DNA of 45,456 nucleotides from IMG/VR virus record IMGVR_UViG_3300004633_000352, positions 1 through 45,456 of that record. One strand, given 5' to 3'. The DNA comes from a virus. Its lineage: Duplodnaviria > Caudoviricetes. Shown in pieces: positions 1 through 45,456 of this stretch (the first letter of the stretch is position 1; the number at the start of each line of letters is the position of its first letter). The position numbers and the translations under genes were made by a program. The notes beneath the pieces are model-generated. The model did no database searches. It worked only from the letters and a program-made list of their open reading frames with translations, and was not told the origin of the DNA.

Positions 1-2
1 TC

Positions 3-92
3 ATTCCGCTCAACGGCACCCGCTTCGTCGGCTGCCTGAAGTGGAGCGCGGACTCGACCGCGGTCATGGGCACGATCGTCGGGAGTCGCTAG
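3..92 (+). CDS. 3' end of an upstream virion gene (partial)
   Basis: Open frame IPLNGTRFVGCLKWSADSTAVMGTIVGSR* ending 4 nt before the next ATG. Confidence 0.45.
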   Translation: MPLNGTRFVGCLKWSADSTAVMGTIVGSR

Positions 93-96
93 CCAC

Positions 97-474
97 ATGT
101 TCACCGACCTGATGCAGACTGCGGACTTGATCCTGCTCGACCAGTTCTCCGACAAGGTTCAGGTCACCATCCACGTGATCACTCCCACCGGCATCCAGGA
201 TGTGATTGTCCCCGCGATCGTGAAAAACCCGGCCCTCGAGGAGGATTATGTCCCGGCCGCTCCATTCGCTAACAGCGCGGACCCGGGCGGTGTCGGTTCG
301 ATCCTTCTCTTCATCCGCTACACCGCTGACACTGGCATGATCCGCGGCTCGACCGCCACGGTCACCAACAGCTCCCAGTTCGCGGGCGACTACGACATCT
401 GGCAGGTGGACGTCGACCGGGTAGGCGGCGCCTCCCTGCGCATGCGCAAGCGGATGGTCGCATGGGATGCTTGA
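97..474 (+). CDS. Putative head-tail joining/closure protein
   Basis: 125 aa beta-rich protein just upstream of terminator and tube genes; call mostly by position. Confidence 0.55.
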   Translation: MFTDLMQTADLILLDQFSDKVQVTIHVITPTGIQDVIVPAIVKNPALEEDYVPAAPFANSADPGGVGSILLFIRYTADTGMIRGSTATVTNSSQFAGDYDIWQVDVDRVGGASLRMRKRMVAWDA

Positions 475-934
475 CCCGGACGTGGTCCTCGACGCGGTAG
501 TCTCGACCCTCCGCTCGATCCCCACCCTAGTCTCAGAACTCGGCGGCACCGACCGCATTACCGGCCACAAATACCTGTACGGCCCGGAAAATTCGCTCAT
601 GCGGGCGATCTTCGCCATGCGTTCCCCGTCCATCCTGGTCGCCTACACGGACCTCCTCGGCGGTAACTGGAGCGGCACGGTCATGTGGAAGCATCGCCTC
701 GAAATCAATATCCGGCCGGGCAATGCCAACACGAACTATCAGTCTTATCTGCATCTGTGCTGGCTGGTGGTGAATGGCCTGATCTCCGGCACTAACCAGA
801 ACATCCGTCAGGTGGCGTTACTCAATGGGGACTTGTTCCTCGTGGAGACCCCATCCCTGGCGCACAAGACGGATGAGAACTTCGCCGACTTCTTCACCTG
901 GAGCTTTGTCTTTCCAGAGCACGGGGACCAGTGA
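467..934 (+). CDS. Putative tail terminator/completion protein
   Basis: 155 aa, directly before the tail tube gene; size and pattern typical of tail terminators. Confidence 0.55.
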   Translation: MLDPDVVLDAVVSTLRSIPTLVSELGGTDRITGHKYLYGPENSLMRAIFAMRSPSILVAYTDLLGGNWSGTVMWKHRLEINIRPGNANTNYQSYLHLCWLVVNGLISGTNQNIRQVALLNGDLFLVETPSLAHKTDENFADFFTWSFVFPEHGDQ

Positions 935-997
935 TGGCGACCAGTAATGGTTATAACTCTGCGGTTGGTAAAATCAACTCTTAGAGGACGGTAACTC

Positions 998-2140
998 ATG
1001 CCAGCTCGTGTACAAGGACTACGCTTCGCGCTCGGCACCGCCGCGCAGGCGGATATCGACACGGCGTCCACCTCGTTCGCCACATTTACCAAGCTCAACA
1101 CGGACGTCCCCTTCCTCAACTTTGGCACCGAGACCGACAAGGACTGGATCGGCAAGGGCGACGAGTTCATCTCCGTGAACGGCGTGTATCCGACCGCGCA
1201 CGAGCTGGCCAACACGCAGATCGAGAAGTACGGCAGTGCGGAGTTCGTGCTCTGGTCGTGGGCCTACGCCCTCGGCGATATCGCGTTGGCCACGAGCCTG
1301 TACACGATCAATCCGATCAAGCCCGAAGTCTCGCTCGAGCTGCCGTACTTTACCGTCGCGGCTCAGCTCGGCGAGGGCGGCGGCATGGCGTTCGACGAGG
1401 CCTATCTTGGCTGCGCCATCGAGGATGTGGAGACTACTTTCCATTACGGCCCGGATCTCGCCTCGCTCAAAAACGTCGTGAACTACGCCGGCAGTGGCCG
1501 CCACACCATCCCGAGCGGCGTCACCTTCCCGCCACCGGTCGCCGAGAAATATATGACCGCCTCGTCGATGACGATCAACGTCAACGGCACGGACTATGTC
1601 AGTAACGCCGGGATCCTGATGGGCTCGATCGGCTGGAAGAACAACCTGATCCTGCCGTTGCGCTACTACCCCGGTTCGGGCGTCCAGGGCGGCGCCGCGG
1701 TGGGCGGCCGAATCTTCATGGGCAACCGCGTCCCTACCCTGACCTTCACCGCCTTCCTCACCAAGACCAGCGACGAGTACACCAAGCTGGTCAATCAGAC
1801 CACCGGCACTGCGGTCCTGACCTTCACCTTCGACGCTACCCACACTGTCACCTTCACCTACCACTCCGTCTCTTTCGAGGCCGTGACCAGGCGCGTCGAG
1901 GAAGGCATCGTGGCCGTGGACGTGACGTGCGCACCGAAGGCCGATCCGACCTTGGGCGTGCTCACGGTAACCGGTAAGTGCGGGATCGTGGATATTGGCC
2001 AGCTCACACATACCATCAAGGCTGCCGGCGCCGACAAGCCGGGCGACAAAGATACCACAGATACCAAGGATGCCGATAAGGCGGCTGCCGACAAGCCTAA
2101 GAACGGCGGCGCTAACGGCGGCACTAAGAAAGCGGCCTGA
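998..2140 (+). CDS. Major tail tube protein
   Basis: 380 aa, SD-like GAGGA upstream, Thr/Gly beta-rich, precedes the chaperone pair; low-complexity Lys/Asp C-terminal tail. Confidence 0.75.
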   Translation: MPARVQGLRFALGTAAQADIDTASTSFATFTKLNTDVPFLNFGTETDKDWIGKGDEFISVNGVYPTAHELANTQIEKYGSAEFVLWSWAYALGDIALATSLYTINPIKPEVSLELPYFTVAAQLGEGGGMAFDEAYLGCAIEDVETTFHYGPDLASLKNVVNYAGSGRHTIPSGVTFPPPVAEKYMTASSMTINVNGTDYVSNAGILMGSIGWKNNLILPLRYYPGSGVQGGAAVGGRIFMGNRVPTLTFTAFLTKTSDEYTKLVNQTTGTAVLTFTFDATHTVTFTYHSVSFEAVTRRVEEGIVAVDVTCAPKADPTLGVLTVTGKCGIVDIGQLTHTIKAAGADKPGDKDTTDTKDADKAAADKPKNGGANGGTKKAA

Positions 2141-2242
2141 TAAGATTGATAGTAGCGGAGCGGGGCGGGTCTCATCGGTTTCGGTTGCCTGTCCCTAACG
2201 TGGCGCCGGACGCGTTGACCCTATCCACCCGTCCGGCGTCTT
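2138..2242 (+). ncRNA. Candidate structured RNA with two hairpins between tube and chaperone genes
   Basis: TG-A-TAAGAT extended -10 at 2138-2146; stems GGGCGGGT/GCCTGTCC and GGCGCCGGACG/CGTCCGGCGTC. Confidence 0.35.
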
Positions 2243-2265
2243 AATCCTCCTGAGAGTGCTTATGT

Positions 2266-2904
2266 ATGTATGGTGAACTCCCGCTGATCGAAACCACTGA
2301 CGGCCACCAGGTCCCCGGCTATCCTGTCCAGATCCTCAACCCTCCCAAGACCGCGGTCCTCCGCCTCCCCACCAATGACGAGCTGATGGAGTATCTCCGC
2401 GGCCAGAAGTCCATCTATCGTGACCTCGGCCGGCGCATGGGCGAGGGCGACGACGTGCCTAACCCCGCCGCGGACCAGAAACTCTTCCGCGCCATCCGCA
2501 TCGACAAGGACGGCCCAGAGTTCGACGACGCGGAGGCCCTCCGCGCGATCGGCCTTATCACCCGGCACCGCGTCACCTCCTGCGAGCGCGACGGCCAGGA
2601 GTACGTGGTCAAGCTGATCACTCCCTTCGGTGAGACCGTCCATACCTGCCGCATCCCGTTCGAGCGCGAGCTGCAGCACTATCGCGCTAACGTGATCAAG
2701 GCGCGCGACCTGCCGCACGGCATGGAAGAACGCCGCTTCCCGCCCGATGTGCCGGCCAAACTCTACGACGAAGTCCTGGTCAGAACCGAGGGCTATCTGG
2801 GAGGCGGTAACGGTTCGATCCCACCTCATCATAAGCGCGCGGTTATCACCGAACTGGTCTCCTCGATCACCGCCCTCGACCCGAGTCTCGACCCAAACTT
2901 CTGA
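2266..2904 (+). CDS. Tail assembly chaperone (lambda gpG-like)
   Basis: 212 aa between tube and tape measure genes; ends GAC CCA AAC TTC TGA, which contains a slippery heptamer. Confidence 0.75.
   Translation: MYGELPLIETTDGHQVPGYPVQILNPPKTAVLRLPTNDELMEYLRGQKSIYRDLGRRMGEGDDVPNPAADQKLFRAIRIDKDGPEFDDAEALRAIGLITRHRVTSCERDGQEYVVKLITPFGETVHTCRIPFERELQHYRANVIKARDLPHGMEERRFPPDVPAKLYDEVLVRTEGYLGGGNGSIPPHHKRAVITELVSSITALDPSLDPNF
2892..2898 (+). promoter_or_regulatory. Programmed -1 frameshift site C CCA AAC
   Basis: X XXY YYZ heptamer in the correct phase; the -1 frame is open (LLRPDTWPDPVPLRLLIHR) into ORF 2955-3416. Confidence 0.75.
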
Positions 2905-2954
2905 GGCCAGACACCTGGCCCGACCCTGTCCCTCTCCGCCTGCTGATCCACCGC

Positions 2955-3416
2955 ATGCTCCGCCAGGACACCCTCTGCAAGGGCGGCGAGAGGCAGGAGC
3001 GCGGCTGCTCGATGGCCACTACTATGCGCTGCGCCGACTGCGGCCGCGAGTACGAACCGGCGAGTGGCGACCCCGACTTCACCGAGGACTGCCCCGGTTG
3101 CGGGTCGGAGCTGGTCTCGGTCATGCGGTGCGAGTCCTGTCCGATACTCTCTATCGACTATGTTCGTCAGACGACCAACGCCGGCCGGCTGCTCGAGCGC
3201 GTGCTCGATCTGGACTTCGCAACCAAGCGGTTTAAGGTAGATATTGAGCAGGTCACAGCCGAAGAGATGACCGGCCTCAAGGTGCTCGAACAGGAGCGGT
3301 GGAAATGGGAGCGAGAGCGGACCGAACGGCAGCAGCAGCAGGCGGCGATCGAGGCGCGCAAGCAGGAGGCGCAACGCCGGGCGAGAGAGCGGGCGGGCCG
3401 TTACGGCGGAGTGTGA
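2955..3416 (+). CDS. gpT-like frameshift extension of the tail chaperone, with zinc-ribbon motifs
   Basis: In the -1 frame relative to 2266-2904, no clear SD; CADC, CPGC and CESC motifs and a coiled-coil C-terminus. Confidence 0.65.
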   Translation: MLRQDTLCKGGERQERGCSMATTMRCADCGREYEPASGDPDFTEDCPGCGSELVSVMRCESCPILSIDYVRQTTNAGRLLERVLDLDFATKRFKVDIEQVTAEEMTGLKVLEQERWKWERERTERQQQQAAIEARKQEAQRRARERAGRYGGV

Positions 3417-3694
3417 ACGCAGGGCCGCGTGGTGTCCGAGTGGAAGCGCTCCGCGAGAGTGGCGAGAGTCCAGGCTTTATGCCGTGCCAGTGCGGCTGGT
3501 GCAACAGTTGCCGCTCGCGGAGCAAGAGTAGCGCAGAGCGTGGCTGTCCGAGAGTCAGCCTGCCGCGTTATACCGAGCGCCAGGCCGAGGAGCACCTGCG
3601 CGACTACTGGCGGGGGCGGGAGATAGAATGGGAGCGCGAGGCCGAGGAGGCCAGGAAACGTGGGGCAGCCCGCGCGGCCAGAAGGCATAACTGA
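3413..3694 (+). CDS. Small hypothetical protein with Cys-rich CQCGWCNSC motif
   Basis: GTGA overlap with the upstream stop (alternative ATG at 3479); fills the gap to 3697. Confidence 0.4.
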   Translation: MNAGPRGVRVEALRESGESPGFMPCQCGWCNSCRSRSKSSAERGCPRVSLPRYTERQAEEHLRDYWRGREIEWEREAEEARKRGAARAARRHN

Positions 3695-3696
3695 GT

Positions 3697-4143
3697 ATGA
3701 AACTCGTCACCGCTAAAATTACCAACCTGCAATTCACCCTCTCCCCGTTCTCCGCCCAGCAGATGTCGGACCTCGGGGATTTCATGATCGCGACCAAGTT
3801 CGCCCGCCTGGACCAGGCGCTCGACTCGACCGACTCGCCGGCCCCGCCGCTCACCGATCGCTACGCTAAGGCCAAGATCAAATACTATAACGCCGCCCCG
3901 GTCCGCGACTGGCGGTTCCGCGGCATGACGCGCCGCTCGATCAAGACCATCCGCGCCAACCAGGAGCGGGTCGTGATCGGGCCGGTCAACTCGCAGGCGG
4001 ACCTGATCATGACGGTGAACCGGCGCCGGTCGGAGCAGTGGTCGGACAGTCCCAAGGACACGCAGGCTCTCCACGCCTATACCGAGGCGATGATGCAGGC
4101 GCACCGGGTGGTACGGGTGGTACAACAGCTCAAGACCGCCTGA
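3697..4143 (+). CDS. Virion morphogenesis / tail completion protein (Mu gpG / P2 gpS-like)
   Basis: PL..RY.K.K followed by a G.TRRSI pattern typical of this family; 148 aa. Confidence 0.55.
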   Translation: MKLVTAKITNLQFTLSPFSAQQMSDLGDFMIATKFARLDQALDSTDSPAPPLTDRYAKAKIKYYNAAPVRDWRFRGMTRRSIKTIRANQERVVIGPVNSQADLIMTVNRRRSEQWSDSPKDTQALHAYTEAMMQAHRVVRVVQQLKTA

Positions 4144-4152
4144 CGTCTGAGA

Positions 4153-4185
4153 CCGCCTGACGCCCGCCTGACGCCCGCCTGACGC
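4153..4185. repeat. Tandem repeat CCGCCTGACGC x3
   Basis: Perfect 11-nt unit, three copies, just after the stop at 4143. Confidence 0.9.
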
Positions 4186-4204
4186 CCCGTCCGGCCCCGC
4201 CACG

Positions 4205-4213
4205 TGCTATGAT
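4205..4213 (+). promoter_or_regulatory. Extended -10 promoter upstream of the solitary CRISPR repeat
   Basis: TG-C-TATGAT, ending 19 nt before the repeat; no canonical -35. Confidence 0.55.
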
Positions 4214-4232
4214 ACGGCCAATAGTAGATCTC

Positions 4233-4265
4233 ACCGCACCCTACCCGGGGCGCGTGGATTGAAAC
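4233..4265 (+). CRISPR. Solitary type I-C-like CRISPR repeat unit (not an array)
   Basis: ACCGCACCCTACCCGGGGCGCGTGGATTGAAAC; the 3' half matches the I-C consensus GGGCGCGTGGATTGAAAC, the 5' half is degenerate; one copy seen, no cas genes. Confidence 0.8.
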
Positions 4266-4321
4266 GTTGTGTTCGGTCAAGTGTACCGTTCGCGTGTGTT
4301 TCGTGTGTTTCGTGTGGTAAG

Positions 4322-4379
4322 GGATAACAGGCGGGTCCTGGGCTGCTTTCACCCGGGTCACCGCCTGTTTCCATCTTTT
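4322..4379. terminator. Long hairpin between the repeat transcript and the convergent ORF
   Basis: AACAGGCGG...CCGCCTGTT stem with an inner CCTGGG/CCCGGG stem, followed by ATCTTTT. Confidence 0.5.
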
Positions 4380-4384
4380 GCCCC

Positions 4385-4666
4385 CTACTGTCCCCGCTCC
4401 TTTTCCCGCGTACGTTCCTTCTCGGCAAGCCACTGCTGGACAACCTCCAGCTTGTCGAGGCGGCTCTCATGCGCCTTGGCTGTTTCTGCCTGCGCGGTGG
4501 CTCTTTCTGCCTGCGCGACAGCCACCAGTCGCAATTCAGCGATCGACTGCTTTAACGCCAGGGTCTCGTCATACAGCCGGGCGAGTCCAGCCCAGAACTG
4601 CTCCTTGTCGAAGTCCGGTCCACCCAGCTTGCCAAGGGCAACCGCGTGCGGATTCTTTTTAGTCAT
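4385..4666 (-). CDS. Small protein with N-terminal KNPHAVALGKLGG (KGG-like) motif and coiled coil
   Basis: 93 aa antisense insertion in the tail operon with its own AT-rich upstream region. Confidence 0.7.
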   Translation of the reverse strand: MTKKNPHAVALGKLGGPDFDKEQFWAGLARLYDETLALKQSIAELRLVAVAQAERATAQAETAKAHESRLDKLEVVQQWLAEKERTREKERGQ

Positions 4667-4792
4667 GCGTAAATAGCTTAATCCAGGCGCTTTAAAAAAG
4701 CATCCAGTCCCTAATGTGATTATGCTTGATGATGGCTACATGGACCTTCATACCTGGGCTCCTCGTTATAACCACGCCCGTTAAAATGGGTT

Positions 4793-7700
4793 GTGCCCGA
4801 CAACACGATCGAGTACTCGTTCAACAACCGCTCGATCGTCGAGGGTCTGGCCGAATTAAACAAGCTCTTCCAACAAACCTCAGAGAGCGCGGGCGATGTG
4901 GCCAGGCAGTGGTCGACGGCTCTGGCGGGCGTCGTCACGCAGGCCACCAACCTTAGTACCGCATACGTCAAGGCTACCGACCGGTCTACCAAGTCTCAGG
5001 AGCGGTGGCTCAAATCGCTCGAGCAGACCGCCGCCACCTACGGTAAATCGGGCGAAGAAGCGTTGATCGCCAAGCGGGACATCACTATCAAGCAGCTCGG
5101 CCAGCAGACGGACGCGATCAATAAGGTCAGAGCGGCGTACGACCAGATGATCAAGACCACGCGGGAGGCAGCCGCCGCCGGTGAGAGGCAACAGTCCCAG
5201 CGGCAGACCGAGTCGCGTGTCTCGGCACTCGAGTCGCGAGCCGCGGTGGCCGGCCTCGAAGGCGCGGACAAACGGCACGCCGAGGCGGAGTTACTGATCA
5301 AGGACCTGGGTGGCCAGACAGAGGCAATCAACCGGGTCATCGCGGCCACCGAGAGGCTCAACGCGGCTGAGGCCAAACAGACGCAGGGTTCCCAACGGGA
5401 GCAGGCCGAGCAGCGGATCGCGGCTCTCGAGCAGCGTAATGCACAGGCCTCTATGAGCGCCGCAGACAAGCTGGTAATGCGCGAGCGGGAACTGCTCAAG
5501 GGTGTCGAGGGTGAGGTCGGATTACGCGAGCGGGCCCGTGCCGCAATCGAGGCGGAGGCTCAGGCTGAGCAGAAGGCATTAGCGGTAGAGAAGTCCCGCC
5601 AGGCAGAGCAGAAGGTCATGGCCCTCGAGGAGCGAGCTGCCGTATCCCGTATGACCGGCATCCAGCGACTACGCCACGACGAGGCCAAGATGCTCCGCGA
5701 GATGGGCGATCAGGGCGAAGCGACTGCCAACCGGATCAAGCGGGCGTTCGCGGACCTGGCCAAGTCGCAGGGCGGCGAGGGCGGGGGTGCGGGCGTGCAG
5801 CTCCTCCGCGGGGCGCGCGACATCTTCGAAGGCCGGATGGCATACGGTGAGGTGCAGATCGGTAAGGCTCTGTCGTCTCTGTCCGGCGCCCCGATGATCA
5901 TCGGCGGGATCACGGCCGCATTAGTCGGTGCTGCCGCGGCCGGCTACAAGGCCGCCGAGTCACTCGGCGACTATGCCGTCAAGATCCACAACATCCAAGT
6001 CGTGACGGGTATGACTGCGCGCGAGGTGCAGCAATTCACCTTCGCGGCCAAGCTGACCGGCCAGGACTCCGAGATTGCCGAGCGCATGGTCCGCGGTCTC
6101 ACGCAGGCGATCGAGGATCAGGGATCGCAGGGACAGCGCGCGCGCGAGACGCTGAAGGGCATGCATGTGGATTTGCTCGCGCTCAAGTCTGGTGCTACCA
6201 CGCCGATCGAACTCTTCCAGCAGATCGCCACCCAACTCGAGCGACAGCCGAACCTGTGGATGCGGAACAAGGAAGCGATCGATCTCTTCAAACGCGCTGG
6301 CATCCAGTCTCTGCCGATCCTCGCGGAGTTCAACGACGCGCTCAAGAAGTCGGCCGACCTGGCCTTCCCGACGGACGCGCAACTGAAACGGTGGAAGACG
6401 ACTCACGAGGAACTAGAGAAGGTCAAGACCGAGTTTGACATCGTCGTGATGCACATTAAGGAGGAGCTCGCCACTCCGTTCAAGTTCGTGCTGGAATTCG
6501 TAGCTGCGGGTTCGAAGGATACCGTCACAGGCGCGCTGATGCGCGGGCGCATGGATGAGGTCTTGCAGAATGCGCTCAAGCAAGCCTATCCGGATACGGG
6601 ACCGCTCATGCAGGCGGCGACCGACAGGGCGCGGCAGCAGGCGCGCGAGGCCATGCCGCAACTGACGACTTCCAAGACGCCTTACCTGGCAGGACTGGCG
6701 AAGACGGACATAGAGGTGGCCGAGGCGGCCGCCCAGCGTTTGAAGAAGGTCTATGACGAGACGCGCGATGATCAGCTCAAGAGCGTAGCCGATACGCTGA
6801 AGGCCAAAAAAGCGTATGAGGATCAACTGGCGATCGTGACGCGTCTGCGGGACGCGGAGGCCCACCGCAAGTCGAACGCCGAGGCCCTCCTCAAGTTGCA
6901 GAGCGAGGCCAAGGAGAAAGCGGAACACCCATACGGCATGCTGCCGGCGGAGCGCGCGCTGATGGAGTATAAGGCGCGCCCGGGCGTCACCGCGCAACAG
7001 GTCGAAGCGGCGCGCCAGGCACTCCGTCCACAACTGGACGAAGAGGTGGACGCTATCCTGCGCAAGGCCGGACTGAAGCGGACTACCGTCGACGAGTGGA
7101 TGAACTCCGCACTCTTTGGCAGGAGCCCATTGGGACCGATCTCCCGTGATGCGATGCAGATCAGGGGCGCTCAGTTCAGCGGCGGTTTCGTCGGCCCCTC
7201 GCTCGATCTCACCGCCAAAGGCCAGCAGGAGCTCGAGGCCCGTGGCCGGCTGATGCAGGAGAACCTGAAACAGGAGAGCGATGCGAGCCGTGAGTACGTG
7301 CGTGCCGCCGAGGATGTGCTGCTCGAGAACCGCAAGCTCGCCCGGTTCAGTGAGGAGGGTCAGGCGCGTGTCGCTGGTATACTCGCTCCGGAGAGTCCGG
7401 AGAACCGGCTGGCCACGGAGAAGCGGATCCACGACATCCGCAAGCAGCAGGTCGCGGATGAGTACCGGGCGGCGAAGGCGCGAATCGCCGAGGATTACAC
7501 GGACAAGGAGCAACGCGAGACCCAACTGCTGCAGTTGAGGCTGCGCGCGTCACGTGAAGTAGCGGAGCTCGACGCGCAACTCGATGAGCAGCGTGCTACT
7601 GAGGTCCGGCGGCGCCTCGATGAGATCAAGTCCGCCACCGAGTCTTTGCTGCACACGCTCTTCACCAAGCCATCCGAGTTCGGCCGCCAGCTCGCCACCA

Positions 7701-9013
7701 CCTTGCGTGACGCGGTCCTACGGCCGATCGAGAAAGGCCTGGCCGAGCAGATCTCACATGCCCTATACGGAACCGTAGGCAAGATAGGAGGCATACTCGG
7801 TGGGATCGCCGGCGGTCAGTCGCCGCAGATTCAATCGACCGATATGAACACGGTCGCGACCAACATGAACACGGCGGCGATGCAGTCACTGGCCATGTCT
7901 TTGGGCGGTGCGGCCGGTATTGCCGGCTATGGCGGTGCCGGCGGATATGGCGGCTACTCTCCTGCCGGGGGTTATTCTCCTGCCGGCGGCTACTCTCCTG
8001 TTGAAACGGGTGGCTTCCCGGGCGGCGGCGGGGGCGGGGGCGGCGGAGGCGGCGGGGGCGGTATAGGCGCCGTCCTGGGAACCGGTGTCGCAGCCCCTGG
8101 AACCGGCAGGTTCGGCAAACTCGCGGCCGCGCTCGGCGGTATCGGCGGCGGTGGCATGATGGTCGCCAGGGACAGCCAGGGCGGCCTCTGGGCTACGGTC
8201 GGCAACACGTCCTACTCGATCGACACCCTCGGCGGCAAACTCAATGCGTTTGGCCATTCCGGCGTCGCCAAGGCAGGAGCCTTCGCCGGCGGCATGATGG
8301 CTGCCCAATACGGTCTCCTCGGTAGCAGACGCGGGACGACTGCCGGGACCCTCCTAGGCGCACTCGGAGGTGCCGGTATGGGCTGGTCGGTCGGCGCATC
8401 GATCGGCGCGGTCGGCGGCCCGCTCGGCGCGGCTATCGGTGCCGGCGTCGGTCTGCTGGTCGGTATCGGTGAGCAGATCGCCGGCGTCGAGACTCCTCAG
8501 CGTCACGCCAAGCGTCTGGTCGCCCAGCTCTACCACGTCTCGATCAACAACTCGATGGCCGACCAGATCGTACAGCTCGCCCAGCAGCGTTACGGCGGCA
8601 CGGTCTCGGTCGCGGTCCGCTCTCCCGAGGTGCGTGAGATGCTCGGGCTCTACGCGGCTGGTACAGGCCAGAGATTCGCCGCCTCCGCCATGACTCCTCA
8701 CGGCGGCAGCCTGGTCGAATCGGGCGGCCAGCTCTACCAGGGTGCCAGCTACCAATACGGCAACGTGTTCAGCTACTCCTCTGGCCTCCCCGTCTACGGC
8801 GGCGTCTCGGGCCAGCCACTCCCCTCGCCCGGCGGTGGCGGCAACACGTACCTGTCGCTGAACGTCTCAGGCGACGCGGTGGCCGACTTTATGACGGGCC
8901 AGTATGTGACCCCCGACCGCATCAGCGCGACGCAGCAGCAGGCCTACCGCTCGTCTACAGGACGCGTCCAGTCGGCTATGCTGCTCAACGAGCCGGGGAG
9001 CATAATCGCCTAA
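4793..9013 (+). CDS. Tail tape measure protein
   Basis: 1406 aa Ala/Glu/Arg-rich helical protein with a Gly-rich hydrophobic C-terminal part, in the canonical position; TAAAAT ends 5 nt before the GTG start (possibly leaderless). Confidence 0.92.
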   Translation: MPDNTIEYSFNNRSIVEGLAELNKLFQQTSESAGDVARQWSTALAGVVTQATNLSTAYVKATDRSTKSQERWLKSLEQTAATYGKSGEEALIAKRDITIKQLGQQTDAINKVRAAYDQMIKTTREAAAAGERQQSQRQTESRVSALESRAAVAGLEGADKRHAEAELLIKDLGGQTEAINRVIAATERLNAAEAKQTQGSQREQAEQRIAALEQRNAQASMSAADKLVMRERELLKGVEGEVGLRERARAAIEAEAQAEQKALAVEKSRQAEQKVMALEERAAVSRMTGIQRLRHDEAKMLREMGDQGEATANRIKRAFADLAKSQGGEGGGAGVQLLRGARDIFEGRMAYGEVQIGKALSSLSGAPMIIGGITAALVGAAAAGYKAAESLGDYAVKIHNIQVVTGMTAREVQQFTFAAKLTGQDSEIAERMVRGLTQAIEDQGSQGQRARETLKGMHVDLLALKSGATTPIELFQQIATQLERQPNLWMRNKEAIDLFKRAGIQSLPILAEFNDALKKSADLAFPTDAQLKRWKTTHEELEKVKTEFDIVVMHIKEELATPFKFVLEFVAAGSKDTVTGALMRGRMDEVLQNALKQAYPDTGPLMQAATDRARQQAREAMPQLTTSKTPYLAGLAKTDIEVAEAAAQRLKKVYDETRDDQLKSVADTLKAKKAYEDQLAIVTRLRDAEAHRKSNAEALLKLQSEAKEKAEHPYGMLPAERALMEYKARPGVTAQQVEAARQALRPQLDEEVDAILRKAGLKRTTVDEWMNSALFGRSPLGPISRDAMQIRGAQFSGGFVGPSLDLTAKGQQELEARGRLMQENLKQESDASREYVRAAEDVLLENRKLARFSEEGQARVAGILAPESPENRLATEKRIHDIRKQQVADEYRAAKARIAEDYTDKEQRETQLLQLRLRASREVAELDAQLDEQRATEVRRRLDEIKSATESLLHTLFTKPSEFGRQLATTLRDAVLRPIEKGLAEQISHALYGTVGKIGGILGGIAGGQSPQIQSTDMNTVATNMNTAAMQSLAMSLGGAAGIAGYGGAGGYGGYSPAGGYSPAGGYSPVETGGFPGGGGGGGGGGGGGGIGAVLGTGVAAPGTGRFGKLAAALGGIGGGGMMVARDSQGGLWATVGNTSYSIDTLGGKLNAFGHSGVAKAGAFAGGMMAAQYGLLGSRRGTTAGTLLGALGGAGMGWSVGASIGAVGGPLGAAIGAGVGLLVGIGEQIAGVETPQRHAKRLVAQLYHVSINNSMADQIVQLAQQRYGGTVSVAVRSPEVREMLGLYAAGTGQRFAASAMTPHGGSLVESGGQLYQGASYQYGNVFSYSSGLPVYGGVSGQPLPSPGGGGNTYLSLNVSGDAVADFMTGQYVTPDRISATQQQAYRSSTGRVQSAMLLNEPGSIIA

Positions 9014-9014
9014 T

Positions 9015-9455
9015 ATGCCAGGCGTACTCGGTCCCGCGACAGTCACACCGGCCTCTACCGTCCTGCCAAAGTCCCTCTCCACATCCTTCACCGAGACCCT
9101 GTCATACCCTCTGCTCGCCATCCAATATCACGACGCCACGATCGAGCGGTCGCTCATCACCGACACGGTCAACTCCCCCCGTCCTATCCGCTCCTGGGCC
9201 CTTACCAAGCGCCTGACCATCACGCAACTGGTGGCCCTGCGCAACCACTACGACGCCGTCGATTGCGGGCACCGGCCGTTTTATTTCTACGACCCGCTCG
9301 ATGTCCTGCCCGGCCAGGCCGAAGGCAGTAACTGGGACGGGACGGGGGCGAACACGCAGGGGAGAGTGACGGTTGTCATGATTGGGGACTGGGCGGAGAG
9401 CACTGCGCTGGGGCGGACAGACATACCACAGATACAAATGGTAGAAGTCCTATAA
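9015..9455 (+). CDS. Distal tail / minor tail protein
   Basis: 146 aa right after the tape measure; G..PFYFYDP motif typical of gpM/DUF2460-like proteins. Confidence 0.65.
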   Translation: MPGVLGPATVTPASTVLPKSLSTSFTETLSYPLLAIQYHDATIERSLITDTVNSPRPIRSWALTKRLTITQLVALRNHYDAVDCGHRPFYFYDPLDVLPGQAEGSNWDGTGANTQGRVTVVMIGDWAESTALGRTDIPQIQMVEVL

Positions 9456-9482
9456 CTGCCTACTCGCGGCCTGCTCCGAGAC

Positions 9483-9491
9483 TGTTATACT
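9483..9491 (+). promoter_or_regulatory. Extended -10 promoter for a short terminated RNA
   Basis: TG-T-TATACT. Confidence 0.5.
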
Positions 9492-9527
9492 GAGTTCATA
9501 GACGGCATTAGAACTGCGTTTCCAGCC

Positions 9528-9566
9528 GGGCCGGTAGGTGCTTCGCCACATACCGGCCCTTTTTTT
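9528..9566 (+). terminator. Rho-independent terminator inside the tail operon
   Basis: GGGCCGGTA/TACCGGCCC 9-bp stem followed by T7. Confidence 0.85.
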
Positions 9567-9602
9567 ATCGACTCATAACCCCATTGATAAAATTGACCTT
9601 GA

Positions 9603-12600
9603 GTGCCGACGCCGCCGCCTCCTACACCGCCGGACATGATAGGTCGTATCTCAGTCGCCGTCCCGCCGGCGTCCGGCCTGACCTTCCCATTCGTCACTGA
9701 CTATCCATACGGTATGGACCGCTCCTGGTCCGTCGTAACGCACCGCTTCGGCTCGCGGGCCACGCTCTCGACCCAGCGCTTCCTCGCCGGCATAGGACAG
9801 CGTCGCTTCCACTTCCAGAAAGCGACCATGTCACGGACCGAGCGCCGCCAACTGCTCGACTTCTACGACGCGATCCAGGGTTCGTATCAGACCTTCACCT
9901 ACAACGCCCCGGACCGTGTCGCCTCGACAGATCCGCTCCATCCATTCGCATACACCGAGATCACCACTCCGTATTCGGTCATCTGGGATCAGGCCCCGCT
10001 CTCGATCCGCGACTTGGCCACCATGTGCGCGACCGGCTTCTCGTTCATTGAAGCCGCTGATCCAGCTTCGGCACCTACCTATACCGTCACCTCGATCGTC
10101 ACGCGCTTCCCATCCTCCGGCCTCGCTACAGCCTTGCTCTCCCAGGTGCAGGAGCTGATCCCGCTCGTCGACATCCAGGTTCGCGACTCCTCCGTCCCGG
10201 GCGTTTATTTCAGCGACCGCCGCTGCACCCTCTCCGGCACCGGCCTCACCACCCACACCTACCTGCCGCGTGTGCTAGAGATCGGCGACCCCGGCGGCGA
10301 CGTGCTCATGTCGCAATCGATCTCCGGCCAGGCGGATTCCGTCCGGCTGGTATTCGGCAACGCCGACCGCGCCATCTCCCAGCTTTGTAACGACACATCG
10401 CTCAAGTATGCGGACATCGACATCTGCCTGTTCCATGTGCAGTCACAAACGCTCATCCAGTTGTGGAAGGGAGTCATCCTCGACTGGCAGGTCTCAGGTG
10501 GCCCGACTGTCCCGGTCACCTGCTCGGACGGGCTCTATCCGATCACCCAGCAGTATCCGCGGCGCACGATCAGCAGGCAGTGCTGGAAGACATTCAATGA
10601 CGGCGTAAACTGTCCGTGGTCCTCGACGCCCGGCCACACCGGCAACCCGAGCTCCTGCGACTTCTTCTTTAACTCCGCTAACGGCTGTCTCAGTCACGGC
10701 ATGGACCGTTACTTCGGTGGACATCCCGCGTTCCCGCAGACGGTCGTGATCAAAGATATCGGTGCCTCGAGCTTCTTCAACCAACAATTCGTGGCGAGCA
10801 CCTCGATCATCTCTGACTCGATCTGGGGCAGTCCATTATCCGAGATCTGGGCCAACGACCACGGCAGTCCGCTGAACGCCTTTATGGCCAACGCCGTGGT
10901 AGCCGCAGTGCGCGACGAGAGTACGTGGGAGGACGTGTTGGGCATCATCGGTGTCGGTCCGATCGGCGCCTATGAGGGTATGTCCGTCCAGACTACTACC
11001 GACGGCTACAAGTTCATCGTGTCGCCCATGGCCGATGGCTTTCCACCGCAGGGCTTCCAGGTGGACTCGCAGCTCGTCATCACCGGCTACCGCCCGGACA
11101 TGGGTCTGCGCGAGGTCCCTGGCAATGACCCTGTGTTGGCTGCCACCTCACTGACCAACGGTGCCGACCAGTTCTCTCTAGGGCACGGCACGCCTCAGCA
11201 ATGGGACGTGTACGATCCAACCTTCTCCAATATTCCCGGCATCAGCAACTGGATCTTCCCATATGCGGCCGGCACCGCGTTTGTCGAGCTGCGCTATGCC
11301 AAGGATGCAGGCTCAGGTCTCGCTCCGACCACCGCCGAGTCGCACACCATGGTGGTGCCACTCGCCAAAGGTCTCACCGGCTGGACCTTCAACGCGAGCG
11401 ATACCCGCACCCCTGTCGCCGGCCTGGTCAACCCGTTCTGGGTCGCTGTCAACAGCTACTTCCGCGCGCTCGGGATCCACAATGCTTCGGCCGCCACTCA
11501 ACTTGCTACCATCGTGCGCGACTCGATCTATAAAGGCGACGGCACCGGCTGTGCTGAGATCGCCGACCTGGTCGTGCCGGTCATCTTCGGCAGCGGCACC
11601 GAGATCCAGTTCCAGTTCCAGGGCTCGATCGCCGACTACAAGCCGTTCCGCGACTGGCTGACGGAGATTCTGGCCTGCGCCCTCGGTTACTATTCCTTCG
11701 AGTTCGGCAAGCTTCGGTTAGGCATCCGCGAGAATGCAGGTGCGACCGCCGCCTTCGGCTACGGCAACATGCTCTATCAGTCGTTGTCGATCCAACCGAT
11801 CGAGGCCGAATTCGAATATCTGCGCATGGACTTCGCCAACGTGGCACTGCAGTATCAGTCCGACATGGCGGAATACCAGGACAAGGATCATGCCGCGCAT
11901 TTCGGCCGCGCGGGTGCGCCTCTCACCTCCCGGCAGCGTAGCGTGGGGAGCTCGTCGCTGTCTCAATCCCTTCGCCTGGTCGCTACCCGCGTGCGCGAGG
12001 AGATCGGCGGCATCCTGCGGCCCGACCTCGCGAACCCTTATATCGAGTGGGACAACAACAACCGCGTCACATTCAAGTCGACCATCCTGGCTCTCGACAC
12101 GTATGTCGGCCAGGTCATCGAGGTCACGCACCCGGACCTGCCCACCTACCCCGGCCCGGTCGGCGGCACCCCATTAGCCGACAACACGTGGAAGTTTCGC
12201 ATCGAGAAGTGGACGCTGCATAAGGACTGGTCGGTTACCATCGTGGCCCGCTCGGTCACCGACTCGATGTACAACCTCGATTATGGACCTAAGCCTGCCG
12301 ACATCGCTCCGTCCGCAGTCCCTATCCTCTACTACCCGCAACCGCTCGGGCAGTGGGCCCCGCATAAAGTCCAGGCGGCGAGCAACGACGCTCTCTGGCC
12401 GAACGAGTGGACCTTCGATCTGAGGCAGACGTATCACGGCGCCCGCAACGGTGTGCCGATCTCCGAGGTCCTGGTCACCGGTTGCCTGCCGGTCAACCAG
12501 TTTGTCCCGGGATCCGGCGCGCCCGACGTCAAGAAAGGTCGCATCACGCAGAGCTCTACCGGCGGCTCGCTCCCCGGAGGCACTACCTACTACGTGCAGG

Positions 12601-14108
12601 TCACGGCTCTCGATGCGAGCGGCCGCTCCTCGCCCGCGAGCGAGGTCCTCATTATCCAGATCCCGTCCGGCACCAATACCAACAGCTTCACGCTGAACAA
12701 CATTCTGTGGCCGCGCGTCGACGGTCTGACGAACTACACCGTATTCGCGAGCGATCAGCCAGATCTGGTGTGTCAGCAGGGCGCGGCAGGGGCATTGACA
12801 GGCTCGGTCGCGACGGGTTACTCCCCGCTCGACATCACGATCACTGGACCATTCGAGCGGTCTACATACGGCGTCCCCAATCCGGCACTCGCCGCGGTGC
12901 GGGCGCGCTACAAGCGGCTGATTCACGGCGGCCCGGTCGGCGCGCAGGTCACTGGCATCACGACCTCGAGCATTACAGCCAACGACGCGATCGACTCCGC
13001 CGGCACGGATGACTGGACCGGTCGCGTGCTTAGTATCATCGGCCGCCAGAGCGGCACTGCACCCTTCGCCAACTTCAATATCACCGGCTTTACCACCTCG
13101 ACCGGTGTCTTCACCCTGGACCGCGACCCGATCGCCGCGGGCGTCCAGGTTAACGACATCTTCGTCGTCTGCTTCCTCGGCAACGACAACAGCGCGAACC
13201 CGTACGTGTTCTCGGATCTGGGGTTGAAGAACGCTACTAACCCTATCCCGCACGCCGGCGAGACCGTGAACGACCCGAACCGGATCGGCAACTCCGTGCT
13301 GGTGATCCGCGGCAAGAGTCGCGGCCAGCAGGCCAAGATCGTCAGCAACACGGCAACGTCCTATACGCTCGATCAGCCCATCACGATCGACGCGGGCTCG
13401 GTATGGGTGGTCGCGACGGCCGCATGGAACCTGCCGAGCGATGTGACCTTGTCGAACGCAGACCCCACCAAGTCGACCGACATCGTCATGCTCGTCAGCA
13501 ATTTCGCCAACCTCCCTATCCTGGTCGGGGTGAGTCTCGCCGATCAGAGCGCGGTCGAGTCTCCCGTCGCGAACATGCCGGTCCGCATGTTACACATCGT
13601 AGGCGCGCAGGGCACGCGCAGAACCTATGCCTCGACCATCTGGCTGACGACCGACCGGACGCTGATCTGCGACACCAGCCAGCTCACCAGCACGACCACC
13701 ACACTCTCCTCGCCGATCAACGCATCGACACTCACCATCCCGGTCGTAAGCGGCGCGTCCGTCGTCAACGGTACTTATATACAGGTCGGCTCGGAGCGGA
13801 TGCTGGTCACGGACGGCGCCGGCACATCCACCCTGACCGTCGAAGCTCGCGGCGGCTGGGGCACGACTGCGGCGAGTCATAGCCCGGGGGATACGGTCAA
13901 TATCCCCGCCATCCTCACCGTCACGCTGCTCGCAATCGGCGTCATGCCAGACCAGGAATGCATCGTGACCAAGGAGTCGAATGATCTGAACGTAGTGCAG
14001 GTTCAGGCTGCTACCGGCGACACACTGCCGAACGGCGCCACCAGCCTGCTCTTGCCGGATAACACAGCCGACCGCGGGACGTTATTCCTGCACGCACCAG
14101 GAGCTTGA
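9603..14108 (+). CDS. Large tail tip / hub protein (multi-domain fusion)
   Basis: 1501 aa; N-terminal Dit-like segment, Cys cluster (C..C..C..C..FGG) as in gpL/BR0599-type hubs, host-specificity-like middle, beta-rich C-terminus; TG-A-TAAAAT at 9585-9593 upstream. Confidence 0.8.
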   Translation: MPTPPPPTPPDMIGRISVAVPPASGLTFPFVTDYPYGMDRSWSVVTHRFGSRATLSTQRFLAGIGQRRFHFQKATMSRTERRQLLDFYDAIQGSYQTFTYNAPDRVASTDPLHPFAYTEITTPYSVIWDQAPLSIRDLATMCATGFSFIEAADPASAPTYTVTSIVTRFPSSGLATALLSQVQELIPLVDIQVRDSSVPGVYFSDRRCTLSGTGLTTHTYLPRVLEIGDPGGDVLMSQSISGQADSVRLVFGNADRAISQLCNDTSLKYADIDICLFHVQSQTLIQLWKGVILDWQVSGGPTVPVTCSDGLYPITQQYPRRTISRQCWKTFNDGVNCPWSSTPGHTGNPSSCDFFFNSANGCLSHGMDRYFGGHPAFPQTVVIKDIGASSFFNQQFVASTSIISDSIWGSPLSEIWANDHGSPLNAFMANAVVAAVRDESTWEDVLGIIGVGPIGAYEGMSVQTTTDGYKFIVSPMADGFPPQGFQVDSQLVITGYRPDMGLREVPGNDPVLAATSLTNGADQFSLGHGTPQQWDVYDPTFSNIPGISNWIFPYAAGTAFVELRYAKDAGSGLAPTTAESHTMVVPLAKGLTGWTFNASDTRTPVAGLVNPFWVAVNSYFRALGIHNASAATQLATIVRDSIYKGDGTGCAEIADLVVPVIFGSGTEIQFQFQGSIADYKPFRDWLTEILACALGYYSFEFGKLRLGIRENAGATAAFGYGNMLYQSLSIQPIEAEFEYLRMDFANVALQYQSDMAEYQDKDHAAHFGRAGAPLTSRQRSVGSSSLSQSLRLVATRVREEIGGILRPDLANPYIEWDNNNRVTFKSTILALDTYVGQVIEVTHPDLPTYPGPVGGTPLADNTWKFRIEKWTLHKDWSVTIVARSVTDSMYNLDYGPKPADIAPSAVPILYYPQPLGQWAPHKVQAASNDALWPNEWTFDLRQTYHGARNGVPISEVLVTGCLPVNQFVPGSGAPDVKKGRITQSSTGGSLPGGTTYYVQVTALDASGRSSPASEVLIIQIPSGTNTNSFTLNNILWPRVDGLTNYTVFASDQPDLVCQQGAAGALTGSVATGYSPLDITITGPFERSTYGVPNPALAAVRARYKRLIHGGPVGAQVTGITTSSITANDAIDSAGTDDWTGRVLSIIGRQSGTAPFANFNITGFTTSTGVFTLDRDPIAAGVQVNDIFVVCFLGNDNSANPYVFSDLGLKNATNPIPHAGETVNDPNRIGNSVLVIRGKSRGQQAKIVSNTATSYTLDQPITIDAGSVWVVATAAWNLPSDVTLSNADPTKSTDIVMLVSNFANLPILVGVSLADQSAVESPVANMPVRMLHIVGAQGTRRTYASTIWLTTDRTLICDTSQLTSTTTTLSSPINASTLTIPVVSGASVVNGTYIQVGSERMLVTDGAGTSTLTVEARGGWGTTAASHSPGDTVNIPAILTVTLLAIGVMPDQECIVTKESNDLNVVQVQAATGDTLPNGATSLLLPDNTADRGTLFLHAPGA

Positions 14109-14335
14109 AGGAAATGATGCCGACAAATACTGATCCTCCCGAAGCGGAAGTCGTTCTCCTCCCCCGGAGACGGTTATGGAAGGTCCTGCGATGCCCTTAT
14201 TGCGGAAAGGCGCATTATCACGGAGCGGGAGAGCGCAAGAGCGATCCGCGCAAATTCCTGGGTCACCGTGTGGCGCATTGTATGGACATTTCGCTCAAGG
14301 GCTACGTCTTGGTGGAGCGGTCTCCAGGAGCCTGA
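14105..14335 (+). CDS. Small zinc-finger-like hypothetical protein
   Basis: CPYCGKAHYHG...HRVAHC; basic protein inserted between tail genes. Confidence 0.6.
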   Translation: MKEMMPTNTDPPEAEVVLLPRRRLWKVLRCPYCGKAHYHGAGERKSDPRKFLGHRVAHCMDISLKGYVLVERSPGA

Positions 14336-14349
14336 CAGGAGCCTGATCT

Positions 14350-16677
14350 ATGGCCAGATGGATCCAACTCACAGGTACGGGCGCGGCAGGCCTCCCGGGC
14401 ACGCCCGGCCCTCCCGGTCCATCCGGCGGTCTCGGCACACCCGCCCCGAACATCCTCTCCGCCACGCTCACGGTCACCTACGAGCCATGGGCCAGCCTGT
14501 ACCAGTTCCGTTTCAGTGGCACGATCACTCTGCCTACGGCCGACCCCCACTACGCCGAGCTCACCGAGATTCACGTCGAGGCCTACCGTACGGCGGACGG
14601 CACAGGGCGCGTCACGATCGCCATCCTGAAGCGCGCCGACTGGGGCTTGGCCACGACCGTCGACTACACCGGTCCGGTCGCAGTGCAACCCGACGCGGAC
14701 GAGAATTGGTCCTGCGACTTCGTCTCGTACAACACAGGCTTCACGCCCACCGCGCCTCCGTACACGATCACGCCCATCCTGATCCACTCCGCGGGTATCC
14801 TCTCTGTGTCCGGCGTCGAGGTCGGCCCGCACTATCAGGACCCTGCCACGCAGGGCCTGCACACGGTCATAGGGCTGGGCGCGGTCCTGACCACTCCCTC
14901 CGTCCCGGCTAACGTCACGTTCTGGGTCAAGTATGGTAGCGCCGACTGGGTACGCCAAGGTGTGTGGCTGCTCGAGACGGTAGGCCAGCTTATCCTGATC
15001 GGCCAGAAGGACGGCGCCACGGTCGGGACCATCTGGGTGCCGACCTCCTCGGCGAAGAGCACCTGGTATGTCGCCGGCGCGCTCGGCAACGTCACTTCCG
15101 TCGATCCTCCGGCTGGTGCTCCGACAGCAACATTCACCGTCGCGTCTGTACTGCCCCCTACGCCCAACGACATCACCAACGCGCAGTTCTTCCCGTCGCC
15201 CGCGACCGGCGACATCCTGCAGTATTACCACGACGATACCGGTACCTGGTGGTGGGACTTTTACGACCTCGAGTGGTTGCAACCGGAGCTCTCAGTCGAT
15301 AGCGACTACTGGTTCAGCTTCGTTTCGCTCAAGCGCGGGTACGTGGATGGTTCAGGTGTGTGGAACCCGTCGGCGGCCAATGATCCCGAGACACCCGACG
15401 ACGATCTCGATCTCTATATCGGCCATAAGATGACCGACTCGGGCCAGATCCAGGGCGGCCGCTCTATCCCCGGATCGACCATCGTGCTTAAAGGGGACAG
15501 CCCGGCGGACTGGCCCATGCCACCCGAGAAGAACTTGGACGGCTCGCCTAAGTTAGACCGCACCTGGCGGTTCTACATCTATGCGGTCTCACGCCTTGGC
15601 TCCGATGAGGATGGGAGCGCGGATGCGGCCGCGGCTATCGTCCTGCAGCACTGCTGGCCGGGCGGGGCGGACCATTTCGACGTGACACCCTCGATCCAAC
15701 CCGCCGCGCAGAATCTGAACCGCATCAATCCGATCACCTCGGCCAAGGCGATCCCTGAGTCGGTCCTGGCTGACAATGCGGCGAGCGCGCGGGTGTTAGC
15801 TAGCTCGTCTGTCACCTTCGCTAATGCGGCTCTGGGTGCCAACGCGGTAGTCGATAGCAACGTCGCTACGACCTCGATCGGCAAGCTCATCCCCGGCACG
15901 GTCGTCTTCAATGGCGACGTCTCACTCGCGCGCGGCAATGGTCAGGCAGTGTTGACCATGAACAATGCCGGCCTCTACCTGTTCTCCGCCGCGTCCGCGG
16001 CCGGCAGCGGCGTGACACCGGGAGTCGCCGGCAGTCCGAGCTATACCGCCACCGGCCTTACCTCGCAGCCATACGTTGGCATCCAGGCTAGCGGGATCGG
16101 CGTGTTTCAGTCGGCGACCGGCCCGTCCGTCGTTACCACCGGCACCTCGGTCGTGCTCTATGCGGTCAATGGCAGTCTGCTCAACCCGTACTGCGCAATC
16201 GCGAACACCGGCATCAAGCTCCGAAACGGCGACCAGTCTCTCATGATGAATGCCGGCGTCATTCAGATCTGGTCGAAGGACGGCGACAATACCAAGCCGG
16301 TCATCAGTATCGATTCGACCTCGGTGACGATCCAGAACGGTACGAACCAATTGGTTGCCACCGCGAGCGACGTCAGACTGCTCGCCGGTAGTTCATCGAT
16401 CATTTTTAACAGCGCAGGTGTAGCGGAATTCATAGCCGCGGGCGGCACCAGCAACACGATCATTCTGGGCGGAGACATCATCACGGTGAATGTGAGCGCG
16501 AGCAAGGTGTCTGTCAATACCGGCGGCGCGGTGAACGTGGATCCGTTTGATCTGACTTGTTACACCTACGCTACGGCATCGTCGTCTGGATCCATTACGA
16601 TGCCAACTCACGTGGCTGGATTTATCCAGTTCACGATCAACGGTAGTCACTATAAGATCCCATACGTAAACCCTTAG
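14350..16677 (+). CDS. Tail fibre / tail protein
   Basis: 775 aa, short collagen-like GXY N-terminus, beta-helix-like C-terminal half ending KIPY. Confidence 0.75.
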   Translation: MARWIQLTGTGAAGLPGTPGPPGPSGGLGTPAPNILSATLTVTYEPWASLYQFRFSGTITLPTADPHYAELTEIHVEAYRTADGTGRVTIAILKRADWGLATTVDYTGPVAVQPDADENWSCDFVSYNTGFTPTAPPYTITPILIHSAGILSVSGVEVGPHYQDPATQGLHTVIGLGAVLTTPSVPANVTFWVKYGSADWVRQGVWLLETVGQLILIGQKDGATVGTIWVPTSSAKSTWYVAGALGNVTSVDPPAGAPTATFTVASVLPPTPNDITNAQFFPSPATGDILQYYHDDTGTWWWDFYDLEWLQPELSVDSDYWFSFVSLKRGYVDGSGVWNPSAANDPETPDDDLDLYIGHKMTDSGQIQGGRSIPGSTIVLKGDSPADWPMPPEKNLDGSPKLDRTWRFYIYAVSRLGSDEDGSADAAAAIVLQHCWPGGADHFDVTPSIQPAAQNLNRINPITSAKAIPESVLADNAASARVLASSSVTFANAALGANAVVDSNVATTSIGKLIPGTVVFNGDVSLARGNGQAVLTMNNAGLYLFSAASAAGSGVTPGVAGSPSYTATGLTSQPYVGIQASGIGVFQSATGPSVVTTGTSVVLYAVNGSLLNPYCAIANTGIKLRNGDQSLMMNAGVIQIWSKDGDNTKPVISIDSTSVTIQNGTNQLVATASDVRLLAGSSSIIFNSAGVAEFIAAGGTSNTIILGGDIITVNVSASKVSVNTGGAVNVDPFDLTCYTYATASSSGSITMPTHVAGFIQFTINGSHYKIPYVNP

Positions 16678-16686
16678 GGAGGAGTT

Positions 16687-16920
16687 ATGATAACGGTCCT
16701 TTTCAACGAGCATGAGCGGCGAGTGATCGACCGCGCCTGGCAGAAGTATATGGACGTGCTCGACGTCATCCGCCAGCTCCACGAGCCGGATTTAACGGGC
16801 GCTCTCAGTGTGCGGGTCAGCGATGATCGCAGCGGGTTTGTCGTAGATGAGATCGTGGATGAGAGCCCTGTCGATAGTCGCTGGGTAGATCCTGATATGC
16901 GACGTGAGATCCGAGGTTAA
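16687..16920 (+). CDS. Hypothetical protein (possible fibre chaperone)
   Basis: Strong SD GGGAGGAG; lies between two fibre genes. Confidence 0.6.
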   Translation: MITVLFNEHERRVIDRAWQKYMDVLDVIRQLHEPDLTGALSVRVSDDRSGFVVDEIVDESPVDSRWVDPDMRREIRG

Positions 16921-16922
16921 CC

Positions 16923-18542
16923 ATGCCTACTTCGAACCCTATCGTCAAGATCTCCTCCGGTCCGGGCTATGGGTCCAGTTCCACCTCCTCGGTCACCATC
17001 GGCACCGGCAGCAAGTCCTTCTCGGTCCCGCCTGGTCTCGCTTACTCCGCCGGCGCCAGGGTGCGGGTCTGGTACGACGCCACCCACTACATGGAGGGCC
17101 AGGTCACCTCCTACGGCGGGACCACGCTCACGATCAACGCGGACACGGCAGTCGGCACAGGCACCTACTCGGTGTGGACCGTCAATCTGGCCGGCGAGAC
17201 GGGCTCGACAGGTCCTGCCGGCCCGACTGGCCCTGGCTATCTCGCGACGTCCACCACGTCCGTGTCGATCGCGACGGGAACGAAAACCTTCACCACTCAG
17301 ACCGGCCTGGCGTACGCCGCCGGTGTCCGTGCCCGCGCCTTCTCCGCGAGCGACTCGACCAAGTGGATGGAGGGCGTCGTCTCGTCTTACTCCGGCACTA
17401 CGCTCACCATCAACGTGGACGCGATCTCTACCGGCAGCACAGGTCCTTATAGCGACTGGACCTTCACGGTGACGGGCCAGCAAGGCGCACAAGGTATCCA
17501 AGGCCTTCCTGGCGCCGGCGCGCAGACGCCCTGGATCAGCAACATAGACGCCGCCGGATACAAGCTGGGGAACGCGGGCGACGTCGGCATCGGAGTGGCC
17601 GTAGGAGCGAACACATACCGCTTCGAAGTGCGTGGCGGCTTCTCGCTCATCGGCGGTTATAACTCAGGCCCGATCGTCCCACCAAGCCATGCCGGCGGAG
17701 GAATGATCGCTGGCTGGAACCGTTCAGGCGGTCAGGCCGAAGTCAATCTCTATAACGCTTATGACAACCCCGGTGTCGCATTCCAGTTCTCCGCGAAGAC
17801 CGGAGCGTCTACTTATAGAGACCTGATGACGCTCGCGGGCGACGGCAAGGTCGGCATCGGCACCACGAGCCCGTCCGAGCTCCTCGAGGTGGAGGGCAAC
17901 TGCCTGCTCAAGGCGGCCCAGCCGACACTCAAGTGGCAGCTTGCGAGCGGTGCCACCGCCTACGTCCCGTCTATCTATATCGATACCACTCCACACCTGA
18001 TCATCAACAGCCCATCCGGCGGCGGCCAGGTCATCATTGCCATCAACGGCTCCGGCAAGGTCAATGTCGCGCAATCGGGTAAGGTCGGGATCAATCAGGG
18101 CTCGCCGGCGTATCAGCTCGACGTAAACGGCGACATCAATATCAGCGCGGGCAGCTCGTTTCGCGTCAACGGCACGCCCATCAGTACGTCGGGCGGAGTC
18201 ACGACCCAGACTATCTACGGTCCAGCCACCCGCGTCCTCGGCACGCCATACCCGAATGCAAGCGGCAGGCCGATGTTCGTCACGGTTGCGGTGGGCGTGA
18301 GCGGCGGCGCGAGCGGCATGAGCGGAGGCCTGCAGGTGCAGACGGATGCGACGGCCAACCCGTCGGGCACGGCCGTCATGGTAGCTTTGGCGCCGACCAC
18401 GGGCGGCGGAGGCGGGGGAACGGTCATCGTGAGCGCGTCGTTCTGGGTGTTGACCGGGAACTATTACAAGGTCAGTGCGAACGCGTCCGGTACCGGGACC
18501 GCGCCGACGGTAACGATGCAGGTGCTGACCGAGTGGACTTAG
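16923..18542 (+). CDS. Tail fibre / receptor-binding protein
   Basis: Two tandem ~75-aa domains each followed by collagen GXY, then GxVGI repeats and a distinct C-terminal tip. Confidence 0.8.
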   Translation: MPTSNPIVKISSGPGYGSSSTSSVTIGTGSKSFSVPPGLAYSAGARVRVWYDATHYMEGQVTSYGGTTLTINADTAVGTGTYSVWTVNLAGETGSTGPAGPTGPGYLATSTTSVSIATGTKTFTTQTGLAYAAGVRARAFSASDSTKWMEGVVSSYSGTTLTINVDAISTGSTGPYSDWTFTVTGQQGAQGIQGLPGAGAQTPWISNIDAAGYKLGNAGDVGIGVAVGANTYRFEVRGGFSLIGGYNSGPIVPPSHAGGGMIAGWNRSGGQAEVNLYNAYDNPGVAFQFSAKTGASTYRDLMTLAGDGKVGIGTTSPSELLEVEGNCLLKAAQPTLKWQLASGATAYVPSIYIDTTPHLIINSPSGGGQVIIAINGSGKVNVAQSGKVGINQGSPAYQLDVNGDINISAGSSFRVNGTPISTSGGVTTQTIYGPATRVLGTPYPNASGRPMFVTVAVGVSGGASGMSGGLQVQTDATANPSGTAVMVALAPTTGGGGGGTVIVSASFWVLTGNYYKVSANASGTGTAPTVTMQVLTEWT

Positions 18543-18570
18543 TGGACTTGGTAGAACAGGAGAGTAACCT

Positions 18571-18858
18571 ATGACGTATCAGGAATCCGCCGACCTCATG
18601 ACTGATCAGCAGTTCCGCGGCCGCATCAAGGTCGCCGCGCTCACCTACGCCGCCTACATTCTGGGCGAGGCACCGGGCGCGGCCGCCCACAACTCGCGCT
18701 ACAAATGGGCGCAGGCCACATACCTGGCACCGGACCAGACCGCCGGGCAGCTCCAGCCGGCTGTCGTCATGGAACCCCTGGTGCAGACCAACAGCTCGGC
18801 GGTGACCGATGCGGACCTGCAGACATCGGTCGAGGCGGTGGTCAACATGATCATTTAG
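18571..18858 (+). CDS. Small protein after the fibre gene (putative fibre assembly protein)
   Basis: SD AGGAG; 95 aa; N-terminus paralogous to ORF 22129-22404. Confidence 0.65.
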   Translation: MTYQESADLMTDQQFRGRIKVAALTYAAYILGEAPGAAAHNSRYKWAQATYLAPDQTAGQLQPAVVMEPLVQTNSSAVTDADLQTSVEAVVNMII

Positions 18859-19045
18859 ATTTAGGTTTAGGACGCAGTTTCGCGACCGGCAGGTTGAACA
18901 GGAACGGCCTGACATCGCGCGGATCGATGCCGCTCAACGCGCCTGCCAATACCTCCATCGGACCCATCGTCTTCACCCACGATGGGTCGAGCTCCCACTC
19001 GTGGTCCGCGCCGGCGATCCGGTCCATGATCTCTTTGATCGTCAT
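18851..19045 (-). CDS. Hypothetical protein (64 aa)
   Basis: ATGA overlap with the upstream - strand gene; MTIKEIMDRI... Confidence 0.5.
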   Translation of the reverse strand: MTIKEIMDRIAGADHEWELDPSWVKTMGPMEVLAGALSGIDPRDVRPFLFNLPVAKLRPKPKSK

Positions 19046-19341
19046 TCTGCCTTCCCTCCGGGCTTCCCTCCGGGCTTCCCTTCTGGTTTCCCTTCTGGTT
19101 TCCCTTCGATCTCGATCTCGTAGTAGTCGCCCCATATGCTCTTCACGGCTCCGTGCAGGTAGTCGAGCGTGAGCGGCAGGCCGGCCGCTATCGTACCTCC
19201 ATTCGCCAACCGCGCGGGCTCCTCCAGTATGATGGCGATCGCCTGCGTGTGTCCGCCTCCGTCCGCACTGACCACGCGGGCGCGCGTCCACTCCTCGCTG
19301 CCGACGAGGCGCACACGTATTCTGTCGTTAGGTTTGGGCAT
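19042..19341 (-). CDS. Hypothetical protein with (E/G)GKP tandem tail
   Basis: MPKPNDRIRV...; C-terminus encoded by 12-nt tandem repeats. Confidence 0.55.
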   Translation of the reverse strand: MPKPNDRIRVRLVGSEEWTRARVVSADGGGHTQAIAIILEEPARLANGGTIAAGLPLTLDYLHGAVKSIWGDYYEIEIEGKPEGKPEGKPGGKPGGKAE

Positions 19342-19398
19342 AGGCACGGAAAAGATATGATTATCCGCGGAGACCAAAAGGTTACTAGGGGCATTGTG

Positions 19399-19568
19399 AA
19401 AAGTAAGTTGGTATGTAGAATGACATATACGGCGCTCGGTTGTAGTCGCTTACTTACTTTTTGGGGCACTGGACCTGTGCAGGCTGGACGATATGGGGCA
19501 ACCGGACGCCAGCACGCGGCGATGTAGGGAGTTGCCCTGAATTGCGATCCGGTATTAACCCCATATCG
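19399..19568. ncRNA. Candidate structured non-coding element
   Basis: AAAAGTAAGT/ACTTACTTTT inverted repeat (19399-19408, 19452-19461) and an 80-nt multi-stem hairpin (19489-19568). Confidence 0.4.
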
Positions 19569-19798
19569 CACATCAAGAGCGTACATCAGGCACGCACATT
19601 TTGTCAGGTGAATGCACCCGCGGAACCCCCGCGGAGAGGCACACTTGGTATAAGATTGACGGTATCGAATCCGACACGAATCCGACACACACCAAAACGC
19701 GAAAGGATAGGGACGCCCGAACGACATACGATGAAAACAAAAGGAAGTACGGGTACGTCGACTGACCGGGCCGTCGAGGTTCTCGAAAGCGGTGCCGC

Positions 19799-19999
19799 GT
19801 GAGCATCCCCGTGAGCATCCCCAAGAAGCGCACCATCGATGAGCGCGGCCTGACCTCGATGGAACGCAAGATAGGTGCCACCGTGCAAATGCCGCGGGCG
19901 TTGTACCGCGTGGTGAAGCTCGCGAAAGGTATCGCGTACCTGGAGCTGATCACGTCCACGGAGGCAGTGGTGGGCTGCCTGGCTGGCTCAGGTGAGTAA
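19799..19999 (+). CDS. Small hypothetical protein
   Basis: 66 aa; the start lies in a 12-nt duplication. Confidence 0.35.
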   Translation: MSIPVSIPKKRTIDERGLTSMERKIGATVQMPRALYRVVKLAKGIAYLELITSTEAVVGCLAGSGE

Positions 20000-20082
20000 G
20001 CAGTGCGTCTGCTAAACGGATACTGGGCCTGCCACCACTCGATGACTGCGCATATGCGGCAGGCCCATACCAAGTCTACATG

Positions 20083-20499
20083 CTACCGCTTCAGAGCTTG
20101 GCCCGCTTTGCTGGGACCGCCAGGAGAGGGCGGGTGAGTGCCGGTGGACTTATATGTGATGGTGCCAGTGGTTGCTTGACCGCCGATCACGGTGAACTCG
20201 GTGACTGCCGTCACGGGCTGGACTCCTTCACCCATGTCTCCATCGGCGTTGGCGTGAACCTGGACCGTACCGAGCGGCCCGGGGAAATACACGTTGTTGA
20301 TCAATGGGTTGCCGGGATTTGTCTCACCATCTGGCAATTGGCAAATAGATTCGTCGGTGGACTTCCATTTGGTCGGTCCGTCCACCTTGACGACATTACC
20401 TCCCTCGTCGCGCCATTCGACGCTGACCACTCCCATTTCACCCGCTGTGACGGTTTGGGATGAGAACTGCGATACTGCCTGTCCTTTTGCTTGTGGCAT
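20083..20499 (-). CDS. Ig-like domain protein
   Basis: SD AAAGGAG before ATG 20499 (alternative start 20631); W.S.D..I and G...V.A pattern of Big-type folds. Confidence 0.6.
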   Translation of the reverse strand: MPQAKGQAVSQFSSQTVTAGEMGVVSVEWRDEGGNVVKVDGPTKWKSTDESICQLPDGETNPGNPLINNVYFPGPLGTVQVHANADGDMGEGVQPVTAVTEFTVIGGQATTGTITYKSTGTHPPSPGGPSKAGQALKR

Positions 20500-20627
20500 C
20501 GTGATACACACTCCTTTGAAAACGTAATCTCCCCGGGTATAGGTAATGACGGCCACTTGCGGCGGCCTCGCTTGCTGGTGCACGACGACCAGCGGCGTCA
20601 CAAAAGCAACTTCGACCAGCTCGTTCT

Positions 20628-20729
20628 TCATAAATCCCAGCGCCGATTGATAGCCTGCTTGGCTGCCCAAGCGCCGAGCAGGACCAGGCCGATTGCGATG
20701 ATGCAGGCCGCGAGTATCACGCCGACCAT
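20628..20729 (-). CDS. Small single-TM protein (33 aa)
   Basis: MVGVILAACIIAIGLVLLGAWAAKQAINRRWDL; read directly, below the ORF-track cutoff. Confidence 0.45.
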   Translation of the reverse strand: MVGVILAACIIAIGLVLLGAWAAKQAINRRWDL

Positions 20730-20730
20730 A

Positions 20731-21456
20731 TCACGCCGACCATTGCTTGCGCAGGCCCACGATCAGCGACGCGGCGCCGGCCATCATGCCCCACGTGCCG
20801 GGCTCGGGCGTTATGGTGTGCACTGTCGGGCCGAGATTACTGAGCGTGAACGTCGACTGGATGTGCCCGCGGCCGGTAAAGTTGAGCTGCGTGATGGCTG
20901 TCAGCGAGCCCGATGGAATCACATTGAGCGAGCTGTGCACGTAAGTGTCGACGCCGCTCAACGAGAAGCTGTCGAACGGCGCGCCGGCCTCGAGTGCATT
21001 CGCGGGATCGATGAGCGCTTCGCCGACGACCGTCGATCCGTTGATCTGAGCGTCGGGGTTGCTCTGCACGCTGAGTTGGAACGTATTGGCCAGCAGCGTG
21101 TAATCGGTGTCACTGAACTTTACCGTCAGCGTGCCGGCGCCCGTGCTAGTCGCCTCATTCTGCGTCAGGTTCAGAACCGTCGGCGGGATCAGGCCGGCAA
21201 GACCGACGCCGCTCACGGTCGTCAGCGTGAACATGCCGATCGTGCCGGTCACGTTGAGCGTCCCGTGCGGCGTGACGCTGCCGGCGAAGGTCAGCCCGCC
21301 GCATGTGCCGCTGCAGGTGACGGCGCCCACATTATCGACCAGCAGATCGGCAACAAAGCCGCCGCCGGCATCGATCGTCATCTCCGTAATGGTCGCTGCC
21401 TGAAGTGAGATCGCCCCGCAGAGCAGAACGATCGAAAGAATTGCACGTTTGATCAT
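20731..21456 (-). CDS. PEP-CTERM sorting-domain protein
   Basis: N-terminal signal peptide; C-terminal TPEPGTWGMM + TM helix + basic RK; SD GGAGG. Confidence 0.92.
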   Translation of the reverse strand: MIKRAILSIVLLCGAISLQAATITEMTIDAGGGFVADLLVDNVGAVTCSGTCGGLTFAGSVTPHGTLNVTGTIGMFTLTTVSGVGLAGLIPPTVLNLTQNEATSTGAGTLTVKFSDTDYTLLANTFQLSVQSNPDAQINGSTVVGEALIDPANALEAGAPFDSFSLSGVDTYVHSSLNVIPSGSLTAITQLNFTGRGHIQSTFTLSNLGPTVHTITPEPGTWGMMAGAASLIVGLRKQWSA

Positions 21457-21466
21457 TACTTCCTCC

Positions 21467-22132
21467 CTAGTTCTTACGGATGGTCACGGCCGCGACAGCT
21501 GACTGCATCCCGCTTCGCGCGATGACCTGCACAGTCACGTTGTTGCCCTGGATCTTACTCGGCGCGGTGTAAAGGCCGGTTGTTGTGATGCTCCCCATAT
21601 CGGCGGGCTCGATGCTCCATACTGCATCGGGAATCGAGGCCGTGAATTGCTGTTGCGACCCGGTCTGCATGGTCACGGCCGGCGGTGAGATGGTCAGATT
21701 GGTCGGCGGCGCGGGCTGCTCGATGATGGATACATCGGCCTTGTTGCTCGGCGCGGACTCCTGCGTCGCGGCCGATTGCAAATAGCTCGTTGCCCAGTAA
21801 CAATACGTGCCTGCGGTGACGTTGCTATCGGTGTACGTGAGCGCCGTGATCGGCGATGAATTGGGCTTGGTGCCGGTGCTTGCCGAAGCGCAGGCCACGG
21901 TGGCCCGATAGACGTTGTAACTGACACCGGGCGTCGTGCTGGCCGTCCAGTTGATGATTACCGTCTGCTTGCACGTCCGGCAGTACTCGTGGCAGGCGTA
22001 ACACGGCACCGCGACGTCAGCCCGCCGGTTATCGATCGACTCGAGCACATGGCCGAGCCCGCCGCATATCGGACACGCGCCCCGCGGCGGATCGATGTAC
22101 ATCGACGCGATGGTGCGCTCGTCCCGCATCAT
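21467..22132 (-). CDS. Zinc finger fused to FN3 and Ig-like domains (chimeric)
   Basis: CPICGGLG..CYAC..CRTC, then W.AS..SYNVYR..YTD..ESAPSN (FN3) and a GLYTAP Ig-like repeat; no signal peptide. Confidence 0.7.
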   Translation of the reverse strand: MMRDERTIASMYIDPPRGACPICGGLGHVLESIDNRRADVAVPCYACHEYCRTCKQTVIINWTASTTPGVSYNVYRATVACASASTGTKPNSSPITALTYTDSNVTAGTYCYWATSYLQSAATQESAPSNKADVSIIEQPAPPTNLTISPPAVTMQTGSQQQFTASIPDAVWSIEPADMGSITTTGLYTAPSKIQGNNVTVQVIARSGMQSAVAAVTIRKN

Positions 22133-22404
22133 TCCGGCTTCTCATCCTTCAGTTCTCCCCGATTCATCTGGTCAAGCAGCGAGCTCTGCTCCGGTGGCGC
22201 ATCGGCCCGCAGCGGCTCCGCAGTAAAGCTCGGCGCATTCATTACCTTGTCGCGCAGGCTCGGCCTCGGAGGCTCGGGTTCCGCCGGCGCGGATGGTCCC
22301 TCGTCAGCGATGTAGCTGGCGAATCTAAGGACGGCAACTTTCACCCGGCCCCTGAAGGCCATGTCCGTCATAAGCGAGCTGGACTCGTCGTAAGAAAGTG
22401 GCAT
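22129..22404 (-). CDS. Chimeric/truncated paralogue of ORF 18571-18858
   Basis: YDESSSLMTDMAFRGRVKVAVLRFASYI aligns with YQESADLMTDQQFRGRIKVAALTYAAYI; similarity then stops. Confidence 0.6.
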   Translation of the reverse strand: MPLSYDESSSLMTDMAFRGRVKVAVLRFASYIADEGPSAPAEPEPPRPSLRDKVMNAPSFTAEPLRADAPPEQSSLLDQMNRGELKDEKPE

Positions 22405-22417
22405 ATCGATTCTCCCT

Positions 22418-23761
22418 TTACCGCATCATGAATTCTGCGACGGTGTCGTCGCATGAGTAAAACCCACCACCATTCAGGCGCACATTACGCGCGCCGATCG
22501 TGAAAGCAGATGTTGTGCCCCATGACGGCGCCTTTGGCTGCGTGATCGAATTCGTCTGCACCTGCTGGCCGTTCACCCACAGGCTGAACGATGAGGCGTC
22601 CCAGGTGATCCGCAACTTCATGGTCACGCCTTTGCCGAAGACCGTGTCCTCGGTGCCGGCGGGGATCGCATAGACCGCCGCGTAGCCCTTCGCCCCGAAC
22701 CCGATCCGTAGCATGTTGTCGGTCGAGGTGTACGTGTTCAGGCTCCACCAGGAGCCGTTCGCGTCATAGATCTCGAACGCGCTCCGCATATTGGGCGAGG
22801 GCAAAGCCTGCCGCTCCGCAAACGAGTACGCAGACTTCAGATAGCAGGAGATCTCGGACGAATTGTTGAACACCGTCCCGAACGATCCGCTCGTGAAATT
22901 CACGTATGCCGTGTCCGTGTTCTGGTTGCCCGCGGCCGCGAACGACGCCCCGCTGCCCGTGCTGCTCAACGTGACCGTGCCCGCGCCGCGCACCGTCAGG
23001 GCGCCCGACCATCCAGTCGGCTTGATTACAGGAGTGACCACCGCGCTATCCATGAGCGACGGCATCTCGGTCGCCGTGAGCCGGAACTGGAACTTCGCTG
23101 ACGGGTCGATGGTGACAGCAACCGTCTTCGTCGCGCCCGCTACAGTCGCCGTGATCGTGTCATTCTCGATGCCGGTTGCGAGTGCGCTGGCAGTGGACGA
23201 GAACTTGAACGACGACGAGTTACCCGGAATGCTCACCGACGCAGGTACCGGCAGGTTCGCCGAGCTGCTCGTGATCGACGCTGCCAGGCCGGACAGCGGC
23301 GCCGCCGGCGACAGAGTGCCCGTGCAGGACGTGGACTCACCAGGGATCAGCTTGGCCGGAGTGCAGGTGAGGGCCGTGATCGTGTACGTGATCGCCGCGC
23401 TCGCGACCACACTGATGCCGGCCGGGATCTTCACCGTGCCCGCCGACGCCGTGATCGTTGCCGATTGTGCGGGCGTAGACGCTGTCGTCGTCACATTGAA
23501 TGTGACCTTGCTCGACGTCCAGCCCACCGTCACTGACTTGGGGGCGGTGATACCGGTGCCTGTCGTGGTGATCGTGATCGGGAACCCGCTAGTACCCGCG
23601 GCCGCAGAGATCGTGGCCGTGCAGGAGGAGGCGGACCCGGCGCCAACTGAGACAGGCGCGCACGTGAACGCGCTCAGAGTCTGCGTGTACGGACCCGGCT
23701 CCGGCGGCTTCTTACAGGCCGCCATGAGGATCGTCAGCAGCAGCAGAATACATCGCTTCAT
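22418..23761 (-). CDS. Lipoprotein with two Ig-like repeats and a ConA/LamG-like C-terminal domain
   Basis: Lipobox LMAA-C at residue 16; repeated TC.P....G.S.SCT.T units; ITWD...LWVNG and FTIG motifs. Confidence 0.8.
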   Translation of the reverse strand: MKRCILLLLTILMAACKKPPEPGPYTQTLSAFTCAPVSVGAGSASSCTATISAAAGTSGFPITITTTGTGITAPKSVTVGWTSSKVTFNVTTTASTPAQSATITASAGTVKIPAGISVVASAAITYTITALTCTPAKLIPGESTSCTGTLSPAAPLSGLAASITSSSANLPVPASVSIPGNSSSFKFSSTASALATGIENDTITATVAGATKTVAVTIDPSAKFQFRLTATEMPSLMDSAVVTPVIKPTGWSGALTVRGAGTVTLSSTGSGASFAAAGNQNTDTAYVNFTSGSFGTVFNNSSEISCYLKSAYSFAERQALPSPNMRSAFEIYDANGSWWSLNTYTSTDNMLRIGFGAKGYAAVYAIPAGTEDTVFGKGVTMKLRITWDASSFSLWVNGQQVQTNSITQPKAPSWGTTSAFTIGARNVRLNGGGFYSCDDTVAEFMMR

Positions 23762-23823
23762 AAACCCTCCCTTGTTAGCGTCCCTTGTTAGCGCTGATAA
23801 AATACAGAGGTCGGAGGCGTGTG

Positions 23824-23964
23824 ATGACCGTAACTCTACACCTGGTCCTTCTGATTCTAGCCCTCGTCCTGTTTGTGCTCGCGGCGCTGGGCGTCACTCA
23901 CCCGCGGTGGAACTTTATCGCTGCCGGCCTGGCGCTGTGGGTGCTCGCGCTGATCGTGACCTGA
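23824..23964 (+). CDS. Small two-TM membrane protein (46 aa)
   Basis: TG-A-TAAAAT promoter and SD GGAGG; MTVTLHLVLLILALVLFVLAALGVTHPRWNFIAAGLALWVLALIVT; not in the ORF track. Confidence 0.7.
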   Translation: MTVTLHLVLLILALVLFVLAALGVTHPRWNFIAAGLALWVLALIVT

Positions 23965-23971
23965 CGCGGGC

Positions 23972-24484
23972 CTAGTCTTCCTTGTCCTCATCGTCTTTTT
24001 TCGAGAGGTCCCTGACCCTGACATCCAGGTACTCCTTCCCCAACGTGTAGCAGGCCTCTAGCTCTTCGACCGTGATGTACTCGATCAGCTTCTTCTTATC
24101 CAGATTCTTCCGCCGCTTCATGCCGCCGTAATAACACGCCACTTGGCCCCACCGCATGCCCGGCACGCCATACTTCGCGGCCAGCGCCCCGAGCTCGCTC
24201 TTGAGTGCAGTCCGGGCCTCCTTCACGTCCTTCTCCTGCGCGGCGAGCGAGACCTCCTCGCTCAGGAGGTGGATCGCATAGTCCATGTCGGCGCGCGTGA
24301 ACTCGGAGACGAGCGGGAAAGTATCCGCGACCCGGGATGGCGGTGGCGGCTCGGCGGCGCCCGCGAATGGCGTCATCCCGGGGAATGGCTGCTGTCTCGT
24401 ATCATCGGTCACTCCCGGTTTATCCGGTTTATGACCTCTACGTGGCTTGTAACCCATAGCTCCCGCACCTGCGGCTTTACTCAT
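23972..24484 (-). CDS. Hypothetical protein
   Basis: 170 aa, last gene of the replication operon. Confidence 0.65.
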   Translation of the reverse strand: MSKAAGAGAMGYKPRRGHKPDKPGVTDDTRQQPFPGMTPFAGAAEPPPPSRVADTFPLVSEFTRADMDYAIHLLSEEVSLAAQEKDVKEARTALKSELGALAAKYGVPGMRWGQVACYYGGMKRRKNLDKKKLIEYITVEELEACYTLGKEYLDVRVRDLSKKDDEDKED

Positions 24485-24494
24485 TGTTTCACCC

Positions 24495-26897
24495 TCACTG
24501 TTTCATCCACCTTTCCATCACATCCCCATCACTCGTAATCGGCACCCGCATGACACACTTCCCGCTCATCTCATCATTCATGCATGTCTCCATCGCCATC
24601 CCCATCCCCTCGCACACCACATCCGCATAGTCCTCTTCCGCCTCCGCCATGATGGCGTCGTGGATGGTCAAAAGCGGCCAGCACCAGACACCATCCGCGT
24701 ACAGGTCCTCGAGCATGTCATTCACCTTGCCCATCGAGAGCTTGAGGTGGCCGGCCGCGGTCGAGGTCACGCTCATGTTCTGTGCCTGCCTGAGCCCGGC
24801 CTCCCTGATCCAGGCGTGCGTGGAGGCGACCTCGGGCACCAGCCGGATGCGGCCGAAGCCGTCCCAGACCATTCCGTACCGCCGGGCTCTGTACCAGCAG
24901 CGTTCGAAGTACAGCCTGACCTCGGGCCGCGAGTCGAGCCACTCCTCGATGAACTTCCGGCACCACTCTTCGGTCAGCCAGTCCGGCACCGGGATCTTAC
25001 TCGCCCCGAAGTCCATGACCAACTGCATATACAACCCCTTCTCGGTCCCCCCATTTTGTATGGAAAAATTGGTTCGTTTAGCCGCCATCCGGTGTTTGAT
25101 TTTGTCTGGCTTCTGGTCCCACGGCACGCCTAGTGCCCGATGACAGGTATCGTCGTGGATGTCGCCGCCATCCAGGTAGACCTGGATCATGCTTTGGCAG
25201 TTGGCGAGGTGCGCCAGGTCCCGCAACTCAATCTGGCTGAGGTCCCGATTGATCAGCCGCTTGCCAGGTGGAGCGATAAAGCCGGCTTGCACTAATTGAC
25301 CGTCCTCGGTGCGCGTCGGTATGTTGCCGCAGTTTCCAGTGACGTGCACTTTCCCATTACGACGCACCAGCAAGATCGTCGACGGCACCGAAACGCAATA
25401 GACGTCGTCCGAGTAAGGCACCACATCCTGTTGCCGGTTGGTGGTTAAACTGTACCCGTTCCGGCTGACGTCCGCGCTCCAGAAATGGCAGCCGGCAGTG
25501 TTCACGCGTGCTCGCACGGCGGCCCTTCTACCATTCAGTGTGAATAAGGTCGCAACTACATCAGCATTATGTTTGTCGATAGAGGCGTACTTGTTTTCCG
25601 ATACCGAGTCGCCGTCCCACTGCATGAACTCTTTCATCGCGACCGCTGCCTGCGCCTTGTTTAGTGAAATGAACAGTTCGATAGGCAATCGCTTTTCCGT
25701 CCCTAGCAACTGTTTCACCCGCTCCACGAAAGCTTCGTTTTCCACGGCGCTGATGTAAAACCGTATGCGTCCTTCTCCGTTCTGGTGGCTTGTATAACGA
25801 ACGCCGAGCTCTTCGAGAATTCGGGTCAGCCTCCTGATCTTGCGCTGCTTCTTAAAAGCGAAGTCGATAGCCCGCCGGCTCCAACTTCCGTCCGCCTGCA
25901 TGGCGATCAGGAAGGCCAACATAGCGTCTGTGTATTCAACGCCAGATCCATAATGCTCACCTGAGTTCCACTGCCTATAGTCTTCCGGGTAGTCTTCCGC
26001 GTGGTAGATGAACCAGTTATTGCTATGCTGGTTTTGCAACAGGCACCGGTGGTCGCTCGTAGTCAACAGGTCGATCTGGTCCTCGGTGTGGTTCCAAATC
26101 AGTCGTTCCGCAAAATATTGCACGCGTCCGGTTGGCTTCACGAACCGGATCATTCCCCCTCCGGCCGGTGCTCCTACAGCAAATTCCCATTGGGCGACCT
26201 CGCTATCGGGCGCGAGCTCGTCGAAGCGGACCCAGCCTTTTGGCGTCAACACTTCCGTGTCGCGACTGAAGCAGTTAGGGTTCTTGTGGTTGATCCTGCC
26301 AGTCTCCGCCCTGGTCGTCCCCATCTCCCCGTGCACCCGCCACTGGTCGGTCTCATGCGCGAGCTCGCACACCGGGCAGCACGCACTCCTCGGATGGAAC
26401 CTGGCGAGCGCCGGCAGTTTGTCACTGTAGGTGGTCCGCAGCTTGGTCAGTTCTCTGTACCGGAGCACGCGCGCCACGACCGGGTGCTCTCCCTTGACCA
26501 ACTCTAAGGACCGCTTTCCCGTACTGACCGCGCCCTTAGACGTCCGCTTGAGCCGCTTATCCGCGCCGAGGCCGAGCACGTCCCACAGCAGCTTCCCCAC
26601 CTGCTCGGCACTGGCCGGGTTGATCGACGCATCCCCGCCTTCCTCCGCCTCCTCCAGTGCCAGCGACCGGCTGGTGAACTCATCCACCTTGTCCGGCGGG
26701 ATGTAGTCGGCGATCTCGCGCTTGACTGCCTCGGCCTCCCGGGCGAAGCGGGCGGACAGGTCCGCGAAATACTCTTTATCGATCGCGATACCGAGACGCT
26801 GGGCCCGCCGGATCATGGGGATCGCCAGCAGGTCGAGACGTCTTACGTTCTCGAGGTCGGGATGGCCGGGGAATTCAATGGCGGCGTAGAGTGACAT
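24495..26897 (-). CDS. polA: Family A DNA polymerase, polymerase domain only, intein-containing
   Basis: TGR, NPN/NIP, motif A DLSQIELR, motif B RMAAKRTNF, motif C IHD; no exonuclease domain in this ORF. Confidence 0.93.
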   Translation of the reverse strand: MSLYAAIEFPGHPDLENVRRLDLLAIPMIRRAQRLGIAIDKEYFADLSARFAREAEAVKREIADYIPPDKVDEFTSRSLALEEAEEGGDASINPASAEQVGKLLWDVLGLGADKRLKRTSKGAVSTGKRSLELVKGEHPVVARVLRYRELTKLRTTYSDKLPALARFHPRSACCPVCELAHETDQWRVHGEMGTTRAETGRINHKNPNCFSRDTEVLTPKGWVRFDELAPDSEVAQWEFAVGAPAGGGMIRFVKPTGRVQYFAERLIWNHTEDQIDLLTTSDHRCLLQNQHSNNWFIYHAEDYPEDYRQWNSGEHYGSGVEYTDAMLAFLIAMQADGSWSRRAIDFAFKKQRKIRRLTRILEELGVRYTSHQNGEGRIRFYISAVENEAFVERVKQLLGTEKRLPIELFISLNKAQAAVAMKEFMQWDGDSVSENKYASIDKHNADVVATLFTLNGRRAAVRARVNTAGCHFWSADVSRNGYSLTTNRQQDVVPYSDDVYCVSVPSTILLVRRNGKVHVTGNCGNIPTRTEDGQLVQAGFIAPPGKRLINRDLSQIELRDLAHLANCQSMIQVYLDGGDIHDDTCHRALGVPWDQKPDKIKHRMAAKRTNFSIQNGGTEKGLYMQLVMDFGASKIPVPDWLTEEWCRKFIEEWLDSRPEVRLYFERCWYRARRYGMVWDGFGRIRLVPEVASTHAWIREAGLRQAQNMSVTSTAAGHLKLSMGKVNDMLEDLYADGVWCWPLLTIHDAIMAEAEEDYADVVCEGMGMAMETCMNDEMSGKCVMRVPITSDGDVMERWMKQ
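25332..26273 (-). mobile_element. Intein (314 aa) with LAGLIDADG-type endonuclease region
   Basis: Starts CFSRDTEVLTPKGW, block B TSDH, ends VYCVSVP...RRNGKVHVTGN before an extein Cys; LIAMQADGS and FMQWDG motifs. Confidence 0.93.
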
Positions 26898-26944
26898 CGT
26901 TTTCGGTTATAGTCTGTTTTCGGTTTATAGCTGGCTGGGGGTTT

Positions 26945-27100
26945 GCTACAGGCATACTCCGCTCCCTCCATTACCGCCTGTCACGACCAGCGAGTCAGTG
27001 TTGGTTGGGAATCTTCGCTACAGGCATCCCGCACCGCCAGCATTACCGCCGCACTGGCATCCCCATTACCGCCTGTTACGACCAACAAGCTACGACCAAC
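26945..27100. repeat. Mosaic of short direct repeats between the two polymerase genes
   Basis: GCTACAGGCAT x2, CATTACCGCC x3, ACGACCA x3. Confidence 0.7.
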
Positions 27101-27114
27101 GTTATTCATGAACA

Positions 27115-27354
27115 TCATACGATTCCCACGCGGCCACCCCGCCCCACCCGCTCATCACCATCGATACATCTGGTGCCGCGCGACAACTCCATCGCGATCC
27201 GGCGCCGTTCGGAACACTTACCCGGATGTCGGGTGAGGAACCGCCGCAGGCCTGCCCGCCCGCAGGAGGCGCCGCAGGAACACACCGCGCCACCGGTGTC
27301 CGGATCGACTGCGACTACGAACAGGTTCTTGTCATCCGTCACGTTCTCAGTCAT
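27115..27354 (-). CDS. Small Cys-rich hypothetical protein
   Basis: ATGA-coupled to the UDG-exonuclease gene; CSCGASC..H..C. Confidence 0.5.
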   Translation of the reverse strand: MTENVTDDKNLFVVAVDPDTGGAVCSCGASCGRAGLRRFLTRHPGKCSERRRIAMELSRGTRCIDGDERVGRGGRVGIV

Positions 27355-28973
27355 ATGTCCCAGTCCTCCTTCTCTACCTTCCACCGCTCGCTCTCCCTCC
27401 CCTGCTTCAGCGCGGCCGCCACCTGCCCGGTCCAGTCCGCATCTCCGCACCCGTACCCGACCGCCTCCTCTATCCGGCAGTTCCCGATCCCGAGGATCGG
27501 CATGGGCCCGCAGGCCTCTTCTATCGCCTCCCACTCACCCCGGGTCGCGCATTTGCCCCTGAGTCCGGCCACTTCCATCTCGCGCAGCTTTTTCCAGGGG
27601 TGGTAAGGCTCCTCGTCGTCCTCGGTGCGGACGGTATGGGTCAGGAGATGGGTGAGGATCCGCTCGACCGCTCCCGGTCTGTAATCCGTTCTTTGCCACG
27701 TGACGTTGTTAGATTCGCATCCACACTTGGTACCGCTGGCCTTATTCCCGCATTTTTTAGCGACGTACACAGGACCGGATAGGCTGTCCTCAGACGCGAG
27801 CAGTACGCCGTGGCGGTGACCGCAGTCTAAACACAGCGGCTTCTTCCACTCCGTCGTCACCTTTTCCGTCAGGTGCTCGGCGGCAAACGTGATCCCGTCC
27901 TCCATCCACTCGCAGATAGCTTTGACACTGGCCGGCCACACCACGTCCTCCCAGCTCCGCATGTTGGCCCCGAACAACCGGTATGCGAGTGGCTTGAGCC
28001 CCTGCGGCAGTGAGCATTGGTGATAGGCTTCCTGCATCGTGTCGCGATATCGCGGCACCCGGACGCCTAGCTTCTCCAGCGTGTCAAGGTCGCCTACCGC
28101 GTTGTGCAATACGGTCCGTACTACCGACGTGCCCAGGTAAGCCGCGAGCACCTCAAGCGCGCGCTTATTGTCCGCCCGGACTAGCCGCCCTGTATGCGCG
28201 TGCACCGAGAACTGCACCGACCATGGCTCGCTACCGTGCTTTTCCGTATCGACCGGCGGGTGGTAGCTCCAGTCGTCCTCGGGCCGTCCCCATGCGCCGT
28301 GACTCGCTCCGCCCAGACTGATATATTGCTTGAGCAGCTGGATGTCGTGCCGCGTCTCGCCGACCAGCTTGTAATCGAGCGCGTAGTCCTTGGGCGCGGC
28401 CGGCTGCCAGTCCCCGCGGATCCACTCGCCGAGCCTTCGGAAATCCTCGAGTAACTGGGTCATGCGGCTGGTCTCGCGCATGCCGAGCGCCGGCTCGTAC
28501 ATCGGCACCACCCACCCCGACCACAACCCGCCGACGAGAGTGGTCCGCTGCGGGATGCCGTGGTGCATGTCCAGGCGGATCCGCATATCGCATATCCGCT
28601 GGGTCACGCCGCCCATCAACACCACGATCTTCGGCTCTACCTGCCAGAGCAGCTCCGGCACGTGACAGTTCGCGCAGTCGAGGACGCGTGATTCGGCAGG
28701 TGTGCGATCGGTGCCGTCCCAGCACAGCGTTGCGTTCCCAATGTGGATATCGTCATCGTGCATCCGGGCCGCTATTAGGTACGTCTTGCGCAGCTCATCG
28801 CCCGCCAGGCCCGAGTATGGGATCCCCGTCTTAGCCTCGGTTTTGGCCGGCCCGGCACCCAGGAACAGGATGGGGCAAGGTGTAGGTCCGGCACTCATGA
28901 CCTGAGGGCACTCGCTCGGACGGTCGAGTGCGAGGGCGGGACAGGACTCACAACGCGTGTGCGATATCGTCAT
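27351..28973 (-). CDS. Family-4 uracil-DNA-glycosylase-like domain fused to a DnaQ-like 3'-5' exonuclease (N-terminal half of an SPO1-type PolA)
   Basis: CxxC plus two further Cys, LFLGAGP..E..G.P..G..G, N..C, PKIVVLMG; ExoI DTE, ExoII HNAVGD, ExoIII YGCGD. Confidence 0.85.
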   Translation of the reverse strand: MTISHTRCESCPALALDRPSECPQVMSAGPTPCPILFLGAGPAKTEAKTGIPYSGLAGDELRKTYLIAARMHDDDIHIGNATLCWDGTDRTPAESRVLDCANCHVPELLWQVEPKIVVLMGGVTQRICDMRIRLDMHHGIPQRTTLVGGLWSGWVVPMYEPALGMRETSRMTQLLEDFRRLGEWIRGDWQPAAPKDYALDYKLVGETRHDIQLLKQYISLGGASHGAWGRPEDDWSYHPPVDTEKHGSEPWSVQFSVHAHTGRLVRADNKRALEVLAAYLGTSVVRTVLHNAVGDLDTLEKLGVRVPRYRDTMQEAYHQCSLPQGLKPLAYRLFGANMRSWEDVVWPASVKAICEWMEDGITFAAEHLTEKVTTEWKKPLCLDCGHRHGVLLASEDSLSGPVYVAKKCGNKASGTKCGCESNNVTWQRTDYRPGAVERILTHLLTHTVRTEDDEEPYHPWKKLREMEVAGLRGKCATRGEWEAIEEACGPMPILGIGNCRIEEAVGYGCGDADWTGQVAAALKQGRESERWKVEKEDWDI

Positions 28974-28976
28974 ATG

Positions 28977-29939
28977 TCAGTGCCTGCCGGCAATGTCTTC
29001 ATCATCCGTCTCCGGGAATGGCTCGAACTCCCGGCACATACACGGCCGCTCATCGGTGCCACCGAGACAGTAACTGTGATCGTCCTCTACCTCGTGGTCC
29101 GACTCCTTATGGGTGCATTCATGACACAGATCCTGTCGTTCACCTTCGCGCCACGCCGCTACGATCTTCTCCGCGGTCTCTCTCCCTATCCCGGGCTTGC
29201 GCCGGCCACCCTTGGTCAGCCCAGCTTCTCTGACCTCCATCCACTCCTCTACCGTCGCATTGGCCATACGCCTCCCCGATCCGAAATGTTTCGCGGCCGC
29301 GAGAGCTCTCCTATCGAGCGCCGGACACTGGGCCGCGAACTTCCAGGCATACGTTACCTTCTCCTGCACTATCCCCACGCGGCCGCCGGGCGCCACTCCA
29401 CTCATCGGCCCGGGTGCATAGATCTGATCGTGCGCATGGTGCTCATCCCACGTCTTCTCGGTGAATCCTTTGTAGAGCGCGACTAACCACGCCGCGGTCT
29501 CACGCGCATTGTTGGTTCGCATCACCCGTAGCGGCTCGCCTATCGACGTCCGGCAGCGCAGAGTCAGTGAGTTCAGGTAGGCGGCGGCCTGGCGATAGGA
29601 GACCGCCATCCGGTCGCGGCCGTAGAACGGCGCGAACACATTTCCCCTGAGCCAATCGATTGCGCCGCCAGGCCCGGGCCGCCATTGGTCCTCGACCACC
29701 AGCCAGAGGTAGTCATAGCTCTCGACACAGCCGCGGAGCTGAGACCCGGTCAGGCGCCGGTCGGTCATCGAGTTGATCAGATCCTGCAGACGCTTGCGCT
29801 CGACGCCGATGGTGGATCTGCCGCACTGGCCATGGCCCTCGAAGGTATAGTCGCCGTACTCGAGACGCGTGACTTCGAACTCGATGTCCAACTTTCCGAG
29901 CTCGCGGCCGAGGTCCTCGCGATCGTCTACGATCAGCAT
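28977..29939 (-). CDS. ERCC4 (XPF/Mus81-type) nuclease with HhH
   Basis: VDDRE, GDY, VERK..DL..S..D.R motifs; PGIG HhH; Cys/His-rich tail. Confidence 0.88.
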   Translation of the reverse strand: MLIVDDREDLGRELGKLDIEFEVTRLEYGDYTFEGHGQCGRSTIGVERKRLQDLINSMTDRRLTGSQLRGCVESYDYLWLVVEDQWRPGPGGAIDWLRGNVFAPFYGRDRMAVSYRQAAAYLNSLTLRCRTSIGEPLRVMRTNNARETAAWLVALYKGFTEKTWDEHHAHDQIYAPGPMSGVAPGGRVGIVQEKVTYAWKFAAQCPALDRRALAAAKHFGSGRRMANATVEEWMEVREAGLTKGGRRKPGIGRETAEKIVAAWREGERQDLCHECTHKESDHEVEDDHSYCLGGTDERPCMCREFEPFPETDDEDIAGRH

Positions 29940-30133
29940 GAGAGTGCCCTCATGGGAGTGCCCTCAGACTCCGCCTTTTCCTGGAGCGAGACGTGCGAGG
30001 CCAGGAGCCTATTTTTGGCAAGTTCTAGTAGCGATGCTAGGGTAGGCGGCGCTGTCTTCAGGACCAGGTCACCGTCTGGTGTTCCCCGCACAATCTTGAT
30101 GAGCAACGTAAGCGTCACACTATCCCCTCTCAA
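29933..30133 (-). CDS. Small hypothetical protein
   Basis: Fills the operon gap; start uncertain. Confidence 0.35.
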   Translation of the reverse strand: MRGDSVTLTLLIKIVRGTPDGDLVLKTAPPTLASLLELAKNRLLASHVSLQEKAESEGTPMRALSC

Positions 30134-30195
30134 ACGCTGTCATACTGAACTCCCACGCTTTCACTGGTCACTCCTCACGTATCACTCCTCACGTC

Positions 30196-31182
30196 TCACT
30201 CCCACCCTTCCGGATCCGCATCCGGGTACACGGCCACCGCCAGTTGCTGGAACGTAATATCCCCATCGACCAGGAGCGGTGTGCGGTGATCGATCAGAGC
30301 TACGTTCGGCTGGCAGTCCTTGACCAGCATCTGGAATGTGGACTCACCTCGGCTCGCGTCCGCATCGTCATCGCGCACGAGCTCGATCACCACGCTTAGG
30401 AAATGCCCCAGCTTACTGAATGAGTTCCGCGGCTTGGTCTTAGTGGTGGGCTTGTTATCCTTCCACACCTGGTCTGAGTGATGCGTGAGGATCACATGCT
30501 TGTGACAGATACTGTTGAGAAAGTCGATCACCTCACGATTGAAGCTCTTCCGGTCAAGCGGCATGATCTTCTCATTGCGACCATAATTGGCGAACAGCAT
30601 GTCATCCACGAACTGCCCGAACGGGTCGATCACGATGGTCTTGATCGAGTCCATCTCCGCCATGCGATAGGCGACACTCTTGGTGCGGTTGGCAAACCAC
30701 CGGTAGTAGCAGCGCTGGCAGCAAGCCGGCTGCTTACCATCGAGCGGGATGGCATCGGTCTTCTTCTCCATCTGTCGCTCGGCCGTCTTCTCGGCATCCT
30801 CATCCTTCATCGCCGCCCTGACCTCGCGCTTGATCATCTCGGGCGTGATGCATTGCGACGGCATGGTCTCGATCAGCTGCCCGCGCGCGGACCGCACCAG
30901 ATCGATGTCCGGCAGGATCACCTTGCGCCCGAACTGGGCCGCGGCGCGCGTGATCGACATGCGTGACTTGTGTTCCATGGGGATGCAGCCGATATCGCCG
31001 GGCGCGGTGCCGGCCAGGCGTGACTTGCCACTGCCCGGACCGCCGTAGACCGCGCAGATGAGCGGCTCCTGATAGGTGAGACTGGCTTCGACCAGCTTGA
31101 TAGGCGTAGTAACCGCGCCATTGACCGGGCTATTGACGGGCCCGGGCTGCGTCTCAGACTTATTCACCGGTATCGTTCGCAT
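30196..31182 (-). CDS. AAA ATPase (AAA_24 / Sak4-like recombination protein)
   Basis: Walker A YGGPGSGKS, Walker B IVID, VILTHH; adjacent to an exonuclease. Confidence 0.75.
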   Translation of the reverse strand: MRTIPVNKSETQPGPVNSPVNGAVTTPIKLVEASLTYQEPLICAVYGGPGSGKSRLAGTAPGDIGCIPMEHKSRMSITRAAAQFGRKVILPDIDLVRSARGQLIETMPSQCITPEMIKREVRAAMKDEDAEKTAERQMEKKTDAIPLDGKQPACCQRCYYRWFANRTKSVAYRMAEMDSIKTIVIDPFGQFVDDMLFANYGRNEKIMPLDRKSFNREVIDFLNSICHKHVILTHHSDQVWKDNKPTTKTKPRNSFSKLGHFLSVVIELVRDDDADASRGESTFQMLVKDCQPNVALIDHRTPLLVDGDITFQQLAVAVYPDADPEGWE

Positions 31183-31195
31183 CTCACTCCTCTGG

Positions 31196-31450
31196 TCACT
31201 CCTCCGCGCTCTTCCTCACACGCGCCCGCCACCTCTTCGGCCTCTTTGGCAGCTTCACTCTCACCGCCTCCTCAAGCAGTTTGACCCGCAACGTCTCGTC
31301 TGCCAGTAGCAGGTATAGTTCGAGCGAGAAAATGAGTTCGACCGAGCCGCCGCGCTGGACGTCCGCGAGGTGGAAGTACACCTCCGTCTTGCCATCCACC
31401 ACACGTAGCATCTGAGACCAGTGTCCGTCACGTTTCCGCCGCGCTATCAC
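31196..31450 (-). CDS. Hypothetical protein
   Basis: GTGA overlap with the upstream nuclease stop. Confidence 0.5.
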   Translation of the reverse strand: MIARRKRDGHWSQMLRVVDGKTEVYFHLADVQRGGSVELIFSLELYLLLADETLRVKLLEEAVRVKLPKRPKRWRARVRKSAEE

Positions 31451-32097
31451 GCCGCTATTCCAGGTTCTGGTTGCGCCAGGTGTAAGTGCTTCCCTACCAT
31501 TCGGATGGTCTGTTCGCACTCTTGAGGTGTGAACTCGACGACATACTGCTTGTAGACCGGCCCATGGCCGAACTCTTTGTCCCCGCCGTATATATGCATC
31601 ACGTCCCACTGCCACAGCAGGCAGTCATAGCCATACCCATAGCCGCGGGCCTGGTGCATCCACAGCCACTCCTTCAGGAACTCCTCCCCCTTGCGCACAT
31701 ATTTGCGGGTGAGCTTGAATTCGCGGCCCTGGACGGCGTGCTTGCCAAAGTGCCCGCCAAAGGGAGTGGATAGCGTAGAGAGGCCGTCGCAGGTCATCCA
31801 GAGCTCGCGGCCGCCAGTTTGGACGCTGACCGCGCCTGGCTGCCAGATGAGGTCCGGGTAGAAGCTCGCCGCGAACTCCTCCCACATGATGCCGAGCGCG
31901 ATCATGTTGGGCATCTCCTCTTCGAGCGGCTCGTCCTTCTTCAGCACACCTATGTGTCTGGCGATAGGTGCGAGCACGCCCGAGAGGTGATAGCCGGCCG
32001 CACGCGGGGCAGGTGTGGCGGGACGGTCGAGGATGACGCGTCGCCACAGGTCCGCGAATTCGAGCTGGATGATGTTCTCGTCGATCAGCTTAGGCAC
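31447..32097 (-). CDS. PD-(D/E)xK exonuclease (RecB/Cas4-like fold)
   Basis: H.S..G..WE..DG..EFK..Q..Y motifs; GTG start at 32097 preferred. Confidence 0.7.
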   Translation of the reverse strand: MPKLIDENIIQLEFADLWRRVILDRPATPAPRAAGYHLSGVLAPIARHIGVLKKDEPLEEEMPNMIALGIMWEEFAASFYPDLIWQPGAVSVQTGGRELWMTCDGLSTLSTPFGGHFGKHAVQGREFKLTRKYVRKGEEFLKEWLWMHQARGYGYGYDCLLWQWDVMHIYGGDKEFGHGPVYKQYVVEFTPQECEQTIRMVGKHLHLAQPEPGIAA

Positions 32098-32134
32098 ATA
32101 CCCACCCCTATCTCGCCCGCCACGTTGGTTGTTC

Positions 32135-32290
32135 TCAACGGCGCGGCAGTACCACTGCCAGAACCACAAGTGCAACCAGAATCGCCACGCACACCCACAT
32201 CCCTATCAGTCCGTCGCGGCGCGCCTTGCGATCCCGTTCCGGCTCTTGATCCGGCTCTTGATCGTTTTCCGGCTGTTGATCAGGCCTCAT
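32135..32290 (-). CDS. Small TM protein (51 aa)
   Basis: MRPDQQPENDQEPDQEPE...GLIGMWVCVAILVALVVLAVVLPRR; read directly. Confidence 0.5.
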   Translation of the reverse strand: MRPDQQPENDQEPDQEPERDRKARRDGLIGMWVCVAILVALVVLAVVLPRR

Positions 32291-32412
32291 CTCGATCCTG
32301 CCCGGCTACTGATGGCTATTGCCACCAGGTACGCGAGAAACAGCACCAGGACGACGACGGCGAGCATGGCGAGCCATAACAGCACAGCTCCCTTCCAGTC
32401 GTCGCCGGTCAC
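32287..32412 (-). CDS. Small TM protein (41 aa)
   Basis: GTG start ...GAVLLWLAMLAVVVLVLFLAYLVAIAISSR; ATGA-coupled to the next gene. Confidence 0.5.
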   Translation of the reverse strand: MTGDDWKGAVLLWLAMLAVVVLVLFLAYLVAIAISSRAGSR

Positions 32413-32417
32413 TGATG

Positions 32418-33341
32418 TCAGGCCGCCGGCACGGTGAAGTTGTCGCCCGCCACATTCCAGCCGAGCTCCGCCAACTGCGCATCCAGCCAGTCGGGGTTCT
32501 TGATGATGGTGGAGACAGGCTTGTGCTGGTTCTTGTCCGGCACCTGGCGCAAGAGCGCGGTTACTAACTTGGTGTAGAGCTTCTGCCGCGTCAGTACCTG
32601 CCCGGGGTTCTGCTCGCCGATATAGGCCAGCACACCGAGCGCGGTCTCCTCTACCTCGGCGCCTACGCCTGTGTCTGCGGACACGGGCGGTTCGGGAGCT
32701 GCCGCGGGGGCCGCCGCCGGTGCCGGGACTGCCGGTTTGGCAGCCTGTCTGGTCGCCGGCCTGGGTGCTCCGTTGACCACTGCTTTGGCTGGTGCCGGTG
32801 CCTTCCCGCCCTTGGGGTAGGTCACGATCTTATGCACGATGAGCGCGGTCGGATCGTTCTTGCCGGTGTACCCTTCGCCTTTCTCCAGCACCTGCCGGCC
32901 GAAATGCGCCTTGAGGCCGATCAGATTGGGCGCGTATCCGTTGAGCAACTCCGGCTTCATGCCCTTCTCCTGCAGGCTCTTGCCGAAGATGCTGATCTTG
33001 GCCTTGCGGTCCGGCGCCTTGCCTCCGACCGCGATGAAACAGTTGCCGCGCACGTCGTCGTCACTACCCAGATCCTGCGGGTCCTTATCGTCGGGAGTGT
33101 CGGCCTGGGCGGGATGGAACTTATCCACCGGCCCGACGCTCAGTAACTCGTTTATCGGCTCGTCGTCGGTCGCCTTCCAGTTCTTGTCCAACCTCTGGAC
33201 GGACACCATGATCCCGCACTTGGTGCCGTATTCCTGCACGATCTCGTTGGTGACCCATGCGTCTACGATCTCGCCGTTCCCCTCCTCAAAACGAAACAGA
33301 CTACCAGAGCTTTGACTGTCGATGTCGTATCCTACACGCAT
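32418..33341 (-). CDS. Hypothetical protein, possible ssDNA-binding/annealing protein
   Basis: Beta-rich N-domain, Pro/Ala linker, small C-domain; position beside nuclease and ATPase. Confidence 0.5.
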   Translation of the reverse strand: MRVGYDIDSQSSGSLFRFEEGNGEIVDAWVTNEIVQEYGTKCGIMVSVQRLDKNWKATDDEPINELLSVGPVDKFHPAQADTPDDKDPQDLGSDDDVRGNCFIAVGGKAPDRKAKISIFGKSLQEKGMKPELLNGYAPNLIGLKAHFGRQVLEKGEGYTGKNDPTALIVHKIVTYPKGGKAPAPAKAVVNGAPRPATRQAAKPAVPAPAAAPAAAPEPPVSADTGVGAEVEETALGVLAYIGEQNPGQVLTRQKLYTKLVTALLRQVPDKNQHKPVSTIIKNPDWLDAQLAELGWNVAGDNFTVPAA

Positions 33342-33407
33342 ACACTTCTCCTGATTAACCTTTCGTCGGAATTGATTGTTACTCGCCTGGCGACTCAGTC
33401 TGGCGAC

Positions 33408-33689
33408 TCAGATCGCCGCTCCGCCCACACCAGCGCCCGCACCCGCACCCGCGCCCGCATTGGTCTTGCTATCCGCAGTCACCGCGCGCTTTGGCGGCGG
33501 GTCCGGCGTTTTCTTCAGCCAGTCGCTGATGATCGCGCTCAACAGGTCCCTGACCGTCACTTCACGCGCTGCGGCCGCGGTCTTGAGGCGGCGGTGCAGG
33601 TCCGTCTCGATGTCGATCCGTAACTGCCTGCGCCCTGTTATCCGCGTTGCTCTTTCAGCCTCGCTGCCTTCTCTTCTGCCATTGCTCAT
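33408..33689 (-). CDS. Ribbon-helix-helix regulator
   Basis: QLRIDIETDLHRRLKTAAA..EVTVRDLL pattern. Confidence 0.75.
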   Translation of the reverse strand: MSNGRREGSEAERATRITGRRQLRIDIETDLHRRLKTAAAAREVTVRDLLSAIISDWLKKTPDPPPKRAVTADSKTNAGAGAGAGAGVGGAAI

Positions 33690-33713
33690 AATGTTTACCG
33701 CCCATAAGGTTTG

Positions 33714-33742
33714 AAGTTACCACCGGTGTCAAAATCCGTCAA
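33714..33742 (-). promoter_or_regulatory. Sigma70-like promoter for the RHH/replication operon
   Basis: TTGACG-17 nt-TAACTT with TG extension; TTTTGAC repeated (possible RHH operator). Confidence 0.55.
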
Positions 33743-33774
33743 AACGGGATGACTGTGACGACTGACTGGCACGA

Positions 33775-35451
33775 CTAACTGGGCAGTAATGATGTAACTC
33801 TCGGGACCTCACCCTGTGGAGCGTCGAGCACCTTGAACCCCGAGCTCGCGTGCCGCCGCGCATAGCCGCGGAAGTTACGGATGGCGTCGTCCGTGATGAC
33901 GGTCATACTCTTCTGACCCGGCCGCCGCTTCTGCCGGCCGCATGTCTGCACCAGTGTCTGCATGGTCTCGTAGTCGTACCAGTCTTTGTCGTCGGCGACG
34001 CGTGCCAGTACAACAGGATCCGAGCGGTCCGGGTACGGAAGCTTGTTGATCACCGCCCACTGCACATCCTCTTCGGGGAAGTCCCAGCCGGTCGAGAAGG
34101 ATGGACTCACCAGCACCACCGGCGGCCGCCGTTCGCGATATTCCTCAGCCGCGCGGTTCGCCTCGCCGCTCTCGTGCAGGATCATGTAGCGGCCATATTG
34201 GCTGTGCTGCTGGAGCCACTCGGCGCGCTTATAGGAGTTGGTGTGGACGATGCCCTTGTACTCGCGCCACTCCTCGAACGTGCGATCAAATGCGGCGACC
34301 GACCGGAGCTTCTCCTCCTCGTCGGTCTTATGTCCCATCCTGCCGGTAGGCAACCAATATACGGGGCTCTCCGCGGCGGGGAATACGCGCGGCCACTCTT
34401 TGTACCAATAGTCGGTCGCAGGGATGCTGAGCAGTGAGAGCAGCTTCGGACGCAGGGTGGCGCTCATCAGCACGACTGAAGCGACGCCCGAGAACAGATA
34501 GCGCTCTGTATATTTGCCGGGCCAGATGCAGTCGAAGGCGATCCCGCGGTTGGTCTGGCGCCACAACCAGTTGGCTTTATAGCCCGCCTGAGCGTCCGCG
34601 CCACTGAGACTCACCACGCGTGCGACGTTATCCTCGAGCTTCTGGAGCCGGCGGTAATGCTGGCTCGCTCTGGCCGCCTCGATCTCGCTCTTGTAGTTAG
34701 CCGCGATCTTCTGCCGTTCGGACCTGACTCCGAGCCAGAGCGCCGTGAGCAGTCCGTTCCACGCCGCCGTGACTAATCCCCACTCCCTGCCCTTGCTCTC
34801 CGCCAGTCTCTCCTTGATCTGATCCTTGACATGCCGGTAGAGCTCGTCGTTACTGACCCAGATCGCGAGGAACCGGGCGAGCTCGCCGACCGCCTTATGC
34901 GCCTCGTCGCAGATCAGCATACCGACAGGCCGCTCACTCTCGAGCGCGCCTGGGTTGCGTGCTCTTACACTGAGCCAGTATTGATAGTTGGTGAGGACCG
35001 CCGGTGCTTCCTTCGCGCGCTCCACCCACTCGCCATAATTGCAGTCGGGAGTCGTCGGCACATAGAACGGACAGTTCTTCTCGAGGCCCTCCTCGCACGT
35101 CCACCGGTCATCGGGATAGAGATCGTCGAAGCTGTGGCAGGTATAGTTAGAGCGGCCGCGCACATTCACCAGTCCCTCGTACCCACGACTGGCCGCCTGG
35201 TCCTCGAGCGTGCGCGTGGCGGTCACGACGACGTATTTCGCTCCGCTCATACGGCCGATCAACTGTGCCGCTAATTCCTTGCCCGTGCCGGTAGGCGCCC
35301 CGAGTGCGGCGATCCTGCGCGACGGACTGTGGCCGGGTCCGTAGATAGCATAGTCGGCCATCTCACGCTGGATCTGGCGGAAGTCCTCGAAGATCTCGGG
35401 CAGGCCGAGGTCGACGGGTAGGACTCCGTCGAGAATAGTAGAGAGCGGCAT
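33775..35451 (-). CDS. DinG/XPD-family SF2 helicase
   Basis: Q motif, APTGTGK, four Fe-S-type Cys, DEAH, SATL, GWDFP, Q..GR..R. Confidence 0.9.
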   Translation of the reverse strand: MPLSTILDGVLPVDLGLPEIFEDFRQIQREMADYAIYGPGHSPSRRIAALGAPTGTGKELAAQLIGRMSGAKYVVVTATRTLEDQAASRGYEGLVNVRGRSNYTCHSFDDLYPDDRWTCEEGLEKNCPFYVPTTPDCNYGEWVERAKEAPAVLTNYQYWLSVRARNPGALESERPVGMLICDEAHKAVGELARFLAIWVSNDELYRHVKDQIKERLAESKGREWGLVTAAWNGLLTALWLGVRSERQKIAANYKSEIEAARASQHYRRLQKLEDNVARVVSLSGADAQAGYKANWLWRQTNRGIAFDCIWPGKYTERYLFSGVASVVLMSATLRPKLLSLLSIPATDYWYKEWPRVFPAAESPVYWLPTGRMGHKTDEEEKLRSVAAFDRTFEEWREYKGIVHTNSYKRAEWLQQHSQYGRYMILHESGEANRAAEEYRERRPPVVLVSPSFSTGWDFPEEDVQWAVINKLPYPDRSDPVVLARVADDKDWYDYETMQTLVQTCGRQKRRPGQKSMTVITDDAIRNFRGYARRHASSGFKVLDAPQGEVPRVTSLLPS

Positions 35452-35472
35452 GGCTATGGACCTTGGCTATCG

Positions 35473-35736
35473 CTACTCGGTGGACCGGTGGGCAGGCCTG
35501 TGGTGTGGATGTGATTGGGCGACCGCCTCGTTGATCGCCAGGATATCCGCCTCGGTGGCCTGCCTCAGCAGCACCCAGTAACCATCCAGGTGCCTGTAGA
35601 GGAGCCAGCCCGCCGCGTAATAAGTGCTGTGCGAGTAGATGTACTTCATGGTCCGCTTGCTCGCCAGGTCGTAGAACTCGATGCCGTCGCCATTTGCGAC
35701 CGGTGCGCCTATGTGGGTCCCGCTCAAATTCGTCAT
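35473..35736 (-). CDS. Hypothetical protein
   Basis: 87 aa co-oriented ORF with SD-like GGGGA. Confidence 0.5.
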   Translation of the reverse strand: MTNLSGTHIGAPVANGDGIEFYDLASKRTMKYIYSHSTYYAAGWLLYRHLDGYWVLLRQATEADILAINEAVAQSHPHHRPAHRSTE

Positions 35737-35800
35737 GACATGTCCCCTATCTCCTCTCGGTCCGTGAACTCATGCTTGATCGATTCCAACAGCCGGCGTT

Positions 35801-36580
35801 TCATTCGATTCCTTCGAGAAGTAGTAGTTGTCTCACCCGCCGTCGCTCTGCGCTCGTGAGCGTTTGCCACATCGCGGCAATGAAACCTCCAGGCGTTATA
35901 CGTACGCGCACATATCTTTGCTCGCATGCTTCGCGCAGCTTCAGAATTGCCTCGTCTATCCCCAAATCGCCGTTACTGATCGCCTCGGCCAGAAGGGGCG
36001 ACATCTTCTCGATTCGGGTAAACCATCGCGCTAAAGCGCGCGCGCCCGCTTGTTTCTCCTGCCAGTTTTTGGACGCACGCGCCTGGACCTCTGGATGCGC
36101 GCGGTGATAATTCTCGTAATACGCACGGACTCGTGAATTGTTGTGGCACGCATCCCGCTGCCGATCCGCCACGCAGCGTTTGCACATCAGACCGTTACGC
36201 TCGCGCGCCTTTGGAGAGAAACCGTCCTCGAGACATTTCACGGAGTAGCACCGATAGCACCATAATGCGCCTGATTGCCTGAGCATGTTTTGGATCTGGC
36301 GTTGGAACGTGTAGGGGCGGATCGGCTTTGGCGGCTTCTTGTTACGACCGCGAGCTCGCCGCTGGTCGGGGAAGTGCTCCTTCTGGACAAGCTGTACGTA
36401 TTGCGGGGACACGCCAATCTCGGCGGCTATCTCTCTGAGAGTTAGCTCGGTCTCACGGAGCAACGCTCCGATCGCTTTCCGCCGCCTTTCCGCTTGCGCC
36501 TTGGTCGCACGGAATCTGCTCTCGAAAGTGTTCGCGGCGCGGGGGGCTGACGGCTCTTCCCGCGTTTCGCCTACATGCAT
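35801..36580 (-). CDS. HTH + zinc-finger DNA-binding protein
   Basis: LTLREIAAEIGVSPQYV HTH; CYRC...CKRC. Confidence 0.65.
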   Translation of the reverse strand: MHVGETREEPSAPRAANTFESRFRATKAQAERRRKAIGALLRETELTLREIAAEIGVSPQYVQLVQKEHFPDQRRARGRNKKPPKPIRPYTFQRQIQNMLRQSGALWCYRCYSVKCLEDGFSPKARERNGLMCKRCVADRQRDACHNNSRVRAYYENYHRAHPEVQARASKNWQEKQAGARALARWFTRIEKMSPLLAEAISNGDLGIDEAILKLREACEQRYVRVRITPGGFIAAMWQTLTSAERRRVRQLLLLEGIE

Positions 36581-37818
36581 GACGCCTCCCTTATCTCCTC
36601 TTCCGCCGGCATCCGCGCTCGTGCCCAGTCCGTGAGCCCGTACTTGTCGGGCGTCATTTTTTTCGTCACGCCTAATAACTCGAGGTCCTCCACCGCGCGC
36701 CTGGTCGCCACCTCGCTTACCCGCACCGCCCGCGCAATCTCAGCCGGCCGGCCGCGTCCCTCCGCCACCTGAGCGAGCACCAGGCGCCTGAGTAGCGGCA
36801 TCGAATCGAGCGCTACTTTCTCGCAGGCCTGCCAGCGCTCCTGGTCATTCACGCCGATCGCCTCCATACCCAAGAACAACTGAATGAGCTCCGCGGTCAT
36901 ACGCGTGGCGACTTCTGGCGTCGAGACATCCACCACGTCGCGCGTACGGTAGTCGCGCGGCACAGGCGTGCGCGCCACCGCAGCCAGCTGAGCCAACGTC
37001 ACCATACGATCCGTATCCGCGTGATCGAGCTCCCTGCGCTTCTGCCGGTTCTCCATCGTCAGAGCGAGCGCCTCGAACATCTCCGCGACCAGCTCCGCCA
37101 TGGCCGTCTCCATGTCCTCGCGATCGACGCAGTTGGCGGCCGCCACGCACTCCTGGTAGCCGTCGGTCTGCGGGTAACGGTAATAGAGACTCCTTTCGCC
37201 CATTTCTCTGGTCACCTCCGTATGACGGTCGATCGCGTGCGTGACGCCGGCGAGTAGCGCGACCGTGCCAGTATGGCGGAGTGTGCGGCCGCCCTCGCCG
37301 CCGATATCGCGCGACCAGGTCCGGTCGTATAACTCGCGCAAGGCGCCTAACAGTTCGGTGACTGCCTCCCGTGACTTTGACAGGACCGTGGTGAAGTCCA
37401 TGAACAGCATGCAGCCGTGATCCCCGAGCTCGCACAGGATGCCGCCGGTCGCGTCACGCGCCATCTCCTTGCGTTTGGTCCCGGAGAGTAACGCCGCCTC
37501 TGATTTGATCGATGCCACCATCCGCATCCTGGGGAGCTTGAGCAGCGATTTCAGCAGCGTGGTTTTGCCGCAGCCCGAGGGCCCGACCAGCATCAGCCAC
37601 AACGGGATGCCGGTGAGCATATTGCCAGCGGCGGCCCCGAGCAGTACATAGAGCGGCATCGGGTCGGGCAGCATCATATAGCTCTGGAATCGGGCGGCGA
37701 GCGCGTAGATGGCGGTGTCCGGATCGGCCAGGTTACTGTCGGTGATCCCGACACGCGAGTATGTTGCTGGTGTTGCTAAGGTCGCGAGTCCGTTCGTATG
37801 AGTGGACATAGTGACCAT
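36571..37818 (-). CDS. MCM-like AAA+ ATPase/helicase with C-terminal winged HTH
   Basis: LVGPSGCGKT, S..ALLSG..GG.L, LFMDF, ER arginine finger, sensor-2-like TR; EIARAVRVS..TRRAVEDL. Confidence 0.6.
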   Translation of the reverse strand: MVTMSTHTNGLATLATPATYSRVGITDSNLADPDTAIYALAARFQSYMMLPDPMPLYVLLGAAAGNMLTGIPLWLMLVGPSGCGKTTLLKSLLKLPRMRMVASIKSEAALLSGTKRKEMARDATGGILCELGDHGCMLFMDFTTVLSKSREAVTELLGALRELYDRTWSRDIGGEGGRTLRHTGTVALLAGVTHAIDRHTEVTREMGERSLYYRYPQTDGYQECVAAANCVDREDMETAMAELVAEMFEALALTMENRQKRRELDHADTDRMVTLAQLAAVARTPVPRDYRTRDVVDVSTPEVATRMTAELIQLFLGMEAIGVNDQERWQACEKVALDSMPLLRRLVLAQVAEGRGRPAEIARAVRVSEVATRRAVEDLELLGVTKKMTPDKYGLTDWARARMPAEEEIREASCM

Positions 37819-37857
37819 GATACTAACCTGGTCACTGACATACTCTGCTCAGGCCGG

Positions 37858-39219
37858 TCAGGAGGCTTCCGGTTGCTCTCCCTGTTGTTGCTCTCCATCC
37901 CCGGCCTGGCGGGCGCGCCGCTTCTTCTGCCGCATACCTGACTGTCTCACCCGTTCCTGCTCCTGTTTCTCTCCCGCGCTCTTCCGCGACTTGCGGGCCC
38001 GTGTGTTCAGCGGCGCCTCCTGCCGGGCCTCCTGCTGTCGCTCTCCCCGCGCCTTGTCTCCTGTCGGCAGTTCTCCCAGCAGCCTTCCTGCCGCTACTCC
38101 CGCCGCATCTACCTCTTCGGCTAGCGATTCCCAGTTATCTATGCAATCCGCGATACTGTCCCACGCCGCGGTCACACCTTTCTCTCCGCTCGCGAGCTTG
38201 CCGTGTCCCCACTGGCAAAAGGTCACGACAAATCTCCGCATGACGTCTGGATAGCCCGGTCCGTCCCACTGCTCGACCAACTCGAGCATCTCGGCCATAC
38301 GTGGCGCTTTGATCACAGTTCCGCCACTCAGCTCCTTGACCGCCTTTCGGACGTGTTGTATTTTGACGACGGGTTCTGGCTCTGGCACAGGCTCGGGTTG
38401 GGCGGAGGCCTCAGACGGGAGTGACGCCCCGGCTTTGGCTTCCGCCTTCCCACTCGCAGGCACCTTCCCTCTTGCCTGCGACCCTTTTCCCTTCTTCCCT
38501 CTTCCCTTCCCTTTCGCCGCATCCTCTTTGGCGTGCTCGCGTGCTCGCTCATACACAGCCGTCTGTTCAGTGACGGGTGCAGACGCCGCCTGCAACGCCG
38601 CTGTCTTAGACATCCGTCCTTTTCTGACCGCCTCGACCGCCACATCCGGCAGGGTCAGCAACCTCTCCGCATCCACCACCGTTGCCCGCGACACGCACAG
38701 GAAGTCCGCCACCTTCTGGGTATCGATCGATCCCGGCCACTCGAATTTTTTGCGGATGACACCGATGGTTCGTGCAAACTCGATCGGGCTCTGCTGGCGC
38801 TTCTGAGTAAAGGATAGGAGCGCGGCGCGGAAGGCCTGGAGCGGGGTCAGGTCACGCACCAGGATCCGCAGGCCGAACGTCGCGTCCCCTTCCCGTTGCG
38901 GGTGTTCGCGTAGCCACCGCGCCGCCCGCAACCGCCGTTCCCCGTCGACCAATTTCAGCGCATCTTCGGCGAGATCGATGCGCACGAGGCAGGGCTCGTT
39001 CTGGCCCTCCTCGCTCATGGCCAAGGCCAGCTCGGGGATGGCGAGTTCCTGCTCGGTAGCGCCCGACCACTCGCGTAGTGCGTGGATGTCCGGGTCGATC
39101 ACAATGTCGTCCGGGTCGACCTCGTACTCAATACCTCCCGTCGCCGCCTCCTCTTTGAGGTATGCCTGGACCTGCCCGGGTTGGCTCTCCGTCCGGTTCA
39201 CGTCAGCCTCACTCGTCAT
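37858..39219 (-). CDS. ParB/Srx N-terminal domain protein with HTH
   Basis: EGQNEPCLVR, LVDGERRLRA, QKVADFLCVSRATV; ATG 39219 follows GAGGAAG. Confidence 0.85.
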   Translation of the reverse strand: MTSEADVNRTESQPGQVQAYLKEEAATGGIEYEVDPDDIVIDPDIHALREWSGATEQELAIPELALAMSEEGQNEPCLVRIDLAEDALKLVDGERRLRAARWLREHPQREGDATFGLRILVRDLTPLQAFRAALLSFTQKRQQSPIEFARTIGVIRKKFEWPGSIDTQKVADFLCVSRATVVDAERLLTLPDVAVEAVRKGRMSKTAALQAASAPVTEQTAVYERAREHAKEDAAKGKGRGKKGKGSQARGKVPASGKAEAKAGASLPSEASAQPEPVPEPEPVVKIQHVRKAVKELSGGTVIKAPRMAEMLELVEQWDGPGYPDVMRRFVVTFCQWGHGKLASGEKGVTAAWDSIADCIDNWESLAEEVDAAGVAAGRLLGELPTGDKARGERQQEARQEAPLNTRARKSRKSAGEKQEQERVRQSGMRQKKRRARQAGDGEQQQGEQPEAS

Positions 39220-39440
39220 CTTTGCTTCCTCATTTCTGATTCCCTCATTTCCGGGTCCGCGCGCCTGGTCACTCCCTAACCGAACCGACCCGCGCATATG
39301 GTCCGCGTACCGTCCGCGTACTCATCTCGGACCCATCTCTTCGGGTATAACGCCGATCGCGAAATCCGGCAAATCGGGGTGACAACAGGGTGGGAAACGG
39401 GGTGGTAACGGGTCTATCGGAGGGTCATCTGCGAGTGATC

Positions 39441-39724
39441 GGAGCCACTCAACCTGGTCAAATTCGTGTCTCAGAAATGAGCCACATAGTTGTGGCTCCA
39501 CTTCTCCTGGTCAAAGCGCGTACATGATCTGACCAACAATAGTGGAGCCACAATGCCACGCCTGTACTAACGCGTACCAAAACGCACCAAAACGACCATT
39601 TGACCAGCCTGAGTGGCGCCACAATTCACCATGTCGCCACCCGCCTATATATATATATTCTTTCTCTTTCTGAATATATATAATATATAGTGGGATTACA
39701 CGGTAGATGTGGCTCCACTTCTCC
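39441..39724. repeat. Origin-like region: nested inverted repeats, GTGGAGCCAC-type iterons and an AT-rich tract
   Basis: 39441-39462 vs 39599-39620 and 39490-39513 vs 39530-39553 are inverted; TGTGGCTCCACTTCTCC at 39491 and 39708; (TA)n tract about 39646-39689. Confidence 0.7.
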
Positions 39725-39953
39725 ATTGTCACGAAATCGTACGCGTTTGTCAGTTACTGTCGCGCAAAGCGGTACGACGCAAAGCGGCACGAGACGAGCG
39801 CACATAAACCGCACAGAAACTCGACCCAATTGCCAGCCGGCCGCATCTGACTCCCGCATACACCCGATCGGGCAAGTGTCTGATGCGCGGATGACCTGCG
39901 CACCACCTCGCGCATGGTGCGTACTGGAAAGCACATGATGCGCTCGGTACAAT

Positions 39954-39981
39954 TTGACACTGCGGTGTAACGTGATAAAGT
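39954..39981 (+). promoter_or_regulatory. Sigma70-like rightward promoter
   Basis: TTGACA-16 nt-TAAAGT with TG extension. Confidence 0.55.
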
Positions 39982-40146
39982 CGAATATGCGTAAACACAC
40001 GTACCGGAAGTACTAGCAGGTGGAAATGGCAGTCGAACATACGGGCGGAGTGAGAGGCGGCATGAGAGGCGGCATGCGAGAGAAATCGAGTGCGGAGGTT
40101 GCGGCGCAAATGACCGGGTGAGCGGGGCGTCCGGGTAGGGGGACAC

Positions 40147-40695
40147 ATGAGCGTCACAGGTGTTCGAATAGAAACCGGAATTGATACTTTAACGAATCAA
40201 TTTCCGAAGGAATTAGCGGGTCAATTAGCGGGGCGCGTGAATGGTGAAAAGTTACTATTCCCGGGGGCGGTGCGAGGACGGTTCACATTGCTCCACCGCG
40301 AGACGATCCGATCCGGCCTTGACGAGACGCGGCGTCTCGCGACCGGCATGTGGTCCTGCCGTTGCGCCTGCGGCCGAGAGGAGCTGGTCCCGGCACGCGA
40401 CCTGCGCCGGCTCAGTCAGCGGGCGCGGCGCGGTTGTCTGGCTTGCCCTTCCCCGCCAGTCCGATCGCCGGCCCGACCGGTCCACTCCCGCCGAGGGCGC
40501 CGAGGGGCCGCCCGCTACCAGGGCCAGATTTTCGGCCGCCTCGAGGTGCGGGACTGGGAGCACGGCCGCGGTTGGGCGTGCGAGTGCCTCGTATGCGGCG
40601 CGATCGAGTACGTGCGCCGCTCGCGCTATCTGATCTCGGTCGGCTCGCGTCCCTGTCGCACCATGACGGGCGGCGCGCCCTGCGGAGGTGACTGA
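40147..40695 (+). CDS. Cys-rich protein with two G..FGRL/W.C.C..G repeats (as at the N-terminus of phage HNH/AP2 proteins)
   Basis: WSCRCACG..GCLAC and FGRLEV..WACECLVCG; no HNH core seen. Confidence 0.55.
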   Translation: MSVTGVRIETGIDTLTNQFPKELAGQLAGRVNGEKLLFPGAVRGRFTLLHRETIRSGLDETRRLATGMWSCRCACGREELVPARDLRRLSQRARRGCLACPSPPVRSPARPVHSRRGRRGAARYQGQIFGRLEVRDWEHGRGWACECLVCGAIEYVRRSRYLISVGSRPCRTMTGGAPCGGD

Positions 40696-41285
40696 TGGCA
40701 GCCGCGGTTGCATACGCCTTCGAACAACGCGCGTCAGGATCCTCTTCACAGCCCCCGCCCCTTCGTATCCCACCCGCCCTGGCGACTGATCCTTCTCGCC
40801 CTTCTCATCGCACTCACATTCAATCGGCCCGTCCCGGCCGCGTCATCCCGGGCTACCTGCCGCGCCGCGGCATGGCATCATCTACCCGCGCCTCGACCGC
40901 CTCGACCGCTTCCGTCGCCCTGCCGACTCTCTCCGACCGTATCATCGCGGAGTTGCCACCTGACCCCATGCTCAAGCTGAACACGCTGATCCGCGCCGGC
41001 CTGGCCGACGTGCCGCAGGGGATGATCACGATCGACCAGCATGAGCGCGCCTGTCTGGGCCAGCATGTGGAGCCGACCGACCGGCAGAAGGATGTGGTCG
41101 TCGCACTCTACCGGATCTATGTTCGCGACCATGAGCCCGACGATCTGCTCGGCGGTGTGGATGGTGTGGAGGCTGATGCGGAGACTCGCGATTCTTTATA
41201 TTGCGCTCATTGCGGTCTGCCTGCGCCTGGCCGGCCAGGCACACTCGGTCACGCTGACGTGGACGTGGTCGCAGGGCACTGGTGA
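40695..41285 (+). CDS. Hypothetical protein (start and end uncertain)
   Basis: Plausible core MLKLNTLIRAGL...; overlaps the next gene by 110 nt. Confidence 0.35.
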   Translation: MAAAVAYAFEQRASGSSSQPPPLRIPPALATDPSRPSHRTHIQSARPGRVIPGYLPRRGMASSTRASTASTASVALPTLSDRIIAELPPDPMLKLNTLIRAGLADVPQGMITIDQHERACLGQHVEPTDRQKDVVVALYRIYVRDHEPDDLLGGVDGVEADAETRDSLYCAHCGLPAPGRPGTLGHADVDVVAGHW

Positions 41286-41535
41286 GCCGGCGACGGGCTT
41301 CAAGGTGTATCGCAGTCTGACGCAAGGCGGGGCCATGACGCTGATCCACACCATCACGAACACGACGACGCAGGTGTACGTGGATACGGCGGTGCAGGCC
41401 GGGCACAGCTACTGGTACGAGGTGAAAGCCTACGATGCTGGCGGAGAGAGCGCGCCGAGCAATATAGCGCCAGCGACTATCCCGGCTCCGCCGCCGCCAG
41501 TTCCACCTGGCAATCTGGTGGCGCAGGTAAATTAA
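41176..41535 (+). CDS. Secreted fibronectin type III domain protein
   Basis: SD GGAGG, signal peptide MRRLAILYIALIAV..AGQA, VTLTW..GFKVYRS..YVD..YWYEV..ESAPSN. Confidence 0.85.
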   Translation: MRRLAILYIALIAVCLRLAGQAHSVTLTWTWSQGTGEPATGFKVYRSLTQGGAMTLIHTITNTTTQVYVDTAVQAGHSYWYEVKAYDAGGESAPSNIAPATIPAPPPPVPPGNLVAQVN

Positions 41536-41563
41536 TTGAGAGTCCTTAGCGGAGGCGAGGGAT

Positions 41564-41878
41564 CTAGCGGCTGATTGTCGTACAAAGCCGCAACGCCCGA
41601 CGCTGGTCGGCAGTGAATCTGGACGAGTAACCGTGGGATTCGAGCAGTCGAAGCGTCGAACATGTGTGCAAGATCATTTGCGCATCCTCTGGGCTAAGTG
41701 GAACGTCGGAGCTGTCCTTTGGGGGATGGGTCGCGGCGAGAGTGCGGGCCGCCGGGCTGACCGCCGGGCTGATTTCGCCAGCAGGCGTTTCGCTGTTTTT
41801 GCCAAGCACAAACAAAACGATTACGGCAGCCAAATAAACAAGGACGCAGATGCAGAGGCGTTGAACGAATGTTTTCAT
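41564..41878 (-). CDS. Membrane-anchored protein (moron-like, lower GC)
   Basis: N-terminal TM helix, opposite strand, TG-G-TACAAT upstream. Confidence 0.55.
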   Translation of the reverse strand: MKTFVQRLCICVLVYLAAVIVLFVLGKNSETPAGEISPAVSPAARTLAATHPPKDSSDVPLSPEDAQMILHTCSTLRLLESHGYSSRFTADQRRALRLCTTISR

Positions 41879-42030
41879 AAACGTATCTTTTTGCATATTG
41901 TACCAAACAGGTACCGCGCGGACGATAGCGCGGATGGTCGTCCCCCCACGTAGTACCACGGGTACACTCCCGATGTCCCATCAGCTAAAAACCCTATGCG
42001 CGGACACTATATATCTGGTATGGATGGTGT

Positions 42031-42693
42031 ATGGATACCGAAAGCATACCAACCAGCCCGCCGCTTGCCACGGCGGCACCCGATACCTCCGATCCCGCCC
42101 CCGCTCTGGTCCCTGACCTATCGACCGTCGGCTGGCCGACCAAATACGAGGCGGCCGAGAGCCTGGGCGTCGGCATCAAGACGCTCGAGAAATACGTGGC
42201 GCAGAAGCGCCTGCGCCAGCGCATGCAGAGCCAGATCAACAAGCCTCAGCGTGCGGTGATCGATCCGCTCTCGATCGAGGAGGAGCTCCAAAGACGCGCC
42301 AGGCGGGAGGCCGAGGCCAAGGCCGTCGAAGCGGCGCGTCAGGCGGCCCGCGAGGCGGCCGCGAATGCCCAGGTGAGCCTGAGCGGCATGGTGAGCAACC
42401 TCGTCGAGGCGAAGCTGAGTCCGCAGGCTGCCGACCTCGAAACAGCCAACCCGCGGGCAGCTAACCTCGAAGCGTTTCTGACCTCGTTGTTCGAGACACT
42501 GGCACCGCGCGACACCACTAGCTGGCCGATCCCGCTCTGGCTCACGACCGAGCAGGCGATCCGCTATACCGGCCTGAGTGCGCGGTTCCTCGACCGGATG
42601 GTCAGCGAGGGGCGGCTCTCCCGGATCGAGGCCGGCGTCCGCGGCTATCGTTACGCGCGCATTTCGCTCGACTCGCTCGAGGTCGAATTGTGA
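42031..42693 (+). CDS. Excisionase/MerR-like double-HTH protein
   Basis: TKYEAAESLGVGIKTLEKYV and WLTTEQAIRYTGLS..L..GRL. Confidence 0.75.
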   Translation: MDTESIPTSPPLATAAPDTSDPAPALVPDLSTVGWPTKYEAAESLGVGIKTLEKYVAQKRLRQRMQSQINKPQRAVIDPLSIEEELQRRARREAEAKAVEAARQAAREAAANAQVSLSGMVSNLVEAKLSPQAADLETANPRAANLEAFLTSLFETLAPRDTTSWPIPLWLTTEQAIRYTGLSARFLDRMVSEGRLSRIEAGVRGYRYARISLDSLEVEL

Positions 42694-43058
42694 GCCACCC
42701 TTATCGGGGTGGCTATCGGGGCGGCTATCAAAGCGTCCAATACGACCGCCGTGGTACAACCGGTGCTGTGACTGGCTCCAAGAACGCCGCCAACCACGCG
42801 AACGCGCCCAGCTATGTGAACGCCTCCGGCCCGGTATGCGGATGTAGCGACCTCGACTGCATCCTGCGCCTCGGCATCGCCTGGAGCGCGTACCGCCCCC
42901 GCTCGGGCGAGGTGTGGATCGCCAACGCCTGCCGCTCTGATCGGAGCGGCCTCGACCTCGCCGACACCCGCCGCGGGTATGCTATCTATCGGCAGGTATC
43001 GGCTGAGCCTGCCGAGCCTGCCGAGCCCGTTACGACGGAGGGTCGCGGTGGAGCCTGA
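42690..43058 (+). CDS. Hypothetical protein
   Basis: GTGA-coupled ORF. Confidence 0.4.
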   Translation: MSHPYRGGYRGGYQSVQYDRRGTTGAVTGSKNAANHANAPSYVNASGPVCGCSDLDCILRLGIAWSAYRPRSGEVWIANACRSDRSGLDLADTRRGYAIYRQVSAEPAEPAEPVTTEGRGGA

Positions 43059-43227
43059 TGAGAATCTGATGGAGCAACTGAGGCTGGCCGAGGAGATCCA
43101 CGACCCGCAGACCGGCCTCGGCGAGCTGCTTCTGAAGGGCGCCCGACTGGCCGAACTGGTCCAGCAGCTCGACCGGTCCCTATCGACCGGCGGCACCCCG
43201 CCCCGCCGCCTGAACGCTTTCGTTTGA
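43048..43227 (+). CDS. Small hypothetical protein
   Basis: SD GGAGG before GTG; ..LAELVQQLDRSLSTGGTPP. Confidence 0.45.
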   Translation: MEPDENLMEQLRLAEEIHDPQTGLGELLLKGARLAELVQQLDRSLSTGGTPPRRLNAFV

Positions 43228-43576
43228 GTGACGTCTCGCGGGATGGCTCGAGTTCAGCTTGAGCTTCTCCCGCTCTCTACTTCCGCTCCTACTTCCCTTA
43301 CCGTATAGAATCCATTGGGTTTTTACCACATCCACAGCCCTATCGCGCGTCCTCTCCACGTCTGCTCTATTATCTGCAACGGTCGTTTGTTATCGACAAG
43401 GGTGGCGCACCGAGCCACGCGTCGAGTTCAAACTCTTCACGGTCCTCAGATGTGATGGATGGCAATGCGAGGGATGAACGCGTCCACTTCAATCCCGGTT
43501 TCGGTCTTGCCGCGCCAGATCCGGGCGCGAACCCCGTCTATCTCGACTATCTGGTCAGTTGGCTCAATCGTAATCT

Positions 43577-43801
43577 TCATTGGGAGCCTGCTGGTTCCTC
43601 ATCCGCCCGGCGTTCTTTACCGGACCGCGCGACGTGATGGTTTTTCCAGCGGTTTTTGCCGCCGGCGGACCTAATCTGGTGTGCCTTCTTTGGGTCCATC
43701 ACGGCGAGTCCCTTAGGGACCTTTTTCTTGCCGCCTTTTCGGCCGAGCACAGCCGCCGCCTCGCTGATCGCCGCCTCGCTGATCTCTTTACGGGTTGCCA
43801 T
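43577..43801 (-). CDS. Small basic KGG-like protein (AAAVLGRKGG..KG..IRSAGG..RW)
   Basis: Motif shared with ORF 4385-4666; divergent promoter region upstream. Confidence 0.7.
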   Translation of the reverse strand: MATRKEISEAAISEAAAVLGRKGGKKKVPKGLAVMDPKKAHQIRSAGGKNRWKNHHVARSGKERRADEEPAGSQ

Positions 43802-43817
43802 CGCTAAAAAAGTTAAC

Positions 43818-43874
43818 ATAAAACGCTTATTCGTGCTGATTGCTATTGTATCAGTAACCGCTTATTGCTACAAT
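43818..43874. promoter_or_regulatory. Divergent promoters with two TAA(A/C)CGCTTATT operator-like boxes
   Basis: TTGTAT-17 nt-TACAAT ending 7 nt before ATG 43882; boxes at 43818-43831 and 43855-43866. Confidence 0.6.
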
Positions 43875-43881
43875 AGCAGGC

Positions 43882-44121
43882 ATGGATCTACACACCTGCA
43901 AGGTTTGCCATCAGTGGAAAGACGACCATCACACCGGACCGAAGTACAAGTATTCGGTCCGGCATTATGCGCACGCCCGTTGCGGCATCGTGCGCTGGGG
44001 CTACACCTGGCTGGACAAGCAGCCGGATTGGATCATCAAGCAATTTCCGTACCTGCTGGCTGAGGAGCTGGGGATTCTCGATTATCTCCGCGGCCGCACG
44101 GCCATAGCGGAGGGCAAGTAG
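43882..44121 (+). CDS. Small zinc-binding hypothetical protein, probably leaderless
   Basis: CKVC..KYSVRHYAH..C. Confidence 0.6.
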   Translation: MDLHTCKVCHQWKDDHHTGPKYKYSVRHYAHARCGIVRWGYTWLDKQPDWIIKQFPYLLAEELGILDYLRGRTAIAEGK

Positions 44122-44346
44122 ATGGCGAGGCGCTATTACGTGCAATTACGGTACAGCATGGCCCACGGTGGCCTCGGCCGTCGACTACGTGCGCGATCGG
44201 ATCGCAGGGAAACGCCCGGAGCCGACGCACTACAGGATCCTGCCTGGAAGGTCGAGGTAAATGCGCCCGTGACTTGGCTCGATCGCTTGGCGTACCTGAT
44301 GTTTTTCCTCGTGCTGGTCGCGATGGCGTTCCTGGAGGCTCGCTAA
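44122..44346 (+). CDS. Small protein with C-terminal TM helix
   Basis: SD GGAGG; LAYLMFFLVLVAMAFL. Confidence 0.5.
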   Translation: MARRYYVQLRYSMAHGGLGRRLRARSDRRETPGADALQDPAWKVEVNAPVTWLDRLAYLMFFLVLVAMAFLEAR

Positions 44347-44599
44347 TGCTCTCGGATCGGCAGAGCACGGTCCGCGCACGGTCCGCGCACCGGTCCGCGC
44401 GCCTATGTTAGTATTCGCGGATGACCGGGATAACCATACCATCGGCGTATACGGCAGAAATCGTATGTGCCATATCCGGCAGTGCGCGGAGCGTGGGCCG
44501 CGTGCTCTCTCCTAGTGCGCGGATGTCGGTCCGGATATGGTTCCCTGCGAGGAAAGTTGCAGTAACCAGTTTTCTATCGGAAGATTCTGATGTAGGCTT

Positions 44600-44682
44600 A
44601 AAAGCGAAAGGCCCCAGGAGTTACCAGCTCCCGGGGCCCAAAACTTCGAAAGGACTGAACGATGCCGATGCAAGCACCGTAC
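44600..44682 (-). ncRNA. Candidate antisense RNA over the SD and start of the initiator gene
   Basis: - strand promoter TTGCGA(44717-44712)-17 nt-TACACT(44694-44689); terminator stem 44610-44638 followed by TTTCGCTTTT. Confidence 0.55.
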
Positions 44683-45456
44683 ACGAGAAGTGTACCGCAG
44701 GATCGCGCGTATCGCAATAGCTGGCGTGAAAAAAATACCAAACCCCGCATCCGCCACCGTTGCGCCTCCCGCACCGCCTGCATGGCGGATCGCACCCTCC
44801 CTCAGGACGCCCGCCTCGCTTATTACTGGATGGACGACTACGCCGGCGCCGGCGGCATCGCCTACCCCAAGCAGGCTACCTTGGCCGCCAAGCTGGGCTG
44901 CTCGCGTCAACAGGCAGGGCGGCTGGTCGCCGTCCTGGTCGAGCACGGCTGGCTGATCCCGATCGCGCGCACCGGGCGGGCGATCCGTTACCAGCTCAAG
45001 TGGGCATTTGCCGGGACAGTTGCCGGGACAGTTGCCGGTGTGACCGGCGCATCAGATGAGGGTATTCGGGCGGAGCATCGCAACTCTATATGCAATCCGG
45101 TGTGTAACCAGCCTGAGGTGCAGGCGCAGCAACCGGCGGAAAGTGCGGTGACAGAGCCGCCGCCGGCGCCCGAGCCGGAACCCGACCCGCCTGTTGAAGA
45201 CGAACCGCCAGAGCAGCCAGAGCAGCCAGAGCAGCCAGAGCAGCCTGCGATACCCTGCGAGACACGAACGGAAGAGCCACAACAAAACAGAACTGAGATG
45301 GAAGAACAACAAAAACCACCGAAACAATCCTCGGCGGTGCCTCGCTGCGTGCGTTGCGGCGTGCGGCCGAAATGGAAACTCGAACCCGCTAGCAGAACCA
45401 AGCTTGGATGGTATAGGCCCAGTGGCCTTCGGCTGGAATGCAAATGTGCGCCTCGG
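44662..45456 (+). CDS. Winged-HTH replication-initiator-like protein (3' truncated by the window)
   Basis: SD AAAGGA; open to the window end; DRTLPQDARLAY..AYPKQATLAAKLGCSRQQ..LVEHGWL; absent from the ORF track because it has no stop. Confidence 0.75.
   Translation, partial: MPMQAPYTRSVPQDRAYRNSWREKNTKPRIRHRCASRTACMADRTLPQDARLAYYWMDDYAGAGGIAYPKQATLAAKLGCSRQQAGRLVAVLVEHGWLIPIARTGRAIRYQLKWAFAGTVAGTVAGVTGASDEGIRAEHRNSICNPVCNQPEVQAQQPAESAVTEPPPAPEPEPDPPVEDEPPEQPEQPEQPEQPAIPCETRTEEPQQNRTEMEEQQKPPKQSSAVPRCVRCGVRPKWKLEPASRTKLGWYRPSGLRLECKCAPR

What the first reader, a model, noticed from the sequence alone, without database searches (positions are those of the whole stretch)
4205..4379. Solitary type I-C CRISPR repeat with its own promoter: candidate RNA anti-CRISPR or crRNA mimic
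Seen: extended -10 (4205-4213), then one 33-nt unit ending in the I-C signature GGGCGCGTGGATTGAAAC with an intact 5'-handle sequence but a mismatched hairpin (CGCACCC/GGGCGCG). A GU-rich spacer-like stretch and a strong hairpin follow. No second repeat and no cas genes were seen. Established: phages carry solitary repeat units that act as RNA anti-CRISPRs (Racrs), and crRNA-like RNAs can guide Cascade to repress promoters. Inference: this ~150-nt RNA is processed by host Cas5c and either sequesters Cas5/Cas7 or redirects Cascade. It sits inside the tail operon, convergent with an orphan 93-aa gene.
Basis: partly seen in the sequence, partly recalled or inferred. Interest (0 to 1): 0.85.

Follow-up and report, generated by a model that had tools for sequence, protein, structure and literature searches.

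The report
Catalogued phage I-C crRNA decoy candidate
A soil phage, likely of Acidobacteria, carries one look-alike of a type I-C CRISPR repeat between a promoter-like site and a hairpin, likely making a small decoy RNA that would tie up the host's CRISPR proteins; this exact repeat is already listed, untested, in a published catalogue of RNA anti-CRISPR candidates.

Summary
One 33-nt type I-C repeat (4233-4265) lies 19 nt behind an extended -10 site, followed by 57 nt and a strong hairpin. It is solitary, and the window has no cas genes. The repeat is not new: it is listed twice as an I-C Racr candidate in the supplement of Camara-Wilpert 2023. I saw no test of it there.

Added here: the likely hosts are Bryobacteraceae. 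43 of 401 such genomes carry cas5c, and their spacers hit relatives of this phage. Their commonest repeat matches the unit at 27 of 33 positions, and every difference lies in the half that Cas5c discards.

No promoter target for the spacer was found in 63 host cas loci, although 13 of 15 host cas-regulating RNAs did show theirs. No full-length viral protospacer turned up, and the RNA is about 40 nt longer than host guides. A non-targeting decoy (0.55) is therefore favoured over a promoter-silencing guide (0.22) or a relic (0.15).

Corrections: the 93-aa gene has 45 homologs, and the distal GU-rich part is a 9-nt microduplication. Only 1 of 80 related records has a similar repeat. This scan has reported like elements on other phages.

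The parts
4205..4213 (+). Extended -10 promoter-like site (TGnTATGAT) without a -35; start of transcription predicted near 4220
   Evidence: Sequence; 1 of 4 such sites in the window; no -35/-10 pair called. Activity is inferred.
4233..4265 (+). Solitary degenerate type I-C repeat, 33 nt; predicted Cas5c cut between 4254 and 4255, leaving an 11-nt handle (4255-4265)
   Evidence: 27 of 33 identical to the commonest host-family repeat, last 20 nt identical; 4235-4265 listed as an I-C SRU in PMC10651486 supplementary file 3, rows 1464 and 1753; cut site by analogy.
4266..4322 (+). Spacer-like stretch of 57 nt with no target found; 4261-4302 folds back so that the handle end pairs with 4298-4302; 4293-4316 is a 9-nt microduplication
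   Evidence: Target searches; folds; tandem repeats.
4322..4378 (+). Strong 3' hairpin with a weak T run; likely end of the RNA, possibly shared with the convergent gene
   Evidence: -32.8 kcal/mol, z -4.0; not called as a terminator; loop centre 94 nt from the handle start.
4385..4666 (-). Convergent 93-aa ORF; residues about 17-93 belong to a small, probably coiled-coil family seen in Bryobacteraceae and metagenomes; the first 16 residues lie outside the family core
   Evidence: 45 homologs, alignment; no Pfam, PHROG or NCBIfam hit; Atlas gave only generic helical look-alikes. No link to the repeat found.
3697..4143 (+). Conserved 148-aa tail-region gene, upstream border of the accessory slot
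   Evidence: tblastn hits in most of 101 related loci.
4793..9013 (+). Likely tape-measure gene, downstream border of the accessory slot
   Evidence: 1406 aa, position in a conserved gene order; the name is inferred from size and position, with no family hit.

Best explanation
This phage carries a solitary type I-C repeat between an extended -10 site and a hairpin, likely transcribed as a small RNA that host Cas5c would cut and that would then occupy Cascade subunits as a non-targeting decoy, weakening type I-C immunity. Shown: the anatomy; the match to the repeat of the likely host family; type I-C loci in that family whose spacers hit this phage clade; no target in the loci searched. Inferred: host RNA polymerase makes a roughly 155-nt RNA from about 4220. 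Cas5c cuts after 4254. Only about 35 nt lie upstream of the cut, so the active piece is likely the downstream one (11-nt handle, 57 nt, hairpin). That piece binds Cas5c and seeds Cas7c/Cas8c in competition with real crRNAs. This differs from RacrIF1, where the piece upstream of the Cas6f cut does the work.
For: The exact repeat passes the published SRUFinder filter (I-C, 93.5% identity, 93.9% coverage, score 46.1), and another I-C solitary repeat, RacrIC1, inhibits a I-C system (PMC10651486, passages). All 6 differences from the commonest host repeat fall in the first 13 nt, and the last 20 are identical, which fits selection on the part Cas5c reads. Relatives lie in Bryobacteraceae-labelled genomes, and 43 of 401 genomes of that family carry cas5c. 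Of 708 spacers from their arrays, one matches two relatives at 34 of 34 and another matches 9 related loci with 7-8 mismatches, the six printed having TTC or TTT beside them. The promoter-like site sits where chance gives about 0.001. The spacer has no promoter target in 63 cas loci, whereas 13 of 15 host regulators show theirs. The 3' hairpin loop is 94 nt from the handle start, against 47-58 nt in 9 of 11 non-palindromic host regulators and 48-50 nt products for tested I-C guides (bioRxiv 2024.12.27.630466, passages). A non-targeting crRNA also lowered interference in the Racr paper. A second relative (L067) has a different solitary I-C repeat in the same tail operon.
Against: No conservation: 1 of 80 tube-related virus records has a clear repeat, at another site and with another sequence; none of the 7 records at least 90% complete has one. 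In the whole 161-nt RNA the canonical repeat stem has pair probabilities of only 0.06-0.13, though forcing it costs just 1.6 kcal/mol. The handle end is predicted to be paired (0.99; 1 of 708 host crRNAs reaches this, with a window length chosen after seeing the fold), which could block Cas5c rather than trap it. No -35 and a weak T run. No neighbouring anti-CRISPR gene was recognised. No host spacer hits the window itself within 7 mismatches, and the true host is unknown, so the missing target is weak evidence.
Confidence: 0.55

Rival explanations
1. It is a Cracr: the first 11-17 spacer bases guide host Cascade to the cas promoter, or a defence-gene promoter, of a host that was not sampled, and silence it while also competing for Cas proteins.
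For: The same parts in the same order as CracrVA1 (bioRxiv 2024.10.29.618823, text parts 1-2 of 9) and as host regulators in this family. Each host regulator has its own spacer, so a miss is expected without the true host. The opposite strand of spacer bases 10-15 reads TTGACC, a -35-like hexamer. Spacer position 5 is T, as in 11 of 11 non-palindromic host regulators, against 192 of 708 array spacers.
Against: Best seed run 8 with a TTN PAM in 45 family loci; no promoter match in 63 loci or in the further loci. A PAM-plus-seed pattern gave 170 matches in 401 genomes; the 50 I read lay in ORFs or showed no sign of a cas locus, and the 2 exact ones among the 150 listed are in or over unrelated genes. 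No host regulator with this spacer start in the metagenome scan or in 246 genomes. The hairpin is about 40 nt too far out, and the seed is predicted to be largely paired.
Confidence: 0.22
2. It is a silent or decaying relic: a piece of host array or host regulator picked up with the small gene in an accessory slot, and no longer processed.
For: Absent from 79 of 80 related records. The slot holds variable inserts in some relatives. Microduplications have arisen on both sides (4153-4187, 4293-4316). The canonical stem is a minor fold. The neighbouring ORF has a leader outside its family core.
Against: Changes are confined to the discarded half, and the last 20 nt are perfect. A consensus extended -10 and a z -4 hairpin bracket the unit. 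I saw no duplicated phage sequence flanking the repeat among the repeat families shown (20 largest of at least 60), as a recombination scar might leave.
Confidence: 0.15
3. It is a guide with another target: a competing phage, a promoter in the part of this phage's genome outside the window, or the host cas3 reading frame.
For: Viral mini-arrays target other viruses (PMC10120712, passages). The same tail-tube protein lies on a contig of 71 kb, so about 26 kb were not seen. Spacer bases 1-18 resemble the codons of the Cas3 Walker B motif: 13 of 15 scored positions with a GTC PAM in L319, a PAM seen for 3 host regulators.
Against: 22 viral loci matched PAM plus 15 seed bases; 15 were one redundant sequence, and none matched continuously past base 18. 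Best score inside the window is 9 of 15. The cas3 score is reached by 44 of 2000 shuffles and 122 of 2000 random window 18-mers, and it was noticed after the fact; the invariant D and E codons force mismatches at bases 11 and 13.
Confidence: 0.08

Closest known systems
Solitary repeat units / RNA anti-CRISPRs (Racr), including RacrIC1 (Camara-Wilpert et al. 2023, PMC10651486)
   Same: Lone intergenic repeat behind a predicted promoter in a virus without cas genes. This very repeat (4235-4265) is rows 1464 and 1753 of supplementary file 3.
   Different: I saw no experiment on this candidate in the passages read, and its forward sequence is in none of the 9 supplementary files. RacrIC1 is co-transcribed with acrIC5; this one has its own promoter-like site and no recognised acr neighbour. 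RacrIF1 acts through the piece upstream of the cut; here only the downstream piece is long.
Cracr RNAs (Liu et al., bioRxiv 10.1101/2024.10.29.618823)
   Same: Single repeat, spacer-like stretch and terminator-like hairpin in a phage; type I-C Cracrs are predicted there.
   Different: The defining match of 9 or more PAM-proximal bases to a host regulator or cas promoter was not found. Their hosts are Pseudomonadota, Bacillota and Actinomycetota; 'Acidobacter' does not occur in the main text. Their Table S2 could not be read.
Host type I-C crlRNAs: CreR and CRISIS regulators (bioRxiv 10.1101/2023.03.10.532045; 10.1101/2024.12.27.630466)
   Same: Degenerate 5' half, intact 11-nt handle and 3' hairpin. 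Such units are common in the likely host family (15 picked from 45 loci).
   Different: They sit inside cas loci, have a target within about 200 nt, and give RNAs of about 48-50 nt; here there is no local target and the hairpin loop is 94 nt out.
CreTA toxin-antitoxin modules
   Same: A crRNA-like unit beside a small gene.
   Different: The spacer does not match the small gene's upstream region or anything else in the window, and the gene family does not travel with repeats (0 of 7 virus records).

Membership tests
SRU / Racr candidate | Intergenic, in a virus, no cas genes | tested here: met
   Lies between conserved tail-region genes; no cas family in 44 ORFs. The window is only part of the phage genome.
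SRU / Racr candidate | At least 90% identity and coverage to a known repeat, bit score at least 41.1 | tested here: met
   Read from the published table, not rerun: 93.5%, 93.9%, 46.1. Against the repeats I collected it reaches 28 of 33.
SRU / Racr candidate | No second or partial repeat within 100 nt | tested here: met
   Flank scores 45-58% by my own alignment; single core.
SRU / Racr candidate | Host carries the same subtype | tested here: inconclusive
   Met at family level (43 of 401; spacers hit relatives); the true host is unknown.
Racr (functional) | Expressed as RNA, bound or processed by Cas proteins, inhibits interference | not testable with these tools
   Needs experiments; only DNA contigs could be laid.
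Racr (functional) | Often within 1 kb of an acr gene | tested here: inconclusive
   Neighbours have no telling hit in Pfam, PHROGs or NCBIfam; no dedicated Acr library was available.
Cracr | Repeat-like unit, spacer-like stretch, terminator | tested here: met
   the T run is weak.
Cracr | At least 9 PAM-proximal bases matching a host CreR spacer or cas promoter | tested here: not met
   Not found in 63 cas loci, further loci, the metagenome scan or 246 genomes. The true host was not available, so this is 'not found in those searched'.
Type I-C crlRNA guide (CreR/CRISIS type) | 3' hairpin loop about 48-55 nt from the handle start | tested here: not met
   94 nt here; 47-58 in 9 of 11 non-palindromic host units, 67 and 94 in the other two.
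CreTA | Spacer targets the promoter of the adjacent toxin gene | tested here: not met
   Best 9 of 15 anywhere in the window with an NTY PAM; no TTN-flanked seed run over 6.
Viral mini-array against other viruses | Two repeats, and a protospacer in another virus | tested here: not met
   One repeat; no continuous match past base 18 in 22 viral loci.

The most novel reading that the evidence does not exclude
The RNA is a guide aimed not at a promoter but at the conserved codons of the Walker B motif inside host cas3. Host Cascade would then park on the gene for its own nuclease and block its transcription across many host strains, leaving Cascade intact but toothless.
Probability: 0.03. Interest if true: 0.7.

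Novelty: already known. Interest (0 to 1): 0.24.

Why it matters
If it works, it extends RNA anti-CRISPRs to phages of Acidobacteria, a soil group for which my one search joining Acidobacteria, phage, type I-C and anti-CRISPR found no paper. It would also test how type I-C decoys act. In I-C the processing enzyme keeps the downstream piece, so a decoy should look like a long non-targeting guide rather than like RacrIF1. A search for 'RacrIC1' returned only the original paper, so that mechanism seems open in the library searched. The element itself is a catalogued candidate of a known class, so the gain is an example and a test case, not a new principle.

Tried and rejected
- Rfam: 2 chance miRNA matches elsewhere, nothing here.
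- CreTA with the 93-aa gene: no target, and no co-occurrence with repeats.
- Close relatives by the single 148-aa protein: none. Exact repeat-plus-spacer in viral contigs: 0. A longer repeat pattern: 1 unrelated locus.
- Whole unit against annotated phages and plasmids: only short hits to the tandem 9-mer or to repeats.
- A first, loose seed pattern matched 191 of 401 genomes and was uninformative (30 loci read).
- Two exact PAM-plus-seed hits: one inside a hydrolase gene, one over the start of an NHL-repeat gene, neither at a cas locus.
- Five recurring 'handle plus seed' hits lie in one conserved coding gene.
- The cas3 Walker B resemblance is kept only as the novel case.
- 59 viral loci have an extended -10 before a repeat end; a few share the layout (for example L477, L480, L488, L497), and none of these or of the loci encodes a relative of 8 window proteins.
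- Sequencing runs: no RNA holder listed.
- The rest of this phage's genome could not be searched.
- Atlas search of the small protein: leads under 0.9 only.
- The review PMC13131331 does not mention Racrs.

Full report
Observation. The window is a 45,456-nt phage record with tail, DNA polymerase, helicase, ParB-like and excisionase-like genes, and no cas family among 44 ORFs scanned. At 4205-4213 lies an extended -10 site, one of 4 in the window, with no -35. The 33-nt unit at 4233-4265 ends in the type I-C signature. Its 14-nt core occurs once, and the 100-nt flanks score only 45-58% against it. It matches the best of 17 repeats from the likely host family at 28 of 33 positions; the window without the unit reaches 22, and 40 resampled windows at most 24. 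A hairpin of -32.8 kcal/mol (z -4.0) follows at about 4322-4373, with a weak T run. Two corrections: the 93-aa ORF has 45 homologs among 72 candidates, and 4293-4316 is a 9-nt microduplication, one of 76 tandem-repeat rows in this window.

It is already catalogued. Supplementary file 3 of Camara-Wilpert et al. 2023 (PMC10651486), a table of 2,194 rows, lists the reverse complement of 4235-4265 twice, as subtype I-C with 93.5% identity, 93.9% coverage and score 46.1 (rows 1464 and 1753). Row 1464 has the contig and coordinates of L237, which is identical to the window around the element. My first look-ups used only the forward strand and found nothing. In the passages read, RacrIC1 from a Bifidobacterium prophage is the I-C candidate that was tested. 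I saw no test of this one.

Likely host and pressure. Tail-tube relatives number 103 proteins among 7,999 scored candidates, one labelled Bryobacteraceae. Of 21 genome loci, 18 carry Acidobacteria-group labels, mostly Bryobacteraceae or Solibacteraceae, and several related virus records are proviruses, so the clade is probably temperate. In the family of one such genome, 43 of 401 carry cas5c; across the phylum, 17 of 341. The commonest array repeat (8 of 25 arrays) is 33 nt long and aligns without gaps: 27 of 33, with all differences in the first 13 nt. Of 708 spacers, one matches two relatives at 34 of 34 with TTC one base off, and one matches 9 related loci with 7-8 mismatches, the six printed having TTC or TTT beside them. 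None matches the window within 7 mismatches. So type I-C does act on this clade, but the exact host is unknown.

Context and conservation. Gene order is conserved in 101 related loci. Read by eye, the 148-aa gene and the tape-measure gene are nearly adjacent in many (L006, L007, L012, L016, L017, L019) and separated by inserts of 0.4-3.6 kb in others (L010, L020, L024, L030). The small ORF was found in 0 of 101. The 650-nt interval is thus an accessory slot. Among 80 tube-related virus records (the best 80 of 293 stretches), one has a clear solitary I-C repeat: L067, antisense, directly after the tail-tube stop. It was not found in the published table by two short terms. Three other records gave one-mismatch hits that I did not follow up. 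Most records are fragments; the 7 at least 90% complete have none. Seven virus records with the small-protein family also have none.

Guide or decoy. From 45 family cas loci I picked by eye 15 solitary degenerate repeats. Twelve have a seed-matched site within about 200 nt, with PAM TTC (6), TTT (3), GTC (2) or GTT (1). A thirteenth showed 14 of 15 with GTC, one is partial and one has none. So the method finds targets when they are there. For the window's spacer, the best run with a TTN PAM was 8 in those 45 loci. In 63 loci with any PAM the best runs were 12 (flank CAA, not a PAM) and 10. Further genus samples added nothing. A PAM-plus-seed pattern with one mismatch gave 170 matches in 130 of 401 genomes; the reversed control also matched widely (not summed). 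I read 50 of the 170 and saw no sign of a cas locus. No host regulator with this spacer start appeared in the metagenome scan (9 loci: 2 this element, 3 arrays, 4 unrelated) or in 246 genomes (14 matches). Among viruses, 22 loci matched, none continuously past base 18. Inside the window the best score was 9 of 15; about 26 kb of the phage were not available. The geometry also departs from guides: the hairpin loop is 94 nt from the handle start, against 47-58 nt in 9 of 11 non-palindromic host units and 48-50 nt products in tested I-C crlRNAs. In favour of a guide are a -35-like hexamer on the opposite strand of spacer bases 10-15 and a T at position 5 shared with 11 of 11 of those host units.

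Processing. [quoted passage not shown] The mismatched stem is therefore a weak objection. The fold is a stronger one. In the 161-nt RNA the canonical stem has probabilities of 0.06-0.13, although forcing it costs only 1.6 kcal/mol. After the cut, the handle end is predicted to pair with 4298-4302 (0.99, against a mean of 0.27 for 708 host crRNAs, 1 of which reaches it; the 48-nt window was chosen after seeing the fold). This could yield an aberrant complex or simply block loading.

Mechanism. Most likely (0.55): a host-polymerase transcript, cut by Cas5c at 4254/4255, whose downstream piece competes with crRNAs for Cascade subunits. In the Racr paper a non-targeting crRNA also lowered interference, and RacrIF1 acted through the piece upstream of its cut; here that piece is only about 35 nt. 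Rivals are a Cracr for an unsampled host (0.22), a relic (0.15) and another target (0.08). The last includes a resemblance to the Cas3 Walker B codons: 13 of 15 with a GTC PAM in L319, reached by 44 of 2000 shuffles and 122 of 2000 random window 18-mers, noticed after the fact. Every step from transcription onward is inferred.

Sources. PMC10651486: passages, supplement list and searches, part 1 of 39 of file 3 (104). bioRxiv 2024.10.29.618823: parts 1-2 of 9 and passages (31, 32, 35); its Table S2 was not seen and may list this element. PMC10120712, bioRxiv 2023.03.10.532045 (89), PMC8524198, bioRxiv 2024.12.27.630466 (111) and PMC13131331: passages only. Faure 2019 is known to me only as cited in these. 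Literature searches. The labels 'tape measure', 'extended -10' and 'Walker B' rest on recalled knowledge plus position or motif. Genomes G085 and G110 are unpublished and need their depositors' permission: G085 is one of the 43 cas5c-positive genomes and one of the loci scanned without a target (L292), and G110 is one unread pattern match; no positive claim rests on them. Earlier notes of this scan describe like elements on other phages and none on this sequence; I did not use them as evidence.

Verdict. A real, well-formed element of a known class, already listed as a candidate. Novelty: already known. Interest 0.24.

Noticed in passing
L249:8362-8379 (+), and like units in L296, L322, L326, L335: In 5 of 15 host type I-C regulators the spacer is a 16-20 nt palindrome, so its own opposite strand, flanked by TTC or TTT, is the target, just upstream of a -35-like hexamer in front of cas5c. 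Guide and target are the same DNA. Two searches and the passages showed no description of this layout; a protein operator beside a repeat is the alternative.
   Followed up: partly
L327, L330, L332, L339 (host cas loci): Four host regulators have targets flanked by GTT or GTC instead of TTC, suggesting an NTY PAM in part of this family.
   Followed up: partly
L067:7043-7075 (-): A related phage has a different solitary I-C repeat whose last base overlaps the tail-tube stop codon on the opposite strand; what follows is antisense to the gene end. Not found in the published SRU table by two short terms.
   Followed up: partly
window, whole: 76 rows of short tandem duplications, many perfect and 9-15 nt long, often between genes: an unusually slippage-rich genome.
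   Followed up: no
window:43845-43874: Two divergent extended -10 sites in an AT-rich, near-palindromic stretch, possibly a genetic switch region.
   Followed up: no
window:24495-28973 (-): DNA polymerase A (800 aa) is preceded by a separate 540-aa protein joining a uracil-DNA glycosylase domain to a 3'-5' exonuclease domain.
   Followed up: no
window:4619-4666 (-): The first 16 residues of the 93-aa ORF lie outside the family core, which starts near residue 17 in most homologs; the leader recalls a basic 'KNPxAVALGxLGG' small-protein motif (recalled, not tested).
   Followed up: no
G004, several contigs: Twelve matches to the seed pattern, the nine listed all the same 14-mer, in one genome that carries two related prophage loci; probably a repeated mobile element.
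   Followed up: no
L333 array (G313): Three neighbouring spacers match relatives of this phage clade with 0, 4 and 6 mismatches, a sign of repeated encounters.
   Followed up: partly
L477, L480, L488, L497: Other virus records have an extended -10 site 7-12 nt before a solitary I-C-like repeat: further untested decoy or guide candidates.
   Followed up: no

Follow-up and report, generated by a model that had tools for sequence, protein, structure and literature searches.

The window, that is, the whole 45,456-nucleotide stretch of viral DNA analyzed here, carries two genes that, judging by their sequences, encode the halves of a split UDG-exonuclease plus polymerase enzyme of family A (Table 1). 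The polymerase half scores 204 bits against PF00476 (cut-off 34.3), its best matches in the PDB are the Taq, Klenow, and Bst enzymes, and it is ~30% identical to the large fragments of bacterial Pol I. Intein-free homologues are ~450–515 residues long; the window polymerase additionally contains an in-frame insertion, absent from the homologues, which has a Cys1, a terminal Asn, and a +1 Cys, and whose site is matched in P0015. This insertion gave zero matches to the intein models of Pfam and NCBIfam and weak PHROG matches to host-protein families, but presumably splices as an intein. Its +1 residue gives the polymerase an L676C replacement.

The family-A catalytic set, consisting of the Asp residues of motifs A and C, the Arg and Lys of motif B, and the Arg of the TGR motif, is complete, with D705, E710, R754, K758, N845, H881, and D882 (Klenow numbering) all intact. 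R668 and R754 are found in 143 of 143 alignment rows and D882 in 142, the remaining row being gapped. P0004, an intein-free relative that serves as a stand-in for the window polymerase (71% identical over the C-extein), was modeled with AlphaFold; the model has a pLDDT of 92 and a TM score of up to 0.77 to KlenTaq and Bst, and on this basis the window polymerase has the Klenow fold. With all catalytic residues kept, it is predicted to be an active polymerase, likely with a functional, rebuilt active site. In the partner gene, the acidic residues of Exo I, II, and III are intact, as are the exonuclease motifs in 24 of 24 genome rows, and the two halves are fused in one frame in the related genome G007. 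Searches for a cultivated relative and, in GTDB genomes, for a host returned phage records and genomic relatives, respectively, at no more than 35% identity.

Table 1. Features of the polymerase locus, with positions in the window
Feature	Position	Strand	Remarks
Polymerase half (thumb, palm, fingers) of split family-A DNA polymerase	24495..26897	-	800 aa including 314-aa intein
R668 of TGRINH	26295-26297	-
N670/H671 of TGRINH	26286..26291	-	Belongs, like G677 and A883, to the second (subgroup-level) set
Intein, Cys209 to Asn522, +1 Cys at L676	25332..26273	-	Insertion relative to homologues; two LAGLIDADG-like motifs by eye
G677, intein +2 residue	25326..25328	-	At Taq Q582 position; Gly also in intein-free relatives
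Motif A, D705 to E710, intact	25227..25244	-	D705 and E710 in 143/143 alignment rows
O-helix/O1 tract, probably moved by recombination	24918..25118	-	From segment trees; left border possibly reaching about motif A
F762, retained	25065-25067	-
N766 (Tyr766 Klenow, Tyr671 Taq), preceded by Q765	25053..25055	-	AAT; phmmer alignment to Taq Pol I
Phe at Taq I707 position	24906..24908	-	Register from Taq alignment; coupled to N766
Q844 (Taq F749; mostly Gly in Tyr sister alleles)	24780..24782	-	Coupled to N766
T849 (Gln849 Klenow, Gln754 Taq)	24765..24767	-	Coupled to N766
Motif C, His881-Asp882-Ala883	24654..24662	-
A883	24654-24656	-	Opposite Taq E786
Partner: family-4 UDG-like domain and 3'-5' exonuclease	27351..28973	-	PF03167 and PF01612
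UDG-A Glu to Ala	28854-28856
UDG-B His to Glu	28494-28496

Substitutions in the active site

At position 766 of motif B, which is conserved without being a catalytic requirement, the Tyr or Phe of family A is replaced by Asn. Tyr766 has been reported to be universally conserved in this family and to act with Glu710 as a template gate (PMC3715850). An original prediction, made from the window sequence, had listed N766, T849, A883, G677, and TGRINH as departures from the norm in an enzyme that keeps F762, the catalytic Asp residues, R754, and K758, and the coordinates together with a phmmer alignment to Taq Pol I (Asn at Y671, Thr at Q754, Ala at E786, and Gly at Q582) confirm every one of these residues. 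Two further changes that it did not mention, Q844 and the Phe at the position of Taq I707, also accompany N766.

In the family alignment (143 related rows, representing about three independent events and including 8 near-duplicates), all 81 Asn rows have T849, Q844, and the Phe at Taq 707, whereas of the 51 Tyr/Phe rows none has T849 or Q844 and a single one has the Phe. N766 is likewise invariant in 57/57 rows of alignment A1, the rows of which were selected as Asn-type. A held-out set of 26 proteins reproduces the pattern at positions 766/844/849 (N/Q/T in 11, Y/G/Q in 12, F/G/Q in 2, and one gapped), with Q844 in 11/11 of its Asn proteins. The four changes are conserved among sequences down to 45–50% identity. 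Since G011 and L261 combine N766 with Q849, and P0112–P0114 combine T849 with Y766, the coupling of these two residues is family-bound rather than universal. The co-occurrence likely reflects a coupled, selected remodeling of the active site, in which the four residues presumably compensate structurally for one another.

The remaining replacements form a second set. H671 is present in 59 rows, 57 of which also have N766, G/S/A677, and A/S/C/M883, and in sequence terms G677, A883, and H671 are markers of one subgroup. Non-canonical residues at 677 and 883 are found outside this subgroup too, and position 883 among 119 distant loci is E in 86, D in 16, A in 9, S in 7, and Q in 1. Because both positions vary in other PolAs, the loss of E883 and Q677 carries little weight. 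At position 849, by contrast, 117 of the 119 distant loci have Gln.

History of the O-helix tract

Segment trees were calculated for 15 Asn and 21 Tyr/Phe rows after removal of the trait columns; the segments are short, and the trees are quick or FastTree trees and unrooted. A single Asn clade is rejected for residues 1–200 (p-AU 0.0006), 346–420 (p-AU 0.016), and 421–486 (p-AU 0.026), as well as for the pooled flanks (p-AU 4e-76), but is not rejected for residues 280–345 (p-AU 0.51) and 205–278 (p-AU 0.52). Q844 and T849 track each background. These conflicting trees indicate a single origin of the O-helix tract, which now appears to reside in at least three backgrounds and has likely spread among relatives by recombination. 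Being unrooted, the trees allow either gains of Asn or re-imports of Tyr.

The tract also holds an empty 759|760 intein site and a patch of low GC3. The AT-rich surroundings of N766 remarked on in the original prediction are confirmed: the third position is G or C in 3 of 11 codons, whereas the gene as a whole averages 0.82 (p ~1e-4 in a binomial test, for a stretch chosen post hoc). In a test grouped by Asn, GC3 was 0.61 versus 0.70 (p=0.0008), based on 27 related rows and with L209, a Tyr allele, counted with Asn. A comparison of 13 loci, in which third positions are saturated, turned up no source from which the low-GC DNA could have come.

Inteins and the proposed origin of the Asn766 alleles

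Inteins in the O-helix segregate with the allele. Eight distinct Tyr sequences, but not one Asn sequence, carry an intein at 764|765, directly before Y766. Five codons upstream, at 759|760, inteins are seen in 10 distinct precursors, all of them Asn. An HNH open reading frame in the +1 frame is present in 5/5 of the O-helix inteins examined. Such frames occur at both sites, in L101, L104, and L223 at 764|765 and in L215 and L217 at 759|760. An intein of the same family occupies a third site, 760|761, in the distant UDG-PolA P0148, and as this protein has Tyr766, retargeting of the intein does not require Asn. Neither of the two recipient Asn groups yielded a 759|760 intein. In an RNA polymerase, a phage has been described to evade an HNH homing nuclease through a change of the conserved Asp beside the insertion site (PMC11620839).

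Because 764|765 inteins are seen only in Tyr alleles and 759|760 inteins only in Asn alleles, homing escape is our preferred, though unproven, reading of the sequences and is probably what drove the spread of N766. Spelled out in full, Asn766 alleles would have escaped the HNH intein inserted before Tyr766 and, with three compensating changes, spread through gene conversion to three or more lineages, a scenario that we put forward tentatively, as possible rather than probable. In a mixed infection, a nicked or cut Tyr allele would be repaired from the immune Asn allele. Each background would then acquire Q844 and T849 anew, and in one Asn subgroup the intein family would later colonize a site five codons farther upstream. 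The four fingers changes likely repack the template pocket, and the resulting enzyme, assembled with the UDG-exonuclease subunit, would replicate unmodified DNA at near-normal accuracy with the help of proofreading. Two counterpoints apply: sequence-specific homing alone also predicts that intein sites segregate by allele, and synonymous changes could in principle escape the nuclease with Y766 intact. Taken as a whole, the explanation that combines a split family-A enzyme, a repacked pocket, near-normal fidelity, a recombined tract, and nuclease escape falls, in our estimation, somewhat short of an even chance.

Alternative explanations

In KlenTaq, Tyr671 templates purines opposite a gap such as an abasic site. 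The remodeling could therefore alter how abasic sites made by the enzyme's own UDG are handled, with the loss of Tyr changing or slowing A-rule bypass. UDG-PolAs are described as removing dU and then bypassing the site with dA (PMC13697223). The UDG-A Glu and UDG-B His are kept in 20 of 23 genome rows, a second lineage (M766, S/A845) is mostly UDG-linked (20 fused and 1 separate, of 26), and 56 of 71 Tyr background loci show no UDG. However, this pattern covers two or three independent events only, and the background set was picked by family similarity; moreover, Tyr sister alleles have an equally intact UDG, and the window and G006 keep N766 despite having lost the UDG motifs. We consider such a role unlikely.

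The fingers tract might instead have spread by escaping a host defense that recognizes or inhibits the polymerase of the phage; candidates of this kind are Borvo-, AbiQ-, and DarTG-like systems and CRISPR priming at a conserved sequence. Such a defense would fit the repeated movement of one tract into differing backgrounds, and a review describes phages whose DNA polymerases have acquired escape mutations or been swapped (PMC11348598). The GTDB scan gave no close relative, and, judging by the Taq register, three of the replaced residues probably lie in the protein interior close to the active site. Defense escape is a distinctly unlikely cause.

The original prediction included the idea that a low-fidelity, slippage-prone polymerase might have generated the tandem duplications of the window. 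Its premise that both Y766 and Q849 contribute to fidelity is correct (PMC3715850, PMC10520511): Y766A gives the Klenow fragment reduced fidelity and a T-dGTP mutator phenotype (PMC3715850), and Q849A has a lower tendency for T:G misinsertion (PMC10520511), so that changes at the two positions may plausibly act in opposite directions. The window contains 13 perfect duplications of 10–40 nt (2.86 per 10 kb; Markov expectation ~0) and with G007 (22), also Asn, ranks in the top two of 26 genomes. However, the medians are 0.33 per 10 kb for 12 Asn genomes and 0.19 for 13 Tyr genomes (p=1.0), the other 10 Asn genomes (0–0.75 per 10 kb) lie within the Tyr range (0–1.15), and 11 further family loci have 2 duplications in 98 kb. 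G003, the closest complete relative (76 kb), and G006 both share N766, T849, G677, A883, and H671 and have 0. Microsatellite density is higher in Asn genomes in raw form (p=0.015 and p=0.036), but the difference disappears after Markov normalization (p=0.24). Root-to-tip distances for six other replication genes in 9 Asn and 9 Tyr genomes plus an outgroup show no excess rate in the Asn lineages (p=0.48), and the exonuclease motifs are intact. The genome comparison rejects N766 as the cause of the duplications, these indirect proxies do not bear out low fidelity, and slippage as proposed is very unlikely.

Adaptation to a modified base incorporated during replication (Z, hmU-derived, or 7-deazaguanine) fares no better. 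In the classifications of these enzymes considered here, the one departure from Tyr at 766 is the Phe of both DpoZ clades (PMC10201439, PMC8599892), phages with modified T are described to have UDG-PolAs (PMC13697223), and some relatives carry clusters of glycosyltransferases. However, glycosyltransferases occur in both Asn and Tyr groups, with none detected in the window or G003, and no gene family was found that is present in all Asn genomes and missing from the Tyr genomes. The window polymerase scores 36.8 and 36.2 bits against the NCBIfam DpoZ models, for which the cut-offs are 350 and 500. A six-frame search for four base-synthesis families found PF00709 (PurZ), PF00303 (thymidylate synthase), PF01227 (GTP cyclohydrolase I), and PF00383 (dCMP deaminase) in 0/26 records each; these include 7 near-complete Asn genomes, the window is 64% complete, and many genes are unannotated. 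A modified base is thus highly improbable as the explanation. What stands of the original interpretation is an unusual, non-random active site.

Although Tyr to Asn takes a single base change, here within an AT-rich patch, sequencing error or gene decay has virtually no chance of explaining N766, which is found in 81 family rows and 11 held-out proteins, is encoded by both Asn codons (AAC 22, AAT 4 over 26 loci), and lies in a region (24400-29000) covered with 0 differences by contigs from 3 of 4 sequencing runs, possibly the window's own source. Separately, we considered and dismissed an origin of N766 as the remaining terminal Asn of a lost intein, which would require two deletions, against a single base change.

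Implications

More than 90 natural Asn766 sequences, with partner changes fixed within the family and closely related Tyr enzymes as controls, offer a test of whether the template gate can be replaced with accuracy kept. If the escape reading is true, a selfish element has reshaped a polymerase active site in nature and the family-A template pocket has a second natural geometry. The Asn766 enzymes could also be of use in engineering, for lesion bypass or the uptake of analogues. Should the enzyme prove ordinary in vitro and the nuclease cut both alleles, N766 would be a clade marker of modest interest.

Comparison with known systems

The window polymerase shares with KlenTaq, Bst, and Klenow the fold (in the P0004 model), motifs A, B, and C, F762, and the catalytic Asp pair, and differs in N766, T849, Q844, G677, and A883 and in having its exonuclease on a separate gene. 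Like the UDG-PolAs (SPO1-like, SP15-like, and N4-like), the system joins a family-4 UDG to a 3'-5' exonuclease (PMC10201439, PMC13697223), and most relatives of the window keep the UDG-A Glu and UDG-B His; unlike them, the polymerase is a separate gene (within the family, fused in G007 only), the fingers are remodeled, the UDG motifs of the window are replaced, and no homologue of thymidylate synthase or dCMP deaminase was found in the 26 records. DpoZ enzymes (phiVC8-like and Wayne-like) have also naturally lost the Tyr at position B4 of motif B, and phiVC8 has a small residue at 883 as well (PMC8599892), but the DpoZ replacement is a conservative Phe rather than Asn, no PurZ was found, and the window polymerase scores far below the DpoZ cut-offs. 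Split T7-like PolAs (S-SBP1-like) similarly place exonuclease and polymerase on two genes (PMC10201439); the window polymerase has Phe rather than Tyr at 762 (B3), its exonuclease half is fused to a UDG, and its best matches suggest a separate lineage.

A parallel to the proposed escape is found in the HNH homing nuclease gp210 of PhiPA3 and the D1072 escapers of PhiKZ gp178, where the nuclease is inserted beside a conserved polymerase residue and a change of that residue escapes it (PMC11620839). That case concerns an intron and an RNA polymerase and is experimental (PMC11620839), whereas the present one concerns an intein and a DNA polymerase, with natural fixed alleles, partner changes, and putative cleavage. 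Finally, the Klenow laboratory mutants Y766A/S and Q849A alter identical positions, but as single engineered changes, in contrast to the four natural, co-occurring ones described here.

Active-site residues and the split polymerase

The polymerase ORF of the window matches PF00476, starts at the thumb and carries every residue named in the original prediction: a phmmer alignment to Taq Pol I, from which the Taq numbers were counted, places Asn against Y671, Thr against Q754, Ala against E786 and Gly where Taq has Q582. In Klenow numbering these are N766, T849, A883 and G677. The Klenow numbers follow Bst/Klenow equivalences (PMC10520511, excerpt) and the standard numbering of that enzyme. Both catalytic aspartates (D705, D882) and R754/K758 are intact, as had been predicted, and E710, R668, F762, N845 and H881 are also retained. 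Contigs of three of four runs, possibly including the window's own source, cover the region with 0 differences, and one locus (L001) is identical to the window across 16,834 nt. The AlphaFold model of an intein-free relative, P0004, has a pLDDT of 92, and its fold resembles those of KlenTaq and Bst, with TM values of up to 0.77.

The separation of the polymerase from its upstream gene is family-wide, most of 117 homologues being ~450–515 aa; the genome record G007 instead has UDG, exonuclease and polymerase in a single 970-codon frame (L131:9185–12073). The acidic residues of exonuclease motifs I, II and III are intact in all 24 genome rows of the alignment. The UDG-A Glu and UDG-B His (motif names after PMC13697223, excerpt) are retained in 20 of 23 rows but not in the window, G006 or G015. 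Ala and Glu, respectively, replace them in both the window and G006, where the UDG is, to judge from these residues, probably inactive or altered in specificity.

Features of the window and of O-helix inteins in related loci
Feature	Location	Detail
Polymerase ORF	24495–26897 (−)	800 aa
Intein in polymerase ORF	25332–26273 (−)	residues 209–522; same site in the homologue P0015
Upstream gene	27351–28973	domain matches: family-4 UDG-like, 3'-5' exonuclease
Altered UDG-A, UDG-B residues	28854–28856, 28494–28496	
Spacer between the two polymerase genes	26898–27350	by eye, imperfect repeats; perhaps also a short Cys-containing ORF with its end at 27115; candidate origin or regulatory region
Tandem duplications (examples)	4153–4187, 14325–14346, 20715–20743, 23768–23793	
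Structural genes	97–14108	
Secreted-looking protein	20731–21456 (−)	241 aa; no Pfam match
Open frame at window end	44662–45456 (+)	matches replication-initiator O-like PHROGs; holds 12-nt and 9-nt tandem repeats
O-helix intein with +1-frame HNH ORF	L101:10869–11750	
O-helix intein with +1-frame HNH ORF	L104:11046–11840	
O-helix intein with +1-frame HNH ORF	L215:1979–2842	
O-helix intein with +1-frame HNH ORF	L217:246–1091	
O-helix intein with +1-frame HNH ORF	L223:1518–2315	

Two sets of co-occurring substitutions

Across 143 aligned rows, 8 of them near-duplicates, the residues at 766/849 are N/T in 81, Y/Q in 55, Y/T in 3, F/Q in 2, M/Q in 1 and N/Q in 1. With 11 distant rows excluded (P0111–P0120, G011), T849 and Q844 are each present in 81/81 Asn rows versus 0/51 others; for Phe at Taq I707 the counts are 81/81 versus 1/51. 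Taq I707 and F749, the positions of Phe707 and Q844, are in contact. A later search added 26 proteins, which read N/Q/T (11), Y/G/Q (12), F/G/Q (2) or gapped (1) at 766/844/849. The second set of changes, N670, H671, G677 and A/S883, distinguishes a subgroup within the Asn rows (57 of them).

Position 849 holds Gln in 117 of 119 distant PolA loci. Position 766 in these loci holds Tyr in 72, Met in 26, Phe in 19 and Asn in 2, and Glu883 and Gln677 are present in 86 and 83, respectively. Q849T and Y766N are consequently the rare replacements among those originally claimed, E883 and Q677 being variable elsewhere; Ser at 883 has been noted for T5 and DpoZ (PMC8599892, excerpt). Non-Tyr residues at 766 among uncultivated phages are not confined to the window's family. 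The 26 Met766 loci (L016, L029, L230, L234, L240, L242–L249 and others) form a lineage of their own, in which most PolAs are UDG-fused, 845 is Ser/Ala and 677 is mostly Leu; this is a second case of the pocket having been remodelled in nature. Separately, motif C His881 is Tyr in 5/143 rows, four of them Tyr766 enzymes of genome records (G015, G022, G024, G025).

Mosaic history of the O-helix tract

With the trait columns removed, the Asn set lands in three places of the family tree. In a set of 15 Asn and 21 Tyr/Phe rows picked to span the tree, a single Asn clade is rejected on the pooled flanks (p-AU 4e-76) and on P0004 residues 1–200 (0.0006), 346–420 (0.016) and 421–486 (0.026), but is not rejected on residues 280–345 (0.51) or 205–278 (0.52). 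By sliding identity, the nearest sequence to the homologues P0066/P0071 is G017 in most of the flank windows, and over ~211–345 it is the Asn group; the G004 group switches at ~286–330. In the segment with Q844/T849, Asn rows group by their own backgrounds. On the simplest reading of these sequences, the O-helix tract would have arisen once and moved into at least three backgrounds, with Q844/T849 re-acquired, or a very short conversion, each time; the trees are quick, from short segments and unrooted, so some transfers could be Tyr re-imports. In the window's motif B, 3/11 codons end in G/C versus 0.82 across the gene, as a conversion tract would give; a search for a donor of this low-GC tract among 13 loci found none.

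Inteins beside residue 766

An O-helix intein at 764|765, directly before Y766, occurs in 8 distinct Tyr sequences, three of them fragments (P0110, G019, G023, G024, P0143, P0147, P0149, L236), and the same intein family occupies 759|760 in 10 precursors with Asn766, every one of them a member of the inner subgroup. There is no crossover between alleles, and the two groups split on the intein tree (85/90; 10 and 3 rows). The family is also present in helicases (P0150/P0151). Gln cannot act as an intein +1 nucleophile, and 72% of Asn alleles have Gln at 765. All five O-helix inteins with DNA examined contain an HNH-matching +1-frame ORF that overprints the intein's own open frame; an out-of-frame nuclease inside an intein is reported for cyanobacterial dnaX (10.64898/2026.09.14.751524, excerpt). 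For PhiKZ RNA polymerase, a phage escapes an HNH homing nuclease by altering a conserved residue adjacent to the point of insertion (PMC11620839, excerpt), and similar escape may have favoured the spread of the Asn tract. However, allele-specific homing alone would produce the same segregation of intein sites, and a Tyr766 protein, P0148, holds the intein at a third O-helix site.

Genomic context

The window record comes from a phage and is a fragment of 64% completeness. Its replication module (ERCC4 nuclease, Sak4-like, helicase, ParB-like, AAA) is common to Asn and Tyr relatives and accompanies two unrelated structural gene sets, one in the window, G003, G006 and G013 and the other in G001, G002, G004 and others. 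The secreted-looking protein has what we take to be a PEP-CTERM-like C-terminal tail, a hint of a Gram-negative, possibly acidobacterial, host.

Proposed mechanism and alternatives

We propose, at a little short of even confidence for the whole, a remodelled, spliced, two-subunit enzyme of near-normal fidelity, spread by nuclease escape; the descriptive part, that driver set aside, we consider quite likely. What is observed directly is the residues and their co-occurrence, the intactness of the catalytic and proofreading motifs, the disagreement among trees and the division of intein sites by allele. Beyond that, the window intein would splice, the polymerase and UDG-exonuclease subunits would assemble, N766 would take away the aromatic template gate, and Phe707/Q844/T849 would repack the pocket. 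In Klenow fragment the Tyr766 gate pairs with E710, Y766A increases T:G errors (PMC3715850, excerpt) and Q849A decreases them (PMC10520511, excerpt); these opposite effects fit a fidelity near normal.

A change in the way abasic sites are dealt with, tied to the UDG, is unlikely, though the mostly UDG-fused Met766 lineage and its S/A845 would agree with it, and escape from host defence (PMC11348598, excerpt) somewhat more so. A mutator polymerase, originally put forward as a candidate cause of the tandem duplications, is improbable. The window has 13 perfect tandem duplications of unit 10–40 nt, G007 (L131–L133) 22 and the other 24 records 0–7, but densities in 12 Asn and 13 Tyr records (G011 excluded) do not differ (medians 0.33 versus 0.19 per 10 kb, p=1.0), and the count is 0 in G003 and G006, which carry all five of the named substitutions. 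Asn genomes show a higher raw microsatellite density (p=0.015 and 0.036), an excess that disappears after Markov normalisation (p=0.24), and six other replication genes give similar root-to-tip lengths for the two groups (2.39 versus 2.21, p=0.48). As for position, 14/21 window duplications of unit at least 8 lie between called genes or at a gene edge; many of those in the window and G007 are at gene boundaries, with no tie to polymerase residues.

Adaptation to a modified base, also suggested originally, is very improbable: PurZ, thymidylate synthase, GTP cyclohydrolase I and dCMP deaminase families were each found in 0/26 records, with controls matched, and no gene family occurs in all Asn and no Tyr genomes. 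Among shared-family representatives and Asn singletons of at least 110 aa, glycosyltransferases occur in some Asn and some Tyr genomes. Glycosyltransferase/methyltransferase/sugar-epimerase clusters, often near replication genes, are seen with both alleles (G001, G007, G008, G015, G021–G025).

Comparison with known polymerases

Tyr766 is called universally or strictly conserved, Phe in DpoZ excepted (excerpts of PMC3715850, PMC8599892 and PMC10201439), and the literature searched (titles, abstract openings and excerpts, with few subscription journals) gave no paper on a natural Asn766/Thr849 PolA. The window enzyme is a family-A polymerase and no DpoZ, having Asn where DpoZ has Phe; its architecture resembles that of UDG-PolA but is split, with the polymerase on a separate gene.
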